The notes beneath the pieces are model-generated. The model worked only from the letters and a program-made list of their open reading frames with translations, was not told where the DNA came from and did not search any database. This document shows positions 1 through 64,000 of a stretch of DNA of 64,000 nt, in pieces; the stretch's first letter is position 1; every line of letters begins with the position of its first letter. A program made the translations under genes and the position numbers. The stretch covers positions 1,508,511 to 1,572,510 of the forward strand of contig OZ253457.1 in the NCBI GenBank assembly GCA_965261285.1, given 5' to 3'. This stretch comes from Vicinamibacterales bacterium (lineage in GTDB: Bacteria; Acidobacteriota; Vicinamibacteria; Vicinamibacterales; UBA8438).

Positions 1-23
1 GCCGCCGTCCGCCACGGGACGGG

Positions 24-1136
24 ATGCGTGCTCTCATGATTCGACACGAGCTGGAGGCCCGCGAGGCCGAGTACCTCGCGCCCTGGGCGTCGCGGAGCCG
101 GGAGTCGAAGGGGCGGCTCCGGGCCGAGCCCGAGGACCCGATCCGGCCCGCCTTCCAGCGCGACCGCGACCGCATCCTGCACAGCAAGGCGTTCCGCCGG
201 CTCAAGCACAAGACCCAGGTGTTCTTCTCGCCGGCCGGCGACCACTACCGGACGCGCCTCACCCACACGCTCGAGGTGGCGCAGATCGCGCGCACGGTGT
301 CCAAGGTGCTCGGCCTCAACGAGGACCTGACCGAGGCCGTCGCCCTCGGCCACGATCTCGGCCACACGCCCTTCGGGCACGCCGGCGAGGCGGTCCTGGG
401 CCGGCTGATGCCGGGGGGGTTCAACCACTACGGGCACAGCCTGCGGATCGTGGACGTGCTCGAGCGGGACCACCGCGGCCTCAACCTGACCTGGGAGGTC
501 CGGAACGGCATCGCGAAGCACTCGAAGGGCAAGGACGGCGCCCCCCTCGGCGTGGAGCCGTCCCGCCGCGCGGCGACCCTCGAAGGGCAGGTGGCGCGGG
601 TCGCGGACATGATCGCCTACGTCAACCACGACATCGACGACGCGGTCCGCGCCGGCGTGATCGACACGTCCGATCTGCCCGCGGCCCCGCTGGAGCGGCT
701 CGGCCGTACTTCGTCCGAGCGCATCGGGGCGCTGGTGTCCGACGTGGTGACCGCGACCCGGGCGACGAGGCCCGACGTCGAGCTCCGCATGAGCGCGCCG
801 GTCCTCGAGGCGCTGACGGCGTTGCGGGCGTTCCTGTTCGAGGCGGTGTACGAGAACCGCGTCGCCACCGCCGAGATGGCGAAGGCCTCCGGCATCATCG
901 GCGGGCTCTGGGAGCGGGTGCGTCGGACGCCGGAGGCGTTTCTCGACTCCCGCACGGTGGAATCGGACGGGATCGATGCGGCGGCGCGGGACTTCATCGC
1001 GGGAATGACGGATCGCTTCGCGGTCCACCTGTACAAGCGCCTGTTCATCCCCCGACCCTGGGTGCCGGGGGCCGCCGGCCGGGAGGACGCGAGACCGGGC
1101 GGTTCGGGGCGGGGAGATTTCCCCCTTTGGATGTAA
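24..1136 (+). CDS. dgt: dGTP triphosphohydrolase-like HD-domain phosphohydrolase
   Basis: 370-aa ORF from ATG 24. It carries 'FQRDRDRILHSKAFRRLKHKTQVF' and 'HYRTRLTHTLEVAQIAR...GHDLGHTPFGH' HD-domain motifs typical of Dgt-like proteins. Confidence 0.85.
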   Translation: MRALMIRHELEAREAEYLAPWASRSRESKGRLRAEPEDPIRPAFQRDRDRILHSKAFRRLKHKTQVFFSPAGDHYRTRLTHTLEVAQIARTVSKVLGLNEDLTEAVALGHDLGHTPFGHAGEAVLGRLMPGGFNHYGHSLRIVDVLERDHRGLNLTWEVRNGIAKHSKGKDGAPLGVEPSRRAATLEGQVARVADMIAYVNHDIDDAVRAGVIDTSDLPAAPLERLGRTSSERIGALVSDVVTATRATRPDVELRMSAPVLEALTALRAFLFEAVYENRVATAEMAKASGIIGGLWERVRRTPEAFLDSRTVESDGIDAAARDFIAGMTDRFAVHLYKRLFIPRPWVPGAAGREDARPGGSGRGDFPLWM

Positions 1137-1154
1137 CGGGAAGGAAACCTTGGT

Positions 1155-1160
1155 TATAAT
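1155..1160 (+). promoter_or_regulatory. Perfect TATAAT -10-like hexamer in a locally AT-rich gap upstream of yceD-rpmF
   Basis: 'ccttggtTATAATgcgg' lies between the dgt stop (1136) and the DUF177 coding region. I found no convincing -35 element, so this rests on the -10 match only. Confidence 0.3.
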
Positions 1161-1215
1161 GCGGGATTCGTCCGGCGCCCGGTCCTTGAGCCGGTCACCA
1201 CCGTGGTCGGGGTCG

Positions 1216-1800
1216 ATGGAGATGGAGCCGAGGGCGGTCGGGGCGGTCGGGGCGGTGACGTCCGCGTACCTCGATCTGCGGGCCGTCGAGGGGCCGCGGA
1301 CCGACGTCCGCCGGCGGTTCCCGGCCGGGTCGCTGACCGCGGACGGGGGCCGGCAGTATCGGGTGCCGGAGGTCGTCACCCTCGATCTGCTGGTTTCGAA
1401 GGGAGGAAGCGACTATCGGCTGTCGGGTCGGATCGAGGGCGAGCTGGAGCTCGACTGCAGCCGCTGCCTCGAGCCGTTCCGCCTCGACGCCGGGGTCGAC
1501 GTGGATCTCCTGTATCTGCCGGCCTCCGAGAACCGCGGGGACGGCGAGGTCCGCATCGAGGAAGAGGACCTGAGCACCGCGTTCTACCGGGACGAGCGGA
1601 TCGACCTGAGGCACCTCGTTCAGGAGCAGTTCCAGCTCGCGTTGCCCATGAAGCCGCTGTGCCGCGCGGCGTGCCGGGGGCTCTGCGCGGTGTGCGGGGG
1701 CAACCGGAACACGGCGCCGTGTCGATGCGCCGACGAGTGGGTGGACCCCAGGCTGGCGGGGCTGAAGCGGCTCCTGGAGCGAGAGGAGTCGGCGCCGTAG
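1216..1800 (+). CDS. yceD: DUF177 / YceD-family protein (23S rRNA accumulation protein)
   Basis: C-terminal 'LALPMKPLCRAACRGLCAVCGGNRNTAPCRC' Cys cluster, and the position immediately upstream of rpmF is the conserved yceD-rpmF synteny. The start is uncertain: ATG 1216 is chosen because it lies downstream of the TATAAT, and ATG 1159 and TTG 1150 are in-frame alternatives. Confidence 0.7.
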   Translation: MEMEPRAVGAVGAVTSAYLDLRAVEGPRTDVRRRFPAGSLTADGGRQYRVPEVVTLDLLVSKGGSDYRLSGRIEGELELDCSRCLEPFRLDAGVDVDLLYLPASENRGDGEVRIEEEDLSTAFYRDERIDLRHLVQEQFQLALPMKPLCRAACRGLCAVCGGNRNTAPCRCADEWVDPRLAGLKRLLEREESAP

Positions 1801-1823
1801 GACGGCGCGGACTCGAGAATCAC

Positions 1824-2006
1824 ATGGCCAATCCAAAGCGACGTCATTCCAAGTCACGCACGGCGAAGCGCCGCACGCATCAGAACCTCGACCCGGTCCA
1901 GTTGGGCAGGTGCCCGCAGTGTCACGAGCGGAGGCCGCCGCATCAGGTGTGCCCCTACTGCGGCTACTACCGCGGCCGCCAGGTGCGGCCCGTCAAGGAG
2001 GCCTGA
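1824..2006 (+). CDS. rpmF: 50S ribosomal protein L32
   Basis: 60 aa: 'MANPKRRHSKSRTAKRRTHQNL...CPQCHERRPPHQVCPYCGYYRGRQV'. This is the canonical L32 N-terminus and zinc ribbon. It is the in-frame tail of track ORF 1203..2006. Confidence 0.92.
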   Translation: MANPKRRHSKSRTAKRRTHQNLDPVQLGRCPQCHERRPPHQVCPYCGYYRGRQVRPVKEA

Positions 2007-2056
2007 CAGGCTGACCCTCGCGGTCGCGGTCGTTCGCCCGTCGTCGAAGCCAGTCG

Positions 2057-2986
2057 ATGATCGCATTCGTATTTCCGGGCCAGGGTTCGCAGCACGTGGG
2101 CATGGGGCGGGCGCTCGCCGACCGTTTTCCCGAGTGCCGCGAGACGTTCGAGCAGGCCGATGCCGCGCTCGGGGTCGGCATCAGCGGCCTCTGCTTCGAG
2201 GGGCCGGCCGAGCGGCTCGTGCTGACCGAGCACACCCAGCCCGCGCTGCTCACCGTCTCGACGGCGGCGGCCCGGGCGCTGACGAGCCGGGGGGTGCGGC
2301 CCGGCTGGCTGGCCGGCCACAGCCTCGGCGAGTACTCCGCCCACGTGGCGGCGGGGACGCTGTCGTTCGGCGACGCGGTGCGCACGGTCTGCAACCGGGG
2401 CCGCTACATGCAGGAGGCGGTGCCGGTGGGCGACGGGGCCATGGCCGCTGTGATGGGGCTGGAGGCGCAACTGGTGGATCAGGCGTGCCGCGAGGCGGCG
2501 GGGGAGCAGGTGGTGAGCGCCGCCAACCTCAATGCCCCGGGGCAGGTCGTCATCGCCGGCGCGGCCGACGCGGTGCGGCGGGCCGGCGACCGCGCGAGGG
2601 CGCTCGGCGCGAGGCGGGTCCGTGCCCTGCCCGTCAGCGCCCCGTTTCACTGCGCGCTGATGCAGCCGGCGCAGGATCGGCTCGAGCGGGACCTGCGCGC
2701 CCTCGTGGTCTCCGATCCGGCCATCCCCGTGGTGGCCAACCTCGACGCGGAGCCGAAGCGCGCCGCCGCCGCCGCGGTCTCCGCCCTCGTGGATCAGGTG
2801 ACGGCGCCCGTCCGGTGGGAGCAGGTCGTCCGGCGCCTTGCGTCGGAAGGGGTCGACACGTATGTTGAGGTGGGTCCGGGCAACGTGTTGAGCGGCCTCA
2901 TCAAGCGCATCGACAGGGGCGCGCGCCTGCTGTCGGTCGCGGATCCGGACGGCGTCGACCGGGCGGTGGCGGCCCTCGCGGCGTGA
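2057..2986 (+). CDS. fabD: Malonyl-CoA:ACP transacylase
   Basis: 'MIAFVFPGQGSQHVGMG' N-terminus, 'GHSLGEYSA' active-site serine motif, and fab cluster context. Confidence 0.95.
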   Translation: MIAFVFPGQGSQHVGMGRALADRFPECRETFEQADAALGVGISGLCFEGPAERLVLTEHTQPALLTVSTAAARALTSRGVRPGWLAGHSLGEYSAHVAAGTLSFGDAVRTVCNRGRYMQEAVPVGDGAMAAVMGLEAQLVDQACREAAGEQVVSAANLNAPGQVVIAGAADAVRRAGDRARALGARRVRALPVSAPFHCALMQPAQDRLERDLRALVVSDPAIPVVANLDAEPKRAAAAAVSALVDQVTAPVRWEQVVRRLASEGVDTYVEVGPGNVLSGLIKRIDRGARLLSVADPDGVDRAVAALAA

Positions 2987-3741
2987 CCGGGAGCACCATG
3001 TCCGGCCCCCTGGCGGATCGGGTCGCCATCGTCACCGGCGCCTCGCGCGGCATCGGGCGGGCGGCGGCGAGGCGGCTGGCGGCGGCCGGGGCGGCGGTGG
3101 TGGCGGCGGCGCGCGGCGATCATGCCGATGCGGTCGCCGAGGAGATCCGGGGCGCCGGGGGCAGGTCGGTCGCGGTGAGCGCCGACGTCACCGACCCGGG
3201 GCGCGTCGACGCGATGGTCCGGACCGCGCTCGACGAGTACGGCCGCGTCGACGTGCTGGTCAACAACGCGGGCATCGTGCGCGATCAGCTCGCGCTCAGG
3301 ATGTCGGCGGCCGACTGGGACGCGGTGGTCGCCACGAACCTGACGGCGGCGTTCAACTGCGCGCGCGCGGTGTTGCGGCCCATGATCCGGCAACGCGGCG
3401 GCCGCATCATCAACGTGGGCTCGGTCGTCGGTCGGATGGGCAATCCCGGACAGGCCAACTACGCGGCGTCCAAGGCGGGTCTGGAGGGGTTCTCGAGGGC
3501 CCTGGCACGGGAGGTCGCCTCGCGCGGGATCACCGTGAACGTGGTGGCCCCCGGCATGATCGACACCGACATGACGGCGAAGCTGGGCGAGCCGGTGCAG
3601 GCGGCGATGCTCGCGCAGATACCGATGGGCCGGCTGGGAACGACCGAGGACGTCGCGGGCGCCATCGGTTTTCTGGCGTCCGACGAGGCCGCGTACGTGA
3701 CGGGGCACGTGCTCGCGGTGAACGGTGGAATGTACATGTAG
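2983..3741 (+). CDS. fabG: 3-oxoacyl-ACP reductase (SDR)
   Basis: 'VAIVTGASRGIG' Rossmann motif, 'NYAASKAG' YxxxK catalytic motif, and 'YVTGHVLAVNGGMYM' C-terminus. GTG 2983 overlaps the fabD stop (GTGA). ATG 2998 is an alternative start. Confidence 0.9.
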   Translation: MTGSTMSGPLADRVAIVTGASRGIGRAAARRLAAAGAAVVAAARGDHADAVAEEIRGAGGRSVAVSADVTDPGRVDAMVRTALDEYGRVDVLVNNAGIVRDQLALRMSAADWDAVVATNLTAAFNCARAVLRPMIRQRGGRIINVGSVVGRMGNPGQANYAASKAGLEGFSRALAREVASRGITVNVVAPGMIDTDMTAKLGEPVQAAMLAQIPMGRLGTTEDVAGAIGFLASDEAAYVTGHVLAVNGGMYM

Positions 3742-3752
3742 GAGGCGAGTGA

Positions 3753-3992
3753 ATGGCGGTTGCTGAAAAGGTGAAGAGCATCATCGTGGAGCAGCTCGGT
3801 GTCGACGAGGAAGAGGTGACGTCGGACGCGTCGTTCGTGGACGACCTCGGGGCCGACTCGCTCGACACGGTGGAGCTCGTGATGGCGTTCGAAGAGGAGT
3901 TCGGCCTCGAGATTCCCGACGAGGACGCGGAGAAGATCACCCGCGTCAAGGAGGCCGTGGAGTACATCGAGACGCACTCGAAGAAGAAGTAG
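3753..3992 (+). CDS. acpP: Acyl carrier protein
   Basis: 79 aa with the '[20 protein letters not shown]' phosphopantetheine-attachment motif. A GGAGG lies upstream of the ATG. Confidence 0.95.
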
Positions 3993-4009
3993 GGGCGGTC
4001 CCGACGGGA

Positions 4010-5257
4010 GTGACTGTGAGCAGGCGGGTTGTGGTGACGGGCGTCGGCCTCGTGTCGCCGCTCGGTATCGGTACGTCGGCGACCTGGGAGGCGCTGTGCG
4101 CGGGCCGGAGCGGGATCGGCCCGATCACGAAGTTCGACGCCTCGGGCTACGCGGCGCGCATCGCCGGCGAGGTGCAGGGGTTCGATCCGCTCGCCTTCGT
4201 CTCCAGGAAGGACGTCAAGAAGATGGACGTCTTCATCCAGTACGCCATCGCCGCCGCCGATTTCGCGCGGGCCGATGCGCAACTGGAGGTGACGCCGGAC
4301 GTCGCGCCCCGCGTGGGGGTCTACATCGCCTCGGGCATCGGCGGGTTCAGCACCATCGAGCGCGAGCACCAGGCGCTGCTGAAGGGCGGGCCGCGCAAGA
4401 TCTCGCCCTTCTTCATCCCCGCTGCAATCATCAACCTCGCGGCCGGCCAGGTGTCCATTCGCCTCGGCGCCAAGGGGCCGAACTCGGCGACCTGCACCGC
4501 CTGCTCGGCGTCGGCGCACGCCGTCGGCGACGCCTTCGAGACGATCCGGCGGGGCGACGCGGACGTCATGGTGGCGGGAGGCTCCGAGGCCGCCATCACT
4601 CCCATGGGCGTGGGCGGGTTCGCGGCGATGCGCGCCCTGTCGACCCGCAACGACGAGCCGACCCGCGCGTGCCGCCCCTTCGACCGCGAGCGTGACGGGT
4701 TCATCATCGGAGAGGGCGCGGGCGTGGTGATTCTCGAGGAGCGCGGCCGGGCGCTGGAGCGGGGGGCGCCGGTGTACGCCGAGCTCGTCGGATACGGCAT
4801 GTCCGCGGACGCCCATCACGTCACCGCGCCGGCCGAGGACGGCGACGGCGCCCTCCGCGTGATGCGGGCGGCCGTCGACCAGGCGGGCATCGCGCCCGAC
4901 GAGGTCGACTACGTCAACGCGCACGGCACCTCCACGCCGTTCAACGACCGCATCGAGACGCTGGCCATCAGGCGGTGCTTCGGGGACCATGCCGACCGCC
5001 TCGCGGTGTCGTCGACGAAGTCGATGACCGGTCACCTGCTCGGGGCGGCGGGCGGGGTCGAGGCCGGGATCGTGGCGTTGACGATGCGGGAGCAGGTCAT
5101 TCCCCCGACCATCAACCTCGAGAACCCCGACCCGGACTGCGACCTCGACTACGTGCCCAACGCGAAGCGACCGGCCGCGTTGGAGTACGCCCTGTCCAAC
5201 TCGTTCGGATTCGGGGGGACCAACGCCTCGCTGCTGTTCAGACGCCACCATGCCTGA
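4010..5257 (+). CDS. fabF: 3-oxoacyl-ACP synthase II
   Basis: 'RRVVVTGVGLVSPLG' N-terminus, 'ATCTACSASAHAVG' active-site Cys, 'NAHGTSTPFND', and 'SNSFGFGGTNASLLF' C-terminus. Confidence 0.95.
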   Translation: MTVSRRVVVTGVGLVSPLGIGTSATWEALCAGRSGIGPITKFDASGYAARIAGEVQGFDPLAFVSRKDVKKMDVFIQYAIAAADFARADAQLEVTPDVAPRVGVYIASGIGGFSTIEREHQALLKGGPRKISPFFIPAAIINLAAGQVSIRLGAKGPNSATCTACSASAHAVGDAFETIRRGDADVMVAGGSEAAITPMGVGGFAAMRALSTRNDEPTRACRPFDRERDGFIIGEGAGVVILEERGRALERGAPVYAELVGYGMSADAHHVTAPAEDGDGALRVMRAAVDQAGIAPDEVDYVNAHGTSTPFNDRIETLAIRRCFGDHADRLAVSSTKSMTGHLLGAAGGVEAGIVALTMREQVIPPTINLENPDPDCDLDYVPNAKRPAALEYALSNSFGFGGTNASLLFRRHHA

Positions 5258-5309
5258 GGGCCCGTGCCCCGCGCCGGACCGGGTACGGCGCGGGGTATCG
5301 GCACGGGCC
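5258..5309 (+). terminator. Long GC-rich interrupted stem-loop immediately after the fabF stop
   Basis: GGGCCCGTGCC (5258-5268) pairs with GGCACGGGCCC (5299-5309). An inner CCGCGCCG (5269-5276) pairs with CGGCGCGG (5286-5293), leaving a 9-nt loop. There is no U-tract, so it may be a terminator or a processing structure. Confidence 0.4.
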
Positions 5310-5356
5310 CTCGATGCCGGCGAAGCCGCGTCGCGCGAGAACGAGAAGAGGAACGG

Positions 5357-6118
5357 ATGAAGATCGCCGTCTGCGTGAAGCAGGTCGTCACTCGCGAGTG
5401 GCCGCTGCGGGTCGACGAGGCCCGCACCTGGGTCGAGGACCGGGACGCCAGCTTCGAGATGAACGAGCCCGACGCCTACGCCCTCGAGGAGGCGCTGCGG
5501 CTCAAGGAGCAGCACGGCGGCGAGGTGGTGGTGTGCTCCGCCGGCCCCGCGCGGACCGCCCAGGTGGTGCGGGAAGCCCTGGCGCGCGGGGCGGACCGGG
5601 CGATACGGGTCGAGGGCGACGGCCTCGCCGCCGCGGACGCGTCCATGGTCGCCGGGGCCCTCGCCGGGGCCGTCCGCGACGAGGGGTTCGACCTCGTCCT
5701 GACCGGGCTGCAGTCGGACGACCAGGGGTTCGCCCAGACCGGCGTCGTCCTCGCCGAGCTGCTCGGCATCGCCCACGCCACCATCATCATGGAGGTGCAG
5801 GTGGCCGACGGGCGGCTGCGGGTGAAGCGCGAGCTCGAGGGCGGCTGGTTCCAGTGGGTGTCGATGCCCACGCCGGCCCTGCTGACGATTCAGAGCGGCA
5901 TCAACCAGCTCCGCTACGCGACCCTGAAGGGCATCATGGCCGCGAAGCGGAAGGAGGTGCGCGTCGTCGAGGCGGCCGCCGATCTCGCGCCGAGTCAGGA
6001 GATTCTCGAGATTCGGGTGCCGGAGAAGACCAAGCAGACGCGGATGATCGACGGATCCCCGGCCGACGCGGCGGCCGAGCTGGTCAAGGCGCTGCGCGAA
6101 GAGGCGCGGGTGCTCTGA
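5357..6118 (+). CDS. etfB: Electron transfer flavoprotein beta subunit
   Basis: 'MKIAVCVKQV' start (ATG 5357, inside track ORF 5264..6118) and ETF-beta-like sequence throughout, followed by etfA. Confidence 0.9.
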   Translation: MKIAVCVKQVVTREWPLRVDEARTWVEDRDASFEMNEPDAYALEEALRLKEQHGGEVVVCSAGPARTAQVVREALARGADRAIRVEGDGLAAADASMVAGALAGAVRDEGFDLVLTGLQSDDQGFAQTGVVLAELLGIAHATIIMEVQVADGRLRVKRELEGGWFQWVSMPTPALLTIQSGINQLRYATLKGIMAAKRKEVRVVEAAADLAPSQEILEIRVPEKTKQTRMIDGSPADAAAELVKALREEARVL

Positions 6119-6263
6119 CCCCGCCCCCGGAGCCCGGGCCGGGACACGGCGCGGACTCCTGGAGGTCGGTCGGCGGTGAGCCGCGGGCGATGCTCTCCTG
6201 GAGGTTGGTTGGGCGCCAGGCGGAGCCGATGGCGACGACAGGCAGCGAAGTGAGCGTACCGAC

Positions 6264-7229
6264 ATGGTGCTGGTGATCGCGGAGCAACGAGACGGCGTCC
6301 TCAACAACGCGAGCCGGGAAGCCCTGGTGGCGGCCCAGCAGATCGGCCGGCCGGTGCGGGTCGCCGTCGCCGGCGCCGGCGCGGACCTCGGCGCGGTCGG
6401 CGGCGAGCTGGCCGCGGCCGACGTCGAGTCGGTCCTCACCGTCGACCACCCCGATCTCGCGGCGTATACCCCCGACGGCTTCGTGGCCGCGTTCGCGGCG
6501 GTGGTCGCGGACGCCGCCCCCGACCTCGTCTTCCTCGCCCACACCTATCAGACCCGCGATTTCGCCCCCCGGCTCGCGGCGCGGCTCGGCCGCTCGTTCA
6601 TCGCCGACTGCGTGGGGGTCAGGCCGCGGGACGGACGCCTCGCGTTGGTGCGTCCGATGTTCCAGGGGAAGTTCGTGGCCGACGTGGCCCCCACCGGCCC
6701 CGCGCCGCACTTCGTCAGCTTCCAGATCGGCGCGTTCCGGCCCGACGCGCTGAAGCGGGGGGCGGCCCCGGCGCCGGTCGCCGGTTTCTCGCCGACCCTG
6801 GAGCCGGGCGCCATACGCCAGTCGGTGGAAGCGCCGTTCCAGGAGGCGAAGCAGGCCGTCGACCTCACCCAGGCCGAGCGCATCGTGGCGGTGGGGCGCG
6901 GCATCAAGGCCCAGGAGCACCTGAATCTCGTCGAGTCCCTCGCCGCCGCCCTCGGGGCCGAGGTCGCGGCGTCGCGGCCCATCTGCGACTCCGGTTGGCT
7001 GCCCATGGACCGCCAGATCGGCAGCTCGGGCCAGACCGTCGCCCCGAAGCTCTATCTGGCCCTGGGCATCTCCGGCGCCATCCAGCACCTCGTGGGCATG
7101 AAGGGCTCCCGCACCATCGTGGCCGTGAACAAGGACGCCGAGGCGCCCATCTTCGAGGTCGCCGACTATGGCATCGTGGGTGACCTGTTCGACGTGGTCC
7201 CCGCGATAATCGCCGCCCTCGACGCCTGA
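6264..7229 (+). CDS. etfA: Electron transfer flavoprotein alpha subunit
   Basis: '[11 protein letters not shown]' start and C-terminal FAD-binding region '[49 protein letters not shown]'. Confidence 0.9.
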
Positions 7230-8893
7230 TGGAGCGCGAAACCCTCGAGGTCGACGTGCTGGTCGTCGGCGGCGGCCCGGCCGGCATGTCCGCCGCCATC
7301 CGCCTCGCCGCCCTCCAGCGGCAGCACGGGGGCGAGCCCCTCGCCGTCGCGGTGCTCGAGAAGTCGCGCCAGAGCGGCTCGCACATGCTGTCGGGGGCGG
7401 TGCTCGACCCGTCGGGCCTCGACGCCCTGCTGCCCGACTGGAAGGAGCGCGGGGCGCCGGTGGAGACGCCGGTGCGGCAGGACCGCATCTACTACCTCAC
7501 CGCGAAGTCCCGGCTTCGGGCGCCGATCACCCCGCCGCCCCTGCGCAACCACGGGAACTACGTCATCTCCCTCAACCGGTTCGTCCGCTGGCTCGCGGAG
7601 CAGGCGGAGGCGGAGGGCGTCGACGTCTTCACCGGGTTCGCGGGCACCGAGGTGCTGTACGACGGCGACCGGGTGGTCGGAGTGCGGACCGGCGACCGCG
7701 GGGTCGACAAGGCGGGTCGGCCGAAGGGGGCCTTCGAGCCGGGCGTCGACATCCGGGCCGCCGTCACCATCTTCGCCGACGGGGTCCGGGGCAACCTCAC
7801 CAAGCGCCTCGTGCGCCGGCACGGGCTCGACGCCGGGGCGCCGCAGACCTACGCCCTCGGCATCAAGGAGCTCTGGCAGATTCCGCCGGGGCGGGAGGAG
7901 CCGGGCACCGTCGTGCACACGCTCGGGTACCCGCTGCGCCACGAGGAGTTCGGCGGCGGCTTCATCTACGTGCTGCCGGAAGGGCGCGTCGCGATCGGGC
8001 TGGTGGTGGGGCTCGACTACCGGGACCCGCGGTTCGATCCCCACATGGCGTTCCAGCGCTTCAAGCAGCATCCCCTCGTGGCCGACCTCCTCGCCGGCGG
8101 CGAGATGACCCGGTACGGCGCGAAGGCGCTGCCCGAGGGCGGCTGGTACGCCATTCCCCGGTGCCATCTCGACGGGGCGCTCATCGTCGGCGACGCCGCG
8201 GGCTTCCTCAACTCGATGCGGCTGAAGGGCATCCACCTCGCGATGCACAGCGGCATCCACGCCGCCGACGCCGCATTCGCGGCGGTGCGGGCCGGCGACG
8301 TGTCGGCCGCCGGGCTCGTCAGGTACCGCGAGCTCATCAACCACGGCGGCATCCGCCGCGAGCTCTACCCGGTGCGCAACGTCCATCAGGCGTTCGGGGC
8401 GGGGCTGGCCGCGGGCACCGCCGTGGCGGGGCTGGCGTGGCTGACGGGGGGCCGGTGGCCGGCGCGGCCGCTGTCGAGCGAGCCCGGCCACGAGCGGCTG
8501 GCGTCGCTGGCGGGCTACCATCCCGGCACCCCCGCCGATCCCGACACGCCGAGCAACGCCGTCAAGGTGGACCGCGCGCTGACCTTCGACAAGCTCACCA
8601 ACGTGCACTACTCGGGGACCCGCCACGACGAGGACCAGCCGGTCCATCTCCTCGTGCAGGACACCGACGTCTGCCGCACCCGCTGCCGCGAGGAGTACGG
8701 CAACCCGTGCGTGCGGTTCTGCCCCGCCAACGTCTACGAGATGGTCGACGACGGGACCGGGAACGGCCGCCGGCTGCAGATCAACGCGTCGAACTGCGTG
8801 CACTGCAAGACCTGCGACATCATGGACCCCTACCAGATCATCGACTGGGTGCCGCCCGAGGGCGGCGGCGGCCCCGAGTACGAAGGGATGTAG
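7229..8893 (+). CDS. Electron-transfer-flavoprotein:ubiquinone oxidoreductase (ETF-QO)
   Basis: 'DVLVVGGGPAGMSAAIRL' FAD motif and C-terminal ferredoxin-like 'CVRFCPANVYEM...NCVHCKTCDIMDP...WVPPEGGGGPEY'. The ATG overlaps the etfA stop. Confidence 0.9.
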   Translation: MERETLEVDVLVVGGGPAGMSAAIRLAALQRQHGGEPLAVAVLEKSRQSGSHMLSGAVLDPSGLDALLPDWKERGAPVETPVRQDRIYYLTAKSRLRAPITPPPLRNHGNYVISLNRFVRWLAEQAEAEGVDVFTGFAGTEVLYDGDRVVGVRTGDRGVDKAGRPKGAFEPGVDIRAAVTIFADGVRGNLTKRLVRRHGLDAGAPQTYALGIKELWQIPPGREEPGTVVHTLGYPLRHEEFGGGFIYVLPEGRVAIGLVVGLDYRDPRFDPHMAFQRFKQHPLVADLLAGGEMTRYGAKALPEGGWYAIPRCHLDGALIVGDAAGFLNSMRLKGIHLAMHSGIHAADAAFAAVRAGDVSAAGLVRYRELINHGGIRRELYPVRNVHQAFGAGLAAGTAVAGLAWLTGGRWPARPLSSEPGHERLASLAGYHPGTPADPDTPSNAVKVDRALTFDKLTNVHYSGTRHDEDQPVHLLVQDTDVCRTRCREEYGNPCVRFCPANVYEMVDDGTGNGRRLQINASNCVHCKTCDIMDPYQIIDWVPPEGGGGPEYEGM

Positions 8894-8894
8894 C

Positions 8895-9584
8895 GTGGGC
8901 GCCGGCTCGGGCGCGGCCCCCTCCTCTCTCACCCCCTGGCAGCTCGCCCGGGCCCGGACCATCGCCGGGGTCGGCGCCCCCCTCATCGGTCTGCTCTGCC
9001 GCACCCTGCGCTGGCGCGTCGAGGGCATGGAGCACCACGAGGCCATCGCGGCGAGCGGGCGCCAGCCCGTCTTCGCGTTCTGGCACGGGCGCATCCTGCC
9101 CGCGACGTACTTCTGGCGCGGCCGCGGCATCGTGGTCATGACGAGCCGGAACTTCGACGGCGAGTGGATCGCCCGCATCATCCGGCGCTTCGGCTACGGC
9201 ACCGCCCGGGGGTCGACCTCCCGCGGCGCCCGGCGCGCCCTGATCCAGCTCAAGCGGGACGTTGCGGCGGGGCGTCCCGCCGCCTTCACCGTCGACGGCC
9301 CGCGCGGGCCGGCGCGCCGCGTCCAGCCGGGCGCGGTGTGGCTCGCCGGGGTGACCGGCAGCCCCATCCTGCCCTTCCACATCGAGGCCGAGCGCCACTG
9401 GTCGGCCTCGAGCTGGGACCGGACCCAGGTTCCCCGGCCGTTCAGCACGATGGCGGTGGCCATCGGCGCCCCGTTCGACGTGCCCGACCCGTCGGAGGAC
9501 GGCGTGGTCGAGGCGCATCGAGCCGCCCTCGAGGATGTGCTCTCCACGCTCGTCGACCGCACGGCGGAGATGCTGCGCAAGTAG
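8895..9584 (+). CDS. DUF374-domain protein (lysophospholipid acyltransferase-like)
   Basis: 'FAFWHGRILPATYF...VVMTSRNFDGEWIARIIRRFGYGTARGSTSRGARRAL...FTVDGPRGPARRVQPGAVWLA' matches my recollection of DUF374. The GTG start lies 1 nt after the ETF-QO stop. Confidence 0.7.
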   Translation: MGAGSGAAPSSLTPWQLARARTIAGVGAPLIGLLCRTLRWRVEGMEHHEAIAASGRQPVFAFWHGRILPATYFWRGRGIVVMTSRNFDGEWIARIIRRFGYGTARGSTSRGARRALIQLKRDVAAGRPAAFTVDGPRGPARRVQPGAVWLAGVTGSPILPFHIEAERHWSASSWDRTQVPRPFSTMAVAIGAPFDVPDPSEDGVVEAHRAALEDVLSTLVDRTAEMLRK

Positions 9585-9638
9585 GCGGGGTCTGCGGCGA
9601 GCGCCAGTCGGAGTATTGCGGAGCGACCCGAGTCGGCG

Positions 9639-11294
9639 TCAGGACGACGGGGGTCGGCAGACGAAGCTCGCGGCGTCGTCCACGTCGCCCGAGCCCGTGT
9701 AGCGGGCGACCTCGGGATAAGGGCAGACCGGGCGCGTCATCAGCACGTCGCCGTCGCGGTCGACGCGGCGGCCGACGAGGCGGTCGGGGGCCTCGCCGGT
9801 CTCGACCCACGCCACCAGGTCCGGCAGGGCGTCGATGGTGTTGATGCCCCGGCCGCCCGCGCAGTGGAACATGCCGGGCACCATGTAGAGCCGGTAGAAG
9901 TCGGCGGCGTCGGGGGTCTCGGCCAGCACGTCCTCGTAGTAGTTCACGGCCATCATCGGGTTGAGGGCGGTGTCCGACCAGCCGTGGTACGTGATCATTC
10001 GGCCGCCGGCGTCGCGGAAGCGGGTGAGGTCGGGGTCGGTGGCGTCGAGGATGCCGCGGATGGCGTCCATGCGGTAGGGGTCCTCGTCGAAGTCGAACTG
10101 CTCGATCGACCAGTCGGGGTCGTCCCGGGTGAACGCCATGTAGCGCATGAAGGTGACCCCGAAGGTCTCCAGCAGCGGCGTCCCCCCCGCGGGGTCCACG
10201 AACCAGCGGCCCCAGCCGCTCGTCCGCGACGCGGGCCCGCCGAGGGGGTCGCCGAGCTCTGCTCCCAGGGGCTGGCCGGGGAAGTACGGCTCGCCGCGGC
10301 TGACGACGCCGCCGTAGATCTTCGCCAGCGTCTCGCCCTGCCCCTCGGTGAGGCAGTCGACGCGGTCGGCGCCCTCGCACCGCGGGTAGTCCGTCCGGGG
10401 GTCGAAGCGGCACTGCCGGGGATCGTCGATGAGGCCGTCCTCGAGCCCGTCGAGCCCGTCGCAGGCCGCGTAGACGGCCTCGCCGACCCTGGCGATCTTC
10501 TCCAGACCCATCGGATGCTCGCGCATCGCCCGCGAGAACCACACGCCGCCGATCTGGGTGTTGGTGAAGTCGAGCACCGGCGCGCCGGCGACGATGCCGT
10601 CGAAGTCGTCGGGGAAGCGCTGGGCCGACATCAGGCCCTGCCGCCCGCCGGTCGAGCAGCCGAGCCAGTAGTCGTGGTCGGCGGGCCGGCCGTAGTACTC
10701 GCCGATGATGGCCTTGACCTCGACCGCGGTGAGGTGGACGGCGCGGTACGCGTAGTCGATCTCGCCGTCCCGGTTGTCGTGGGCGAACGTGGCGAGGGGA
10801 AAGCGCGCCGCGTCGTGCCCGGTGTCCGTCGACGCGGTGACCCAGCCCTCGTCCCGCAACGGGTCGGGGCGCCCCTTCACCGGCTGCTGCCCGGCGTAGC
10901 CGCCCCCGCCCCGCATGACGAACCGGCCGTTCCAGTTGGTCGGCAGGCTCGCGGCGAAGCGGATGTTGGGGCGGATCATCGCGTCGACCCAGCAGTACTC
11001 GGTGTCGGCGCCGGGGTCCATGAGCTCGGCGTCCATGACGCTGACGTCGAAGTCGGTGCGCGACAGGAAGTCGGCGCATGCGTGCGGGACGGAGGTCGTC
11101 GCCGCGGGGGGAGCGGTGCCGCAGCCGAGGCCGGCCGCGGCAATGCCGAGAAGCACGAGGAGGCTCGCGCGCGTCGTGCCCGGGCGCCGGCGCCGCGGCA
11201 GGGCGCTGCCTCCTGTCGGGAGGCGGCGACCCTCCGGCAGGATGGGTCGGGCGAAAACCGGAGCCGCAGGCGACGGTTTCGGGTCCAGGGTCAT
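9639..11294 (-). CDS. Tannase/feruloyl-esterase-family alpha/beta hydrolase, secreted
   Basis: ATG 11294 ('MTLDPKP...', then a lipobox-like 'LGIAAAGLGCG'), 'WLGCSTGGRQG' nucleophile-elbow motif, and the C-terminal 'CPYPEVARYTGSGDVDDAASFVC' typical of the family. The upstream part of track ORF 9639..11855 is Arg/Pro-rich read-through. Confidence 0.8.
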   Translation of the reverse strand: MTLDPKPSPAAPVFARPILPEGRRLPTGGSALPRRRRPGTTRASLLVLLGIAAAGLGCGTAPPAATTSVPHACADFLSRTDFDVSVMDAELMDPGADTEYCWVDAMIRPNIRFAASLPTNWNGRFVMRGGGGYAGQQPVKGRPDPLRDEGWVTASTDTGHDAARFPLATFAHDNRDGEIDYAYRAVHLTAVEVKAIIGEYYGRPADHDYWLGCSTGGRQGLMSAQRFPDDFDGIVAGAPVLDFTNTQIGGVWFSRAMREHPMGLEKIARVGEAVYAACDGLDGLEDGLIDDPRQCRFDPRTDYPRCEGADRVDCLTEGQGETLAKIYGGVVSRGEPYFPGQPLGAELGDPLGGPASRTSGWGRWFVDPAGGTPLLETFGVTFMRYMAFTRDDPDWSIEQFDFDEDPYRMDAIRGILDATDPDLTRFRDAGGRMITYHGWSDTALNPMMAVNYYEDVLAETPDAADFYRLYMVPGMFHCAGGRGINTIDALPDLVAWVETGEAPDRLVGRRVDRDGDVLMTRPVCPYPEVARYTGSGDVDDAASFVCRPPSS

Positions 11295-11368
11295 GTCGAC
11301 TCGGGCCGCGAGGGCCGCGGCAGGTAGCGCCCGTCGGCCTCGCGGGTTCGGCGCCGGCTGGGTGACGG

Positions 11369-11941
11369 TCACGGGCCGGGCGGCCTGCGGCGGCGTTCGC
11401 AGGCGTCCCGCACGAAGGCCTCGACCCGGGCGAGCTCCGGCTCGACGGGAACCGCGTCCGGCAGGCCCGGCAGGTCCGCGCGCGCGTCGAGATAGGCGAT
11501 CGACGGTCTTCCGTAGTGTAACGCCAGCCTCGCCTCGCTCGCGGTGCCGGCCGAGCCCGGCAGGAAGACCAGGACGTCGGACGACAGGACGTTCACGTGG
11601 TTGCGCGAGCGCTCGTCGCCGCCGCGTGCCCCGAGGCTGTCGAGGTGCGTGCCGATTACGATCTCCACCCACGGGTTCGGGTAGCCCGGGGGCGGTTGGC
11701 CCGCGGGTTCGTCGGTGCCGCGGCCGCGGCTCGCCGGCAGCACGCCGATGGCGACGCCGCGGCGGTCCGGCATGCCGACGAACGCCTCGGTGACGGCCGC
11801 CATCACCCCCGGGCCGCCGCCCGTTAGCAGGTGATAGCCGGCGCGGGCAATCCACGCCCCGACGCGCCGCGACCGTTCCGAATGCGGTTCGCGGCTCGCG
11901 CCCATGACGCCGACGACGGGTCGTCGCGCAATCGCTGTCAT
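11369..11941 (-). CDS. TIGR00725/LOG-like (SLOG) Rossmann-fold protein
   Basis: 'RPVVGVMGAS...GYHLLTGGGPGVMAAVTEAF...VLVFLPGSAGTASEARLAL' resembles the TIGR00725 / lysine-decarboxylase-like family. ATG 11941 is chosen; TTG 11953 is an alternative. Confidence 0.6.
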   Translation of the reverse strand: MTAIARRPVVGVMGASREPHSERSRRVGAWIARAGYHLLTGGGPGVMAAVTEAFVGMPDRRGVAIGVLPASRGRGTDEPAGQPPPGYPNPWVEIVIGTHLDSLGARGGDERSRNHVNVLSSDVLVFLPGSAGTASEARLALHYGRPSIAYLDARADLPGLPDAVPVEPELARVEAFVRDACERRRRPPGP

Positions 11942-12227
11942 CGAAGCGAACAACCTTAGTGAAAACCGGCCGCGGCGGCGCCCCGCCCTTGCACCGAGAC
12001 CGGCGAGGGCGCGTGACTCGGGGTGTCGTCGACGGTACTCGTCATCGCGGGCGCCGTGGGGCTCGTGCCCTCATCCGGCCGATGCGCTGAACGGCGGCTG
12101 TGCGCCGAGCGAGGAGTGGCGCTGCGGGACCCGGCGCTCTGCGGCCTGATCCCGCCGCGACGTCACTACCCTCGGCGGCCGACGGGCGGCGACACCGAGC
12201 CCGGAAGCCCAGCGGCCTCTACTCGGG

Positions 12228-13301
12228 CTATCGGGAGCCGCCCCCGGCCTTGTCCCCGTCCTGTGCCGCCACGGCCGCCTGCCGCTCGACGTTCCTCGCC
12301 ACCTCGAGGATGTGCCGGATGTCGTGGTTCCCCTCGTGGCACGCATACTCGTAGAGGGGGCCTTCGCGCTTCATCAGCGGGAACTCCACGCTCCACGGCT
12401 GCGCCCACGTCCTGTCGTCCTGCACCGTGAACTCGTAGCGAATCGTCTCCGCGTCGACGCGCGTGAAGCGCTCGACCACGTGCAGCGCCTCCGTCGACCC
12501 CTCGTAGTGGGTCTTCTCGTTGAAGTTGACGGTGTCCACCACCAGGGTGGCGCCCTCCCAACGCCCGCGCGAGTCGCCCGGCCACTGCCGGATGCGCGAC
12601 GGCAGGTGCGGCGCGTCGAGCGGGATGATGCGGGGCGGGTTGTTGCTCATCTCCTGCATGACGACGACGTGGTCGGGGGTCTGGAAGATCTGGAGCATGT
12701 CGTTGTAGGACGGCGGCACCATCGGCGGCCCCTCGTGCCGCCACACCAGGCAGCGCTCCTGCAGGGTGCGGGTGTGGTAGCCCTCGTACGACGGCTCGTC
12801 GATGTTGTAGACGAGATGCCGGCTGGCCTCCCGGCGCTCGGCCTCGCGTTCCACCGCCTCGGGGATGCGCGGCGGGATCCGCCCGTTGGGCGGGTCCACG
12901 ATCAGCGACGTGCGCCGCGTCGAGAACGTCTTCCGCTGCTCCTCGGTCAGCCAGATGGCGTTGTCGTAGTGGATGTTCTCCTGCGTCTGGCGGGTCACCG
13001 CCCGCCGCTCCTCGTCGGTCCCGGCCGCGAGGATGTTGCGCGCCCGCAGGGGGTCGACCCCGTCCTCGGTGACGAGGGCGGCCAGCTCGGCCGCCTCTTC
13101 CTCGGTCAGGAAGGCGCGGTCGGCCACCGTCTCGGGGCGTTCCAGCGGCGTATAGGTGGCGCTGGTCCAGATGCCCTGCAGGTCGGGATCTCCCCAGGGC
13201 GTCCGCGGCCCGGGGCCCTCGGCCGGCTGGCCCGCCGCGGTGAGAGGAAGCACGCCCGCGATGACCGCGGCCAGCAGGGAAAGACCGTATCGTCGGCTCA
13301 T
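12228..13301 (-). CDS. Secreted protein of unknown function, paralog 1 of the 'WGDPDLQG...YEYACHEGN' family
   Basis: ATG 13301 is preceded by GGAGG. Signal-peptide-like 'MSRRYGLSLLAAVIAGVLPLTAAG'. Conserved blocks are shared with ORFs 15003..15986 and 61556..62527 (RTSLIVDPPNGRIPP, PRIIPLD, GDSRGRWEGxTLVV, YEYACHEGN). Confidence 0.75.
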   Translation of the reverse strand: MSRRYGLSLLAAVIAGVLPLTAAGQPAEGPGPRTPWGDPDLQGIWTSATYTPLERPETVADRAFLTEEEAAELAALVTEDGVDPLRARNILAAGTDEERRAVTRQTQENIHYDNAIWLTEEQRKTFSTRRTSLIVDPPNGRIPPRIPEAVEREAERREASRHLVYNIDEPSYEGYHTRTLQERCLVWRHEGPPMVPPSYNDMLQIFQTPDHVVVMQEMSNNPPRIIPLDAPHLPSRIRQWPGDSRGRWEGATLVVDTVNFNEKTHYEGSTEALHVVERFTRVDAETIRYEFTVQDDRTWAQPWSVEFPLMKREGPLYEYACHEGNHDIRHILEVARNVERQAAVAAQDGDKAGGGSR

Positions 13302-13419
13302 GGCACGTCCTCCACGCATGTGGTCCACGCAATCGGCATCATGCCCCGCACGCTCGCCGCATGCAATACCCGGTCGAGCGGCATCACGTGGCGCGGTCGT
13401 CCTCGGGGGGTCGTCGCGG

Positions 13420-14805
13420 TCACGCCGAGGGCGGCGCCGACATCACCGCGTCCGGCGTGAAGATCGACGCCCCGTCGACCCGGCCTCCGGCGCCGCGCTT
13501 CAGCCACAGCGCGAAGTGCAGCTTACGGCCGTGCCGGAACGGGATGCGTCGCGCCTTGCGGCGCAGCTCGGCGAGCAGCGCCGCGGGGTCGGCGCGGTCC
13601 GACCACTTGGCTTCGCCGAGCAGCAGGTGGCGCCGGTCGGACGACTCGGCCACGACATCGATCTCCAGCGGCGCACCGCCGGCGTCCCGGCCCCACCAGC
13701 GCGAGGCGGGGTTCCAGCGGACGCCGGCCGTCGCCAGGCGCGGCGCCGAACGTCGCGCCAGCCACTCCCAGACCTCGGCCACGTGGCCGGGGAGCCGGGC
13801 GAGCACGTCGGCCTCGACGGCGTCGATCAGGTCGAGCTCGAGGCGGGACCGGTTCGGCGCGACGAACCGGTACCAGAACAGCAGGAACGGGTCGTCCAGC
13901 CGGTACAGGCTGCGCCGCGTCGACCGGACGCTCTCGCCGAAGGGCACCTCTCGCCGCACGTAGCCCAGGTCGATCAGGCGGCTCAGGGGACGGCTCAGGT
14001 TGGTGGCCGACTGGCCGACGCGGCTCGCGAGCTCGCTCAGCCGGTGGCATCCGGCGCCGATCAGGCCGAGCAGCGAGTTGGCCTGAACGGCGCTGCGCAT
14101 GTCGTCGAGCAGAAGCCGCTGCGGCTCGCCGTGAAGCACCCCGTTGCGGTCGAGGACGAGCGCGTTCACGGCCTCCGACGTCGACGGGTAATCGGCGGCG
14201 AGCTCCCAGTTGCGCGGCAGCCCGCCCCAGACCGAATAGGCGACGACGCTGTCCTCCGCGCCCAGCGCCAGCGCATCGGGCAGCGCCTCCGGCGGCATCG
14301 GTGCGACCTCGACGATCTCCGCGGCGCGGCCGTACAGGGGCGCGGTCTCGTCCAGCACGAGGCCGTGCATCATGCGCTGGGACGACCCGCACGCCACGAG
14401 GCGGAGCGGCCGTTCCCCGGGGCGGTCGACGATTCGCTGAACGATGCTGGGAAGCGCGGGGGAGACCTGCACCAGATAGGGCAGCTCGTCCAGCACCAGC
14501 CAGGCGTCCCGGGGGGCGCGCGTGCGCCAGGTGTCGAGGGCGGCCCCCCAGTCGTCGTACGAGGCGGCGGCGAACGTCGGCACGACACGCTCCGCCTCGA
14601 CCGCGAGGGTCCGGCGCTGAAGGCTGGCGTCGCTGAGGTCGGCCAGGTAGTACGCGTGCCGCTGGCCGCGCAGTGCCTCCTGCAGAAGCCGCGACTTGCC
14701 GCACCGCCGCCGCCCGTAGACGACAATCAGGGAGCCGCCCGGCCGGGACAGAGCCCGTTGCAGACGCGCGAGCTCGCGAACACGGTCGAGGAACGGAAGC
14801 CGCAC
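13420..14805 (-). CDS. ATPase (Arch_ATPase/AAA-type P-loop) with C-terminal DUF234
   Basis: 'FLDRVRELARLQRAL...LIVVYGRRRCGKSRLL' Walker A, 'WLVLDELPYL' Walker B-like, a wHTH-like middle region, and a C-terminal 'EIDVVAESSDRRHLLLGEAKWSDR' DUF234-like nuclease-fold motif. GTG start at 14805. Confidence 0.8.
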   Translation of the reverse strand: MRLPFLDRVRELARLQRALSRPGGSLIVVYGRRRCGKSRLLQEALRGQRHAYYLADLSDASLQRRTLAVEAERVVPTFAAASYDDWGAALDTWRTRAPRDAWLVLDELPYLVQVSPALPSIVQRIVDRPGERPLRLVACGSSQRMMHGLVLDETAPLYGRAAEIVEVAPMPPEALPDALALGAEDSVVAYSVWGGLPRNWELAADYPSTSEAVNALVLDRNGVLHGEPQRLLLDDMRSAVQANSLLGLIGAGCHRLSELASRVGQSATNLSRPLSRLIDLGYVRREVPFGESVRSTRRSLYRLDDPFLLFWYRFVAPNRSRLELDLIDAVEADVLARLPGHVAEVWEWLARRSAPRLATAGVRWNPASRWWGRDAGGAPLEIDVVAESSDRRHLLLGEAKWSDRADPAALLAELRRKARRIPFRHGRKLHFALWLKRGAGGRVDGASIFTPDAVMSAPPSA

Positions 14806-14812
14806 AGCATAG

Positions 14813-14842
14813 ATTGTGCTTCTGGAACATTATGTTTGTAAA
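14813..14842 (-). promoter_or_regulatory. Candidate sigma70-like promoter for the ATPase gene (possibly a leaderless transcript)
   Basis: On the minus strand: TTTACA (14842-14837), an 18-nt spacer, CACAAT (14818-14813), then 7 nt to the GTG start at 14805. It sits in the most AT-rich stretch of this region (14806-14860). Confidence 0.3.
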
Positions 14843-15002
14843 GCCATATAAAGGCGCAGGGACATCTTGCGGGCGCCGGATTCGTGAGCCATCATGCACC
14901 AGCGTCGACGGGAAGCCCTGTCGCGCTCGGCGACGATTGGCGGGCCAGGTGCCGGTCGCGCGCACGGGCTTCCGCCACGGGCTCCTGGAACGGGAGGACG
15001 AC

Positions 15003-15986
15003 ATGGTCCAGCGAGGATGCGCCGCACTGATCCTGATCGCCGTCGCGCTGGCCCCCGCGCCGGCGGGCGGCCAGCCCCCGTCCGCGGAACCGGCCGCCTC
15101 GGCCGCCCACCGGACCCCCTGGGGCGACCCCGACCTGCAGGGACAGTGGAACAGCCAGACCTCGACCCCGCTCGAACGGCCGGCCGAGGGGCCGCTCGCG
15201 GGACGCGAGAACCTGCCGCTCGAGGAGGCGGAGTCCATCGAGGCGACCAACCGGGCCAACTTCGACCTGCCGCCGCCCGAGGGCAGCGTGGGCAACTACA
15301 ACGCCTTCTGGCGCGACGTGGGCCGGGCCCTGCCCCGGACGTCGCTCATCGTCGACCCGCCGGACGGGCGCATCCCCCCGCTGTCGGCAGAGGGCCGCGC
15401 GAGAATCGAGGCCGAGCGCGCCGAGCGCAGCACGCGGGGGCCGTCCAGCTCGCCCGACACCTACACCGACCTCAGCCCCTGGACGCGGTGCATCTCGCGC
15501 GGGTGGAACGGCATCGGGAGCTGGTACAGCAGCAACTACCAGATCTTCCAGGCGCCCGGCTACGTCGTCGTCTTCCAGGAGCTCATCCACGAGCCGCGCA
15601 TCATCCCCCTCGACGGGCGGCCGCACCTGCCCGCGTCCGTCACCCAGTGGATGGGCGACTCGCGCGGCCGCTGGGAGGGGGACACCCTGGTCGTCGAGAC
15701 CACCAACTTCGACCCCAAGACCAGCTACCAGGGCTCGCGCGACACCCTGCACCTCACCGAGCGCTACACGCGCGTCGACGCCGACACCATCGACTACCGG
15801 TTCACTGTCGACGACCCGCGGACGTTCACCCGGCCGTGGACCGTGTCGCGGCCCATGACCCGCATCTCGGACCGCGTGTCGATCTTCGAGTACGCGTGCC
15901 ACGAGGGGAACTACTCGATGGCGGGCATCCTCGCCGGCGCCCGCGCCGAGGAGCGGGCAGCGGGGGCGGCCGGGCCATCGAGGTGA
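15003..15986 (+). CDS. Secreted protein of unknown function, paralog 2 of the 'WGDPDLQG...YEYACHEGN' family
   Basis: ATG 15003 ('MVQRGCAALILIAVALAPAPAGG'), then 'HRTPWGDPDLQGQW', 'RTSLIVDPPDGRIPP', 'PRIIPLDGRPHLP', 'GDSRGRWEGDTLVVETTNF' and 'FEYACHEGNYSMAGILAGARAEE'. Confidence 0.75.
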   Translation: MVQRGCAALILIAVALAPAPAGGQPPSAEPAASAAHRTPWGDPDLQGQWNSQTSTPLERPAEGPLAGRENLPLEEAESIEATNRANFDLPPPEGSVGNYNAFWRDVGRALPRTSLIVDPPDGRIPPLSAEGRARIEAERAERSTRGPSSSPDTYTDLSPWTRCISRGWNGIGSWYSSNYQIFQAPGYVVVFQELIHEPRIIPLDGRPHLPASVTQWMGDSRGRWEGDTLVVETTNFDPKTSYQGSRDTLHLTERYTRVDADTIDYRFTVDDPRTFTRPWTVSRPMTRISDRVSIFEYACHEGNYSMAGILAGARAEERAAGAAGPSR

Positions 15987-16187
15987 TGCGCCAGCCGGCT
16001 GGCCGGCTGCCAGAGCGGGGCCCACGACTGGCGGGATTCCCTTGCAGCGGGGGTGGTCTCCGGCGTCGCGGCGCGTGACGCTTCACTCGCCGTCCGGACA
16101 GATTGTCGAGCCTCGGTCCCCCAGGGTGTCGTTCCGTCGAGGTTGCGCACCATCGATTCCAGGATGCGGGGGGCGAGCCCCACGAGC

Positions 16188-17210
16188 ATGGCCAGTCTGT
16201 TCTCGCGGCTGTTCCGCTACCGTCCGACCGAGGGTCGGGTTCCCTGGGAGGACCACTTCACCGAGTCCTTCGCGGCGGTCCTCGACCACTACCCCTGGCT
16301 GCGCGCGGCGTATGCCGCCCATCTGATCGGTCGCGACCGCGACCTGAAGACCGTGATCGTCGACACCCAGCGGACCTTCGGCAACGCCCGGCCGGACATG
16401 TGGATCGATGCCCGCGACGCGGACGACGGGCGCCACGTCGTGATGGTCGAGCACAAGATGGGCGCTCCTGCCCGGGGCGGTCAACTGAAGGACTACGAGA
16501 GATGTTTGAAGGTGCTGGCGGCGGAGACGAGAACGCTCGTCCACATCGCTGGTCGCTCTGCGCCGGTTTTCGAAGCGGCGTCCGGCGGTGTGGAGTTCAA
16601 GTCCTTCAGGTGGTTCGAGATCCACCGATGGCTGCGACGCCAGGCCGCGGCCGCTCGGAGCGGCGGGCGGCACCTGGAGTTCGTGAACGAGTTACTGGAG
16701 TTCATGGGGGAGCGGGGCATGACCATCGAGATCGGCATGAACGAGCTCGTGGCCGCAAGGGTCTACAAGGCGGGCGAGGTGGAGGGGCGACTCCAACAGA
16801 TTCTGGACTCGGCATGGGACGACTGCGGGATGGACGAAGTTCTCGGGGAAACCGACGGGCGGGGGCGCACCACGCGCGGTGAGTGGCGGTTGTCGCCGAG
16901 AATGGTCCGCCACAACGTCCACGTAGAATGGGGTTTCGATTTCCGGCGAGAGGATCCCGAGTGGGACGTGAGCAGCCTGCAAGTGCCGTCGGCCTACGCA
17001 GGGATCTGGATGCCCGGCCCGGACGGCGACTGCAGACTGGCCTGCCCGTCGGGCTGGAAGAAGCCGCCGAAAGGGTGGGATGGCGACAGCGGCGGGCGTT
17101 ACGTGTGGGCCTGCGAGATGAGCGAGCTGCGCCTGCACGGAGAGTCGCTGAGTGCGCTGTATCTCGGTTTCTTCACCAAGGCGCTCACCGCGCTCAAGGC
17201 GGTTCTGTAG
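16188..17210 (+). CDS. PD-(D/E)xK nuclease-fold protein (putative)
   Basis: ATG 16188 ('MASLFSRLF'). An N-terminal 'WEDHFTESFAAVL' Glu, 'RPDMWIDARD' and 'HVVMVEHKMGA' give an E...D...ExK arrangement. The C-terminal ~200 aa have no motif I recognise. Confidence 0.5.
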   Translation: MASLFSRLFRYRPTEGRVPWEDHFTESFAAVLDHYPWLRAAYAAHLIGRDRDLKTVIVDTQRTFGNARPDMWIDARDADDGRHVVMVEHKMGAPARGGQLKDYERCLKVLAAETRTLVHIAGRSAPVFEAASGGVEFKSFRWFEIHRWLRRQAAAARSGGRHLEFVNELLEFMGERGMTIEIGMNELVAARVYKAGEVEGRLQQILDSAWDDCGMDEVLGETDGRGRTTRGEWRLSPRMVRHNVHVEWGFDFRREDPEWDVSSLQVPSAYAGIWMPGPDGDCRLACPSGWKKPPKGWDGDSGGRYVWACEMSELRLHGESLSALYLGFFTKALTALKAVL

Positions 17211-17212
17211 CG

Positions 17213-17683
17213 ATGTCGGATCGGGGTGCGGTGGTGAACGACGAGCCATCTCGACGAGAAGTAGAATGTTCCCGTGTCCGACACGCTCGCCAACGTCGAT
17301 TCGCCGCCGCCGCCGAACGGCCGCCCGGCCGCCTCGGGCGAACCCTCGACGCGCGGATCGCGCGGGCGGTTGCGGCCCTGGACGGGGTCGGTACGGTGGC
17401 GCTGTTCGGCTCGCACGCGAGGAACCGGGCGCGCCCGAACAGCGATCTCGACGTCGCCATTCTGCCCGTGACCGTCGACGCGACGTGTCGCCGCCGACTG
17501 GTCTCGCGCGCCGCCGCCGCGCTGGCCGGTCTGGCGCCGGACGGTCGCGTCGACGTCGTGCTCGTCGACGAGGCGCCCGAGCTGCTGCGACAACGCATCT
17601 TCGAGCACGGCCGGGTCGTGATACAGCGCAACCCGAGCGGACTGGCGGGCATGGCGCGTGCGGACGATGCGGGAGCACGGTGA
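17213..17683 (+). CDS. Nucleotidyltransferase-domain protein (MNT/MntA-like antitoxin)
   Basis: 'VALFGSHARNRARPNSDLDVAIL' GS...DxD NTase motif. ATG 17213 lies 2 nt after the upstream stop. The only other in-frame starts are GTG 17231 and 17234. Confidence 0.75.
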   Translation: MSDRGAVVNDEPSRREVECSRVRHARQRRFAAAAERPPGRLGRTLDARIARAVAALDGVGTVALFGSHARNRARPNSDLDVAILPVTVDATCRRRLVSRAAAALAGLAPDGRVDVVLVDEAPELLRQRIFEHGRVVIQRNPSGLAGMARADDAGAR

Positions 17684-17748
17684 CCGCGAGCCCTATCGCC
17701 GCATGCTCCGAAACGCCCAGGCCCGGCGACTCGCGGCGGGGGGAATCG

Positions 17749-18187
17749 GTGGTCGATCGGGACGTGCTCTCGACTCGCTTGAACGCGCTCGAAGGCTATC
17801 TGGCTGATCTGCGCCCGTTCGCGAGACGTTCACGCGACGAGTTCGTGCGCGAGCCCGGTCTGCACCATCTGGCCGAGCGGCTCCTGCACTTGGCGTGCGA
17901 GTGCGTGATCGACATCGCGCACCACATCATCGCCGACGAGGGGTACCGGCAGCCGTCCACCTACCGGGATGCGATTGCGGTGCTCGCGGAGGAGGGCGTC
18001 GTCGATGACGCCCTGGCCGATCGCGTGGCTGCCTGGGTCGGCTTCGCAACGTGCTGGCCCATGCCTATCTCGATATCGACCACGGCCGTTCGTCGATTCC
18101 ATCGAGAGCGATCTCAGCGACCTGGCAGACTTCGCCCAAGCGGTCGCGAAGCTGTTGCCGGATTCGTTCACTCGGCGTGATGCGTGA
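17749..18187 (+). pseudogene. HEPN/DUF86 (HepT-like RNase toxin) gene disrupted by two 1-nt deletions
   Basis: The DUF86-like sequence reads through three frames. Frame 1 gives '...AERLLHLACECVIDIAHHIIADEG...LADRVAAWVGF'. The next frame gives 'RNVLAHAYLDIDHGR', which is the Rx4H motif. The third frame gives 'VDSIESDLSDLADFAQAVAKLL...'. The shifts occur at about 18045 and about 18088. The start is either GTG 17749 or GTG 17680; the latter overlaps the MNT stop. Confidence 0.7.
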
Positions 18188-18891
18188 TGTCAGAAACACC
18201 TGCCCAAGGCAGTCTGCTGTGGTCGGATCCGGGTCTCGCGGAGCGCCGTTACGTGCTGCCGGTCCCGGGAAGCGGCCTGCGATACGTGCCGGATTGGCTG
18301 TCCGAAGAGGACATGCGGCGGTTGGAGAGCGAGTGCGATGCTCTGGTGAGGTCCCCTGACGGCGGCTGGCGGCCCAGGGCCGAGTTCCGACTGTACGGCC
18401 GGAGGATCGTTCGTCCCCGCGACACGGCGTGGATGTCCCAGAATCGTCGTTCGTACTCGTACGGGGGCACGACGGATGAGTCCGTCGGGTGGCCGCACTG
18501 GGTTCGGGATCTCGCCCGCAAGGTCGCGGAACATCCCGCTTGGCGCTTCGCGGAGGCACCGGGTACGGCGCCCAACGTCGCGCTCCTGAACGTCTACCGA
18601 AACGGGCGCGACCACGTCGACTGGCATGCTGACGACGAGCGGGAGATCGACCAGCGGTCTCCCATCGCGTCGGTTTCGCTGGGCGCGGTTCGGACGTTCC
18701 GCATCCGCCGGACGGTGGGGCCCGCGGTCGGCTCTGGCGTTCGGAAGTCGGAACCATTGGCGCTGGGTCCCGGGTCGCTACTCGTCATGCCGCCGGGTTT
18801 CCAGGCCGATTGGGAGCACCGGGTCCCTCCTGCGAAGAACGCCGGTCGTCGCTGGAACCTCACGTTCAGGGTGTACGCTCACCCGTCATGA
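18184..18891 (+). CDS. alkB: AlkB-family Fe(II)/2-oxoglutarate-dependent dioxygenase (nucleic-acid demethylase)
   Basis: 'LLNVYRNGRDHVDWHADDE' (HxD), 'QADWEHRVP' (distal His) and 'RWNLTFRVY' (RxNxTxR). The start (GTG 18184 or ATG 18187) overlaps the HEPN stop. Confidence 0.85.
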   Translation: MMSETPAQGSLLWSDPGLAERRYVLPVPGSGLRYVPDWLSEEDMRRLESECDALVRSPDGGWRPRAEFRLYGRRIVRPRDTAWMSQNRRSYSYGGTTDESVGWPHWVRDLARKVAEHPAWRFAEAPGTAPNVALLNVYRNGRDHVDWHADDEREIDQRSPIASVSLGAVRTFRIRRTVGPAVGSGVRKSEPLALGPGSLLVMPPGFQADWEHRVPPAKNAGRRWNLTFRVYAHPS

Positions 18892-19733
18892 TCTACCCGG
18901 ACCAGCTTCATCTCGCACGTCTTCGCGAGAGTTGCCGGGGTTGGTTCCCGGGCCGCACCGAGACCCAGGTGCGGGAGGCGCTCTTCAGAGAGACGGAGGA
19001 CCTCCGTGGATGGTACCAGTGCATGCTTGAGGGTGATCCGCCGTACCGCCGGGCTCCCCGCGGCTACGTCGCTCTGTACATGCCGCGGGGTTACTTCTGG
19101 TTCAAGAGGTTGGTGAGCGATCACCCACGCCTGCGTGCGGTGGTTTCATCCGCCCGGTCCGTGCTGGTGGTGGGTTGCGGGCCCGCGCCGGAGCTCTGGT
19201 CGTTGTCCCAGTATCTGAGCTCCGAGGCGACCGTCACACTACTGGACGCCGAGATCGACGTCTGGGAGCCGTTCGTGCGGGGATTCACCGTTCCGCTCGT
19301 CGTCGAATCGCGGGGGCTAATGAGCCTGGCTGCCGAGCCTCCGTGGCTGGAATTCCAGGCCGGGACTCACGGGTCCATCGAGGGGCGTTTCGACCTCATC
19401 GTGGCGCAGCAGGTGCTCAACGAGATTGCGGTTCGTCCGGTCTGGTTGAATCCGGGACATGCTTGGCCGCTCACGGCGTTGTCCACGATCACGGCTTGGC
19501 GCCGCAGCCGCCTCCGTCCGGGCGGCGCCATCGTTGTCGTCGACGGCGATTCGAAGGAGCGGCGGCTCCGGCAGATCGAAGAGAACCTTCCCCGCGGGGC
19601 CTGCGAACGGGGCTCCCTGTCTCATGGAACGGTCAGGTGTGCGCGAGAGGTAGCGGCTTGGTTGACCGGCCCGTGGGGTCGTTGCGTGCCCCGCCGGCGT
19701 GCGCCAACGAAGTATCTGTTGGTCTACTGTTGA
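18888..19733 (+). CDS. Class I SAM-dependent methyltransferase-like protein (Rsm22-like motif I)
   Basis: The ATG overlaps the alkB stop (ATGA). 'SVLVVGCGPAPELWSL' (motif I-like), 'VTLLDAE' (acidic motif II-like), 'FDLIVAQQVLNEI' and 'RPGGAIVVVD'. The assignment rests on motif pattern only. Confidence 0.5.
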   Translation: MIYPDQLHLARLRESCRGWFPGRTETQVREALFRETEDLRGWYQCMLEGDPPYRRAPRGYVALYMPRGYFWFKRLVSDHPRLRAVVSSARSVLVVGCGPAPELWSLSQYLSSEATVTLLDAEIDVWEPFVRGFTVPLVVESRGLMSLAAEPPWLEFQAGTHGSIEGRFDLIVAQQVLNEIAVRPVWLNPGHAWPLTALSTITAWRRSRLRPGGAIVVVDGDSKERRLRQIEENLPRGACERGSLSHGTVRCAREVAAWLTGPWGRCVPRRRAPTKYLLVYC

Positions 19734-19913
19734 CGTGCGCGTTCGTGCTCACGACACCCGTATCGCCGGCCTGACGCGCGCCGGGGCGGTCATCGACGAT
19801 GGGCGCGGTGGCGGTAGGGACGAGGGTAGCGCAACGCGAGCCTGGCCCGCCCACATCCTCGCCTTCGGCTCCGCTGGGGACCGCCATGGAAGCGGTCACC
19901 CCGATGCTCGCGG

Positions 19914-21470
19914 TCAAGACCGGTCGGCCGCCTGCCGCTCGCGAGTTGCCTCCGCCTGCGGGCGCGGACGCCACAACTGGTGGATCACCCAATCCAGGTC
20001 CAGACGCTCGCCGCGCCAGTCGGGCGTGAGGGTGTCGGGATCAATCTCTATGCCCTCCCGTTCGAGCCGCGCCCTCACCGGCGCCAACGGCCGACCGGTC
20101 CAATCCGGCGGCGCCGGCGCTTCCGGCAGCGGACGGCCGTCGGGCCGAATGAACTCCACGTCACCGCCTGCATCCAGTATGACGCGGAACCCCTCCTCGT
20201 GAACCGCCCGGTGGTGCCGCCGGCAGAGGAGGACCAGATTGTCGAGCGCCGTCGCCCCGCCGTGGGCCCAGTGCCTGATGTGGTGGGCATCGACCCGGAC
20301 GTTCCGGCACCCCGGAAACCGGCACTGGCGGTCGCGGGCGTGCAGCGCCCGGCGCAGGGCCGGCGAGATGGTCCGCGTGCGGCGGCCGACGTCGAGGACC
20401 TCGCCGCCGGGGCCGTGCTGCATCCCGACCGTGGCCGCGTCGCAGGCCAGCCGCCGCGCCGTCTCCGCCGAGATGTGGATGCCCCCCGCCTCTTCCAGCA
20501 CCGTCTGGCGGCGGCCGGCCGGAGTGTACGCGGCCTGCTGCGGCGACGCGGCCGCCTCCGACGTTCCCGCGGGAACGTGGAGTGCCTCGGGGATGTCGGG
20601 CGCTTCGGTCAGGGCGTCCGCGTCCACGTGCACCACCACCTGATAGCGGTCGCCCGCCGTCCCCCGGTCGAGCCCAACCGACAATGCGCACTCCGCAATC
20701 ACTCCCAGGGCATCCGCCTGCCGCTGCGCCAGCGACGGCGCCTCCGCCTCTGCGCCGGGAACGGTCTCGGCGCCGGGGGCGGCCTCTCCGCCCGCGTCCG
20801 CCGCCGTCGCTTCGGCGCCGCGGGCCTGGTCGCACGCCGCCTCGAGAGCCCGCCGCACGACCGCGCCCACCTCAGGCGACAGCCGGCCCCGAATCACCAC
20901 CATCCCGTCCTCGTCCACCCATGTCCGCAGCGACCGCGTCTCGTGCCGCCGCCGGTCCTCGGTCTGCTCCGCCAGGCGGTCCACCCGCCGCCACGCCCGC
21001 ACGATCTTCTCCACGTGGGCGGCGGTACCCGACAGCGCCACGTTCAGCAGGTCGTCCTCGGTCTCCGGCGTCGCCACCCGCGTGACCGCGCGCATCTTCG
21101 AGTAGGAGACCTTGCCGCGCCGCATGGCGTCGCTCAGCTTCGGCAGGTCGGCGAGGGCGCGCGCCACCCGCACGTGCTCGCGGGCCGCGCCCGGGGCGAG
21201 CCCGGTGCGCCAGCCCAGCCATTCGGCGCAGGACGTGCAGCCGGCCCAGCCGTATCTCTCGTCGAACTGGTGGATCAGGCTCAGCAGCTCCCAGGTGGCG
21301 GCGCTGATGCGGGCGGAGAGCTCGGCGATGCGGTCGCCGAGCGCGACGACCTCGGCCTGGGGACCGTCGGGGCACCAGGGCCGCGGTGCGGGTGGGTCGC
21401 TCTCGGGCACGATGGCGTCCGCAGGATGCAGCGGGGGCGCGGGGACAGCGGGTGTGGCTTCAGGGTGCAT
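19914..21470 (-). CDS. DUF222 + HNH endonuclease protein
   Basis: C-terminal 'CRFPGCRNVRVDAHHIRHWAHGGATALDNLVLLCRRHHRAVHEEGF' HNH motif. The N-terminal region resembles the DUF222 (13E12-repeat-type) architecture common in Actinobacteria. Confidence 0.85.
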   Translation of the reverse strand: MHPEATPAVPAPPLHPADAIVPESDPPAPRPWCPDGPQAEVVALGDRIAELSARISAATWELLSLIHQFDERYGWAGCTSCAEWLGWRTGLAPGAAREHVRVARALADLPKLSDAMRRGKVSYSKMRAVTRVATPETEDDLLNVALSGTAAHVEKIVRAWRRVDRLAEQTEDRRRHETRSLRTWVDEDGMVVIRGRLSPEVGAVVRRALEAACDQARGAEATAADAGGEAAPGAETVPGAEAEAPSLAQRQADALGVIAECALSVGLDRGTAGDRYQVVVHVDADALTEAPDIPEALHVPAGTSEAAASPQQAAYTPAGRRQTVLEEAGGIHISAETARRLACDAATVGMQHGPGGEVLDVGRRTRTISPALRRALHARDRQCRFPGCRNVRVDAHHIRHWAHGGATALDNLVLLCRRHHRAVHEEGFRVILDAGGDVEFIRPDGRPLPEAPAPPDWTGRPLAPVRARLEREGIEIDPDTLTPDWRGERLDLDWVIHQLWRPRPQAEATRERQAADRS

Positions 21471-22113
21471 GTCCCATCGTAACCCCTTGATTCTGAGCGG
21501 TTTGTACTCGCGTCAAACGCCCGAACGGCCCGTAGGGCGGCCGATTTCGGTCTCGCGGTCGGTATCGTCCAGCCTGCGGGTGCTGAGGCCGGTCAGCGGG
21601 CATTCCTGGGGGCGTCCCGGAAATCGAGCGGACTGGCTGCGAAAAGCTGTCAAGCAAGAAGTGCAGGCGGACGAGGCGTTCTTCGAGTGCGGCAAGGGCC
21701 ATCTACGGCGTCGGAACGGAATTGGCCGACGCCTGGGCGGAGGCCCCGCCGGCCGATTCGGACACCGGACGGCTCCGGGCCTTGGTCGTGGCATCACGCA
21801 CCCACGCCGAACGACGCCCGACGCTCGCAAGTGCATAACCGGCTGCGCTATCCGCAGGTCCGCGCCGGGGGCTCGTGCATCTCCTCGGAGCGTCGTCGAG
21901 GCCGGATGCGATCAGTTCGGCGTCCGTCTCGAGCGAGCCCAACGTGCGCTGGGCCGTCGTCGGCGCCATCGCCATCCTCGCCCTTCGTTACTGCTCCTCA
22001 CCGGTCGCTTCGAAGAACTCCTGGGAGCGGGCGAACCGCGAAACGCCGCCGAACGCTCATCTCACCATGATGTCGTGCATCCCATCGACGTGATCCAATT
22101 CCAAAAAATGGGG

Positions 22114-22119
22114 TAGAAT
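22114..22119 (+). promoter_or_regulatory. TAGAAT -10-like hexamer in an AT-rich patch upstream of the DUF1592-family gene
   Basis: 'ccaattccaaaaaatggggTAGAATacg' lies about 45 nt upstream of AGGAGG-ATG (22161). I found no good -35 element. Confidence 0.2.
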
Positions 22120-22160
22120 ACGCGCGGATTCGATTACGTACGCGCACGCAGGAGGCCCGG

Positions 22161-24596
22161 ATGACCGGAGGCCCGAAACGGATGCCACGAGGTCGGTTCG
22201 TGCGGCGCGCCCTCATCCTCGTCGCGGGTCTCGCCTTGGCGCCGGCCGGCACCGACGCGCAGCCGGCGTCGTCCGCGTCCGCCGGCCTCGAATCGGCCGC
22301 CTCCGAACGGGCCGTCATCGACCGCTACTGCGTCACCTGCCACAGCGACCGCCTGCTGACCGGCGGCCTGTCGCTGGAGGGCGTGGACCCTGCCGACGTC
22401 GCCGCGCACGCCGAGGTGTGGGAGAAGGTCGTCCGCAAGCTGCGCGCGGGCGCGATGCCTCCCCGGCCCCGGCCGCGCCCCGACGCCGAGACCCACGAGC
22501 GCCTGCTCGCCTACATCGAGACCGCCCTCGACGACGCCGCGCGGGCCAACCCCGACCCCGGCCGCACCGAGACCTTCCGGCGGCTGAACCGGACCGAGTA
22601 CCAGAACGCCATCCGCGACCTGCTGGCCCTGGAGATCGACGTCACCGCGCTGCTGCCGCGGGACGACGCCGCCTTCGGGTTCGACAACGTGGCCACCGGG
22701 GGCCTGTCGCCGACCCTGATGGAGCGTTACCTCGCCGCCGCGCGGACCGTGAGCGAGCTGGCCGTAGGCAGCCGGGCGCCGGCCCCGGGGAGCCGGGTGG
22801 TCGTGGTGCCCGCGGACCGCACCCAGGAGGACCACGTCGACGGCCTGCCGTTCGGGACCCGCGGGGGGACCGTCGTCGAGCACGTCTTCCCGTTCGACGG
22901 CGAGTACGAGATCCAGGTCCGCCTGCAGCGCAATCGCAACGAGAACGTCGAGGGGCTGACCGAGCCGCACGAGGTGGAGCTGACCCTCGACGGCGAGCGC
23001 CTGGGCCTGTTCACCATGGAGCCGAGCACGAACATGGTGATCCAGGCCAACGCCACGTACTACGCGGACGAGGGCATCGACAACCACCTGAACGTTCGCC
23101 TGCCGGTCACCGCGGGGCCGCACCGGGTGGGCGCCGCGTTCATCAAGAAGAACTCGGCCCTCCTCGAGACCACCCGGCAGCCCTACGACGCCCACTTCAA
23201 CATGGACCGCCATCCCCGGCAGCAGCCGGCGGTGCGCACCGTGTCGATCGCGGGGCCGTTCGACCCCAGCGGCATCGGCGAGACGCCGAGCCGCGACCGC
23301 GTCTTCTCGTGCCGGCCCGCGGACGACACCGCCGCGGAGGCCGAGGCGTGCGCCGCCGCCATCGTCGCCTCCCTGGCCCGGCGCGCCTACCGGCGGCCCG
23401 TCGACTTCGGGGACATCGAGCAGTTGACGGGCTTCTATCGCGAGGGCTACGCCGAGGGCGGGTTCGAGGCCGGGGTCGAGACGGCCTTGAGGGCCCTGTT
23501 GACGAGCCCCGAGTTCCTGTTCCGCATCGAGCGCGACCCCGCGGGGGTGGAGCCGGGCACCGCGTACCCGGTCAGCGACCTCGAGCTGGCCTCGCGCCTC
23601 TCGTTCTTCCTGTGGAGCAGCCTGCCCGACGACGAGCTGATCGACGTCGCGGCGCCGGGACGCCTGCGCGAGCCCGAGGTGCTGCGGACCCAGGTGCGGC
23701 GCATGCTGGCCGACTCCCGCGCCGAGACGCTGACCACCAACTTCGCGTCGCAGTGGCTGCACCTGAGGAACCTCGACGCCGTCACCCCCGACGCGCGCAA
23801 CTTCCCCGACTTCGACGACAACCTGCGCCAGGGCTTCCGCACCGAGACCCAACTGCTGTTCCGGAGCGTCGTCGACGAGGACCGCAGCGTCACCGACCTG
23901 CTCACCGCCGACTACACGTTCCTCAACGAGCGGGTCGCGACCCACTACGGGGTGCCGGGCATCTACGGCGACCACTTCCGCCGCGTCGCCCTGCCCGCGG
24001 GCAGCCCCCGCGCGGGCGTGCTCGGCCACGGGAGCATCCTGACCGTGACGTCCTACGCCACGCGGACCTCGCCGGTGCTGCGCGGCAAGTGGATTCTCGA
24101 GAACCTGCTGGGGACGCCCCCGCCGCCCCCGCCCCCCAACGTGCCGCCGCTCGAGGAGAGCGCGTCGTCGACCGGCGTCCTGTCGATGCGCGAGCGGATG
24201 GTCGCCCACCGCCAGAACCCCGCCTGCGCGGTCTGCCACCGCATCATGGACCCGGCGGGGCTGTCGATGGAGAACTTCGACGCCATCGGCCGCTGGCGCG
24301 ACGTCGAGGGCGAGGGCGGGGCGGCCATCGACGCGTCGGGGAACCTGCCCGGGGGCGAGCTCTTCGACGGCGTGGCCGGCCTGCGCCGGGCCGTGCTCGA
24401 CCGTCCGGACGTGTTCGTCGGCACCGTCACCGAGAAGCTTCTGATCTATGCGCTGGGGCGCGGCATCGAGCCTGCCGACGGCCCCGCCGTCCGCGCGATC
24501 GTCGACGCGGCGTCCCGCGACGACTATCGCTTCTCTTCGCTCATACTGGGAATCGTCGAGAGCCCGCCCTTTCAGATGAGGAGATCGCAGTCATGA
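22161..24596 (+). CDS. DUF1592/DUF1588/DUF1595-family protein with an N-terminal c-type heme motif (module copy A)
   Basis: Signal peptide, 'IDRYCVTCHSDRLLTGGLSL...KLRAGAMPP' (CxxCH, planctomycete-cytochrome-c-like), then 'FRRLNRTEYQNAIRDLL', 'SRLSFFLWSSLPDDEL', 'FASQWLHLRNL' and 'CAVCHRIMDPAGLSMENFDAIGRWR', all typical of the PSD/DUF158x-159x family. Confidence 0.85.
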   Translation: MTGGPKRMPRGRFVRRALILVAGLALAPAGTDAQPASSASAGLESAASERAVIDRYCVTCHSDRLLTGGLSLEGVDPADVAAHAEVWEKVVRKLRAGAMPPRPRPRPDAETHERLLAYIETALDDAARANPDPGRTETFRRLNRTEYQNAIRDLLALEIDVTALLPRDDAAFGFDNVATGGLSPTLMERYLAAARTVSELAVGSRAPAPGSRVVVVPADRTQEDHVDGLPFGTRGGTVVEHVFPFDGEYEIQVRLQRNRNENVEGLTEPHEVELTLDGERLGLFTMEPSTNMVIQANATYYADEGIDNHLNVRLPVTAGPHRVGAAFIKKNSALLETTRQPYDAHFNMDRHPRQQPAVRTVSIAGPFDPSGIGETPSRDRVFSCRPADDTAAEAEACAAAIVASLARRAYRRPVDFGDIEQLTGFYREGYAEGGFEAGVETALRALLTSPEFLFRIERDPAGVEPGTAYPVSDLELASRLSFFLWSSLPDDELIDVAAPGRLREPEVLRTQVRRMLADSRAETLTTNFASQWLHLRNLDAVTPDARNFPDFDDNLRQGFRTETQLLFRSVVDEDRSVTDLLTADYTFLNERVATHYGVPGIYGDHFRRVALPAGSPRAGVLGHGSILTVTSYATRTSPVLRGKWILENLLGTPPPPPPPNVPPLEESASSTGVLSMRERMVAHRQNPACAVCHRIMDPAGLSMENFDAIGRWRDVEGEGGAAIDASGNLPGGELFDGVAGLRRAVLDRPDVFVGTVTEKLLIYALGRGIEPADGPAVRAIVDAASRDDYRFSSLILGIVESPPFQMRRSQS

Positions 24597-25933
24597 TGAT
24601 CACCAAGATGGCCCTGCCGCGGCGGACGTTCCTGCGAGGCGCGGGAGCGGCCCTGGCCCTGCCGCTGCTCGACGCCATGGTGCCGGCCGCGTCCGCCCTG
24701 GCCAATACGGCCGCGCCGCGGCGGCTCGGCTACGTGTACATCCCGATGGGGATGAACCCGGTGCCGTGGACCCCGTCCGAGGTGGGCCGGCTGACCACGC
24801 TGTCGCCGACGCTTTCGCCGCTGCTGCCGAACCTCGAGAACGTGACGGTGGTGACCAACCTCGAGATCAACGACGCGCACATCTCGGGGAACCACGCGTC
24901 GGCGAACTCGGCGTTCCTGACCTGCGTGCGGCCCAAGCGCACCGAGGGCAGCGACTACGTCAACGGCACCTCCGTCGACCAGATCGCGGCCCGCAAGGTC
25001 GGCCGCGACACGCCGCTGCCGTCGCTCGAGATCGGCACCGACCTGATCGCCCAGGTCGGCAACTGCGACAACGGGTTCGCCTGCGCCTACATGAACAGCC
25101 TGTCGTGGGCGTCGCCGACCGCGCCGAACCCGACCGAGGCGGACCCCCGCATCGTCTTCGAGCGTCTCTTCGGCAAGGGCGGCACCCCCGAGCAGCGCAA
25201 GGCGCAGCTCCACCGCGACCGCAGCATCCTCGACTGGGTGCTCGACGACATGTCCCGCCTGCAGTCGCAGCTCGGCGCCGGCGACCGCAACAAGGTGGCC
25301 GAGTACCTCGACACCGTCCGCGAGGTCGAGCGCCGCATCGAGCGGGCCGAGGCGTCGGCGGCGGCCTCGCCGCTGAGCGACCTCACCCGCCCCACGAGCG
25401 TGCCCGACGTCTGGGAGGACCACGTCAAGCTGATGTTCGACCTGCAGGTGCTGGCGCTGCGCGCGGACCTGACCCGCGTCGTCACGTTCCAGATGGCGCG
25501 CGAGGCGAGCACTCGCACCTATCCGCAGATCGGCGTGCCCGAGCCGCACCACCCGACGTCGCACCACCTCGACAACCCCGAGAAGCTCGCCCAGCTCGCG
25601 AAGATCAACCAGTACCACGTGTCGCTCTTCGCCTACATGGTCGACCAGCTCGCGGCGACCGCGGACGGCGACGGCAGCCTGCTCGACCACACCACCTACA
25701 TGCTCGGCAGCGGCCTCGGCAACCCCAACGTGCACGACCACCGCAACCTGCCCATCGTCGTGGCGAGCGGCGCGGGGTCGCGCATCGCCGGCGGGCGGCA
25801 CGTCAAGTACGACGAGCTGACGCCGATGGCCAACCTGCACCTGACGCTGCTCGACGACGTGGGGGTGCACCTGGACGACTTCGCCGACAGCACCGGCCGC
25901 ACCGGCGAGATCGTCGAGCCGTTGTCGCTGTAG
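24593..25933 (+). CDS. DUF1552-domain protein with a TAT-type signal (module copy A)
   Basis: The ATG overlaps the upstream stop (ATGA). 'LPRRTFLRGAGAALALPLLDAM' twin-arginine signal and 'GVPEPHHPTSHH' motif. Confidence 0.85.
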   Translation: MMITKMALPRRTFLRGAGAALALPLLDAMVPAASALANTAAPRRLGYVYIPMGMNPVPWTPSEVGRLTTLSPTLSPLLPNLENVTVVTNLEINDAHISGNHASANSAFLTCVRPKRTEGSDYVNGTSVDQIAARKVGRDTPLPSLEIGTDLIAQVGNCDNGFACAYMNSLSWASPTAPNPTEADPRIVFERLFGKGGTPEQRKAQLHRDRSILDWVLDDMSRLQSQLGAGDRNKVAEYLDTVREVERRIERAEASAAASPLSDLTRPTSVPDVWEDHVKLMFDLQVLALRADLTRVVTFQMAREASTRTYPQIGVPEPHHPTSHHLDNPEKLAQLAKINQYHVSLFAYMVDQLAATADGDGSLLDHTTYMLGSGLGNPNVHDHRNLPIVVASGAGSRIAGGRHVKYDELTPMANLHLTLLDDVGVHLDDFADSTGRTGEIVEPLSL

Positions 25934-26027
25934 CACCCGGGAGGCTGCAGCAGGGAAACGCGGGCTGTCGGCTTCTCGGGCCGGCAGCCCGCGAGTCGTT
26001 TTCGGGCAGGTTCACGGGAGGCACTCC

Positions 26028-27563
26028 ATGCGCTGTTCCATTCTCCGGCCTGTGACTCGTTCGATGGCCGCGTGGTTGCTCGTCGCCGGCGTTGCAGGTC
26101 CCGGCGTCTCCCGCGCCGTCGCGGCCGAGGCGGTCGATCCCGGTCTGCTCGACGCCATCAGGGCGGTCGACGCGGCCGGCGTGCGCGAGGCGATCGAGCG
26201 TGGCGCCGACGTGACCGCAACCGAGCCGGACGGCACCACGCCCCTTCACTGGGCCGTGCACGCCGATGCCCCGGACATCGTCGAGCTGGTACTGGAAGCG
26301 GGGGCGGACGCCGCCGTGACCAACCGCTACGGGGTGGCGCCCATCGCCCTCGCCTGCGTGAACGGCAACGCGGCCATCGTCCGGCTGCTGCTGGACGCCG
26401 GCGTCGACCCGAACACGACTCTGGCCGAGGGGGAGACGGCGCTGATGACGGCAGCGCGGACCGGGGCGCACGACGTGGTGGAACTGCTGCTCGACCGCGG
26501 CGCCGACGCGAACGCGGCCGAGGCGTGGCGCGGCCAGACGGCGCTGATGTGGGCGGCGGCAGAGGGGCATGCGCACGTCATCCCGACCCTGCTGTCCCAC
26601 GGGGCCGACGTCGGCGCGCGCTCCGAGCGCGGCTGGACCCCGATGCTCTTCGCGATCCGCGAGGGCGAGATCGGCGTCGTGCAGACGCTGCTCGAGGCCG
26701 GCGTCGACGTCGAGGAGTCGCTGCCGATCATCGAGGAGCGGCGCCGTGGCGGCACCAGCGCCGAGGCCGAGGCGACCGGCCTCAACGCCTTCCTGCTCGC
26801 CGCCGCCAACGCCCACTACGAGCTCGCGGCCCTGCTCGTCGACCGGGGCGCCGACGTCAACGCCGCCTCGCGCGGGTGGACGGCCCTGCACCAGGTGTCG
26901 TGGGTGCGCAAGGCGGGCATCGCCGGCAGCAACAACCCCGCGCCCAAGGGCTCGGGCGCCATGACGAGTCTGGAGTTCGTGAAGAAGATCGTCGCCGCCG
27001 GGGCCGACCTGAACGCCCGGGTCACGACCCGGCCGCCGGCCGGCATCACCCGCCTGAACTTCATCGGCGGCACGCCGTTCCTCCTCGCCGCGCGCACCGG
27101 CGACGCGCCCCTGATGCGCCTGCTCGCCGACCTCGGGGCCGACCCGCTGCTGCCCAACGAGGACGGCACCACCCCCCTCATGGTGGCGGCCGGCGTCGGC
27201 ACCTCGTCGCCGGGCGAGGACCCGGGCACCGAGCCCGAGGTCCTCGAGGCGGTCGAGGTGGCCCTCGAGCTCGGCGGTGACCTGAACGGGGTCGACGAGA
27301 ACGGCGAGACCGTCATGCACGGCGCCGCCTACAAGCACGTGCCCGAGGTCGTGGCGTTCCTCGCCCAGGCGGGGGCCGACCCCGCGGTCTGGAACCGGCC
27401 GAACTCGCGCGAGTGGACGCCCCTCGACATTGTGGAGAACGTGCCCCTCGGCCGGGGCATCCAGGACAACCCGGCCACCGCCGCCGCCATTCGCGCCGAG
27501 CTGGGGCGGGCTGGCGAGGCGCGGCGAGCGGCCAACGTGCAGCAACGCCAGCAGCGGGATTGA
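26028..27563 (+). CDS. Secreted ankyrin-repeat protein (module copy A)
   Basis: GGGAGG precedes the ATG, followed by a signal peptide and multiple 'G.TPLHWA...G...vv.lLL..GAD.N' ankyrin repeats. It is collinear with ORF 46363..47895. Confidence 0.85.
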   Translation: MRCSILRPVTRSMAAWLLVAGVAGPGVSRAVAAEAVDPGLLDAIRAVDAAGVREAIERGADVTATEPDGTTPLHWAVHADAPDIVELVLEAGADAAVTNRYGVAPIALACVNGNAAIVRLLLDAGVDPNTTLAEGETALMTAARTGAHDVVELLLDRGADANAAEAWRGQTALMWAAAEGHAHVIPTLLSHGADVGARSERGWTPMLFAIREGEIGVVQTLLEAGVDVEESLPIIEERRRGGTSAEAEATGLNAFLLAAANAHYELAALLVDRGADVNAASRGWTALHQVSWVRKAGIAGSNNPAPKGSGAMTSLEFVKKIVAAGADLNARVTTRPPAGITRLNFIGGTPFLLAARTGDAPLMRLLADLGADPLLPNEDGTTPLMVAAGVGTSSPGEDPGTEPEVLEAVEVALELGGDLNGVDENGETVMHGAAYKHVPEVVAFLAQAGADPAVWNRPNSREWTPLDIVENVPLGRGIQDNPATAAAIRAELGRAGEARRAANVQQRQQRD

Positions 27564-27599
27564 CGCCTCGAACTCGGTGACCGCCAGCTCGACGGGGCC

Positions 27600-27860
27600 G
27601 GCCGGCCACGGCGACGCGGCGTTCCTCGACGAGGCCCACTGGCGTGGTTTCGATCACGGCCTCCCGGTCGGCGTGCGGCCGGTCGCTGCTTGTTCCGGTG
27701 CGTGTGGGCATGGCGATGGCCGTGGCGGCCTGCGATGCGAACAGCACCAGAAGCTCCTCGTGGGCGTTCCTGAACTCTGGTCCGCCCTTCTTTACTGCCC
27801 AAGGAAGAAGTTGCGACGAGCACGTCGTAGGCCGGCAGGTCGGCCACTCGCAGGGGATCC
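27600..27860 (-). pseudogene. Decayed fragment of a GAF(-PAS) sensor gene
   Basis: The minus strand reads 'PLRVADLPAYD...LGSKEG' in one frame and 'GGPEFRNAHEELLVLFASQAATAIA...ADREAVIETTPVGLV' in another. This resembles the conserved end of a GAF domain ('...EKEGGxEFTxEDEExLxxFASQAAxAIANAR...') running into a PAS domain. It is truncated at both ends and frameshifted. Confidence 0.35.
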
Positions 27861-28041
27861 GGCAGGTCCCGGCGAGGCTCGACTTCGAAATCCGGCTATC
27901 ATGACCTGGAAAGCGGCGCGGGCAAGTGCCGGAGCGTGCCACCCCCTGCAGGGCCTGCCTGACGGGCGGGGCCGCTGACTGGCCGGCGCCGAACGCCATC
28001 CGGCCGGGATGCCTCGCGCTCCGATACAGTGACAAGGCGAC

Positions 28042-29821
28042 ATGCCCGACCATCCCCGCATTCCCTACGGCTGGGCCGATTTCCGGGCCATCCGGCTCGA
28101 AGGCCGGCTGTATGTCGACAAGACGCGGTTCCTCCGCCGGCTGGAGGAGGACCGCTACGTCTTCCTCATCCGGCCCCGGCGTTTCGGCAAGTCGTGCTGG
28201 GTGTCGGTGCTCGAGAACTATTACGACCGCAACCGGGCCGCCGAGTTCGACGCGCTGTTCGGCGGCACCGACGTCGGGCGGCGGCCCACGGACGCCCGCC
28301 ACCGCTACGTGGTCCTGCGCTTCGACTTCTCGGCGTTCGAAGACACCCCCGAGACGTTGCGGGAGCGCTTCGAGACCTACTGCGACACGGTGCTCTACTA
28401 CGCGCTGGAGCGGAACCGGGACCTGTTTCCCGACGCGGCGCGGCGGCGCATCCTGGCGGCGCCCGCCGTGGACGGCAAGCTCAACCAGTTGTTCGCCTAC
28501 GCCGGCGAGCACGACATCCCCATCTACGCGCTCATCGACGAGTACGACAACTTCGCCAACACCATCCTGGCCGGCCACGGCGCGTCCGCGTACGAGGCCT
28601 TCACCCACGGCGGTGGCTTCTACCGGAGTTTCTTCGCCACCCTGAAGAGTGGGGCCGGGCAGGGCGGCGGCCTCGAGCGCCTGTTCGTCACCGGCGTCTC
28701 GCCCGTTACCCTGGACGACGTCACCAGCGGCTTCAACATCGGCAGCAACGTCAGCCTGCATCCGGACTTCAACGAGCTGCTCGGCTTCACCGAGCCCGAG
28801 GTGTTGGGGCTGCTGCGGACGTACCGGGATCACGGCGTGTTCTCGCAGGACATCGACGACGCGATGGGACTGATGCGGGAATGGTACGATGGCTACCGGT
28901 TCGCCAAGAGCGCCGAGACGGACGTCTACAACACCGACATGGTGCTCTACTACCTGAACCAGTCCATGCCGAACCGGCCGGTTCCGGACGATCTCATCGA
29001 CGTCAACGTCCGCGTCGACTACGGCAAGCTGCGCCATCTCCTGGTGGTCGGCCGCCGGCTCAACGGCAACTTCGACCTGCTGCGGCAGGTCATCGGCGAA
29101 GAGACCGTCGATACGTCGATACAGGCGGGCTTCCCGCTTGAACGGATCGACCAGCCCGAGAACTTTCTTTCGCTGCTTACATTACTTCGGCCTGCTGAGC
29201 ATCCGCGGTGTGGTGAACGGGACGCCGCGGCTCGCCATCCCCAATCAGACCGTCCGGCGGCTCCTGTACAGCTATCTGCGCGAGGGCTACCGCGACGTGG
29301 ACGTGTTCTCGGTCGATCTGCTCACCTGCGAGCGGCTGCTGCGCGCGATGGCGAACGACGGTGCCTGGCGGCCGGTCGCGGCGTTCCTGCGCGACGCCGT
29401 CGCCGCTCAGACCGGGATTCGCGACTACATGAGCGGCGAGAAGGTGATCCAGGGGTTTCTCGCCGCCTACCTCGGCGTGACCGATCACTTCGTGTTCCGC
29501 TCGGAGGCCGAGCTCGGCAAGGGCCTTGCCGACATCTGCCTGGAGCCCCTCGTCGCCCGCTATCCACACCTGCGTCACGGCTACCTGATCGAGCTCAAGT
29601 ACCTGAAGCGGAGCGAGGGGGGCGGCGAGAGCCGGGTCGCGGCGGCGGTCGGAGAGGCGGCCGCCCAGTTGCGGCGCTACCTTGCGGACGAACGCTTGGC
29701 GCGCCAGTATCCCGGAGTGCAGTTCACCGGCCTGGCGATGGTGTTCCACGGGTGGGAGATGGTGGCCTGCGAGGCGGCTGGTGACGGGGCCGCCGGTGAA
29801 TCGGACGGACGTGGCCGATGA
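28042..29821 (+). pseudogene. AAA-ATPase-like (PF09820-type) + PDDEXK_9 protein gene, frameshifted
   Basis: N-terminus 'IPYGWADFRAIRLEGRLYVDKTRFLRRLEE..YVFLIRPRRFGKS' is typical of 'predicted AAA-ATPase' proteins. The reading frame changes at about 29179: '...ENFLSLL' continues as 'HYFGLLSIRG...' in track ORF 29138..29821, which carries the C-terminal 'DICLEP...GYLIELKYLK' PD-(D/E)xK-like end. Confidence 0.7.
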
Positions 29822-30055
29822 TCCGAGCCGGTCCGCGACGCCTCGCCTCCGTCGTGTCGGTGCGGTGAATGGGCGAACGATACATGGTCGACGGTCAAGG
29901 GCACCCGCTCGAAGGGGCGGGCGATTGTCCGACGGCTGCGTATTCCTCCACCGGCAGTGCTTCACCTCAGCCTGTGATTCCTAATCGTTTTTCTTGACGA
30001 AGCCCCATCCATAAACGTACCGTCGACCCTGTCACTGTTTCGCCGGACGAAGTCC

Positions 30056-31585
30056 ATGATCGAAACCGACGGGGAGATGCCGACGTCGCGGCCCGCCGGC
30101 TACGCGGCCCTGGTCGAGCGCTACGGCGTCGAGGTCGTTCCCCACTGGCGCACGTCGCGGGTCGCGACCCGCGGGGGGCGGCGCGTCGAGTCCGGGGCGG
30201 ACGAGGTGGTCGAGGTGTTCCCGCCTCGCTACTGGCCCGGCGACACCGCGGGGGAACAGCTCGAGTTCGCGCTCAAGCACGACGGGACGAACCTCGGCAT
30301 CCTCGCGAGCCTGTTCCGGGTGATGCCCGAGGACGAGCTGCTGGCCTACGTCGGGTCCCGGCCGACGGGCAAGTACGCGAGGCGGCTGTGGTTCCTCTAC
30401 GAGCTCCTGACGGGCCGGCGGCTCCTGCTCGACGACCTGAAGCAGGGCAACTACGTCGAGGTGCTGGAGCCGGATGCCTACTACACCATCGGACCCGCCC
30501 GTCGGAGCCGCCGCCACCGCGTCAACGACAATCTCCTCGGAGACCGGCAATTCTGTCCCACGATCCGCCGCACGGACATCCTGCGGGGCTTCGAGGCGGC
30601 CGACCTGCCCTCGCGCTGCCGGCGCATCGCAGCGCGCTACGCGCCGGCGCTGTTGAGGCGCGCCCTCGGCTACCTGTACGCCAGGGAGACGAAGTCGTCG
30701 TTCGCGATCGAGCACGTCACGCCCACGTCGACCCGGGCGGAGCGGTTCGCGGCGCTGCTGCGGCTCGCGCATCGGGAAGACTTCTGCGACCGGCCGCGCC
30801 TCGTCGAGCTGCAGAACCGCATCGTCGACGCCCGTTTCCGCGACGCCGACTACCGGCGGAGCCAGAACTACGTCGGGGAGACGGTCGGGTGGCAACACGA
30901 ACGCATTCATTTCGTCGCCCCGAGGCCCGAGGACCTCGGCGACCTGATGGAGGGGCTGGTGGCCGCCCATCGACGCATGGCGTCAGGAGACGCGCCGGCC
31001 GTGATTCACGCCGCCGCGGTCGCCTGGGGGTTCGTCTTTCTGCACCCGTTCGAGGACGGCAACGGCCGCATCCACCGCTTCCTCATTCACAACATCCTGG
31101 CCCGGCGCGGCTTCACGCCCGCGGGCGTCATGGCGCCGGTCTCGGCCACCATGCTGAAGCACGCGGCCGACTACGACGCGTCGCTGGAAGCGTTCGCGCG
31201 CCGGTTGATGCCGCTGGTCGATTACACGCTCGACGCCGACGGCCGCCTGACCGTGCACAACGATACGGCGCTCTGGTACCGCTACATCGACATGACGGAC
31301 CAGGCGGAGGCGCTCTTCCGCTTCCTCGACCTGACCATCGATACCGAGCTGGCCGGCGAACTGGCGTTCCTGACCCGGTACGACGCGGCCAAGCGGGCGA
31401 TTCAGGCGATCGTGGACATGCCCGACCGCCGGATCGATCTCTTCATTCGCTTGTGCCTCCAGAACGACGGCCGTCTCCCGGCACGGAGACGCGCGAGGCA
31501 CTTCGACCGCCTGTCGGATGAAGAGGTCGCGGCGATGGAACGGGCCGTGCTGTCTGCCCAGGGCGACGATTCTACGGTCGTCTGA
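30056..31585 (+). CDS. Fic/DOC-family protein (putative AMPylase)
   Basis: 'FLHPFEDGNGRIHRFLIHNIL' matches the Fic HxFx(D/E)GNGRxxR motif. An upstream 'ETKSSFAIEH' resembles the (S/T)xxxE(G/N) inhibitory motif but has His at the last position. Confidence 0.85.
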   Translation: MIETDGEMPTSRPAGYAALVERYGVEVVPHWRTSRVATRGGRRVESGADEVVEVFPPRYWPGDTAGEQLEFALKHDGTNLGILASLFRVMPEDELLAYVGSRPTGKYARRLWFLYELLTGRRLLLDDLKQGNYVEVLEPDAYYTIGPARRSRRHRVNDNLLGDRQFCPTIRRTDILRGFEAADLPSRCRRIAARYAPALLRRALGYLYARETKSSFAIEHVTPTSTRAERFAALLRLAHREDFCDRPRLVELQNRIVDARFRDADYRRSQNYVGETVGWQHERIHFVAPRPEDLGDLMEGLVAAHRRMASGDAPAVIHAAAVAWGFVFLHPFEDGNGRIHRFLIHNILARRGFTPAGVMAPVSATMLKHAADYDASLEAFARRLMPLVDYTLDADGRLTVHNDTALWYRYIDMTDQAEALFRFLDLTIDTELAGELAFLTRYDAAKRAIQAIVDMPDRRIDLFIRLCLQNDGRLPARRRARHFDRLSDEEVAAMERAVLSAQGDDSTVV

Positions 31586-31765
31586 CCCGGCTGCGGGGGA
31601 GAGAAGGCGATGGTTCCCGAGCGCCCGCCCTGCCCCTTGTACGAGTGCCCCGTCGCGTCTTCGTCGGTCCATGCCCGCGGCGGGGTCGCCCGACGGGGCC
31701 GGCGCCGACTCGAGAGCGTCTTCGCGCCTGGACAACCGTCGGCATTGCTGCGAAGATCCGTGGTC

Positions 31766-32641
31766 ATGCGTAGCGCAGCCACGACAGGCGCGCGCCGGGT
31801 GGGCTCCGTCGCGGTCGCGTCGGTTCTCGCCGCGGGCGTGCTCGGGGTCTGCGGCGTCGCCGACGCGCAGGTCACCCGGGCCGGCGGCCTCATCCGGCAC
31901 GACCGCGGACAGAGCGTGTCGCCCGTCTACGAGGGCTGGTACCAGCGGCCGGACGGGACCATCGTCGCGTCGTTCGGCTACTTCAACCGCAACCACGTCG
32001 AAGAGGTCACGATTCCGGTGGGGCCCGACAATCGGGTGGCGCCCGGCCCCGAGGACCAGGGCCAGCCGACGACCTTCTTCCCGCGGCGGCGGATCGGCCT
32101 GTTCACGGTCACGGTGCCCGATGCCGCCACCGAGGTCACGTGGACGCTGACCTCCCGGGGCGAGACCCTGGAGATTCCCGTCAACCTCGACGCCGAGTAC
32201 CTCATCGAGCCGTTCCGGGCGGCGGCCGGCCCGAGTCCGGGGAACGGCCCGCCCGCGGTCAGGTTCGATCCGGCCGACGCGGCGTTCTCGGGACCGGCGG
32301 GCGGCGTCGTCGAGCGTACGGTGACGGCCGGGACGGCGCTGTCCCTCGACGTCTGGATCAGCGACGACGGCCTGGGCTCGGGCCGGGACGAGCCGGTGCT
32401 GACGGTGACGTGGGGCAAGTTCCGGGGGCCGGGCGCGGTCAGCTTCGGGGACGAGAGCCCGGACGTCGCGGTGGAGGACGGCCCGGAGGGCGTGACAGGA
32501 CGGGCGAGCACCACCGCGACGCTGTCCGAGCCGGGCGACTACGTGCTCTACGCGGTCGTCTCCGACGGGTCGCGGCAGAGCAACCAGTGCTGCTGGACGA
32601 ACGGCTACGTGCGCGTGCGGGCGGTCGGCCCGACGCGGTGA
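31766..32641 (+). CDS. Secreted hypothetical protein
   Basis: ATG 31766 ('MRSAATTGARRVGSVAVASVLAAGVLGVCGVADAQ' signal peptide). It has non-degenerate composition, a C-terminal 'QCCWTNGYVRVRAV', and ends 11 nt before the next gene. I recognise no domain. Confidence 0.55.
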   Translation: MRSAATTGARRVGSVAVASVLAAGVLGVCGVADAQVTRAGGLIRHDRGQSVSPVYEGWYQRPDGTIVASFGYFNRNHVEEVTIPVGPDNRVAPGPEDQGQPTTFFPRRRIGLFTVTVPDAATEVTWTLTSRGETLEIPVNLDAEYLIEPFRAAAGPSPGNGPPAVRFDPADAAFSGPAGGVVERTVTAGTALSLDVWISDDGLGSGRDEPVLTVTWGKFRGPGAVSFGDESPDVAVEDGPEGVTGRASTTATLSEPGDYVLYAVVSDGSRQSNQCCWTNGYVRVRAVGPTR

Positions 32642-32652
32642 AGGAGAAGGCG

Positions 32653-34062
32653 ATGAGGCATCGACAGCTTGCGGCGACGTGGCGGTTGGCGGCGGTCGGC
32701 CTGCTGCTCGGGGCGGCGGCGCTGGTCCCGGCCGGGGCGGCGGCACAGACGGCCGGCGACGAGGTGACCTTCGCCCGGGACGTCGCGCCGATCCTGCAGC
32801 AGAAGTGCCAGACCTGCCACCGGGTCGGCAGCATGGCCCCGATGTCGCTGGTGACCTACCAGGAGACGCGGCCGTGGGCGCGGTCCATCCGGGCCCGCGT
32901 GCAGTCGCGCGAGATGCCGCCGTGGCACCTCGACAAGACGGTGGGCATCCAGCACTTCATCAACGACCGGTCGCTGACCGACGAGCAGATCGACACCATC
33001 GTGCGCTGGGTCGACGCCGGGGCGCCCTTGGGCGACCCCGCCGACATGCCGCCGCCTGTGGCGTGGCCGGCCGGCGACCGCTATGAGCTCGAGGACCGGC
33101 TGGGCCAGCCCGACATCGTGGTCGAGTCGCAGCCGTGGACGATGCCCGCCGACGGCCAGGACGCGTGGTTCCGGCCGCGGGCCGAGCTGAACCTGACGGC
33201 GCCGGTGTGGGTCAAGGCGTCCGAGACCAAGCCGTCGTTCGAAGGCCGCCGCATCGTGCACCATGCCTCGACCTACCTGCACCAGCCCAAGGGGGCGGAG
33301 CTCATCGAGGCCGAGCGGGCGCTGCGGGCGGGGCAGATCGGGGTCGACGCGGTGATCGCGGCCGCGCAGAAGCGGGCCACCGACCCCGAGGAGGTGCGCG
33401 AGCTGTTCACGGAGTGGGCGCAGGGCAAGCAGGGCGAGATCTACCCCGAGAACGTGGGCAAGCTGGTGCGCGAGGGCTCGCACGTCGAGTTCGACATCCA
33501 CTACCACGCGGTCGGCGAGGAAGTGACCGACGTGCTGTCGGTGGGCTGGTGGCTCTATCCCGCCGACGCGCCGCCCAAGTACAGCGCCGAATTCGTGGGC
33601 ATGGGGGCGACGGCGGCCCAGACCCTGGAGATTCCCCCCCACTCGGTCGTCCAGCACCAGGGCACCTACGTGCTCCCGGCGCCGGCCATCCTCCACAACT
33701 TCCAGCCCCACATGCACTACCGGGGCAAGGCGTTCCTGCTCGAGGCGCTCTACCCGGACGGCGACCGCGAGGTGATCAACTACTCGGACCGCTTCGACAA
33801 CACCTGGCACCTGAACTACATCTACGACCCCGACCACGCGCCGGTGCTGCCGAAGGGCACGGTGATGCAGATCACCACGTGGCACGACAACACGCGGGCG
33901 AACCGGAACAACCCCGACCCGCGCCAGTGGGTGAGCTACGGACCGCGCACCGTCGACGAGATGGCCCACGCCAACCAGCAGGTCATCTTCATCACCGACG
34001 AGGACTACGAGCGGATCAGCCAGGAGCGGAAGGCCAGGGCCGAGCTTACCGACAACGACTGA
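32653..34062 (+). CDS. Fusion of a c-type cytochrome domain and a PHM/DBH-like copper monooxygenase-fold domain
   Basis: AAGGAG precedes ATG 32653, followed by a signal peptide. 'FARDVAPILQQKCQTCHRVGS...REMPPWH' is the heme-c domain. The C-terminal half has 'RRIVHHAS' (HH), 'DIHYHAVG', 'HNFQPHMHYRGKAF' (HxF..HxHxxG) and 'GTVMQITTW' (Met). The order and spacing resemble the CuH (HH..H) and CuM (HxH..M) sites of peptidylglycine alpha-hydroxylating monooxygenase. Confidence 0.6.
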   Translation: MRHRQLAATWRLAAVGLLLGAAALVPAGAAAQTAGDEVTFARDVAPILQQKCQTCHRVGSMAPMSLVTYQETRPWARSIRARVQSREMPPWHLDKTVGIQHFINDRSLTDEQIDTIVRWVDAGAPLGDPADMPPPVAWPAGDRYELEDRLGQPDIVVESQPWTMPADGQDAWFRPRAELNLTAPVWVKASETKPSFEGRRIVHHASTYLHQPKGAELIEAERALRAGQIGVDAVIAAAQKRATDPEEVRELFTEWAQGKQGEIYPENVGKLVREGSHVEFDIHYHAVGEEVTDVLSVGWWLYPADAPPKYSAEFVGMGATAAQTLEIPPHSVVQHQGTYVLPAPAILHNFQPHMHYRGKAFLLEALYPDGDREVINYSDRFDNTWHLNYIYDPDHAPVLPKGTVMQITTWHDNTRANRNNPDPRQWVSYGPRTVDEMAHANQQVIFITDEDYERISQERKARAELTDND

Positions 34063-34077
34063 CACGGAGGTCGCACC

Positions 34078-36486
34078 ATGCAGTTCCCCACTCGCGGCCG
34101 TTCAGCGCGGACGGCGCTGTCGTCTTGTGTCTGCGCGCTCCTCGTCACCGGCATCTCGGCCGGCCTCGCTTCCGAGGCGTCGGCGCAGGTCGGCCAGCGC
34201 GCCACGGCCCTGAGCGGGGTGCCCGCGGTGCCCCTGCCGGAAGGCCCGGTGGTGCTCTACAGCGCCGAGCAGCCGCGCATCCGGGTCGTGCCGGTGGCGA
34301 CCGGGCTCTCGCATCCCTGGGGGCTGGCGTTCCGCCGCAACGGCGACATCCTCGTCACCGAGCGGGACGCGGGCGCGCTGCGGCTCATCCGCGACGGGGT
34401 GCTCGACCCGCGGCCGATTCCCGGCACCCCCGAGGTCTACCTGGGCACGCGGCTCGCCGGCCTGATGGACATCGCCCTCCACCCGGACGACGACCGGCTC
34501 GTGTATCTCACCTACTCCAAGCCGATGGAGCAGGACGGCCGCCGGGGCGCGACCATCGCCCTCGCCCGCGGCCGCCTCGACGCGGGGGCGCTGACCGAGG
34601 TGCGCGACGTCTTCGTCTCCGAGGGGTTCGGCCGCGGCGTCGCCGCCTCGCGGGTGACGTTCGGCCCCGACGGCAGGATCTACATGACCGTCGGCGGGGC
34701 CATCCGGTCGCAGACGACGGGGCAGCGCGCCCAGGATCCGGCGACTCACGTGGGCAAGGTCATCCGGTTGAACGAGGACGGCAGCGTGCCCGACGACAAT
34801 CCCTTCGTCGGCCGGCCCGGCTACCTGCCCGAGATCTACTCGTTCGGCCACCGCAACCAGCTCGGCCTGACGTTCCACCCCGACACCGGGCAGCTCTGGG
34901 CGACCGAGAACGCGCCGCAGGGGGGCGACGAGGCCAACGTCATCCTCCCCGGCGGCAACTACGGCTGGCCCGTCGCCTCCGACAGCCGCGAGTACACCGG
35001 CGTGCGGGTGTCCGACACCCCGTGGGTCGACGGCTTCGAGCGGCCCGAGGTCCTGTGGTGGCCGTCGATCGCGCCGTCGGGGCTGACGTTCTACGACGGG
35101 GAGCAGTTCCCCGCGTGGCGGGGCAACCTCTTCGTCGGCTCGATGACGGTGGGGCGGATGCAGCGGACCGGCCACCTCGAGCGCATCGTGTTCAACCAGC
35201 GCGGCGAGGAGATGCGGCGCGAGTGGCTGCTCGCCGAGCTGAAGCAGCGCATCCGCGACGTGCGGCAGGGGCCCGACGGGTTCCTCTACGTGCTGACCGA
35301 GGAGGACGACGCGGCCCTGCTGCGCATCGAGCCGGCGCGGGCGATCACGGGGCTGCCGGGCAGCGTGCTGCCCCAGCGCCGCCTCCGCGCGGCGCGCATC
35401 GGGCCGCTCGCCGAGGCCGAGTGGACCGACGCGCAGCGCGAGGTCGTCGAGCGCCATGCCGGCGCCGCCGGGCTCGGGAACGCCCTGCGCACCCTGGTCC
35501 GGGTGCCCGCCCTCGCCGACCGGATCTTCGCGTTCAGGGACTACGTCTCCAGCGGCTCGACCCTGCCCCCGCGCCAACGCGCGCTGCTCGTCCTGCGGAC
35601 CGCGTGGCTGACGCAGAACGCCGTCCTCTGGGCCGCCCACGCCGCCGCCGCGGCCGACGCCGGGTTGACGGACGAGGACCTGACGAACCTCGCCGAGGGG
35701 CCCTCGCTGGAGCGCTGGGACCCGTTCGAGGACGCCCTCGTCGGGTTCGCCGATCAGCTCTTCCGCAACTCGTCGGTGACCGACGTCACCTGGGCGGCGC
35801 TGGCCGAGCGCTACGGCGAGCACGAGCTGATCGACGCGGTGGCGACGGTGGCCGACACCACCGCCGTCGCGATCGTGCTCAACGCCCTCGGCGTCCAGCC
35901 CGACGACGGGGCGCCGCGCATACCCACCCGCGACGTCGCCTATCGGGTGGTGGTCCCGGTGCGCGAGCCGCCCCTCGCCAGCCCGCGGATCGAGCCGGTC
36001 GACGGCCCGGGGCTCCGCGTCTCGCGCACGTTCCGCCGGCACCCGGCGATGGCCGACGCGTTCAGCGCGACCTCCGGCTTCGTGCTGAACCCCGAGCTGT
36101 CGGGGCTGACCCCGCACGACCGCGAGCTGCTCATCCTGCGCACGGGCTGGAACGCCCAGGCCGTCTACGAGTGGGCCAAGCACGTCGGCAGCGTCGGCCG
36201 CGCCCGCGACCACGGGCTCGACCCGACCTGGATCGCCCAGGGGCACGACGCCGCCGGCTGGAACGAGACCGAGCGCCTGCTGATCGACGCCGCGAACGAG
36301 ATGTACCGCGACACCACCGTCTCGGACCGGACGTGGAACGCGCTCGCCGAGCGGTACGACACCCGCCGGATGATCAGCATCGTGGCCACCACCGCCCGCT
36401 ACCGCCTGGTGTCGATGCTGCTCAACGCGTTCGGGGTGCAGCCGCTGCCCGACGACGAGCGGTTCCCGGTGCTCGAGGGCTACTGA
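34078..36486 (+). CDS. PQQ-dependent sugar (glucose/sorbosone) dehydrogenase beta-propeller fused to two carboxymuconolactone-decarboxylase (AhpD-like) domains
   Basis: Signal peptide, 'LSHPWGLAFRRNGDILVTERDAG.LRLI', 'GHRNQLGLTFHPDTGQLWATENAPQGGDEANVILPGGNYGWP'. Two CMD-like segments follow: 'LPPRQRALLVLRTAWLTQNAVLWAAHAAAA' and 'LTPHDRELLILRTGWNAQAVYEWAKHV'. Confidence 0.75.
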   Translation: MQFPTRGRSARTALSSCVCALLVTGISAGLASEASAQVGQRATALSGVPAVPLPEGPVVLYSAEQPRIRVVPVATGLSHPWGLAFRRNGDILVTERDAGALRLIRDGVLDPRPIPGTPEVYLGTRLAGLMDIALHPDDDRLVYLTYSKPMEQDGRRGATIALARGRLDAGALTEVRDVFVSEGFGRGVAASRVTFGPDGRIYMTVGGAIRSQTTGQRAQDPATHVGKVIRLNEDGSVPDDNPFVGRPGYLPEIYSFGHRNQLGLTFHPDTGQLWATENAPQGGDEANVILPGGNYGWPVASDSREYTGVRVSDTPWVDGFERPEVLWWPSIAPSGLTFYDGEQFPAWRGNLFVGSMTVGRMQRTGHLERIVFNQRGEEMRREWLLAELKQRIRDVRQGPDGFLYVLTEEDDAALLRIEPARAITGLPGSVLPQRRLRAARIGPLAEAEWTDAQREVVERHAGAAGLGNALRTLVRVPALADRIFAFRDYVSSGSTLPPRQRALLVLRTAWLTQNAVLWAAHAAAAADAGLTDEDLTNLAEGPSLERWDPFEDALVGFADQLFRNSSVTDVTWAALAERYGEHELIDAVATVADTTAVAIVLNALGVQPDDGAPRIPTRDVAYRVVVPVREPPLASPRIEPVDGPGLRVSRTFRRHPAMADAFSATSGFVLNPELSGLTPHDRELLILRTGWNAQAVYEWAKHVGSVGRARDHGLDPTWIAQGHDAAGWNETERLLIDAANEMYRDTTVSDRTWNALAERYDTRRMISIVATTARYRLVSMLLNAFGVQPLPDDERFPVLEGY

Positions 36487-36526
36487 CCGTCGCGCTGATC
36501 GGGAGCCCGGGCAAACGAGGAGCGTC

Positions 36527-37063
36527 ATGTCGAAGAGACCGTTCGTCCTGTTGATTCTCGCGTCGGCCGCGTCCGCATGGGGCGTTCACGCCGCTCAGAC
36601 CGCGAACACCGAAGCGGCTCCGGGAGGCGCGGCGCCCGCCGCGCTCACCGCCGACGACCACGTCGAGATCCGGAACCTCGCCGGCCGCTACAGCCACGCC
36701 CTCGACCTGGGCGAGCCGGCGGCGTGGGCGGAGGTGTTCACGGAAGATGGCGTGATGGACATGGTGGCGCAGGGCTACGAGATCGAGGGCGATGCCCTGC
36801 GGTCGCTGGCGCGGGACGGCGAGCCGTCGGGCAGCCGGCACATGCCGTCGACGTTCGTCATCGACGGGGCCGGCGACGAGGCGACCATGCGCTCTTACGT
36901 CACCGTCGTCGGTACGGCCGGCGATGCCGCCCGCATCGTCTTCCAGGGCCGCTATGAGGACCGCCTGCGCCGCGTCGACGGCAAGTGGCGCATCGCGCGC
37001 CGCCGCATACTCACCGACTGGATCGACCCCGTGGTCGCGGCCGGGGTCGCGAACGCGCCCTGA
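36527..37063 (+). CDS. SnoaL-like / NTF2-fold protein, secreted
   Basis: Signal peptide, 'LTADDHVEIRNLAGRYSHALDLGE...WAEVFTEDGVMD' and 'RYEDRLRRVDGKWRIARRRI', typical of the SnoaL_4/NTF2-like pattern. Confidence 0.65.
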   Translation: MSKRPFVLLILASAASAWGVHAAQTANTEAAPGGAAPAALTADDHVEIRNLAGRYSHALDLGEPAAWAEVFTEDGVMDMVAQGYEIEGDALRSLARDGEPSGSRHMPSTFVIDGAGDEATMRSYVTVVGTAGDAARIVFQGRYEDRLRRVDGKWRIARRRILTDWIDPVVAAGVANAP

Positions 37064-37154
37064 CGGCACGGCCCTTGCTCTTGACCATGCTGCGATGGCG
37101 CGGTCAAGTGGCCGATCCGCGGTCCCCGCTGCTGTCGGAGAGGAGAGCGGGGTC

Positions 37155-37565
37155 ATGCAGCTCGTGCAACTGGAACAGCGAATGAAGAAGCTTGAACTCC
37201 GGGTCGATGGGATCGAGCAGATTCTGCCGACTCTCGCGACCAGGGACGACCTGCAGGCGGCGATCGGCGCATCGGAGGAACGGATGCGTGCGCACGTCTT
37301 CCACGCGATCGGCGCATCGGAGGAACGGATGCGTGCGCACGTCTCCCACGCGATCGGCGCATCGGAGGAACGGATGCGTGCGCACGTCTCCCACGCGATC
37401 GGCGCATCGGAAGAGCGGATGCGTACGCACGTTTCCGATGCGGTCGGTGCAACGCGCACCGACCTCCGGACTCACTTCGACGTCGTCGCCGAGAGCCTGC
37501 GCCACGAGCTTCGGCTGGTTGCCGAGGCGGTCGCCGAACTCTCCGAACGGGTCGGGCGTTCCTGA
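37155..37565 (+). CDS. Small coiled-coil-like protein containing a 15-aa tandem repeat
   Basis: ATG 37155 ('MQLVQLEQRMKKLELRVDGIEQILPTLATRDDLQA'), then 4x 'AIGASEERMRAHV(F/S)H', then 'LRHELRLVAEAVAELSERVG'. The repeat length (45 bp) keeps the frame. I recognise no family. Confidence 0.5.
   Translation: MQLVQLEQRMKKLELRVDGIEQILPTLATRDDLQAAIGASEERMRAHVFHAIGASEERMRAHVSHAIGASEERMRAHVSHAIGASEERMRTHVSDAVGATRTDLRTHFDVVAESLRHELRLVAEAVAELSERVGRS
37260..37439. repeat. 45-bp direct tandem repeat, 4 copies plus a degenerate 5th
   Basis: Copies lie at 37260-37304, 37305-37349, 37350-37394 and 37395-37439. Copies 2 and 3 are identical, copy 1 differs by one base (ttc vs tcc), copy 4 has several changes, and a degenerate copy follows (37440 to about 37484). 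Confidence 0.9.
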
Positions 37566-37661
37566 CCGGGGCTTCACCTGCAGCGGGTGCACGACGGCGG
37601 GGAGCTCATGGTCGCCCAGGAGCCCCCCGCGTTCCGCATATCCTGTCGTCCCCTTCCCGAA

Positions 37662-40580
37662 TCAGAACCCGTACCGGATGCCCGCCTGGAACTGCCGCGG
37701 ATAGCCCCCGGCGAGGAGCTGGGTCGGCACGAGGAAGCTGCCCGACCGCCGGTCGCCCGACGGGTTGACCCAGTTCACGCGGTTGGTCACGTTGAAGAGC
37801 TCGCCGAAGATGTCGACGGTCTGCTCGCCGCTCCCCCGGAAGCGGTAGCCGATGCGCAGGTCGAGCTGGAAGTAGTCGGGCCCGTAGGCGCCCCTGAGCC
37901 CCCCCGCGTTGTCCACGCTGATGGCGTTCTGCCCGGTGCCGCTGTAGGCGCCCGCCGGCAGCGGGTCGAGCAACTGGCCGTTCATGTCCGGATCGAAGTT
38001 GCTGTCGTGGATGGTGAACGGCGTGCCGGTCATGTAGCGGGCGACGGCGCTGAGGGTCACGCCCCCCGTCCCCGGTATCTCCGTCTGCCCGCTGATCGTC
38101 AGCAGGTGGCGCCGGTCGTACTGGCTGGGGCCCCACAGCAGGTCGAGGTTGCGGTTGTCCATGACCTGGGCCACGTTCACCTCGTCGTTGGGGTCGCCGT
38201 CGTTGTTGCCCCGGGCGTGGCCGAGGGTGTAGGCCACGCGCGCGCTCCAGTTGTCGGCGTAGCGCTTCTCGATCTGGAAGTTGAGGCCGTCGTAGGCCGA
38301 GCTGGCGTTGTTCTCGATGATCCACACGTCGCTGGAGAACGGCGCGATGCCCAACTGGTCGGCGAGCCCCATGAAGTCGACCCGCGTGATCGGGTCCGTC
38401 CGGTTCGTCCCGGCCCGCACCCGCGGGGTGAGGTTGTAGCGCAGCGGCAGGTCGCGGCCCCAGAGCCTGACGTAGTCGACGCCGAACGACACCTGGGGGC
38501 TGAGCTCGCGCTCGTAGCCGAACGACACCGAGTCCTGGTGGGCGACGGGGCGATTGGGGGTGTCCAGCCACACCGCCCCGAAGTTCCGGAACGACGAGCC
38601 GATGGGCACGAGCTGGGAGATGAGGCCGCGGTCGAGCATGGGCCCGTTGACGAGCAGGGGGTGGGTGGGGAACATGCCCTGGCTCGGACCGGGGTCGATG
38701 TCGTCGAGCGGGAAGTCGACCTGCTGCGAGCTGGCGAAGACCCCGCGGCGGACGAAGTTCTCGAAGCGGTTGACCCACAGCCGCTCGTAGAAGCGGCCGA
38801 ATCCGCCGCGGATGACCGAGTTGTTGCCCGCGTCGTAGGCGAAGCCCGCGCGCGGCGCGATGTTGTTCTTGTCGACGGGGTAGGCGTCGGGGTCGTCGAA
38901 CAACGGGTTGTGGAACGCCTTGATGGGGGCGATGTGGATGTCGTAGCGGACCCCCAGGTTGAGGGTCAGGTCGTTGATGCGCCACTTGTCCTGGAAGAAG
39001 AGCCCGCCCGAGTGCACCGTGGTGTACGGCCGGTCCGGCACCGGCATGCGCACCGTCAGCCGCTCCGGGTAGGTGAAGGGGTCGTTCGCGTCGAACGGCA
39101 TGTCGCTCGCCAGTTGGAAGACGCCGTTCATCGCGATCTGGTCGACGCGCCGGTGCTGGGCGTTGTTGTACTGGATGCCGAACTTGAAGTCGTGGTCCCC
39201 GCCGTCCGTCGGCACGAACCAGCTCAAGGCGTTCTGGAACGCGTAGGACTGCATCTTCCGGTCGAGCGCCAGCGAGTCGGCCTGGGTGATGATGCCGCTC
39301 TTCAGCAGGATGGTGGGCGGCTCCAGGGTCTGGTCGTTCGTGTCGTGGTACCCCAGCGAGCCCCAGTTCGGGCGCTCGTAGGTCCACGACGCCCGCATGG
39401 TGTTGACGGCGTTCGTGCCGACGATCCAGTTGTAGGTCCCCACCAGGGTCCAGTCGTCGTCCCGCTCGTTGGTCACCGTGTCCGCCGTGCGCGAGCCGGC
39501 CGGGTTGCCGTTGGTGGGCTGGTGGTCCCAGAGGTAGCGGATCGAGTAGTTGTGATCGGAGTTGATCTGGTCGTCGAAGCGGAGCAGGTAGTTGTCGAAG
39601 TTGGACTCCTGCACCCCCGTGAAGCTCAGGTCCGGCCGCTGCGGGTAGAAGCGGCTCTCCCCGAGGTCGAGGTCGAGGCGCTCGTAGCTGAAGAAGAAGT
39701 GGGCCTTGTCCTGCACGATGGGTCCTCCGATGGTGCCGCCGAGCTGCCGCAGCTTCGTGTCCGGCTTGTCGCCCCCGCGCTGCTTCACCAGGAAGTCGGG
39801 CGCGGTCAGGGCCGCGCTCGTGTAGAAGCCGAATGCGCTGCCGTGGAACTCGTTGGTCCCGGTCTTGCTGATGGCGTTGACGACCCCCGACGTGGCCGAC
39901 TCGTACTCGGCGTCCATCTGGTTGGTGACGACCTGGAACTCGGCCACCGACTCGAGGGCGGGCTTGGCCTGCGACTGGCCCCCGCGGAGGTCGTCGTTGT
40001 TGGCCCCCCCGTCGAGCATGAACATGATGCCGGTCTGGTTCTGGCCGTTGATGCGCACCCCCGACGAGCTCGGGCTGCTCGACGGCGTCAACTGCACCCC
40101 GGGCAGCAGGGCGACGAAGCTCGTGAAGTTGCGGCTCGACGACGGCAGGTCCCGCAACTCCTCGGTCCTGACGTTGCCGCCGACCTGGGCCGAGGTGAGG
40201 TCGACGAGCGGCGACTCGCCGGTGACCGTCAGCGACTCCTCCAGCGCCCCGATCTGCAGCGCGAGGTCGATCTGGACCGTCGGCCCGACCTGCAGGACGA
40301 TGTTCTCGGTGTTGAGCTCGCGGAAGCCCGCGAGCCGGGCGGTGAGGGTGTAGGGGCCGGGCTGCAGGCTGGCGAGCAGGTACTCGCCTCCGGGTCCGGT
40401 GATGGTCTCCCGGAAGGTGCCCGTCTCCTCATGGGTGGCGAGGACGGTCGCGCCCGGAAGCACGCCGCCCTGCTCGTCCGTGACGATGCCGCGAATCGCG
40501 GACGTTCCCTGCGCGAAGGCCGGTGCGGCCAGACCGCAGGTGAGGCCGATAGCGAGCGATGCGACGACGACAGTACGCAT
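37662..40580 (-). CDS. TonB-dependent receptor with an N-terminal carboxypeptidase-regulatory-like domain
   Basis: ATG 40580 ('MRTVVVASLAIGL...AFAQ'), 'IRGIVTDEQGGVLPGATVLATHEETG...YLLASLQPGPYTLTARLAGF', and a C-terminal 'QFQAGIRYGF' terminal-Phe barrel signature. Confidence 0.85.
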   Translation of the reverse strand: MRTVVVASLAIGLTCGLAAPAFAQGTSAIRGIVTDEQGGVLPGATVLATHEETGTFRETITGPGGEYLLASLQPGPYTLTARLAGFRELNTENIVLQVGPTVQIDLALQIGALEESLTVTGESPLVDLTSAQVGGNVRTEELRDLPSSSRNFTSFVALLPGVQLTPSSSPSSSGVRINGQNQTGIMFMLDGGANNDDLRGGQSQAKPALESVAEFQVVTNQMDAEYESATSGVVNAISKTGTNEFHGSAFGFYTSAALTAPDFLVKQRGGDKPDTKLRQLGGTIGGPIVQDKAHFFFSYERLDLDLGESRFYPQRPDLSFTGVQESNFDNYLLRFDDQINSDHNYSIRYLWDHQPTNGNPAGSRTADTVTNERDDDWTLVGTYNWIVGTNAVNTMRASWTYERPNWGSLGYHDTNDQTLEPPTILLKSGIITQADSLALDRKMQSYAFQNALSWFVPTDGGDHDFKFGIQYNNAQHRRVDQIAMNGVFQLASDMPFDANDPFTYPERLTVRMPVPDRPYTTVHSGGLFFQDKWRINDLTLNLGVRYDIHIAPIKAFHNPLFDDPDAYPVDKNNIAPRAGFAYDAGNNSVIRGGFGRFYERLWVNRFENFVRRGVFASSQQVDFPLDDIDPGPSQGMFPTHPLLVNGPMLDRGLISQLVPIGSSFRNFGAVWLDTPNRPVAHQDSVSFGYERELSPQVSFGVDYVRLWGRDLPLRYNLTPRVRAGTNRTDPITRVDFMGLADQLGIAPFSSDVWIIENNASSAYDGLNFQIEKRYADNWSARVAYTLGHARGNNDGDPNDEVNVAQVMDNRNLDLLWGPSQYDRRHLLTISGQTEIPGTGGVTLSAVARYMTGTPFTIHDSNFDPDMNGQLLDPLPAGAYSGTGQNAISVDNAGGLRGAYGPDYFQLDLRIGYRFRGSGEQTVDIFGELFNVTNRVNWVNPSGDRRSGSFLVPTQLLAGGYPRQFQAGIRYGF

Positions 40581-40863
40581 GGGACTGACCTCCAATGGAA
40601 GTACGGACCAACGCTGCCGACCGCACGGCCGCCGACCGAACATCCGTCAGCGCGCATATCCCAGCGCGTCGACTTCAACGCGTCGCTGTCATTCGCTGTT
40701 CTCTCGCCGGATCCCTCCTGAGAAGTCGCCACCGACCGTTTTCCGCTACGACGCAGAACCTCCATTCTTTCACCGAACCGCGCGCCGCGCCACACCAATC
40801 GGATCCCGCCCGCGCCCGCGGTTGCGCGATGCCGGGGTCGTCGGTTACGATGGCAGAGAGCCG

Positions 40864-41262
40864 ATGCGTTCCGTTCGATCCCTTCGCGCGGGCACGATTG
40901 CCGCCGTCATCGCCTGGAAGCTCACCGTCCTGGCGTTGCTGCCGGCCGCGCTGTGCTGCCGGGCGGCGATGGCCGCGGACGGGGCCGAGGCGCACTCGTG
41001 CTGCGAGGGAGGCGAGCACGGGGCGATGTGCCCGCTGAAGCGCGGTCGCGCCGACGAGGGGGACGCCGCGCCGGAGCAGCCGCGCATGGCCGGCTGCGAT
41101 TCCCTCGACGACGCGCTCATCGGGCTGCTCGGCCTCACCGGCTTCACGCCCGACTCGTTCGAGCTCTCCGCCGACCCGGCCGTCGTCGGCCTCCTCGGCG
41201 ACCTCCGCCCGGCCGCCGACTCCTTCGTCGGCCTCCTCGGCCCACCGCCTCCGCGGGCCTGA
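40864..41262 (+). CDS. Small membrane-anchored Cys/His-rich protein (DUF2946-like?)
   Basis: ATG 40864. A hydrophobic N-terminus 'IAAVIAWKLTVLALLPAALCC' is followed by 'HSCCEGGEHGAMCP'. It sits directly upstream of a putative copper TonB receptor, as DUF2946 genes often do. The family assignment is tentative. Confidence 0.4.
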   Translation: MRSVRSLRAGTIAAVIAWKLTVLALLPAALCCRAAMAADGAEAHSCCEGGEHGAMCPLKRGRADEGDAAPEQPRMAGCDSLDDALIGLLGLTGFTPDSFELSADPAVVGLLGDLRPAADSFVGLLGPPPPRA

Positions 41263-41384
41263 CCCCTGCTCCGACCGTTTCCGTTCGGTTCAAGACAGCG
41301 GTTTCGTTGCGCCCCTCGGCGGCGCCGTCCGGGCCTCGGCCCGCGTGACGCGCCGGCGGACGGGCGTACGGGGGAGGTTTCGAG

Positions 41385-43889
41385 GTGTACAGGTCTTGTC
41401 TCATCGTGCGCGAGGGGGCTCGCCCCTTCCGCGTTCTGCTGCCGGCGCTGCTGGCGACGCTGGCCGCTTCCGCCGGGCCGAGCGCGCAGGAGCGCGCCAC
41501 GGTGACCGGCTCGGTGACGGACGCGCAGGGGCTGGCGCTGCCCGGCGCCACCATCGTCATTCGCACGACCGAACGCGAGTTCGTGGCGTCGACGGTCACC
41601 GATCGGATGGGCGGGTTCGAGCTCGCCGGATTGCCGGCCGGCGACTACCTGCTGGCCGCGCACCTGCTCGGGTTCACGCCGCACGAGCAGGCGGTCGCGG
41701 CCGGTGCGGGAGGCGTGGACGCCGCCGTCGTTCTGGAGGTGGGGCGGTTCGCGCAGGAGTTGACCGTCACCGCCCTCATGCCCGAGGTGATGACGGCGAC
41801 GGAGCTGGTCACGTCCGCGTCCGAGATCGAACGGCGCGTCGCCCAGGACCTCGCGCAGTCGCTCCGGAGTCATCCGGGGGTGACCGCGGTCCGCCGCGGG
41901 GCGGTCAACCTCGACCCGTCGGTCCGCGGGCTCTACGCCGAACAGATCGGCGTCTTCGTGGACGGCACCCGCACGTTCGCGGCGGGGCCCGCCCGCATGG
42001 ACTCGGCCCTGAGTCACATCAGCCCGCACGCGCTGCAGTCGCTCCGCGTGGTGCGGGGGCCGTACGCCCTGACCTGGGGCGCCGGCACCCTCAGCGCCGT
42101 TCAGGCCGAGACCTTCAAGCCCGAGTTCGGTGCGGGCGGCTTCCAGGTCGGAGGTCGCGCCGGCTACAACTACGGCAGCAACGGGAGCGCCAACGACGGC
42201 TTCGCCAGCCTCTACGGCAGCTCCGACCGGGTGCGGTTCACGTTCCAGCACAACACCCGAATGGGTAGCGACTACACCGACGGCAACGGCGACACCGTCG
42301 AGGGCGATTACGAGTCGTTCGACACGCGGTGGGACCTCGGCGCCCGCGTGGGGCGGCGGACGCTGCTCGAGTACAGCGGCGGCTTCCAGCGGCAGAACGA
42401 CCTCGACTATCCGGGGCGACTGCTCGACGCCACGTTCTTCGAGACGCAGTCGCACGCTTTCGAGGTCTCGCACGCTCCGGCCGCGGGCATCCTGACCGAG
42501 CTCGTGGGCCGCGCCTACGTGAACCGCAAAGACCACCTGATGAACAACGACAACAAGCCGACGGCGTTGCGGAACCACCATCGGACGCCGCCGTTCCCCA
42601 TTCGCGTCGACCTGCCCACCTCGGCCGACACCGTCGGGGGCCGCTTCCACGCCGCCCTCGCGACGGGGCCGCTCCGCTACAAGCTGGGGTTCGACGCCTA
42701 CCAGCTTCGGCAGAGCGCCACCCAGACCGTCAGCGACCGCGAAACCGGCGACGTCCACCACGACCGGCATCCGGTGTGGCCGGACGCGACGATGACCAAC
42801 GCCGGGGGCTACGCCCAGGTGCTGGTCGACCGGGGGCGGAGCACCGTCGGGGCCACGGTGCGGGTCGATCGGGAACAGGCCGGGGTGGGGCAGGTGACGT
42901 CCTTCTTCGCCCACAACGCGATCCCCGACTACAGCCTGCACGAGGTGCACGGCCACTTTCACTGCGTGACGGCGCAGTGCATGACCCCGACGCACGGACA
43001 GGGCATGCATGACCACGGCACGCATGACCACGGCACGCACGACGCGGGCCACGGCGCGACGATGCTCGTGTCGGGCGATCACTTCGCGCAGACCAACACC
43101 AGCGTCAGCGCCGCCGCCAACGCGAGCCTGCGGCTGACCGACAAGTGGCAGGTCACGCTCGGGATGGGCCGGGCCGTGCGCAACCCGTCGGCCCTGGAGC
43201 GCTACGCCGACCGGTTCCCGGCCGTGAAGTTCCAGACCGCGGCGGAGTTCGTCGGCAACCCCCATCTCGTCCCCGAGAAGAGCCTCGAGCTCAACGTGGG
43301 CACGACGCTGCGCGCCGCACAGGCCACCGTCGCCCTCGACGTCTTCGTGCGCAACGTCGACGACTACATCACGGTGGCCCACGACCCCAATCTCGCGCAG
43401 CGCCTCCCCCTCAGCCCCGACCAGCTCTTCCGTTACGTGCAGGCCGACGCCGCGCGCTTCGCCGGCTTCGACTTCACCGCGACCTCCGCCGTCGGGCCGT
43501 GGGTGGACGTGCGGGGCGGCTGGTCGTACGTGCGGGCCGAGGACCTGCTGTTCGACGAGCCGCTGTTCGGCGTGCCGCCGTTCGAGCAGGTGTACGCCGT
43601 CGACCTTCACAACCCGGCGAGGACCCGCTGGGTGGAGCTGCTGGTGACGAGCACGTCCGCGCAGGAGCGCGTCGCCTCGGCGCGGTTCGAGGCGCCCACC
43701 GACGGCTGGACGACGATCGACCTGATGGGCGGCGTGCGGATGCGCGAGGGGCTGACGTTGCGGGCCGGCGTGCAGAACCTGACCGACCGCTACTACGTCA
43801 ACCACCTGAACTCGTTGAACCCGTTCACGCGCCTGCGCATCGCCGAGCTCGGGCGCAGCGTCTACGTCGGCACGGAGATGGGGTTCTGA
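41385..43889 (+). CDS. TonB-dependent receptor with a His/Cys/Met-rich loop (putative copper receptor, OprC/NosA-like)
   Basis: GGAGG precedes GTG 41385, followed by a signal peptide and a CarboxypepD_reg-like 'VTGSVTDAQGLALPGATIVIRT'. Plug and barrel regions follow, with the insertion 'HEVHGHFHCVTAQCMTPTHGQGMHDHGTHDHGTHDAGHG' and a terminal 'YVGTEMGF'. copC-copD lie downstream. Confidence 0.8.
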   Translation: MYRSCLIVREGARPFRVLLPALLATLAASAGPSAQERATVTGSVTDAQGLALPGATIVIRTTEREFVASTVTDRMGGFELAGLPAGDYLLAAHLLGFTPHEQAVAAGAGGVDAAVVLEVGRFAQELTVTALMPEVMTATELVTSASEIERRVAQDLAQSLRSHPGVTAVRRGAVNLDPSVRGLYAEQIGVFVDGTRTFAAGPARMDSALSHISPHALQSLRVVRGPYALTWGAGTLSAVQAETFKPEFGAGGFQVGGRAGYNYGSNGSANDGFASLYGSSDRVRFTFQHNTRMGSDYTDGNGDTVEGDYESFDTRWDLGARVGRRTLLEYSGGFQRQNDLDYPGRLLDATFFETQSHAFEVSHAPAAGILTELVGRAYVNRKDHLMNNDNKPTALRNHHRTPPFPIRVDLPTSADTVGGRFHAALATGPLRYKLGFDAYQLRQSATQTVSDRETGDVHHDRHPVWPDATMTNAGGYAQVLVDRGRSTVGATVRVDREQAGVGQVTSFFAHNAIPDYSLHEVHGHFHCVTAQCMTPTHGQGMHDHGTHDHGTHDAGHGATMLVSGDHFAQTNTSVSAAANASLRLTDKWQVTLGMGRAVRNPSALERYADRFPAVKFQTAAEFVGNPHLVPEKSLELNVGTTLRAAQATVALDVFVRNVDDYITVAHDPNLAQRLPLSPDQLFRYVQADAARFAGFDFTATSAVGPWVDVRGGWSYVRAEDLLFDEPLFGVPPFEQVYAVDLHNPARTRWVELLVTSTSAQERVASARFEAPTDGWTTIDLMGGVRMREGLTLRAGVQNLTDRYYVNHLNSLNPFTRLRIAELGRSVYVGTEMGF

Positions 43890-43903
43890 ACCGTGCCCGG
43901 TAT

Positions 43904-43975
43904 CTCGACTCGTTCAGTCCGTTCACGCGCCTGCGCACCGCCGAGCTCGGGCGCAGCGTCCGCGGCGGAACGGAG
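43904..43975 (+). pseudogene. Orphan 3'-end stub of a TonB-receptor gene (diverged duplicate of 43806-43878)
   Basis: 'ctcgactcgttcagtccgttcacgcgcctgcgcaccgccgagctcgggcgcagcgtccgcggcggaacggag' compares with the gene end 'ctgaactcgttgaacccgttcacgcgcctgcgcatcgccgagctcgggcgcagcgtctacgtcggcacggag'. In protein terms, LDSFSPFTRLRTAELGRSV.. compares with LNSLNPFTRLRIAELGRSV... Confidence 0.6.
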
Positions 43976-44056
43976 AGGTGTTGTTCCGAGGCGTGCCCGG
44001 ATCCTCGACGATTCCGGTTTCGGAGGACACGGAGAGAGGGAAACGGAGAAGCAACG

Positions 44057-44422
44057 ATGCGCAGGATGAAGACCGTCGGTTGGTGTTTCGTGCTGGTCGT
44101 CGCGTCGGTCGCGATCGCGGCCGCCCACATGACGGTGCAGAAGACGATGCCGGAGGCCGACGCGGTGCTGTCGGAATCTCCGCAGCACATCCAGATGTGG
44201 TTCACGCAGTCGCCCGACCCGGTCATCAGCCGGCTGACCCTCGAAGGCGCGGGCGGCGCGGTTGCGCTGGGAGACACCGAGGTGGGGGACGACCGGTCCC
44301 TCTCGGCGATGCTCCCGTCGAAGCTCGGGGCCGGGGCCTACACCGTGAGGTGGCGCACGGCCGGCGACGACGGGCATACGCAGCGCGGGGAGTTCGCGTT
44401 CACCGTTCGCGCCGCGGAGTGA
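44057..44422 (+). CDS. copC: CopC-domain copper-binding periplasmic protein
   Basis: Signal peptide ending 'AAAHMTVQKTMPEADAVL' (the mature N-terminal His is typical of CopC/YobA) and 'YTVRWRTAGDDGHTQRGEFAFTV'. Confidence 0.85.
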   Translation: MRRMKTVGWCFVLVVASVAIAAAHMTVQKTMPEADAVLSESPQHIQMWFTQSPDPVISRLTLEGAGGAVALGDTEVGDDRSLSAMLPSKLGAGAYTVRWRTAGDDGHTQRGEFAFTVRAAE

Positions 44423-44609
44423 CCGGAGACGGACGCTCGACCCAGGTGCTTCCCGCCGAGTGATCCGCGCTCGGGCGGCGGCGGGACCAGCCGGAGAGCG
44501 TCGCCCGGCGCCCCCGCCGCGCCGACCGGGAGCCCGCAACGCTCGGCTGCGTGGGCGCCTCGCGACCGGGAGCGGCGGGGCGCCCCCGAGGCGGCGCCGC
44601 AGGGTTGTC

Positions 44610-45524
44610 ATGGACGGCGAATCGTTCGCGTTGCTCCTGCTCGCCGGCGCGAAGTGGGTCACGTACCTCGCGCTGATGGGGCTGACCGGCGCTGTTGCGG
44701 TCGCCCGTCTGCTCGCGCCGGCGCGCGGCGTCGTCGAGCCCCGGGGCGGCGCCATCGACCGGCGGCTCCGCCTCGGGGCCGCGGTCTCCGCGGTGGTCCT
44801 GGTTCTCGGCGCCGCCGCCCGCCTCTACGCGCAGACGTGGTCCGTGTTCGGGCTCGACGAGCCCGTCACCCTGGAACTGGTGCGCGTCATCGCCATCGAG
44901 AGCCGGTGGGCGGGCGGCTGGCAGCCGCAGGCGGGCATCGCCGTCCTGGCCGTGGTCGGCGCCGCCTGGTGGATCCGGTGGCCGGTGGGCGGCTGGTGGC
45001 TGACCGCGCTCGCCGCGGCGGGGGCGTGGACCACGCTGCCGCTGACCGGTCACGCCGCGAGCTTCGAGTCGCCCCTGCCGCATCTGGCGCAGGTCGCCCA
45101 CGGCATCGGCGCGGGCCTCTGGATCGGGGCCCTGGCGGTGGTCGTCGTTGTCGCGTCGCCCCTTCGCCGCGAGCCGGGGGGACAGGGGCGCATCGCCGAC
45201 CTCGTGCGCCGCTTCTCGCCCATGGCCCTCGCCGCGGTCTCGACGATCGCCCTCTCGGGCGTCGTCGCCAGCGCGTCCTACCTCGGCTCGGTGGGGGACC
45301 TGTGGGCCACCTCCTACGGGCGCGCCCTGCTGCTCAAGGTGGGCCTCTTCCTGGCGACCGGCGCGGTCGGGGCCTACAACTGGCGTAGGCTCACGCCGCG
45401 ACTCGAGGCCTCGGGCCCGGGCAGGCTGCTGCGCTGGGTGCGTCTGGAGCTGCTGCTGGCGACGGCCGTGCTGCTGGTCACCGCCGTCCTCGTGCATCTG
45501 GCGATGCCGCGCGAGACGATGTAG
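44610..45524 (+). CDS. copD: CopD-family integral membrane protein
   Basis: ATG 44610. There are multiple hydrophobic helices, 'PLTGHAAS' and 'AQVAHGIGAGLWIGAL' His-containing helices, and the position directly after copC. Confidence 0.8.
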   Translation: MDGESFALLLLAGAKWVTYLALMGLTGAVAVARLLAPARGVVEPRGGAIDRRLRLGAAVSAVVLVLGAAARLYAQTWSVFGLDEPVTLELVRVIAIESRWAGGWQPQAGIAVLAVVGAAWWIRWPVGGWWLTALAAAGAWTTLPLTGHAASFESPLPHLAQVAHGIGAGLWIGALAVVVVVASPLRREPGGQGRIADLVRRFSPMALAAVSTIALSGVVASASYLGSVGDLWATSYGRALLLKVGLFLATGAVGAYNWRRLTPRLEASGPGRLLRWVRLELLLATAVLLVTAVLVHLAMPRETM

Positions 45525-45558
45525 GCAAGGGCGCGCCGACCGGTTCCTTCGGAAGGCC

Positions 45559-46188
45559 TCACGAGCCGTCGGTCAGCTCCGACACGTTCAGCCCTGTCGC
45601 CTTCTTCAGGCGCTCGATCAGCTTCCGGTGAATCCTGGCGGGGTCGCCCCCGTTGGTCAGCACCGCGAACTCGGAGATGCACGTGACGTGCATGCCGCAG
45701 AGGACGAAGTCGTTCATGCCCCGGGCGCCGAGGAAGTGGGCGCCGGCGAGCAGCGAGGCGGCGTCGATGACCACCCCGTAGGCGCTCCTGCCGATCCGGT
45801 CCTTCACCTCGTCGGCGAGCATGGCCCAGTTCCGCTCCGTGAAGCGCTTCATCGCCTCGTCGTTCGCGACGGGGTGGCACCGGAACTCGTCGTCCGAGGT
45901 GATGCCCCATTCGTTCTCGGTCCAGTTCCCGGCGTCGTCCTTCAAGCCGATGTCGCGCAGGGCGGCCAGGGTCATCTGGTAGTAGCCGATGGCCGAGCTG
46001 TTCGGCGGGCTGAGGGCGCAGCCCCTCGATTCGCGCTTCTTCGCCAGATCCAGATAGTCGCGCACGCCGGCGGTGTTCGCGGCGACGAGGGCGGTGGCGC
46101 TCAGGAGCCCGGCCAGCGCGGCGGCGGCGAAGCGGCGGCGGGTCGGGACGGGGCGGAGCGGCGTGGGCGCAGATCGTGGTTGTGACAT
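45559..46188 (-). CDS. Secreted lysozyme-like / lytic-transglycosylase-like protein (tentative)
   Basis: TAT-like or signal N-terminus 'RRRFAAAALAGLL'. 'KRESRG....NSSAIGYYQMTLAAL' resembles the catalytic Glu + GxYQ pattern of SLT/goose-lysozyme folds, with a later 'LLAGAHFLGARG'. Motif-level evidence only. Confidence 0.4.
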   Translation of the reverse strand: MSQPRSAPTPLRPVPTRRRFAAAALAGLLSATALVAANTAGVRDYLDLAKKRESRGCALSPPNSSAIGYYQMTLAALRDIGLKDDAGNWTENEWGITSDDEFRCHPVANDEAMKRFTERNWAMLADEVKDRIGRSAYGVVIDAASLLAGAHFLGARGMNDFVLCGMHVTCISEFAVLTNGGDPARIHRKLIERLKKATGLNVSELTDGS

Positions 46189-46362
46189 CGGTCAGCCAGA
46201 ATGGTCCCCGCAGTCGGGACGCGGCGTCGACGTTCGGCAACGGGTACGGCGGAGGTCGATGGGGACGGTTGCGCGAATGAAGGACGTCGGAGGCTCGGGT
46301 CAGGGTACGGGCGAAGGAGCAGGGGCGTCCGGGCCCCTGCTCCCGCCGGAGTCGTGCGGCGG

Positions 46363-47895
46363 CTACTGCTGTTGCTGCGCCGGTCGCGAATACTGGTCGA
46401 TGTGCACGGGCCGCGGCCCGCCGGTCGATATGCCCTCCCTCGCCATGATCAGCTCGAGGGCGTCGATGGTGGGCCGGGACATTCTCGGCAGGCCGTTCCG
46501 GAACCCCTCGGCGATGAACAGGGGCGTGCGCCCCGCCGCGTTCGTCTGCCTCCAGACCTCGGAATCGGCGCCGCTCGCCGCCAGCAGACCCACCACCGCG
46601 GGGAAGTTGCCGTACGCCGCGCCGTGCATCGCGGTGTCGCCGTTGGCGTCCACCGCGTCGACGTCGGCCCCGAGATCGAGCAGCAGTTGGGTGGCGATCA
46701 ACGCCTCGGCCTCGCTGCCCGCTTCCTCGTCGGGGGCGTTGGTGCCGAGGCCGGCCGCCGCCATCAGCGGCGTGCTCGCCTCGGCGTTGGGCAGGAACGG
46801 ATCGGCGCCCAGCTCCAGGAGCTGCTGCATGAGGCCCGCGTCGGCCCGGTCGGCGGCCATCAGGAAGGCCGTCGCCCCTTCCATCTCGAGACCCGACGCG
46901 GTGTGCGGCGGGCGCCTGCCCTGCTCGAGGCGCAGGTTCACGTCGGCCCCCAGCGCGACGAGGGCCCGCACGAACTGCAGGCTGGTCAGGTGGCCCGCCC
47001 CCTCCGGCGCGGGGTCGCCCCGGTCGCTGGCGTCCGGCTTCCGGACCCAGCTCACGGTGTGCAGCGGGGCAAAGCCGGTCCGCTGGTCGTTGGGGTCGGC
47101 GCCGGCCTTGATCAGCTCGACCGCGAGCTCGAAGTGGCCGTTGCGCACCGCCAGCAGCAGCGGGCTCATGCCGTCGTCGACCGGCCGGTAGGTCGCGTTG
47201 TTGACGGCGCGGTCCGGCCCGTCCTTGATGCGCGTGAGCTCGGCGTTCACGTCCACGCCGGCATCGAGCAGGGCCCGGGTGGCGTCGATGTGTCCTCCCC
47301 GCACCGCGAAGAAGAGCGGGGTGAAGCCGGAGCGCAGGGAGGCGTGCACGTCGGCGCCGGCCGCGAGCAGCGTCTCCACGATCGCGGTGTGTCCCTCGGC
47401 CGCCGCCCACATCAGGGCGGTCTGGTCGCGGGCCTCGCGCGCGTTGGGGTCGGCGTCCTTCGCCAGCAGGGCCTCGACCGCGGCGAGGCTGCCGGTGCGG
47501 GCCGCGGTCATCAGCACCGTCTCGCCGCCCCGCAGTGCCGCGTCCGGATCGGCTCCGGCGTCGAGGAACAGGCCCACGAGGCCGGCGTTGCCGTTGGTGG
47601 CGGCCAGCGACAGCGGCGGCACGCCGTAGCGGTTCACGGCGTCGACGTCGGCGCCCGCCCGCACCAGCAGCCCGGCCGTCTCGAGGTCATCGTGGTACGC
47701 CGCCCAGTGGAGAGCGGTCATGCCGTCGACCTGCGCCTCGTTGACGTCGGCGCCCTCCGCGTGCAGCAGGGTGCGGACCAGCGCCGCGTTACCCTCCTCG
47801 GCCGCGTCGGCGAGCGGGGCCTCGCCGGCCGCCCACGCGGTTGCGGCCAGCCCCAGCGCCAGCACCGACAGTCGGGCGATTCGTCCTGGATGCAT
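46363..47895 (-). CDS. Secreted ankyrin-repeat protein (module copy B)
   Basis: Signal peptide 'RLSVLALGLAATAWA' and ankyrin repeats. It shares blocks with copy A ('QTALMWAAAEGH', 'LH.VSWVRK', 'TSL.FV..', 'TPLM.AAG.GT', 'MHGAAY'). Confidence 0.85.
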   Translation of the reverse strand: MHPGRIARLSVLALGLAATAWAAGEAPLADAAEEGNAALVRTLLHAEGADVNEAQVDGMTALHWAAYHDDLETAGLLVRAGADVDAVNRYGVPPLSLAATNGNAGLVGLFLDAGADPDAALRGGETVLMTAARTGSLAAVEALLAKDADPNAREARDQTALMWAAAEGHTAIVETLLAAGADVHASLRSGFTPLFFAVRGGHIDATRALLDAGVDVNAELTRIKDGPDRAVNNATYRPVDDGMSPLLLAVRNGHFELAVELIKAGADPNDQRTGFAPLHTVSWVRKPDASDRGDPAPEGAGHLTSLQFVRALVALGADVNLRLEQGRRPPHTASGLEMEGATAFLMAADRADAGLMQQLLELGADPFLPNAEASTPLMAAAGLGTNAPDEEAGSEAEALIATQLLLDLGADVDAVDANGDTAMHGAAYGNFPAVVGLLAASGADSEVWRQTNAAGRTPLFIAEGFRNGLPRMSRPTIDALELIMAREGISTGGPRPVHIDQYSRPAQQQQ

Positions 47896-48009
47896 CGATT
47901 CTCTCCTGGCCCGGCAACCGCCGCCTCGGCGCCGATCGCCGCCCGGCCAACTTGCGGGCCCGGCGCCTTCGTGAAGACGCCGGGCCCCGATTACCTATCG
48001 GCCGTTGCG

Positions 48010-49353
48010 CTACACCGCGACAGGGTCGAACAGGGTGTCGACGGTGCCGGTGCTGTCGCCGAACTGGTCGAGCCTCACGCCCACCCGGTCGAGCAGGGTG
48101 AGGTGGAGGTTGGCCAGCGGCTTGCCGGTCTCGTAGCGGATGTGGCGCCCGCCGTTCACGCCCGCCGCGGCCCCGCCGGCCACGAGGATCGGCAGGTTGA
48201 CGTGGTCGTGGAGGCTGGGGTTGCCCATGCCGCTGCCGTACATGTAGACGGTCTGATCGAGCAGCGACCCGTCGCCGTCGGGGGTCTCCTTCAGCTTCTG
48301 CAGGAACTCCGCGAACAGCGAGACGTGGAACGTGTTGATCTTGGCGATCTTCGCGAGCTTCTCGGGGTCGTTGCCGTGGTGGCTCGTCGGGTGGTGCGGA
48401 TCGGGGACCCCGATCTCCGGATAGGTGCGGTTGCTCAGCTCGCGCGTGAGCTGGAACGTGACGATGCGGGTGATGTCGCCCTGGAACGCCAGCACCTGCA
48501 GGTCGAACATCAGTCGCGCGTGGTCGGCGAACGAGTCGGGCACGCCCACCGGTCGGTCCAGATCGGGGAAGAGGTTGTCGCTGGCCGCGGCCTCGGCCCG
48601 CTGAATCTGGCGCTCGACCTCGCGGATGCTGTCGAGGTACTGCTCGACGCGGGCCCGGTCGGCCGCGCCGACGGCGCCCTTGAGCCGCGCGATGTCCTCG
48701 TTGAACGAGTCGAGCAGGCTGGCGCGGCTCTGCAGCGCCGCCTTCCGCTCCTCCGCCGTGCCGCCCTCGCCGAAGAGGCGCTCGAACACGATGCGGGGAT
48801 GGGCCTCGGCCGGCAGCGGGGTCGTCGGCGACGACCACGACAGGCAGTTCTGGTAGACGCAGGCGTAGCCGTTGTTGCAGACGCCCGCGAGCGGGTTCAG
48901 GTCCATCGACAGCTCGAGCGACGGAAGCTGCGTGTCCTGGCCGATCTGCAGGGCCGCAAGCTGGTCGGCGGTGGTGCCGAGGAAGTAGTCGGAGCTCTCG
49001 GTGTGCTTGGCGTAGGCGGCGCTGAGGAACCCGGAGTTCGACGTGTCGTGCGTGCCCGGGTAGGAGAGCTGCAGCTCGGTGTTGGTCACCACCGTGAGCT
49101 GCTCCTTGACCGGCTCGAGGGGGCTGAGGATCGGCGTGAGCTGCCCCAGCTCGTCCCGGTCGGCGGGCGTCCACCGCTGGTGGTCGCACCCCATCGGAAT
49201 GAACACGTACCCGAGCCGGCGGATCGGCTTGGCCGGCGTGCGGGCGAGGGCGGTCGCCGCGGGGATCATCGCATCGAGGAGGGGCAGGGCCAGCGTGGCC
49301 TGGACGCCCTTCAGGAACGTACGCCGCGGTAACGCCTTCTTCGTGATGATCAT
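48010..49353 (-). CDS. DUF1552-domain protein with a TAT-type signal (module copy B)
   Basis: 'MIITKKALPRRTFLKGVQATLALPLLDAM' and 'GVPDPHHPTSHH'. The ATG overlaps the upstream stop (ATGA at 49350-49353). Confidence 0.85.
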   Translation of the reverse strand: MIITKKALPRRTFLKGVQATLALPLLDAMIPAATALARTPAKPIRRLGYVFIPMGCDHQRWTPADRDELGQLTPILSPLEPVKEQLTVVTNTELQLSYPGTHDTSNSGFLSAAYAKHTESSDYFLGTTADQLAALQIGQDTQLPSLELSMDLNPLAGVCNNGYACVYQNCLSWSSPTTPLPAEAHPRIVFERLFGEGGTAEERKAALQSRASLLDSFNEDIARLKGAVGAADRARVEQYLDSIREVERQIQRAEAAASDNLFPDLDRPVGVPDSFADHARLMFDLQVLAFQGDITRIVTFQLTRELSNRTYPEIGVPDPHHPTSHHGNDPEKLAKIAKINTFHVSLFAEFLQKLKETPDGDGSLLDQTVYMYGSGMGNPSLHDHVNLPILVAGGAAAGVNGGRHIRYETGKPLANLHLTLLDRVGVRLDQFGDSTGTVDTLFDPVAV

Positions 49354-51752
49354 GTGGAGTTCCTCATCTGAAACGGGACGCTCTTGACGATGCCGAGGAT
49401 GATCGACGAGAAGCGGTAGTCGTCCGCTTCGGCCTCGCGGACGATGGTGCGGACGGCGGGCGCGTCGTAGTACTCGACGCCCCGGCCCAGCGCGAACGTG
49501 AGCAGCTTCTCCGTCAGCCGGCCCACGAACAGATCGGGCCGGCTCAGCAGGCCGTCCTCGAGGCCGTCCACCCCGGCGAGGGCGCCGACGCCGGGCAGCC
49601 CGCCCGAGACGTCGATGCGGCCGTTGTCGCCCTCCTGGTCGCGCCAGCGGCCGAGGGCGTCGAAGTTCTCGAGGGCGAAGCCGACGGGGTCGATGGTCCG
49701 GTGGCAGCTCGCGCACGCCGGGCTGTTGCGGTGCTGGGCGAGCCGCTCGCGCATCGGGAGGTTGGCCGCCACCTCGTTCTCCTCGAGGGCCGGCACGTCG
49801 GGGAGCGGCGGGGGGGGCGGGGCCCCGAAGATGTTGTCGAGCACCCACACGCCGCGGATGATCGGCGATGTCCGGGTCGCGTAGGAGGTCACGGCGAGGA
49901 CGCTGCCGTGCCGCAGCAGCCCCCCGCGCCGGCTCCCCTTGTCGAGGCCCACCCGCCGGAACCGCGTGCCGTAGACGTCGGGAATGCCGTAGTGCTTGGC
50001 GAGGCGTTCGTTCAGGAACGTGTAGTCGGCCCGCAGGAGGTCGAGCACGCTGCGGTCCTCGTCGATCACGCTGTCGATGAACCGTTCCGTCTCCTCGCGG
50101 AACGCCTGCCGCAGGTTGTCGTCGAAGTCGGGGAAGAGGCGCCCGTTCGGGCTCAGCGCCGCGAGGTTGCGCAGCCGCAGCCACTGCCCGGCGAAGTTGC
50201 TCGCGAGGTTGAACGAGCGGGGGTCGGCGAGCATCCGCCGCGTCTGCCGCTCGAGCTCGTCGGGGTCGCTCAGCTCGCCGCGGATGGCCGCGTCGAGCAG
50301 CTCGTCGTCGGGCAGGCTGCTCCAGAGGAAGAACGAAAGCCGCGAAGCCAGCTCCAGGTCGCTGACGTGGTACGCGGGGATGCCGCCGCCGCGGTCCGGG
50401 TCGACCTCGACGCGGAACAGGAACCGCGGATTGATGAGGACCGCGCTCAGGGCCCGGCCGATGCCGGCGTCGAAGTCGCCGCCCGCCCGGCCCTCGCGGT
50501 AGAACGCCATCGGGCCGTCGAGGTCGGCGTCCGAGACCGGCCGCCGGTAGGCCCGCCGCATCAGGGTGGAGAGGATCTCCCGCGCGCAGCCCTCCTCCTC
50601 GCTCGCCTGCGCCGGCCGGCACACGAACAGCCGCTCGCGGCTGGGGGTGTCGCTGACGCCCTGCGGGGCGTAGGGGCCGGTGATCGACACCTGGTAGACG
50701 GCCGGGGTCAACCGCGGATGACGGGTCTCGTTGAAGTGCGACTGCCCGGGCCTGCGCTCGGTCTCCATCAGCGACGAGGCGCTCTTGAGGAACGTGACGC
50801 CGAGGTCGTGGGGGCCGGCGGTCACCGAGGCGCGCACCTTCAGGTCGCGGTCGACGAGCGCGTCGTCGCCGCGCTCGGGCCGCTGGACCGTGAAGCTCGC
50901 GACGGGGACCCGGTCGAGCAGGATCTCCATCTCGTGCGGCTGCCGGTCGCGCAGCCCGCCGATGTTGCCGGTGCGGTTCCGGGCCAGCCGCACCTGGATG
51001 TCGTAGTCGCCGTCCTGGGCGAACGTGTAGGGAATCACGACGCCGCCGCGCGTGCCGAGGGGCAGTCCGGGGACGTGCTCTTCCTGCGTGGTGTCGGCGG
51101 GCACGCGGATCACGTCGGCCTGCAGCGAGGTCTGGGTGGTGCCGATGACGAGCCGGCTGATCTTCTGGGCGGCCGAGATGTAGCGGTCGAGCAGGGCCGG
51201 CGGCAGGTCGCCGACGGTCACGTTGTCGAAGCCGTAGCCGCTCTCGTCGGGGGGCAGCAGGGTGGTGGCGTCGACGTCGAGGGCCAGGAGGTCGCGGATG
51301 GCGTTCTGGTACTCGGTGCGGTTGAGCCGGCGCAGGGTCTCGGTACGGCCCGGGTTCGGGCTCGCCGCCGCCGCCGCGTCGAGCGTCGACGCGAGCCACG
51401 AGGCCATCGCGGCGCGGGCCCCGGCCGGCGGCTGCGGCCGGTTCGGCGGGGGCATGGTGCTCGTGCGCAGCTTGCGCACCACGCCCTCCCAGATCTCGGC
51501 CTCGGCCGGCACGTGCGCGACGTCGATGTTCTCCAGGCTCAGCCCGGCCGTCTCGAGGCGGTCGCTGTGGCAGGCGACGCAGTAGCGATCGAGCAGTTGG
51601 CGGGCGTCGGCCGCCGATGGCGACAACTCCGTCGCCCCAGATCCCTGAGCTTGCGCGCCCGCTGGCAGCCACAGACTCAGGCCGAGGAGGATCGAGGCCC
51701 CGGTGGCCACCGTCGTCATGCGGGAAACGGCCCGGGAAGACCCAAATCTCAT
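49350..51752 (-). CDS. DUF1592/DUF1588/DUF1595-family protein with an N-terminal c-type heme motif (module copy B)
   Basis: 'LDRYCVACHSDRLETAGLSL...KLRTSTMPP', 'LRRLNRTEYQNAIRDLL', 'SRLSFFLWSSLPDDEL', 'FAGQWLRLRNL' and 'CASCHRTIDPVGFALENFDALGRWR'. It is collinear with copy A. The start is ATG 51752, or the ATG for 'MTTVATG' 33 nt downstream. Confidence 0.85.
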   Translation of the reverse strand: MRFGSSRAVSRMTTVATGASILLGLSLWLPAGAQAQGSGATELSPSAADARQLLDRYCVACHSDRLETAGLSLENIDVAHVPAEAEIWEGVVRKLRTSTMPPPNRPQPPAGARAAMASWLASTLDAAAAASPNPGRTETLRRLNRTEYQNAIRDLLALDVDATTLLPPDESGYGFDNVTVGDLPPALLDRYISAAQKISRLVIGTTQTSLQADVIRVPADTTQEEHVPGLPLGTRGGVVIPYTFAQDGDYDIQVRLARNRTGNIGGLRDRQPHEMEILLDRVPVASFTVQRPERGDDALVDRDLKVRASVTAGPHDLGVTFLKSASSLMETERRPGQSHFNETRHPRLTPAVYQVSITGPYAPQGVSDTPSRERLFVCRPAQASEEEGCAREILSTLMRRAYRRPVSDADLDGPMAFYREGRAGGDFDAGIGRALSAVLINPRFLFRVEVDPDRGGGIPAYHVSDLELASRLSFFLWSSLPDDELLDAAIRGELSDPDELERQTRRMLADPRSFNLASNFAGQWLRLRNLAALSPNGRLFPDFDDNLRQAFREETERFIDSVIDEDRSVLDLLRADYTFLNERLAKHYGIPDVYGTRFRRVGLDKGSRRGGLLRHGSVLAVTSYATRTSPIIRGVWVLDNIFGAPPPPPLPDVPALEENEVAANLPMRERLAQHRNSPACASCHRTIDPVGFALENFDALGRWRDQEGDNGRIDVSGGLPGVGALAGVDGLEDGLLSRPDLFVGRLTEKLLTFALGRGVEYYDAPAVRTIVREAEADDYRFSSIILGIVKSVPFQMRNST

Positions 51753-51800
51753 CCCCGCATTGTAGGCCCCGAGGGGACGAATTTCAAGGACGGGCGTCGG

Positions 51801-53387
51801 TCAACGCGGCCGGGTGAGCGGTTCCGTCAGCGGTCCGAGCGGCTCCCGCACCCACCAGGCTCCGTCCGCGCCCTCCTCCCGGGTCGTGAACCGGTAGCGG
51901 TACAGCATGAGCCGGACGAAGCGGGGCGGCCCGTCGGGGAACGGCGTGCCGTCGAGCAGGCCGAGGGCGGGCGGGTCGTCCTCCAGCAGGCCCTCGGCGA
52001 GGGGCAGCAGCCAGTGGCCGTTCCCCCGGGGATCGAGGGCCGCGAACCACATCCGCCAGTCGAGCCGCGGCATGTGGGCCAACGCGAAGCCGGGCGCCCG
52101 CGCGGGGTCGCCCGGCTTCCATCGGAACGGGTACTCGAGCCAGGTCGAGCCGTCCGCGCTGCCTTCGATGACGATCTCCGGACGCTCGGTCGTCATCACC
52201 CGGAACAGCCCGTAGCCGTTGACGGAGCGGAAGGGACCGGCCCAGTCGTCGAGGAGGACGTCGGCCCACGCGGGCATCGGCGCGGGAGCGCGGACCTCGC
52301 GAACCAGCGCGAGGGTGCTCAGCAGCGCGAGCAGCGCCGTCACCGCCGCCCGTGCCCACCGCCGCCACGCCGGGGCGCGACGGGGCGGGTTCCCCATCAT
52401 GCCGGCGCCAGCCCGGAAATCGTCGCCTCCAGCGCCGATTGCCGCCCAACCAACCCTGCTTGGCGTCGGCACCGTTCCAGGGCGCAGACGCCTGGAGACG
52501 CCGGGGCGGAGCAGCCGCGCGACGGCCGCGTCGTCGAGGAGCGACAAGTAGAGGACGACGGCGAGCAGGTTGAAGAAGCCGTAGCTGCCGGTCGCGGCAA
52601 TCAGGACCTGCAGCAGGCAGAGCAGTCCGCAGCCCGTCATCCGGATGCGCCGGAAGCGGGCCGGCGCGAGGATGGCGAACGGAACCGCGAGCTCGATGAC
52701 GAACATGACGCCGACCGACAGCGTGCCGAACCAGTCGGGCGCGTTGTGCGCGTACCAGCCGATCCAGGTCGGCAGCGGCTGCGTCTGGTAGTGGTGCTCG
52801 AGCGCGGTCAGGCCCCGCCAGGTCGCATCGCCGCTGAGCAGCTTGGTGGCGCCCGAGAGGAACGTCAGCTTGAACGCGAGGCCCCAGACCAGCCAGCGCG
52901 CCGCCGCCCCCGGCTCGCCGCCCGCCCCGAGGGGCACGCGCCAGCCGGCCGGGGCGTACAGCGCGGCGAGCAGCCCCGCTTCCAGCAGCAGCGCGTCCCA
53001 CTGGAACACGAGGAAGTCCTGACCGGCGACGGTGAGCCCGAGGTAGCAGACCCAGAGGGCCGGGAACACCGCCCTCGGCGCGACGCCGGCCATGGCCGCG
53101 GCCGACAGCGCCATGCCGAGCCAGCACGTTCCCACGAGGAAGCCGTCGCTCGGCCAGAGCCAGAGCAGCGTCGGCAGGTCGTGGTAGGCGGCGCGGCCCC
53201 ATATCTCGTACGCGCGGTCGAGATACGCGGCGGCGGGCATCAGGCCGTCGGCGCCGACCAGCCCGAGGATCTGCGGCGCGAGCGAGGCGAACGCCGTGAG
53301 GTGGACGAGGCCGAGCAGGCGCAGGAACAGATCGCGCGACAGGGCGAAGCACGGCGGGCCGCCGGTAGGAGGGAAAGGGCCGGCCAC
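51801..53387 (-). CDS. Lipase-maturation-factor (LMF1-like) family polytopic membrane protein
   Basis: 'LSRDLFLRLLGLVHLTAFASLAPQILGLVGADGLMPA...PTLLWLWPSD' N-terminus, many hydrophobic helices, and C-terminal 'PPRFVRLMLYRYRFT' as in the LMF family. The start is inferred as GTG 53387. Track ORF 51801..55694 runs on upstream through another gene's antisense or alternative frame. Confidence 0.7.
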   Translation of the reverse strand: MAGPFPPTGGPPCFALSRDLFLRLLGLVHLTAFASLAPQILGLVGADGLMPAAAYLDRAYEIWGRAAYHDLPTLLWLWPSDGFLVGTCWLGMALSAAAMAGVAPRAVFPALWVCYLGLTVAGQDFLVFQWDALLLEAGLLAALYAPAGWRVPLGAGGEPGAAARWLVWGLAFKLTFLSGATKLLSGDATWRGLTALEHHYQTQPLPTWIGWYAHNAPDWFGTLSVGVMFVIELAVPFAILAPARFRRIRMTGCGLLCLLQVLIAATGSYGFFNLLAVVLYLSLLDDAAVARLLRPGVSRRLRPGTVPTPSRVGWAAIGAGGDDFRAGAGMMGNPPRRAPAWRRWARAAVTALLALLSTLALVREVRAPAPMPAWADVLLDDWAGPFRSVNGYGLFRVMTTERPEIVIEGSADGSTWLEYPFRWKPGDPARAPGFALAHMPRLDWRMWFAALDPRGNGHWLLPLAEGLLEDDPPALGLLDGTPFPDGPPRFVRLMLYRYRFTTREEGADGAWWVREPLGPLTEPLTRPR

Positions 53388-53626
53388 GGGCCATTGTAAC
53401 GTCCCGCCGCGCGTCGCCCGTGGCGACGGGGTGCACGTCAGATTCGCGAGATGGCTGTCCCCGTGGGCTGTCAGGCTCCCGATTCTTGGTGTTCTCGGCT
53501 GTGAAACCCCTCCGGAACGCGCCGTCCCCGCCTCGGCGGTGCGATTCGCAGGCCGCGTCTCACTTTCTTGACGTGCGCCCGCGGCGTAAAGGCGCCGCGT
53601 TGCACCGCGCCCGATAGCGACGTCGG

Positions 53627-55735
53627 TCAGTCCTCTCGGGCCATCCGGCCCGCGTCGAGCTGGAGCGCGGCCAGCAGGGGGCCGAAGCGCCGCTCGAAGT
53701 TGCCGATCTTCGCGCTGGCGACGGTCAGGCGCTCCTCTCCGCACCGGAACACGAGATCGTCGGTCACGCGCCCGCGGCGGCGGGCGAGCCGGACGGGGGC
53801 CACGGGGTGGAACTCGGGCCGGATGGGATGCACCTCCGGCTCGCTGTCGTCGACGACGAGCTCCTTGTCGGCGACCGCGCCGACGACGACGCGGTCGGGG
53901 TGGAACGCCAGCCACCGCGACCGTCCCGCGCGGGTGGTCGCGGCGAGCACGGCCAGCGCCGGCTCGCCGTCGCCGAGCTGGCGCAGAATCGCCGGCGCCG
54001 CGCGGGGCGGCCACGTCGAGAGGTCGGGCAGACGCAGCCGTTCCCGCAGGCGCCGGGACGCGGCGTCGACATAGTGCTTCCAGGCCGCCGCGACCTGCTT
54101 GCGTTCGGGAAGAAGCACCCACGCGTGCAGCAGCACGAGGTGGTCGTGCTCGATCGGCCACGGCGGCGGTGCGGAGCACAGCAGATCGGCCACCGACGTC
54201 AGCAGCGGCTCGGCCAGGCGGTCCCCGACGAGGGCCGGCGGGGGCGCGTCCGGGCCCGGTTCTCGCGGGCCGCCTCCGGCCTCGTACGCCGCCGCCACCG
54301 CGCGCGCGAGCAGCCGTTCCGCCTCGTCCTCGTCGACGGTCTCCCGCACGCGCGCGCTGAACGCGCCGGCACGAAGAGACTCGCCGGCCTGCGCGCGGTC
54401 GGCATCGAGGCAGTCGCGCGCCAGCGCGGCGAGCAGCGCGAAGCCGTCGGCCGCGCGTCGTGCCTCGGGGCGGTGAGAGTCGCCGAGGTCGACCGGCAGC
54501 GGCAGGCGGCGCTGCAGGGCCTCGATGGCCGATCGCGCGTCCGGCGCCTGCAGGCCGTGCATCCCCGACAGCAGGTCGGCGAGGCGCTCGGCGACGGCCC
54601 GCCGGTCTTCCGGCCGCAGCGCGTCGAGGTCGACGGGCGGCACCGACGGCGGCGCCGGCGCGCGGTCCTCGGCCAGCGCGCGCAGCAGGGCGATCTTCGC
54701 GAACTCGTCGGGGATCGGCGCGCGCAGGATGCGATCGAGCAGCCACCGGCGGTTGTGGTCGACGCCGGGGATGCGCGCGTGGATGCGGACCGCCTCGACC
54801 AGCGCGATCCAGTCGGGGCCGCGGTACGAACGCAGGGGGTCGTAGATGCGCGCCACGCGCAGGTAGACCAGCGCCACCGAGCTCTCCAGCAGCGTCTTCA
54901 GCCACACCTCCGCGCGCGACCTGATGAACCGCTTGCCCACGCGCTTGGCCACCTGCGTGCCCAGGGTCCACGCGACGACCCCGACGGGGCTCGCGCCGGT
55001 GGCGAGGCGGGTGGCGAGGAGCGCGCCGTTGAGATAGTGCTCCCAGGGCTCGAGCTTCCGGTAGAGGGCGAGGCCCTGCTGGGCCTGCTCGAGCTGGGTG
55101 ACGACGGTCTTGACCGACCAGGAGGCCGGATCGACGAACGGCACCTGCCGCACCGTCTGCAGCAGCTCGCCGACGGCCGAGCGTACCGCGAGGGCGATGT
55201 CCCCGGTGCGCGCCTCGAGGACCGCGTTGTCCGACTCGGCGTGGTACAGCGCCGCGACCTCCTGCACGACGTCGCGCAGCTCGGCGAAGATGGCGCCGCC
55301 GTCGAGGTCCACGATGCGCCCGTCCTCGCGGCGGACGTAGCGCCGGTCGGCGACGCCTTCCCACACGCGGTCGCAACGGTCGCGGATCATCTCGCCGAGC
55401 CGGCGTTCCTGCTCGTCGAGGGCCGCGGGTGAGGTGGGCGTGTCGGGGCGGCGGCGCAGCAGCTCGTCGTAGGTGCGCTCGACCGGCGACACGCCGGCCG
55501 CGGTCAGCCGGGCGTCCAGCCCCCGGAGCTCGTCGAGCCGGCGGTCGAGCTCGCCCATCGCCTCGGCGTCGGGAGGACCCCCGCGCGCCCCGGCCATGGC
55601 CCCGGCGCCGATGGCGCCCGCGCCCACGAGGGAGAGCGCCGCCCCCGCCTCGAAAGACAGCGAAACCCCCAGCGCGATGCCCGCCGCCACGCATCCGAGG
55701 CCGGCGGCGAGCCAGATGACCGATGCATGCCGCAT
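53627..55735 (-). CDS. Hypothetical membrane-anchored protein (702 aa), no recognised domain
   Basis: ATG 55735 ('MRHASVIWLAAGLGCVAAGIALGVSLSF...' hydrophobic N-terminus) is followed by a long, non-degenerate, helix-rich sequence. It is the in-frame tail of track ORF 53627..56815, whose upstream part is Pro/Arg/Ala-rich junk over the repeat region. Confidence 0.55.
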   Translation of the reverse strand: MRHASVIWLAAGLGCVAAGIALGVSLSFEAGAALSLVGAGAIGAGAMAGARGGPPDAEAMGELDRRLDELRGLDARLTAAGVSPVERTYDELLRRRPDTPTSPAALDEQERRLGEMIRDRCDRVWEGVADRRYVRREDGRIVDLDGGAIFAELRDVVQEVAALYHAESDNAVLEARTGDIALAVRSAVGELLQTVRQVPFVDPASWSVKTVVTQLEQAQQGLALYRKLEPWEHYLNGALLATRLATGASPVGVVAWTLGTQVAKRVGKRFIRSRAEVWLKTLLESSVALVYLRVARIYDPLRSYRGPDWIALVEAVRIHARIPGVDHNRRWLLDRILRAPIPDEFAKIALLRALAEDRAPAPPSVPPVDLDALRPEDRRAVAERLADLLSGMHGLQAPDARSAIEALQRRLPLPVDLGDSHRPEARRAADGFALLAALARDCLDADRAQAGESLRAGAFSARVRETVDEDEAERLLARAVAAAYEAGGGPREPGPDAPPPALVGDRLAEPLLTSVADLLCSAPPPWPIEHDHLVLLHAWVLLPERKQVAAAWKHYVDAASRRLRERLRLPDLSTWPPRAAPAILRQLGDGEPALAVLAATTRAGRSRWLAFHPDRVVVGAVADKELVVDDSEPEVHPIRPEFHPVAPVRLARRRGRVTDDLVFRCGEERLTVASAKIGNFERRFGPLLAALQLDAGRMARED

Positions 55736-56090
55736 GCGCGGCCGCAGTGTACCAGGAGGACGGAGCGCGGCGGTGAAGCGGGGCGGACGCCGAGTTGAGG
55801 CCGCCGGGGGAGCGCCGCGGCAGGGCTGCGTCGGGAGATGGGCAAGGTTGCGGGGGAGCCGCGCGTCAGGCCGGGTGGGAGCGCCACGGAAACACGCCGC
55901 ATGCGCGGCCGCAGTGTACCAGGAGGACGGAGCGTGGCAAGAAACGGGGCGGACGCTGGGGAGGCCTCCGGGGCAGCGCCGTGGCAGGGCCGGGTCGGCA
56001 ACTGGGGCAAGGCTGTGGGAGAGCCCCGCGTCCGGAAAGCTGCAAGGGGAGCCCCGCGTCGGGCCGGCCGGGTGGGAGCGCCACGGCGAG
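55729..56090. repeat. Tandem direct repeat of about 167 bp (2 copies; the 2nd has an internal ~30-bp extra duplication)
   Basis: Copy 1 is 55729-55895 and copy 2 is 55896 to about 56090. Both begin 'gccgcatgcgcggccgcagtgtaccaggaggacggagcg' and end '...ccgggtgggagcgccacgg'. The sub-repeat 'gcaagg..g.gggagcc.cgcgtc.gg' occurs 3 times. Copy 1 contains the start codon of gene 53627..55735. Confidence 0.85.
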
Positions 56091-56186
56091 GCGGGCGCGG
56101 TGGGAGGCGGCCTGGGCGCGATTCGGTGATGTCGCGGAGGCTCGCGGAGGAGGGCAGCACGGGACGACCGGTTATCATGACGGGTT

Positions 56187-59015
56187 GTGCTTGTCGTTGC
56201 GACGATCAGATCCATGGCCGCCGCCGGCCTCGCGTCGGCGGTCATCGCGGGCGCCGCGCTGGCCGCGCCCGGCCAGTCCGCACCGCCGGCCGCCCCGGCC
56301 GGCGGGCCGGTCGGCGTCGTGTCGCCGGCGCGCGGCGGGCCCGCGGTCTCCGCCTTCTCGAATCTCTCGGGCGACCCGGCCGACGCCTGGATCGGCGACG
56401 GCATCGCCGAGACCCTCTCCGTCGAGCTCGGGCGGTCGGCCGGGGTCCTGGCGCCCGGCCTCCGCGTGGCCGGCGCGTACCAGCGGGTGGGCGCCGACCT
56501 CCGGATCACCGCGCAGCTCGTCGATGCGGCGAGCGGGCGCGTCGCGGCCGGGGTGCGTGTCGACGGGGAGCTGGCGGATCTGTTCGGCCTGCAGGACGAG
56601 CTGGTCGCGCGCCTCATGGCGGCGGCGGGTGGCCACCGGCCCCCGGCCCCGACAGCGGAGGTGGCGACGAGCCGGCGCAATGACCTTGCGGAGGCGGCGG
56701 GCGGCGTCCGGTCCCCGGCGGCGGCCGCCGCCCTTCCCGCCGTTGCGGCGGAGACGGTCGCAGGCGTCCCCGACGTCGCGGCGGGCGCCGCGGCGGGGTT
56801 CGCGGCCGTGCCCACCCTGATTCACGGCCCGCCGCCGCCCCTGCCGCCCGAGGTGGTGGCCCGCGACGACCTCGGGCGCATGACCCTGCGCGCGATCCGG
56901 CTCGGCGCCCCGCTGCAGCTCGACGGCCGGCTCGACGAGCGGGTGTACCACGAGGTGCCGCCGGTGACCGACTTCGTCCAGCAGGAGCCGAACGAGGGCG
57001 CGCCCGCGGGGGACCAGACCGAGGTCTGGGTGACGTTCGACGACGACACCCTGTACGTGTCGGCGCGCTGCTGGAGCCGGGCGCCGGACCGCATCGTCGC
57101 GAACGAGATGAAGCGCGACAGCTACGGCATGTACGGCAACGAGACCCTCGGCATCGTCCTCGACACGTTCTATGACCGGCGCAACGCGTTCGCCTTCACC
57201 ACCAACGCCATCGGGGGGCTCTTCGACGCCCTCGTCACCGACGAGCGCAGCCAGAACATCGACTGGAACACGGTGTGGGACGTCGCCGCGGGCCGCTTCG
57301 AGGACGGGTGGACGGTCGAGGTCGCCATCCCCTTCAAGTCGCTCCGCTACCGGGCGGGGCCGGCCCAGATGTGGGGCCTCAACGTGCAGCGCCGGGTGGC
57401 GTCGACCAACGAGACCTCGTTCCTCACCCCCATCCCCGCCTCGCTGAGCTGGGCGGGGGCCTACAAGATGTCGTCGGCCGCGACCCTCGTGGGGCTCGAG
57501 GTGCCGGCCTCGGGCACCCGGCTCGAGGTCAAGCCCTACGGCATCTCCGACGTCGCCACCGACCTCTCTCGCGCCCCCGACGAGCGCACCGCCGCCGGCG
57601 GCGACGTGGGGTTCGACGTCAAGTACGGCGTCACCCAGGGCCTCACCGCCGACTTCACCTACAACACCGACTTCGCACAGGTCGAGGTGGACGAGCAGCA
57701 GGTCAACCTGACGCGGTTCAGCCTCTTCTTTCCCGAGAAGCGCGAGTTCTTTCTCGAGGGGCAGGGCATCTTCGACTTCGGCGGCGGGTTCACCAGCGAC
57801 TCGACGGCGTTCTACTTCGGGGGCGGACAGTTCTCGGGGACCGCGCCGATCCTGTTCTTCAGCCGGCGCATCGGGCTGCAGGACGGGCGGACCGTGCCCA
57901 TCCGGGCCGGCGGCCGGCTGACCGGCAAGGCCGGGCCCTACAGCGTCGGGGTGCTGAACGTGCAGACCGAGGGGGCTGGCGCCGCCGCCACCAACTTCTC
58001 GGTCGCCCGGGTCAAGCGCGACATCCTGCGCCGCAGCGCGGTCGGGGCCCTGTTCACCGGCCGTTCCGTGTCGCTCGACGGCAGCGGGTCGAACCAGGTG
58101 TACGGCGTCGACGGGCTCTTCTCGTTCTACGACAACCTGAACATGACGACCTATTTCGCCGAGAGCCGGCTGCCCGGGGTCAGCCGCGGCGACGCCATGA
58201 GCTATCAGGCGAAGCTGGACTACCGCGGCGACCGCTGGGGCTTCCTCGCGGAGCGTCTGGGCGTCGGGGCCGACTTCCGGCCCGAGGTGGGCTTCGTGCG
58301 CCGGCACGACTTCCGGCGCAACTTCGTGGAGGGGCGTTTCAGCCCGCGCCCGCTGTCGATCGCGTCGATCCGCAAGTTCCTGTTCCAGGGCAACGTCGAC
58401 TACACCACGGACGGCGCCGGCCTCCTCGAGACCCGGGCGCAGCAGGGGCTCTTCGGCATCGAGTTCGAGAACGGCGACATGTTCTTCGCGGGCGCCACCG
58501 ACAGCTACGAACGGCTGAAGGAATCGTTCCCGATGACACCCGACATCACCATTCCCGCCGGCGCCTACCGCTTCTCGAACGTCCGGGTCGTCTACGCGCT
58601 GGGCCAGCAGCGTGTCGTGTCGGGCGGCCTGAACTTCGACCACGGGGGGTTCTTCGGCGGCGAGCGCACCGGCGTGGGCTACACCTTCGGCCGCGCGTAC
58701 CTCTCGTCGCAGTTGAACGTCGAGCCGTCGGTGTCGTTCAACTGGCTCGAGCTGCCGCAGGGCGACTTCCGGACCGACCTCGTCTCGGTGCGCACCACCT
58801 ATACGCTGACCCCGCGCATGTTCGTGGCGGCGCTCTTGCAGTACAACTCGACCCTCGACTCGCTCGGCACCAACCTGCGCTTCCGCTGGGAGTACCAGCC
58901 GGGCAGCGAGCTGTTCGTGGTCTATACCGACGAGCGCGACACCCTCGACCCGCGGGGGCCGTTCCTCGAGAACCGCGCGTTCGTGGTCAAGGCCACGCGC
59001 CTCTTCCGCTTCTGA
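56187..59015 (+). CDS. CBM9-like + DUF5916 outer-membrane-type protein with an extra N-terminal periplasmic domain
   Basis: 'RLGAPLQLDGRLDERVYHEVPPVTDFVQQEPNEGAPAGDQTEVWVTFDDDTLYVSARCW...NDWNTVWDVAAGRFEDGWTVEVAIPFKSLRY' is CBM9/DUF5916-like, followed by a long beta-rich C-terminus ending 'VVKATRLFRF'. The N-terminal ~150 aa 'VSAFSNLSGDPADAWIGDGIAETLSVEL...LRITAQLVDAASG...LFGLQDELVARL' resembles the TolB-N/FlgO-like module seen at the N-terminus of many sensor proteins. The start is GTG 56187 or ATG 56214. Confidence 0.7.
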   Translation: MLVVATIRSMAAAGLASAVIAGAALAAPGQSAPPAAPAGGPVGVVSPARGGPAVSAFSNLSGDPADAWIGDGIAETLSVELGRSAGVLAPGLRVAGAYQRVGADLRITAQLVDAASGRVAAGVRVDGELADLFGLQDELVARLMAAAGGHRPPAPTAEVATSRRNDLAEAAGGVRSPAAAAALPAVAAETVAGVPDVAAGAAAGFAAVPTLIHGPPPPLPPEVVARDDLGRMTLRAIRLGAPLQLDGRLDERVYHEVPPVTDFVQQEPNEGAPAGDQTEVWVTFDDDTLYVSARCWSRAPDRIVANEMKRDSYGMYGNETLGIVLDTFYDRRNAFAFTTNAIGGLFDALVTDERSQNIDWNTVWDVAAGRFEDGWTVEVAIPFKSLRYRAGPAQMWGLNVQRRVASTNETSFLTPIPASLSWAGAYKMSSAATLVGLEVPASGTRLEVKPYGISDVATDLSRAPDERTAAGGDVGFDVKYGVTQGLTADFTYNTDFAQVEVDEQQVNLTRFSLFFPEKREFFLEGQGIFDFGGGFTSDSTAFYFGGGQFSGTAPILFFSRRIGLQDGRTVPIRAGGRLTGKAGPYSVGVLNVQTEGAGAAATNFSVARVKRDILRRSAVGALFTGRSVSLDGSGSNQVYGVDGLFSFYDNLNMTTYFAESRLPGVSRGDAMSYQAKLDYRGDRWGFLAERLGVGADFRPEVGFVRRHDFRRNFVEGRFSPRPLSIASIRKFLFQGNVDYTTDGAGLLETRAQQGLFGIEFENGDMFFAGATDSYERLKESFPMTPDITIPAGAYRFSNVRVVYALGQQRVVSGGLNFDHGGFFGGERTGVGYTFGRAYLSSQLNVEPSVSFNWLELPQGDFRTDLVSVRTTYTLTPRMFVAALLQYNSTLDSLGTNLRFRWEYQPGSELFVVYTDERDTLDPRGPFLENRAFVVKATRLFRF

Positions 59016-59072
59016 ACGGCCCTCGGGCCGCGCGACCGACGGTGCCGGGGGGCGGGTTGCGCATGGCGGTAC

Positions 59073-59108
59073 GCCGGCGCCGGCGCCGGCGCCGGCGCCG
59101 GCGCCGGC
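59073..59108. repeat. (GCCGGC)6 perfect hexanucleotide microsatellite of a self-complementary unit
   Basis: There are six uninterrupted GCCGGC units, starting 58 nt after the stop of gene 56187..59015 and ending 38 nt before the DCC gene ATG. The whole tract is its own reverse complement. Confidence 0.95.
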
Positions 59109-59146
59109 GGTGACGGCTACGGCGACGGGGGAACATCGGATTGGGA

Positions 59147-59596
59147 ATGACCGGCCCGAGCGGACCCGACAGGCTCGATTCCGGCCGCCACCTGCTGCTC
59201 TACGACGGCGTGTGCGGGCTCTGCGACCGGTTCGTCCGGTTCGTGCTCGCGCGCGACCACCGGCGCCGCTTCCGCTTCGCGATGCTGCAGGGCCCCGTCG
59301 GTCGCGACCTCGTCGCGGCATTCGGCGGGGACCCGGACCGGCTCGAGACGGTCCACGTGGTCGTCGACTACCGGTCGGAGTCGGGCCGCGTGCTGACCCG
59401 GTCGGCCGCCGCGCTGTTCGTCCTCGGTCAGCTCGGATGGCCGTGGCGTCTCGCCACCATCCTGCGCGGGGTCCCCGCCGCGCCGCGCGACTGGCTCTAC
59501 GACCGGGTCGCGGCCCACCGGTACCGGCTCTTCGGCCGCCATGCGTCGTGCCCGGTCCCCGACCCGCGGTACCGGGACCGCTTCCTCGACATCTGA
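59147..59596 (+). CDS. Thiol-disulfide oxidoreductase DCC-family protein (DUF393)
   Basis: 'LLLYDGVCGLCDRFVRFVLARD' has the CxxC motif in the family-typical context, and 'WLYDRVAAHRYRLFG' matches the C-terminal region. ATG 59147; TTG 59141 is an alternative. Confidence 0.8.
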   Translation: MTGPSGPDRLDSGRHLLLYDGVCGLCDRFVRFVLARDHRRRFRFAMLQGPVGRDLVAAFGGDPDRLETVHVVVDYRSESGRVLTRSAAALFVLGQLGWPWRLATILRGVPAAPRDWLYDRVAAHRYRLFGRHASCPVPDPRYRDRFLDI

Positions 59597-59958
59597 GGGG
59601 CTTCGCCCCGCTCCGCTCGCCCGCCCGCGGGCCCGACCTCGAATCGGGTCCCGCCGTGCGTTCGCCTGCCTCGCCCGTCTCCCGGGCGACCTCGCCGACC
59701 CGGGCCGCCTCCCGCCCCACGCTCGATGTACGCGATAATTGCCACCTCCGGCGCTGAAGTCCGTGGCGTTTCCCGCCATGTCGACTCGCGGCCGGCGCGA
59801 GGTGGAACCGGTTGCGACGTCTCCGCGGCGTCCGGGTTTCGACAATCGCCAGGGGGTGTGCGGCCGCCGCCGTCCCGGCCGCGCCCGCCCCGGCCCCGGC
59901 CGGAGACCGGCGCCGGACTGCTGACCGGTTGCGGCCACCGGCGCCCCGAGGAGTCTCC

Positions 59959-60543
59959 ATGCGAGCATGTTTCGTCATCGTCGCCGTTCTCGCCGCCGTT
60001 CCCGCCGGCGCCCAGACATCCTCGCCGGTCTGCTACGACGGCGCTCCGACCTGGGAGGGGCTGTGCGTCCGAGAAGAGCCTGTGACCCGGACAGGCTATG
60101 TCAGGGCGGACCACGCCGACAGCGAGCCGGCGCTCATCAGGGCGTTGCCGGCGGACCTCAGGGAAGTGAACGCTGATGGCGACACGACGGCGTTCCTGAC
60201 ACCCTACACCTGCAAGCGGTTCGCGGTGGACACCGGCGGGAAGGCGCCGACAGACATCGAGCATATCGTCGCGCTGGCGGAGGCGCACGACAGCGGTCTG
60301 GCGCCTTCTCTGCGCCACGCCCTGGCGAACGACCTGGAAAATCAGACCGTGGCGGACCGGACGGTGAACCGCTCGCAGAAGTCCGACAAGGATGCGGCCG
60401 GCTGGACGCCGGCCAGGAACGGCGGATGGTTCGCCGAGCGGGTGATTCGGGTGAAGCGCCGTTACGGACTGAGCGTTGATCCCGCTGAAGCGGAAGCGCT
60501 GAAGACTCTGCTCGACGGGGGCACGCTGAGGCTCGCGTGCTGA
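59959..60543 (+). CDS. Secreted His-Me finger (HNH/DUF1524-like) nuclease
   Basis: GAGGAG precedes the ATG, with signal peptide 'MRACFVIVAVLAAVPAGAQ'. 'TDIEHIVALAEAHDSG...NDLENQTVADRTVNRSQKSDKDAAGWTP' matches the DxxH...N...N..K pattern of DUF1524/HNH nucleases. Confidence 0.55.
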   Translation: MRACFVIVAVLAAVPAGAQTSSPVCYDGAPTWEGLCVREEPVTRTGYVRADHADSEPALIRALPADLREVNADGDTTAFLTPYTCKRFAVDTGGKAPTDIEHIVALAEAHDSGLAPSLRHALANDLENQTVADRTVNRSQKSDKDAAGWTPARNGGWFAERVIRVKRRYGLSVDPAEAEALKTLLDGGTLRLAC

Positions 60544-60692
60544 ACGTCGCCGTCGATGCCACCTGACTGGAACGGCCGCGCGACTTGCGCCGAGGCGCGG
60601 CGGCACGGCATCGCGCCGGTGCCGCGCAGCCATCCCGCCTACGCGTACATGCGCGACGGCGACGGCGTCGCGTGCGAGTGAGCGGTGAGCCC

Positions 60693-61202
60693 ATGAACAC
60701 CTTGCTCGAGGAAGCGATAGAGGCGTGGGACGGCGCCCGCCGGGGCGTCATCGCCGAGGCGGCGGGCATCCCCGCCCGCGACTGGGACTTCCGGCCCGCG
60801 CCCGGCGCGCGTTCGGCGGCCGAGCTGGTCGGCCACGTCGTGGCCACCGGCATGATGTGGACGAACGAGCTCACGCGCCCCACCGCCGACTTCACCCGCA
60901 AGAGCTTCCCGGCGTTCATCCGCCACTATGCCAAGGGGGTCGAGAAGTCCCGCCCGCGCGCGGAATGGCTGCGCCTGCTGCGCAGCAGCTTCCGCGACGG
61001 CGCCCGGCAGCTCCGCGCCGCCGGCGAGGTGCAGATGCTGCAGTACGTGCGGCGGTTCGACGGCGAGCGCGGCACCCGCCTCACCTGGCTGCACCACGGC
61101 ATCGCCCACGAGGAGTACCACCGCGCCCAGCTCGCGCTCTACACCCGGTTGCTCGGCCGCACTCCGGCGCTGACGCGGGCCATTGAGGGCGGGGACGCCT
61201 GA
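60693..61202 (+). CDS. DinB-family (DinB_2) four-helix-bundle protein
   Basis: 'AAELVGHVVAT', 'LHHGIAHEEYHRAQLALYTRLLG': the spaced His residues and C-terminal helix are typical of the DinB/YfiT-like family. Confidence 0.7.
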   Translation: MNTLLEEAIEAWDGARRGVIAEAAGIPARDWDFRPAPGARSAAELVGHVVATGMMWTNELTRPTADFTRKSFPAFIRHYAKGVEKSRPRAEWLRLLRSSFRDGARQLRAAGEVQMLQYVRRFDGERGTRLTWLHHGIAHEEYHRAQLALYTRLLGRTPALTRAIEGGDA

Positions 61203-61332
61203 CACGCGACCACCTGGCCGCTGTTCCTTGCTGCTCGGAACGACGCGGGGTTCCACCGAACCCGGCTACGGAAGCAGGTCTTCGCTCCGCATGAATGCTC
61301 GCGTCGGCCATGGCGCCTGCACCGGTAATGAC

Positions 61333-61367
61333 CCGGCGGGTGGAGGCGACGGCCTTCCACCCGCCGG
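61333..61367. terminator. Perfect 12-bp inverted repeat (stem-loop) in a convergent intergenic region
   Basis: CCGGCGGGTGGA (61333-61344), an 11-nt loop, then TCCACCCGCCGG (61356-61367), between the DinB gene (+) and paralog 3 (-). There is no U-tract on either strand. Confidence 0.3.
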
Positions 61368-61555
61368 CGTTCCGCGACGTCACCAGGAGTCTGCGTCTTT
61401 GGAACCGCGGCGCCTCTGTCATGAGGCGGCGACTCCCGGCGCTTCGGTTGCCCGGCAATCGGAACCCGCGCGACCGTGGCCGGGCTGCTGCCCGGCGACC
61501 GCCCGCTCGTCGGCGCGTCGGCAGGAGGTACTCGCCCGGCCACTCCGCGACGAGG

Positions 61556-62527
61556 CTACTGCTGCTCGGCCGCCGCCCGCTCGTCGGCGCGGGCGCCGGA
61601 GAGGATGCCCTCCATCGAGTAGTTGCCCTCGTGGCACGCGTACTCGTACAGCGGCTCCTCGCCCCGCCGCATCGGGATCTCGGCCGTCCACGGCTGCACC
61701 CAGGTGTCGGGGTCGGTGACCGTGAACGTGTAGACCAGGGTGTCGTCGTCCTGCCGGGTCAGCCGCTCCACCAGGGTCATGTTCTCGGAGGAGCCGCGCC
61801 AGCGGGTCTTGTCGGTGAAGTTGTCGGTCTCGACGACGAGGGTGTCGCCCTCCCAGCGCCCGCGCGACTCGCCCGTCCACGACCCGATGCCGGTGCGCGG
61901 GGTGCCGTCGATGGGGATGATGCGCGAGTCGTGCACCATCTCGTTGAGGATGACGACGGTGTCCTCGGTCTGGAACACCTGCATGTTCTGGTTGTAGCCG
62001 CCCGGGGTCATCGGCGGCCCGGTGTTGAACCCGAGGATGCAGCGGTCGAAGGTGCTGCGGTCGAGCCACGAGTCGGCGGGGTGCTCGGCCCGGCGCTCGC
62101 GCCGCGCGTCGGCGCGCGCCTGCCCCGCCTCGCTCAGCGCCGGCATGCGCCCGTTCGGGGGATCGATGATCAGCGAGGTCCGGCGGGTCCCGATGGTGCG
62201 GGTGCCCCGGTCCATCCAGAAGTTGTTGTAGGCGCCGACGCTGCCGCCCGCCTCGGTGCGGCGGGGCGGCGCGAGGAGGAGCCGCTCGTCGCGGTCGACG
62301 GCGCCCTGCTCGAGGGTGGCCGCCTCTTCCTGCGTCAGGAACTCGCGGTCTCCGTACCGTTCGGGGCGCTGCAGCGGGGTGATGGTGCGGAAGTCCCACA
62401 CGCCCTGCAGGTCCGGGGCGCCCCAGGCGGTGCGCGGCCCGTCCTGGGCCGCCGCCGGCGGGGCCAGGCCTGCCGTCGCGACGATGGCGGCGAGAACGCC
62501 GAGCGCTACGATGTGTCTCTGCTTCAT
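61556..62527 (-). CDS. Secreted protein of unknown function, paralog 3 of the 'WGxPDLQG...YEYACHEGN' family
   Basis: AGGAGG precedes ATG 62527 ('MKQRHIVALGVLAAIVATAGLA'), followed by 'RTAWGAPDLQGVW', 'RTSLIIDPPNGRMP', 'SRIIPIDG', 'GESRGRWEGDTLVVETDNF' and 'YEYACHEGNYSMEGILSGARADE'. Confidence 0.75.
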   Translation of the reverse strand: MKQRHIVALGVLAAIVATAGLAPPAAAQDGPRTAWGAPDLQGVWDFRTITPLQRPERYGDREFLTQEEAATLEQGAVDRDERLLLAPPRRTEAGGSVGAYNNFWMDRGTRTIGTRRTSLIIDPPNGRMPALSEAGQARADARRERRAEHPADSWLDRSTFDRCILGFNTGPPMTPGGYNQNMQVFQTEDTVVILNEMVHDSRIIPIDGTPRTGIGSWTGESRGRWEGDTLVVETDNFTDKTRWRGSSENMTLVERLTRQDDDTLVYTFTVTDPDTWVQPWTAEIPMRRGEEPLYEYACHEGNYSMEGILSGARADERAAAEQQ

Positions 62528-62615
62528 CTGCGACCTCCTGGCACGGATCAGGTTCCGGCAATGCACCGAGCCGGCTCCCGACAAGGTTAGCCGGGGGCGT
62601 CGAGCCGGTCAACGC

Positions 62616-64000
62616 TCATCGTTCCGCCGTCTCCGGAAGGGCGAGGGCGATGTACTCGCTGCTCATGTCGTCCCAGCCGACGGTCGCCACGATGTACTGC
62701 CGGCCGTCGAGCCTGTAGCTGATCGGGGCGGCGGTGGTGCCCCCGGGCAGCTCCATCTCCCAGACGATCTCGCCCGTCCGCTTGTCGAAGGCGCGGAACA
62801 TCTTCCCCCCGCTGCCCGGCGGCAGGAAGGCGGCGCCGACGTTGGCGCCCTCGCCGAGGAACACCAGGCTGCGGGTGACGAGGGGCGCCGCCCGGCCGCC
62901 CTGGCCGAGGGGCGGCAGGTCGAGATGGGCGATGGCGGGATGGTCGCGCGGTCCGTCGCCGTTGGCCGCCGTCCAGAGGATCTCGCCGCGGTTGAGGTCG
63001 ATGGCGACGAGGCGTCCGTAGGGCGGCTTGAACAGCGGCAGGCCTTGCGGTCCGGGGATGTGCCGGGCGCCCCGCATGACCCAGTCGACGTCCGAGCGGG
63101 GGTGCTCGGACCGGCTGAGGCCCACGACGGTGCCGCTGTGGACCGAGGGGACGTAGAGGATGCCGGTCTCCGGGTCGACGCCGGCCCCGTTCCAGTCGGT
63201 GCCGCCGACGAGGCCGGGGACGACCAGCGTGCCCCGCGTGCCGCCGGGCCGGTCGTCGATCAGCGACGGCGGCGTGAAGAACGGCCCCCACACGTAGTCG
63301 TCGAGCATGGCGAGGGCCTCGGCCCGCAGCTCCGGCGTGAAGTCGATGAGGTCGTCGATGGCCACGCCCTGCTGGTCGTAGGCGGGTGGCTTCGTGGGAA
63401 ACGGCTGGGTCGGCGCGTACCACTCGCCCGGCACGTCGCCGGCCGGCACGGGTCGCTCCTCGATGGGCCAGACCGGCTCGCCGGTGACCCGGTCGAAGAC
63501 GTAGGTGTGCGCCTGCTTGCTCGTGATCGCCACCGCCTTGACGTCGCGGCCGTCGACGGTGACGTCCACCAGGGTCGGGGCGGCGGGGAAGTCGTAGTCC
63601 CACAGGCCGTGGTGCACCGCCTGGAAGTACCAGACGAGCTCGCCCGTCGCCGCGTCGAGGCACACGAGGCTCTCGGCGAACAGGTTGTCGCCGGGCCGGT
63701 GCCCGCCGTAGTAGTCGCTGGTCGGGGTCGAGAGGGGCAGGTAGACGTAGTCGAGCTCCTCGTCGGCGCTCGGCGACGCCCACATGTTGGTGTTGCCGGT
63801 GTACTCCCACGACGCCCGGTCCTCGTTCAGGGCCGTCAGCCACGTCTCGTTGCCCGGCTCGCCCTCGCGCGGGACGGTGCGGAAGATCCAGAGCTGCTCG
63901 CCGGTGCGCACGTCGAAGCCGCGCACGTCGCCCGGCGGCATCTCCTTGAGGGCGGGCATGGTGTGGCTGACGATGTCGCCGATGAGCGAGCCGACGACGA
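62616..64000 (-). CDS. PQQ-dependent dehydrogenase (quinoprotein glucose/alcohol-dehydrogenase-type beta-propeller), 5'-truncated by the window edge
   Basis: 'LVCLDAATGELVWYFQAVHHGLWDYDFPAAPTLVDV', 'GTDWNGAGVDPETGILYVP' and 'GRLVAIDLNRGEILW' are propeller motifs. The frame stays open upstream of the first Met to position 64000. Confidence 0.8.
   Translation of the reverse strand, partial: VVGSLIGDIVSHTMPALKEMPPGDVRGFDVRTGEQLWIFRTVPREGEPGNETWLTALNEDRASWEYTGNTNMWASPSADEELDYVYLPLSTPTSDYYGGHRPGDNLFAESLVCLDAATGELVWYFQAVHHGLWDYDFPAAPTLVDVTVDGRDVKAVAITSKQAHTYVFDRVTGEPVWPIEERPVPAGDVPGEWYAPTQPFPTKPPAYDQQGVAIDDLIDFTPELRAEALAMLDDYVWGPFFTPPSLIDDRPGGTRGTLVVPGLVGGTDWNGAGVDPETGILYVPSVHSGTVVGLSRSEHPRSDVDWVMRGARHIPGPQGLPLFKPPYGRLVAIDLNRGEILWTAANGDGPRDHPAIAHLDLPPLGQGGRAAPLVTRSLVFLGEGANVGAAFLPPGSGGKMFRAFDKRTGEIVWEMELPGGTTAAPISYRLDGRQYIVATVGWDDMSSEYIALALPETAER

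What the first reader, a model, noticed from the sequence alone, without database searches (positions are those of the whole stretch)
18040..18095. The HEPN toxin gene is broken by two separate 1-nt deletions flanking its Rx4H catalytic motif
The DUF86/HepT-like sequence can only be read by changing frame twice within about 45 nt.
- '...AAWVGF' ends at 18045.
- 'RNVLAHAYLDIDHGR' reads in the next frame. One C appears lost from an expected ttC-Cgc junction.
- 'VDSIESDLSDLADFAQAVAKLL' reads in the third frame after about 18088.

The upstream MNT partner and all neighbouring genes are intact. The motif itself is preserved at the amino-acid level between the two shifts. This suggests a recent inactivation of a toxic RNase while the rest of the array is kept. 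Less likely, it reflects localised assembly errors.
Basis: seen in the sequence. Interest (0 to 1): 0.55.

Follow-up and report, generated by a model that had tools for sequence, protein, structure and literature searches.

The report
Decayed HepT/MntA toxin-antitoxin gene pair
A small toxin-antitoxin gene pair in a soil Acidobacteria genome has been knocked out by four single-base frameshifts, two in the toxin gene as reported and two in its supposedly intact antitoxin partner, which makes it an ordinary decaying pseudogene pair.

Summary
hepT (window 17749-18187, +) reads in three frames. Alignment with intact relatives at 93-96% protein identity places two 1-nt deletions. One lies in TT(T/C)|CGC at 18043-18045, just before the R of RX4HXY. 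The other removes the A of a Tyr codon between 18093 and 18094.

Repaired, the protein matches the HepT profiles end to end. As encoded, the match stops at about profile position 86-90 of 120, before the catalytic motif.

The upstream mntA antitoxin is not intact. It carries a -1 shift near 17342 and a +1 "A" at 17636, so its native start and conserved C-terminus are out of frame with the nucleotidyltransferase core.

About 10 kb of neighbouring coding sequence shows no uncompensated frameshift against the same relatives.

An independent metagenome scaffold (L012) carries the same first hepT deletion. Its near-identical sister (L008) carries a different hepT frameshift. L005 has lost the hepT 3' end.

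Low pN/pS shows the loss is recent.

The window comes from a 6.7-Mb contig, which I infer is a long-read assembly. The three indels unique to it could be consensus errors, and only reads can settle that.

This is a degraded type VII TA module of ordinary interest.

The parts
17749..18187 (+). hepT pseudogene (type VII TA toxin, HEPN/DUF86 RNase). GTG start at 17749, stop TGA at 18185-18187. It can only be read in three frames.
   Evidence: The repaired product scores 112 bits against NF047751 (cutoff 60) and matches PF01934 over 2-120 of 120.
18043..18045 (+). First hepT frameshift. One base is missing from the ancestral TT(T/C)|CGC, the only T-run in the gene. It lies immediately 5' of the Arg codon of RX4HXY.
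   Evidence: The identical deletion is present in the independent scaffold L012. Homopolymer census.
18045..18068 (+). Codons for RNVLAHAY, the RX4HXY catalytic and AMPylation-site motif. They are intact but lie in the intermediate frame, so translation from the hepT start cannot reach them.
   Evidence: Motif definition from PMC7641770.
18093..18094 (+). Second hepT frameshift. The A of the ancestral TAC (Tyr) codon is missing between these two bases. The context is not a homopolymer, and the deletion is seen only in this window.
17274..17807 (+). mntA pseudogene (antitoxin adenylyltransferase), from the native GTG start shared with L003 and L008 to the native stop TGA at 17805-17807, which lies 58 nt inside hepT. 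It is broken by two frameshifts.
17342..17343 (+). mntA net -1 frameshift in the variable N-terminal region. The exact base is ambiguous within about 17300-17345. Translation from GTG 17274 stops at 17469-17471.
   Evidence: versus L008 and L003.
17636..17636 (+). mntA +1 insertion (A in CCCG[A]GCGG). It puts the conserved C-terminal segment ADWRAWRVRTMREHGDREPYRRMLRNAQARRL out of frame. It is absent from the seven relatives aligned and from L012.
   Evidence: NCBIfam MntA scores 59.1 bits over 7-86 of 106 as encoded and 69.9 bits over 7-106 of 106 when repaired.
17213..17683 (+). The 156-aa ORF that carries the MNT core and looks like an intact antitoxin gene. This exact product is in the protein collection for the source contig.
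   Evidence: P0191, on the 6,697,426-bp contig only.
17408..17452 (+). Codons for GSHARNRARPNSDLD, the GSX10DXD nucleotidyltransferase motif of MntA.
   Evidence: Motif definition from PMC7641770.
17262..17267 (+). TAGAAT, a possible -10 element 6 nt upstream of the native GTG start, shared with L008; L003 has the variant TAGGAT. A leaderless transcript is an inference only.
   Evidence: Sequence. The consensus promoter scan found nothing.
18164..22081 (.). Roughly 3.9-kb insertion at the last codons of hepT. It is absent from L001, L003 and L007, and its left junction is shared by L008 and L012. It carries an AlkB-like 2OG-Fe(II) oxygenase (18184-18891), an unknown ORF (18810-19733) and a DUF222+HNH gene (19914-21470, minus strand). 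It changes the HepT C-terminus from PDA* to PDSFTRRDA*.

Best explanation
This is a chromosomal class I HepT/MntA (type VII) toxin-antitoxin module that has recently become a pseudogene pair in this Vicinamibacterales genome.

In the working system, as established for the family, HepT is a HEPN RNase whose RX4H motif cleaves mRNA. MntA neutralises it by oligo-AMPylating the Tyr of RX4HXY through its GSX10DXD nucleotidyltransferase site.

In this window, a 1-nt deletion just before the Arg codon takes the whole RX4HXY motif out of frame. Translation from the hepT start gives a 143-aa product without the catalytic Arg/His or the modified Tyr, so no RNase is expected (inferred). A second 1-nt deletion 48 nt downstream, together with a -1 and a +1 shift in mntA, shows that the antitoxin has also lost constraint.

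The likely order is toxin first, then antitoxin. The sister genomes L008 and L012 have a dead hepT with an intact mntA.

Inferred: loss of activity, the order of events, and that the three window-unique indels are biological rather than consensus errors.
For: - Frames and profile matches are.
- L012 is an independent ENA scaffold, 96.8% identical to the window and syntenic with it. It has the same GGCTTCGC deletion, embedded in L008-type SNPs at -30 and +31 nt.
- Other independent hepT lesions occur in relatives. L008, a MEGAHIT MAG, has a frameshift at the gene's only G4 run. L005 has lost the 3' part after codon 103. L013 has the G4 frameshift. P0001 has a C-terminal shift.
- mntA is intact in all of these except the window.
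- In about 10 kb of flanking coding sequence compared with L001, L003, L007 and L008, indels are multiples of 3 or compensated within a few nt. One unresolved 1-nt difference vs L008 at 19123 lies in the ORF downstream of the AlkB-like gene. 1-nt indels otherwise occur only in intergenic DNA and in this module.
- If indels fell uniformly, the chance that all four land in 0.9 of 10.9 kb is about 5e-5.
- A codon-bias Viterbi scan of the whole window finds only one other frame break.
- pN/pS of the repaired genes is 0.10-0.30 for hepT and 0.19-0.25 for mntA, as between intact alleles. Neutral evolution since the window/L012 split is rejected (2 nonsynonymous vs 7 synonymous, p about 0.001).
Against: - The window lies on a 6,697,426-bp contig. 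I infer from that size that it is a long-read MAG, where residual 1-nt consensus errors occur.
- Three of the four indels (17342, 17636, 18093) are seen only here. No other sequence in the protein collection shares the resulting products.
- The window branch has only 16 derived substitutions, 11 of them synonymous, against 4 indels. That indel-to-substitution ratio is much higher than ordinary neutral decay predicts: P of about 0.014 for 3 or more extra indels if about 0.5 are expected.
- Another lone frameshift exists at about 29.18 kb.
Confidence: 0.75

Rival explanations
1. Some or all of the indels are consensus or basecalling errors of a long-read metagenome assembly. In the organism, the module is then either intact or carries only the first hepT deletion.
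For: - The source contig is 6.7 Mb, which I take to indicate long-read assembly.
- Three indels are unique to the window.
- There is an excess of indels over substitutions on the window branch.
- A further isolated frameshift lies in the AAA-ATPase/PDDEXK_9 gene at about 29.18 kb.
- Variable loci with co-occurring strain alleles, as L008 and L012 suggest, are places where polishing can go wrong. This last point is inference.
Against: - The first deletion is reproduced in an independent scaffold of a different strain.
- Three of the four indels are not in homopolymers.
- Apart from one unresolved 1-nt difference vs L008 at 19123, there is no uncompensated frameshift in about 10 kb of neighbouring coding sequence compared with four relatives, and long ORFs of 800-995 aa elsewhere are intact.
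- Random errors would not cluster four-fold in 0.9 kb.
Confidence: 0.2
2. The frameshifts are bypassed during expression by programmed ribosomal frameshifting or transcriptional slippage, so a full-length HepT is still made.
For: The RX4HXY codons are perfectly preserved between the two shifts.
Against: - Two separate -1 recoding events would be needed within 48 nt.
- Neither site has an X XXY YYZ slippery heptamer or a long homopolymer (sequence).
- The shifts are absent from six relatives with ordinary single-frame genes, so they are not a conserved recoding feature.
- Motif preservation is explained by recency.
Confidence: 0.01
3. hepT is switched off, and possibly on again, by slippage at short homopolymers. 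This would be a phase-variation-like or hotspot-driven, selection-favoured silencing that recurs in the population.
For: - The same T3-run deletion occurs in the window and in L012 on different backgrounds.
- The same G4-run deletion occurs in L008 and L013.
- These are the only T-run and the longest run in the gene.
- L008 and L012 differ by 3 mismatches in 1155 nt. Two of them are nonsynonymous hepT changes, and each genome has its own frameshift.
Against: - Runs of 3-4 nt are far shorter than known contingency tracts.
- L013 is a 7x long-read contig, so its G-run deletion may be an error.
- The window's second hepT deletion and both mntA indels are not in runs.
- No reversion event is documented.
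Confidence: 0.04

Closest known systems
Shewanella oneidensis HepT/MntA (SO_3166/SO_3165), class I HEPN/MNT type VII toxin-antitoxin system (Yao et al. 2020, PMC7641770)
   Same: - Gene order is the same, with mntA upstream and overlapping hepT.
- HepT belongs to PF01934 and carries RX4HXY (RNVLAHAY).
- MntA carries GSX10DXD (GSHARNRARPNSDLD).
- The repaired proteins pass the NCBIfam equivalog cutoffs for HepT_toxin and MntA_antitoxin.
   Different: Both genes here are frameshifted, twice each, so neither the native toxin nor the native antitoxin can be translated. The C-terminus of hepT has been replaced by an inserted island. No activity has been tested.
Intact orthologous modules in Vicinamibacterales MAGs (L001 OZ220718.1, L003 JAJEEA010000393.1, L007 CBDEVO010000003.1)
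   Same: They sit in the same chromosomal neighbourhood (window 9.6-16.0 kb and 22.1-27.5 kb), with 88-92% nucleotide identity over the module and 93-96% HepT protein identity.
   Different: They have single-frame mntA and hepT. They lack the 18164-22081 island and the ORF at 16.0-17.2 kb.
Fused MNT-HEPN toxin-antitoxin systems (Nucleic Acids Res 2026, PMC13000451)
   Same: The relative L002 has lost one G at the 3' end of mntA, which joins mntA and hepT into one ORF. That resembles the fused architecture named in the paper's title.
   Different: This concerns a relative, not the window. The window's genes are separate and broken. I read only the paper's title and abstract.

Membership tests
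Class I HepT/MntA type VII toxin-antitoxin system | The toxin belongs to the HepT/DUF86 HEPN family (PF01934; NCBIfam NF047751). | tested here: met
The product as encoded still hits at 73.8 bits but only over profile positions 2-90.
Class I HepT/MntA type VII toxin-antitoxin system | The toxin carries the RX4HXY motif: catalytic Arg and His, plus the Tyr that receives AMP. | tested here: met
   RNVLAHAY is encoded at 18045-18068. The motif is defined in PMC7641770. The feature is met for the ancestral reading only; see the next row.
Class I HepT/MntA type VII toxin-antitoxin system | The toxin is translatable as one ORF that includes the catalytic motif. | tested here: not met
   The motif lies in a different frame from the start codon. 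The single-frame product reads ...AAWVGFATCWPMPIS... and lacks the motif.
Class I HepT/MntA type VII toxin-antitoxin system | The antitoxin is a minimal nucleotidyltransferase (PF01909/PF18765; NCBIfam NF047752) with GSX10DXD. | tested here: met
   PF18765 scores 48.5 bits and PF01909 scores 32.3 bits. The motif is at 17408-17452. Repaired MntA scores 69.9 bits against a cutoff of 60.
Class I HepT/MntA type VII toxin-antitoxin system | The antitoxin ORF is intact from its native start to its native stop. | tested here: not met
   There is a net -1 shift before the core and a +1 at 17636. The ORF as encoded scores 59.1 bits, below the cutoff of 60, and covers profile positions 7-86 of 106.
Class I HepT/MntA type VII toxin-antitoxin system | The two genes are adjacent on the same strand, with the antitoxin upstream. 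| tested here: met
   The native mntA reading spans 17274-17807 and overlaps hepT, which spans 17749-18187.
Class I HepT/MntA type VII toxin-antitoxin system | HepT is toxic through RNase activity, and MntA neutralises it by oligo-AMPylation. | not testable with these tools
   This needs expression of the repaired and native alleles and mass spectrometry of HepT.

The most novel reading that the evidence does not exclude
In this Vicinamibacterales lineage, hepT is being silenced repeatedly and independently. The same two short homopolymers, the gene's only T-run just before RX4H and its only G4 run, are hit in different strain backgrounds. Near-identical strains (L008 and L012) carry different knock-outs plus extra nonsynonymous changes. 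All three genomes that acquired the AlkB-like/HNH island at the 3' end of hepT have a dead toxin. This could reflect positive selection for toxin loss, or a crude on/off switch, triggered by the island insertion, rather than passive decay.
Probability: 0.12. Interest if true: 0.5.

Novelty: new member of a known kind. Interest (0 to 1): 0.25.

Why it matters
The main value is for annotation. hepT should be flagged as a pseudogene. The 156-aa 'MntA' ORF that appears in the protein collection for this contig (P0191) should not be taken as an intact antitoxin.

The comparative picture gives a small natural example of toxin-first decay of a type VII TA module. Several closely related soil genomes each carry a different hepT lesion while mntA mostly survives.

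It also shows how to separate real frameshifts from long-read consensus errors without reads. The test is whether 1-nt indels, compared with relatives, are confined to one module and to intergenic DNA.

It opens no long-standing question.

Tried and rejected
- Source contig: exact-protein look-ups by the look-up of encoding contigs failed three times. Only listing of cluster members showed that the window's proteins lie on a 6,697,426-bp NCBI/ENA contig.
- JGI metagenome contigs: a gapped exact-pattern scan able to catch any allele combination at the two hepT sites found nothing. The close relatives appear to be only in ENA/NCBI data, so I did not use the second scan.
- Paralogous HepT/MntA copies in the window, which could have confused polishing or formed an 'array': none found by tblastn.
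- Sigma-70 consensus promoter scan of 16900-18400: no hit. The TAGAAT upstream of the native start remains an inference.
- Programmed frameshifting: rejected on sequence grounds. There are no slippery heptamers, and the shifts are not conserved in relatives.
- Inheritance of the first deletion from a common pseudogene ancestor of the window and L012: rejected. L008, 99.6% identical to L012, lacks it, and the window-L012 divergence is dominated by synonymous changes.
- A targeted link between L005's DUF222-HNH gene and hepT: dropped. In L005 the truncated hepT is followed by an amidase, as in L013, and the HNH gene lies about 3 kb further on.

Full report
**Observation**

The window is 71.7% G+C. 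Between 17749 and 18187 on the + strand, a HepT-like sequence can be followed only by changing frame twice.
- '...DRVAAWVGF' ends at 18045 in the frame with codon starts at pos mod 3 = 1.
- 'RNVLAHAYLDIDHGRS' occupies 18045-18092 in the mod-0 frame.
- 'DSIESDLSDLADFAQAVAKLLPDSFTRRDA*' runs from 18095 to the stop at 18185-18187 in the mod-2 frame.

The composite matches Pfam HepT-like (PF01934) over positions 2-120 of 120 at 101.6 bits. It scores 112 bits against the NCBIfam equivalog HepT_toxin (NF047751, cutoff 60). The product as actually encoded matches only profile positions 2-86 (Pfam) or 2-90 (NCBIfam), at 58.3 and 73.8 bits. So the break is real relative to the family and not a normal single-frame variant.

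**Exact lesions**

A scan of GTDB representative genomes found the same module in Vicinamibacterales (Acidobacteriota) MAGs at 93-96% protein identity. DNA alignment and BLAST gap listings against L008, L003, L001 and L007 give exactly two single-base gaps in the window's hepT.
- One base is missing from GGC-TT(T/C)-CGC at 18043-18045. Most relatives, including the closest, have TTT-CGC; L001 has TTC-CGC.
- The A of CGT-TCG-TAC-GAT is missing between 18093 and 18094.

The ancestral peptide is ...WVGF RNVLAHAY LDIDHGRSYDSIES....

**The antitoxin is not intact**

The same alignments applied upstream show two more uncompensated indels in mntA.
- There is a net -1 shift between the native GTG start at 17274 and the nucleotidyltransferase core. 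L003 and L008 share this start and read from it in frame. The shift is best placed after 17342, but the N-terminal region is variable.
- A +1 'A' at 17636 (CCCG[A]GCGG) is absent from the seven relatives aligned and from L012.

Translation from the native start stops at 17469-17471. The core, with GSHARNRARPNSDLD at 17408-17452, sits in another frame. The conserved C-terminal segment ADWRAWRVRTMREHGDREPYRRMLRNAQARRL is back in the first frame.

An ORF from ATG 17213 to 17683 (156 aa) happens to cover the core. This exact product is in the protein collection for the source contig (P0191), which is why the gene looks intact. It scores 59.1 bits against NCBIfam MntA_antitoxin (cutoff 60) over profile positions 7-86 of 106. 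The repaired protein scores 69.9 bits over 7-106.

**Real mutation or assembly error?**

The window's proteins lie on a 6,697,426-bp NCBI/ENA contig. I infer from that size that it is a long-read MAG, so error is a serious rival.

Evidence that the lesions are real:
- L012 is an independent 1154-bp ENA scaffold, 96.8% identical to the window and syntenic into the downstream gene. It carries exactly the same first hepT deletion. It lacks the second hepT deletion and the mntA insertion.
- In L012 the deletion is flanked at -30 and +31 nt by SNPs of the L008 type, so it is not a chimeric join.
- In roughly 10 kb of neighbouring coding sequence shared with L001, L003, L007 and L008, indels are multiples of three or compensated within a few bases. 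One unresolved 1-nt difference vs L008 at 19123 lies in the ORF downstream of the AlkB-like gene. 1-nt indels otherwise occur only in intergenic DNA and in this module. Under a uniform rate, four of four falling in 0.9 of 10.9 kb has probability about 5e-5.
- A codon-bias Viterbi segmentation of the whole window flags only one other same-strand frame break, at about 29.18 kb. ORFs of 800-995 aa are intact.
- Three of the four indels are not in homopolymers.

Evidence that some may be errors:
- The indels at 17342, 17636 and 18093/94 are unique to this assembly.
- The window branch has only 16 derived substitutions in the module, 11 of them synonymous, against four indels. This ratio is higher than ordinary neutral decay predicts.

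I put about 0.75 on genuine pseudogenisation of the module. I put about 0.2 on part of it being consensus error. The first deletion is very likely real, and it alone removes RX4HXY from the reading frame.

**Recency and the comparative pattern**

With the frames repaired, pN/pS between the window and relatives is 0.10-0.30 for hepT and 0.19-0.25 for mntA (excluding the more distant L004). These values match those between intact alleles. Neutral evolution since the window/L012 split is rejected, with 2 nonsynonymous versus 7 synonymous differences (p about 0.001). The inactivation is therefore recent.

States of the module in related genomes:

| Locus | Assembly | hepT | mntA |
|---|---|---|---|
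| L001, L002, L003, L007 | mixed | intact | intact in L001, L003, L007; fused to hepT in L002 |
| L004, L006 (more distant) | – | intact | intact |
| L008 | MEGAHIT | frameshift at the gene's only G4 run | intact |
| L012 (99.6% identical to L008) | ENA scaffold | T-run deletion | intact over the part covered |
| L013 | 7x long-read contig | G4-run deletion | intact |
| L005 | 7.4-Mb chromosome assembly | lost after codon 103 | intact |
| P0001 | ENA | C-terminal shift | not examined |
| window | 6.7-Mb contig | two frameshifts | two frameshifts |

Among the loci where mntA was examined, it is broken only in the window. In L002, loss of one G fuses it to hepT. This asymmetry fits toxin-first decay. 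L008 and L012 differ by three mismatches in 1155 nt, and two of them are nonsynonymous hepT changes.

**Context**

The module is chromosomal. L001, L003 and L007 share the flanks at window 9.6-16.0 kb and 22.1-27.5 kb. Relative to them the window has two extra segments.
- One is an ORF of unknown function at 16.0-17.2 kb.
- The other is a roughly 3.9-kb island at 18164-22081, inserted at the last codons of hepT. It carries an AlkB-like 2OG-Fe(II) oxygenase whose start overlaps the hepT stop, an unknown ORF, and a DUF222+HNH gene.

L008 and L012 share the island's left junction. The three island-bearing genomes are exactly the ones in this chromosomal neighbourhood with a frameshifted hepT. The island changes the HepT C-terminus from PDA* to PDSFTRRDA*, which lies outside the Pfam domain. 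There is no second HepT/MntA copy in the window and no 'array'. The other neighbours I examined in 9.6-27.6 kb are intact ORFs.

**Mechanism**

By homology with S. oneidensis HepT/MntA (PMC7641770), the ancestral module encoded an RX4H RNase. A GSX10DXD adenylyltransferase neutralised it by adding AMPs to the Tyr of RX4HXY. Both motifs are present at codon level here.

In the window, the catalytic Arg, His and Tyr codons cannot be reached from the hepT start. The native mntA reading is also interrupted. The module should therefore be inert; this is an inference, not a test.

Programmed frameshifting is very unlikely. It would need two events in 48 nt, there are no slippery sites, and the shifts are not conserved in relatives.

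**Verdict**

This is a degraded member of a well-known TA family, of modest interest. The recurrent hepT hits in sister strains are the only unusual aspect. Read-level data are needed for the three window-unique indels.

Noticed in passing
window 28042-29821 (+), break near 29175-29181: A gene with AAA-ATPase_like (PF09820) and PDDEXK_9 (PF08011) domains needs one frame change, at ctgctt-a-cattacttcggc, to be read through. It is the only other frame break found in the 64-kb window. It lies in a segment (about 27.5-31.8 kb, together with a Fic-domain gene at 30056-31585) that is absent from L007.
   Followed up: partly
L002 5575-6423 (WTFV01000121.1): In this SPAdes MAG the G-run at the 3' end of mntA is one G shorter. 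As a result mntA and hepT form a single ORF (METSAGG...RRLAAGGSVVDRDV...LLPDA*). This is a natural MNT-HEPN fusion resembling the fused systems named in the title of PMC13000451.
   Followed up: partly
window 18164-22081: A roughly 3.9-kb island is inserted at the last codons of hepT. It carries an AlkB-like 2OG-Fe(II) oxygenase (its start overlaps the hepT stop), an unknown 307-aa ORF, and a DUF222+HNH endonuclease gene on the minus strand. A second, similar copy (same 90%-identity protein cluster) of the DUF222+HNH protein lies elsewhere on the same 6.7-Mb contig. The island is absent from L001, L003 and L007, and its left junction is shared with L008 and L012.
   Followed up: partly
window 16024-17203 (ORF 16188-17210, +): A 340-aa ORF with no Pfam hit sits directly upstream of mntA. 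It is absent from L001, L003, L007 and mostly from L008. Its stop lies 2 nt before the ATG of the 156-aa 'MntA' ORF, so read-through expression of the truncated MNT core is conceivable.
   Followed up: no
window 17749-17807 and all related loci: The native mntA reading frame ends at a TGA 58 nt inside hepT in every relative. This is an unusually long antitoxin-toxin overlap.
   Followed up: no
L008 6001-6440 versus L012 282-721: These two assemblies are 99.6% identical but carry different hepT frameshifts, at the G4 run and the T-run respectively. Two of their three mismatches are nonsynonymous hepT changes in L008 (R10H, E51K).
   Followed up: partly
window 17274-17807 versus 17749-18187: Synonymous divergence among relatives is two to three times higher in mntA (pS 0.16-0.34) than in hepT (pS 0.05-0.16). 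This hints at different histories or recombination for the two halves of the module.
   Followed up: no

Follow-up and report, generated by a model that had tools for sequence, protein, structure and literature searches.

A lineage-specific tandem duplication of a promoter-like region and start codon upstream of a 702-aa gene in Vicinamibacterales

Tandem promoters P1 and P2 upstream of a single gene, such as rrn P1–P2 in E. coli, and intergenic minisatellites or VNTRs, such as the MIRU-VNTR loci of mycobacteria, are two arrangements in which a regulatory or intergenic module is present more than once. In M. tuberculosis, tandem repeats in promoters vary in copy number, and some of them, such as those of lpdA and cysG, are located upstream of leaderless promoters; another example is a 57-bp repeat of dop (PMC12817950). 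In high-GC bacteria, leaderless genes are marked by the motif TANNNT ~10–12 bp upstream of the start codon, and the spacing from −10 to start in strictly leaderless genes is typically 6–7 nt (PMC3160421).

The locus described here is the 451-nt spacer between two divergent genes within a 64-kb stretch of DNA that was analysed as a whole (the window). The minus-strand gene (53627–55735) encodes a conserved hypothetical protein of 702 aa that has a transmembrane segment at its N-terminus and for which Pfam, NCBIfam and PDB sequence searches returned no match, and the plus-strand gene (56187–59015) encodes a 942-aa DUF5916 plus CBM9-like protein; exact-sequence record look-ups retrieved no entry for either protein. 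Repeats arranged head-to-tail in the non-coding DNA upstream of the 702-aa gene occupy positions 55736–56086 of the spacer, and its final 100 nt (56087–56186) are unique. Overall, the locus reflects a lineage-specific tandem duplication in which the 702-aa gene had its 5′ control region and first 17 coding nucleotides copied, probably resulting in two tandem promoter modules. Structural variation of this kind is ordinary, and the locus is not a new class of RNA, gene or element. As with the M. tuberculosis repeats, a putative promoter region is duplicated head-to-tail next to a leaderless-type start in a high-GC bacterium, copy number varies between close relatives, and the repeats are presumed to have arisen by slippage or recombination. 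In contrast to those repeats, the unit is larger, at 167 nt, and takes in the start codon as well as 17 nt of CDS; its copies are old, with ~15% divergence, and fixed clade-wide rather than phase-variable at the strain level. Like VNTRs, the locus consists of intergenic, GC-rich tandem repeats measuring tens to hundreds of bp, whose number and length vary among relatives, but it belongs to no dispersed family: the units are locus-specific, and unrelated units occur at the same place in different relatives.

The repeat was recovered by direct-repeat search and blastn. Tandem Repeats Finder did not report a 167-nt period, probably because of the divergence and indel between the copies. Direct repeats with a start-to-start distance of 167 nt were found at 55719–55771 and 55886–55938 (91% identity over 53 nt), and blastn aligned copy 1 with copy 2 at 83.6% identity over 146 nt (E = 5e-37). 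A block of 39 nt is identical in 55729–55767 and 55896–55934, with 0 expected in shuffles, and a further identical block of 21 nt is found at 55869–55889 and 56066–56086. The ~167-bp tandem repeat that a first-pass annotation had placed in this divergent intergenic region is thus borne out, with 84% identity and the 39-nt exact block. Its two copies are indeed adjacent, but their boundaries had to be moved, as the best register starts ~10 nt further left; the duplicated unit therefore reaches 17 nt into the 702-aa CDS. In this register, the proximal copy 1 spans 167 nt (55719–55885, minus strand) and comprises, in minus-strand reading, the 17 coding nucleotides, a −10-like motif and ~130 nt of C-rich upstream sequence. 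The distal copy 2 spans 201 nt (55886–56086, minus strand), has the same content and is ~84% identical to copy 1. It is longer because of an internal re-duplication (56018–56063), previously noted as ~30 bp, in which two copies of GGRGAGCCCCGCGTCSGG follow each other with a 28-nt period (56018–56035 and 56046–56063), and which aligns as a 32-column gap. Also as annotated, copy 1 includes the ATG (55735–55733, minus strand) and first codons of the 702-aa gene, copy 2 carries a duplicate of this start codon 167 nt farther upstream in a different frame (ATG at 55902–55900, minus strand; 167 mod 3 = 2), and accAGGAGGacgg is found on the plus strand of both copies.

The spacer is non-coding. Its GC content is flat, at 0.75–0.77, at codon positions 1, 2 and 3 in all six frames, compared with 0.82/0.52/0.94 and 0.69/0.51/0.96 at positions 1/2/3 of the flanking genes, and GC3 periodicity begins at the ATG of the 702-aa gene (55735–55733). 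That the spacer encodes protein, either as an N-terminal extension of the 702-aa gene or as a plus-strand ORF starting from the AGGAGG-N7-GTG at 55934, is extremely improbable. Long open frames do traverse it, with a minus-strand frame open to 56815, and in copy 2 AGGAGG lies 7 nt ahead of a GTG. However, the GC3/GC2 signature of this genome's genes (GC3 about 0.95, GC2 about 0.5) is present in no frame, a period of 167 nt is not divisible by 3, and the relatives' proteins are annotated with 700–702 aa and keep the MRH... N-terminus. Moreover, AGGAGG is not conserved, the position reading AGCAGG, AGGCGG and others in relatives, whose spacer lengths are incompatible with a conserved ORF. As a ribosome-binding site, the plus-strand AGGAGG was rejected; its complement, TCCTCC, immediately precedes TGGTACACT on the minus strand. 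The duplicated pseudo-start (55900–55902, minus strand) opens a 132-codon frame to 55504 without coding signature. In practice, both AGGAGG and this upstream ATG are unsuitable for gene calling at this locus.

The spacer is strongly strand-asymmetric, with 25 G-runs on the plus strand, a minus strand composed of 49% C and a G-run density within the top 0.16% of the window. Copy 1 contains a G4-like series of G-tracts (55823–55856, plus strand) with a homologous series in copy 2 at 55987–56019, and such G4-like motifs are a possible cause of instability. A repeated, non-coding and strand-asymmetric intergenic sequence could also represent a duplicated small RNA gene, as had been suggested for this pair, or a duplicated structured cis-regulatory RNA, but this reading is highly improbable and the suggestion was abandoned. 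A scan against Rfam at E ≤ 10 returned three chance-level matches, none at E < 0.5, with best scores of 18–19 bits, far under the gathering scores of 42–50. The MFE z-scores of both strands and of the putative leader of the distal promoter-like module (P2, below) were +1.74, +1.53 and +2.06, which corresponds to weaker folding than that of shuffled sequences, and the scanned region contained no terminator-like site. Conservation is, in addition, confined to the immediate clade, and the sequence is missing from relatives with spacers of 64–78 nt.

Relatives were collected by homologue search and genome scan. The two-copy structure, including the 28-nt re-duplication, was found in five independent assemblies, namely the window, L015 (99.5% identical), L001, L016 and L017. 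Conversely, the sister lineages L002, L018 and L019 contain one promoter unit, with spacers of 247, 399 and 295 nt, respectively, versus 451–453 nt in the two-copy clade. Copy number in relatives, to which the first-pass annotation had looked for guidance, thus varies between one and two, and the duplication is lineage-specific within Vicinamibacterales (Acidobacteriota), the 28-bp secondary duplication having come later. The same comparison excludes an assembly artefact, which had been considered as a way of explaining the duplication away: assemblers can collapse or expand repeats in MAG assemblies, but the five assemblies sharing it derive from different samples and pipelines and present one structure, and the 16% difference between the copies makes them distinguishable by short reads. 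Neither is the unit likely to belong to a dispersed mobile family such as REP, MITE or MIRU-like repeats, as it has no terminal inverted repeats, and further copies, which the first-pass annotation had proposed to look for, were absent from the 64-kb window by blastn and from the fetched loci outside the spacer; an exact 21-mer scan of JGI metagenome contigs likewise gave 0 matches. Artefact and mobile repeat alike are therefore left with a vanishingly small probability.

Among relatives, the spacer is hypervariable through repeated, independent tandem duplications. Its length ranges from 64 to 482 nt, and independent tandem duplications are present in the same spacer in L006, L007, L011, L014, L018 and L019. 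Relatives with 64–78-nt spacers retain just the two −10-like blocks and, judging from these loci, the middle of the spacer is dispensable. The earlier description of a slippage-prone regulatory region fits these independent duplications and length changes, and a single intergenic spacer emerges as a recurrent target of tandem duplication across an order of uncultured soil bacteria.

Conservation within the spacer was examined across 20 orthologous loci. The extended −10-like motif TGnTAnACT precedes the 702-aa gene's ATG by 10 or 13 nt in 20/20 and is the only non-coding element conserved in all of them; its columns are invariant, and conservation disappears upstream of it. The distance from the end of TACACT to the ATG is 10 nt, except for three loci with 13 nt, and there is no SD. 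Distant homologues (46–55% aa identity) do not keep the promoter block and arrangement. In the 64-kb window, TGnTAnACT occurs twice, once per copy. The proximal occurrence, P1 (TGGTACACT; 55746–55754, minus strand), is located 10 nt upstream of the ATG, with no recognisable −35 and no SD. The distal module, P2 (55913–55940, minus strand), comprises TTGCCA (55940–55935), a 16-nt spacer and TG-n-TACACT (55921–55913). A promoter scan of 55500–56400 returned this copy-2 module, TTGCCA-16-TACACT with TG, as the single sigma-70-like match, whereas shuffles gave 0. The copy-2 −35 reads TTGTCA in the L001 clade, and in either form (TTGCCA or TTGTCA, 16 nt) it is better than that of the proximal copy; single-copy sister lineages read CTGCCG. 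In L015, the copy-2 motif is TAGATACACT, so that the TG is lost and the −35/−10 spacer is now 17 nt.

We infer that TGnTAnACT, located 10–13 nt before an ATG without SD, is the extended −10 of a sigma-70-type promoter, and the arrangement points to a promoter of the 702-aa gene that would be leaderless or have a very short leader. Since the −10-to-ATG spacing is 10–13 nt, with the first T at 16 or 19 nt, a leader of ~3–6 nt would be likelier than a true 5′-AUG. As the unit carries this conserved extended −10, its duplication would have created two tandem promoter modules, and the earlier proposal of duplicated promoter units fits, given that the unit contains the sole conserved promoter-like element of the 702-aa gene. 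Like rrn P1–P2, the locus would thus present two co-directional sigma-70-type modules, 167 nt apart, upstream of one gene, the distal one with a longer leader; unlike in rrn, the modules are paralogous copies of each other, and the gene has no SD, so that the putative distal transcript may be poorly translated. The locus resembles leaderless genes (Zheng et al. 2011, PMC3160421) in its TAnnnT near the start codon, its lack of an SD, its high GC content and the conserved position of the motif, but differs in the distance between the first T and the ATG, which is 16 (or 19) nt instead of ~12. TGnTAnACT-N10-ATG is flagged, as a prediction from sequence, as a probable leaderless or short-leader promoter architecture in Vicinamibacterales. 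SD-led genes also occur in the window, as judged by a crude in-house start-site caller that is too noisy to quantify the leaderless share.

Identity between the two copies is ~84–85%, and that of either copy to the single unit of L002 is ~82–83%; the similarity of these values dates the duplication to about the split from the L002 lineage. The locus provides a dated natural example of promoter and start-codon duplication in a high-GC bacterium, in which the core of the distal copy has been kept and its −35 improved, and the remainder of the unit drifts. A possible, though doubtful, alternative is that the duplication is a neutral relic, a slippage by-product in an unconstrained spacer in which the proximal copy alone works and the distal one is silent and decaying. 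Consistent with this are the 15–16% divergence of the copies, the mutated copy-2 TG of L015, and the ease with which the relatives' spacers gain and lose repeats, 64 nt being sufficient. The larger difference between copy-2 orthologues (10/192) than between copy-1 orthologues (3/161) would fit relaxed constraint as well, but is not significant (P = 0.15). Against a relic, the 39-nt core of copy 2 is intact, whereas the 10 former coding nucleotides beside it carry 4 changes; the probability of an exact run of 39 nt, given 28 differences over 173 aligned events, is ~0.011. Further, the copy-2 −35 has shifted towards consensus (TTGCCA or TTGTCA) with respect to the CTGCCG of the single-copy sisters. 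Copy-1 orthologues group together, as do copy-2 orthologues, and the L001 copies differ inside the 39-nt block, so ongoing gene conversion is not its cause; a short ancestral gene-conversion tract could be its source.

Under the preferred explanation of two tandem promoter modules, the duplication would most likely have originated by replication slippage or unequal exchange between short GCGCTCCC-type motifs scattered through the spacer. P1 would yield a normal translatable mRNA, leaderless or with a leader of 3–4 nt. P2, whose core is 100% identical to that of P1 in the window and whose −35 is better, would produce a transcript with a ~170-nt C-rich, unstructured leader starting at or near the out-of-frame AUG and would encode nothing itself. 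Its most likely effect would be an altered expression level of the 702-aa gene, which could be achieved through added read-through transcription or through interference with P1. A stronger version, in which the spacer is a contingency locus where recurrent duplications of the −10 region, seen in at least four lineages (window clade, L006, L007 and L011), repeatedly rewire a leaderless-type promoter, is quite unlikely. There, the role of P2 would be that of a decoy or interfering promoter. Its transcript would start from the out-of-frame AUG with a C-rich, unstructured, rut-like leader, and competition between productive P1 and non-productive P2 would determine how much of the 702-aa membrane protein is expressed.

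The spacer also contains CCGYGGCGCTCCC, twice per unit and again in the spacers of L002, L003, L004, L014, L018 and L019. Were this a regulator-binding site for the divergent pair, the duplication would have doubled an operator array, a reading that we regard as unlikely. Within the 64-kb window, CCGYGGCGCTCCC is confined to the spacer, it recurs several times in relatives' spacers, and GCCGCGGC is palindromic. Common descent and local duplication can nevertheless account for the recurrence, CCGYGGCGCTCCC is missing from the spacers of L005–L013 despite their conserved genes and core promoters, and no regulator gene was found adjacent to the divergent pair.

A sigma-54 reading of CTGGTACACTGC was considered separately, for which an invariant GG at −24, a GC at −12 and fixed spacing (TGGCAC-N5-TTGC) would be expected. 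It was rejected, since the GG is not conserved, L007 and L010 having TGATAGACT without GG, and the GG-to-GC spacing is unsuited. On the opposite side of the spacer, a −10-like TATCAT precedes the DUF5916/CBM9 gene's GTG (56187) by 8 nt (56173–56189, plus strand), in a block that is conserved in relatives.

The spacer at 55736–56186 separates the minus-strand gene of a 702-aa protein (53627–55735, −) from the plus-strand gene of a DUF5916/CBM9-like protein (56187–59015, +), and about 78% of its 451 nt is taken up by repeats. In the best register, copy 1 (proximal to the 702-aa gene) spans 55719–55885 and copy 2 (distal) 55886–56086, so that 17 nt of the 702-aa coding sequence lie inside the repeat unit. 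The repeat search returned a 53-nt direct repeat (55719–55771 and 55886–55938; 91% identical, 167 nt apart), a 21-nt exact repeat (55869–55889 and 56066–56086) and GGRGAGCCSCGCGTCNGG, a triplet with a 28-nt period that has two of its members within copy 2. When the spacer was compared with the whole window by blastn, the copies were aligned over 146 nt with 83.6% identity (E = 5e-37), and no third copy was found in the 64 kb. A 39-nt block identical between the copies matched the window exactly twice, with 0 matches in 100 shuffles. These three approaches agree that the repeat is real. Pairwise alignment of the copies gave 28 differences per 173 aligned events, and the breakpoints of the duplication carry a 4-nt ACGG/ACCG microhomology. 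The details recorded in the first-pass annotation proved correct, namely the ATG within copy 1, the out-of-frame ATG of copy 2, the plus-strand AGGAGG, and an internal re-duplication of about 30 bp, for which the 28-nt-period members were found inside copy 2. A short exact tandem, TCGCGGAGGC ×1.9, is present at 56132–56150, in the stretch of spacer outside the two copies.

The same two copies and the 28-nt re-duplication were found in homologous loci of four other assemblies, derived from separate samples, namely L015 (99.5% identity with the window) and L001, L016 and L017 (96–97%), which excludes the assembly artefact that had initially been considered. A sister lineage (L002, L018 and L019; 94–97% amino acid identity) carries a single promoter-bearing unit. 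This unit is 82–83% identical to copy 1 and to copy 2, which are themselves ~85% identical, and the duplication is therefore dated to about the time of the sister-lineage split. Copy-1 orthologues group at 97.5–98.8% and copy-2 orthologues at 94.8–97.9%; these groupings show no concerted evolution, the copies not having been homogenised since the duplication.

GC content at codon positions 1/2/3 was 0.82/0.52/0.94 and 0.69/0.51/0.96 in the two flanking genes, a signature already visible in their first 300 nt. Across the spacer it was flat (0.75–0.77) in all six frames, with no coding signature, so that the long open frames crossing it represent the usual high-GC artefacts. The 132-codon frame from the duplicated ATG at 55902 to 55504 was rejected on the same grounds. 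The suggestion of a pair of small RNA genes was likewise discarded: an Rfam scan of the spacer gave no family near its gathering score, the leader predicted for the putative distal promoter and, on each strand, the entire repeat folded less stably than dinucleotide shuffles (z = +1.74, +1.53 and +2.06), the promoter/terminator scan of the region found no terminator-like site, and the repeat sequence is not conserved beyond the immediate clade. The repeat is not a small RNA, a mobile element or a gene.

Across 20 orthologous spacers, conservation is restricted to two blocks, each abutting a start codon. The block of the 702-aa gene reads C-TG-n-TA-n-ACT-GC...GC-ATG, with 10 nt (13 nt in three loci) between the end of TGnTAnACT and the ATG; conservation is lost at once upstream of it, and none of the 20 orthologous loci has a Shine–Dalgarno (SD) sequence ahead of the gene. 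Within the 64 kb of the window, each copy holds one TGnTAnACT and there is no other. The block of the DUF5916/CBM9 gene comprises TAT(C/G)AT 8 nt ahead of the GTG, again without an SD (56173–56189, +). Since a conserved −10-like block without an SD is found at this gene too, both divergent genes look leaderless or short-leadered. A TAnnnT hexamer just upstream of an SD-less start codon is the published mark of leaderless genes in bacteria of high GC content (PMC3160421); ahead of the 702-aa gene, the −10-like motif lies slightly farther from the ATG than in that pattern, a position that suggests an mRNA with a 3–6-nt leader. We infer that the two blocks are putative back-to-back core promoters. 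In L012, both stand back to back within a 64-nt spacer, which shows the intervening sequence, and with it the body of the 167-nt unit, to be dispensable. A sigma-54 reading of the motif was rejected, given that L007 and L010 have other bases in place of its GG and that the spacing is unsuitable. The plus-strand AGGAGG is the complement of TCCTCC adjoining the TG of the extended −10, and relatives carry AGCAGG, AGGCGG, GTCGGG and others at this position. More distant homologues (L020–L023; 46–55% amino acid identity) have different neighbourhoods, with the L021 gene co-directional with a DUF5916 gene, and lack the TGnTAnACT-N10-ATG block, which confines the promoter architecture to the closer clade.

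Each copy contains a promoter-like module directed to the 702-aa gene, hereafter P1 (copy 1) and P2 (copy 2). A sigma-70 scan of 55500–56400 returned a single site, in the distal copy, consisting of TTGCCA, a 16-nt spacer and TACACT preceded by TG. The −35-like hexamer of copy 2 is TTGTCA in the clade of L001, L016 and L017, and the same position reads CTGCCG in the single-copy sisters; in the proximal copy, drift has produced CACCGCCG and an additional base, leaving it with no −35. The two copies share an identical 39-nt core that runs from CGCTCC through TGGTACACT to ATGCGGC, with the remainder ~20% different and 4 of the 10 formerly coding nucleotides past ATGCGGC changed. An identical run of this length has P ~0.011 under random placement of the differences, and the pattern points to probable constraint on the cores of both copies, although an old conversion tract could conceivably account for it. 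Freedom of the copy-2 core from constraint would fit the change of TGGTACACT to TAGATACACT in copy 2 of L015, by which the TG is lost, and the larger number of between-lineage differences in copy 2 than in copy 1, which is not significant (P = 0.15); that same L015 change, however, yields a 17-nt spacer.

Spacer length varies among close relatives (247, 295, 399 and 451–453 nt) owing to duplication of other sub-elements, of 47 nt in L019 and of 107 nt in L018. In other genomes it is as short as 64 nt (L012) and as long as 482 nt (L006), with unrelated tandem repeats in further members of the Vicinamibacterales: about six copies of a 22-nt unit plus a 25-nt duplication (×2) in L006 (3573–3703 and 3937–3986), a perfect 22-nt duplication (×2) in L011 (3942–3985), an 11-nt duplication (×2) in L007 (3959–3980) and three copies of a 49-nt unit in L014 (3766–3908). 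The L006 25-nt, L011 and L007 duplications have a boundary inside or adjoining the 702-aa gene's −10-like motif. The plus strand of the window's spacer contains 25 G-runs (GGG+) versus 2 C-runs (CCC+), within the top 0.16% of 451-nt windows, and one G4-like motif per copy at homologous positions (55823–55856 and 55987–56019); this asymmetry and these motifs are a possible cause of the instability. The tandem duplication sits in a hypervariable, strand-asymmetric spacer, and the single feature that merits follow-up is that independent duplications have struck one promoter region repeatedly across an uncultured order.

Overall, the repeat probably represents duplication of a promoter module in a spacer prone to slippage; on this reading, P2 has about an even chance of being active. 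Slippage or unequal exchange between short GCGCTCCC-type motifs would have duplicated the promoter together with the start. P1 would yield a translatable short-leader mRNA. P2, if active, would produce a transcript starting near the out-of-frame AUG, with a leader of ~170 nt (49% C, 28% G and poorly structured); in this transcript, the 702-aa gene's ATG, lacking an SD, would be no more than an internal codon. Modulation of P1 by P2, through interference or read-through, would hence be likelier than an added productive message. The closest described case is the copy-number variation of promoter tandem repeats in Mycobacterium tuberculosis, where the 57-bp and other units that precede dop, lpdA and cysG vary from strain to strain and leaderless promoters drive two of these genes (PMC12817950). 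The likeness lies in architecture and presumed origin, whereas the present unit differs in length and includes the start codon, and its duplication is old and fixed in the clade.

All 14 genomes from the genome scan preserve the synteny of the divergent pair. The 702-aa protein, which has an N-terminal hydrophobic (membrane) segment, gave no match in Pfam, NCBIfam and PDB sequence searches; it belongs to a sizeable uncharacterised family with such a segment. The protein's homologues number at least 198 in Acidobacteriota and other metagenome-assembled genomes, with identities as low as ~43%; the close ones are consistently of 700–702 aa. The 702-aa gene is followed by an LMF1-like gene (51801–53387, −), which has TACAAT 5 nt ahead of its predicted GTG (region 53388–53412) and is thus a candidate for a leaderless-type start. 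Elsewhere in the window, an AT-rich stretch, tatatggctttacaaacataatgtt, lies at ~14806–14850 (−) upstream of the gene at 13420–14805 (−) and is conspicuous in this ~75% GC genome of the Vicinamibacterales (Acidobacteriota). Two gene pairs, at 22200–25933 (+) and 48010–51626 (−), are apparently paralogous: the latter encodes a DUF1592/DUF1588-type protein, then a DUF1552 (HXXSHH) protein (Pfam-confirmed), and the paralogy of the former is suggested by gene sizes and by the same CAGATGAGGA SD-like junction as in the minus-strand pair.
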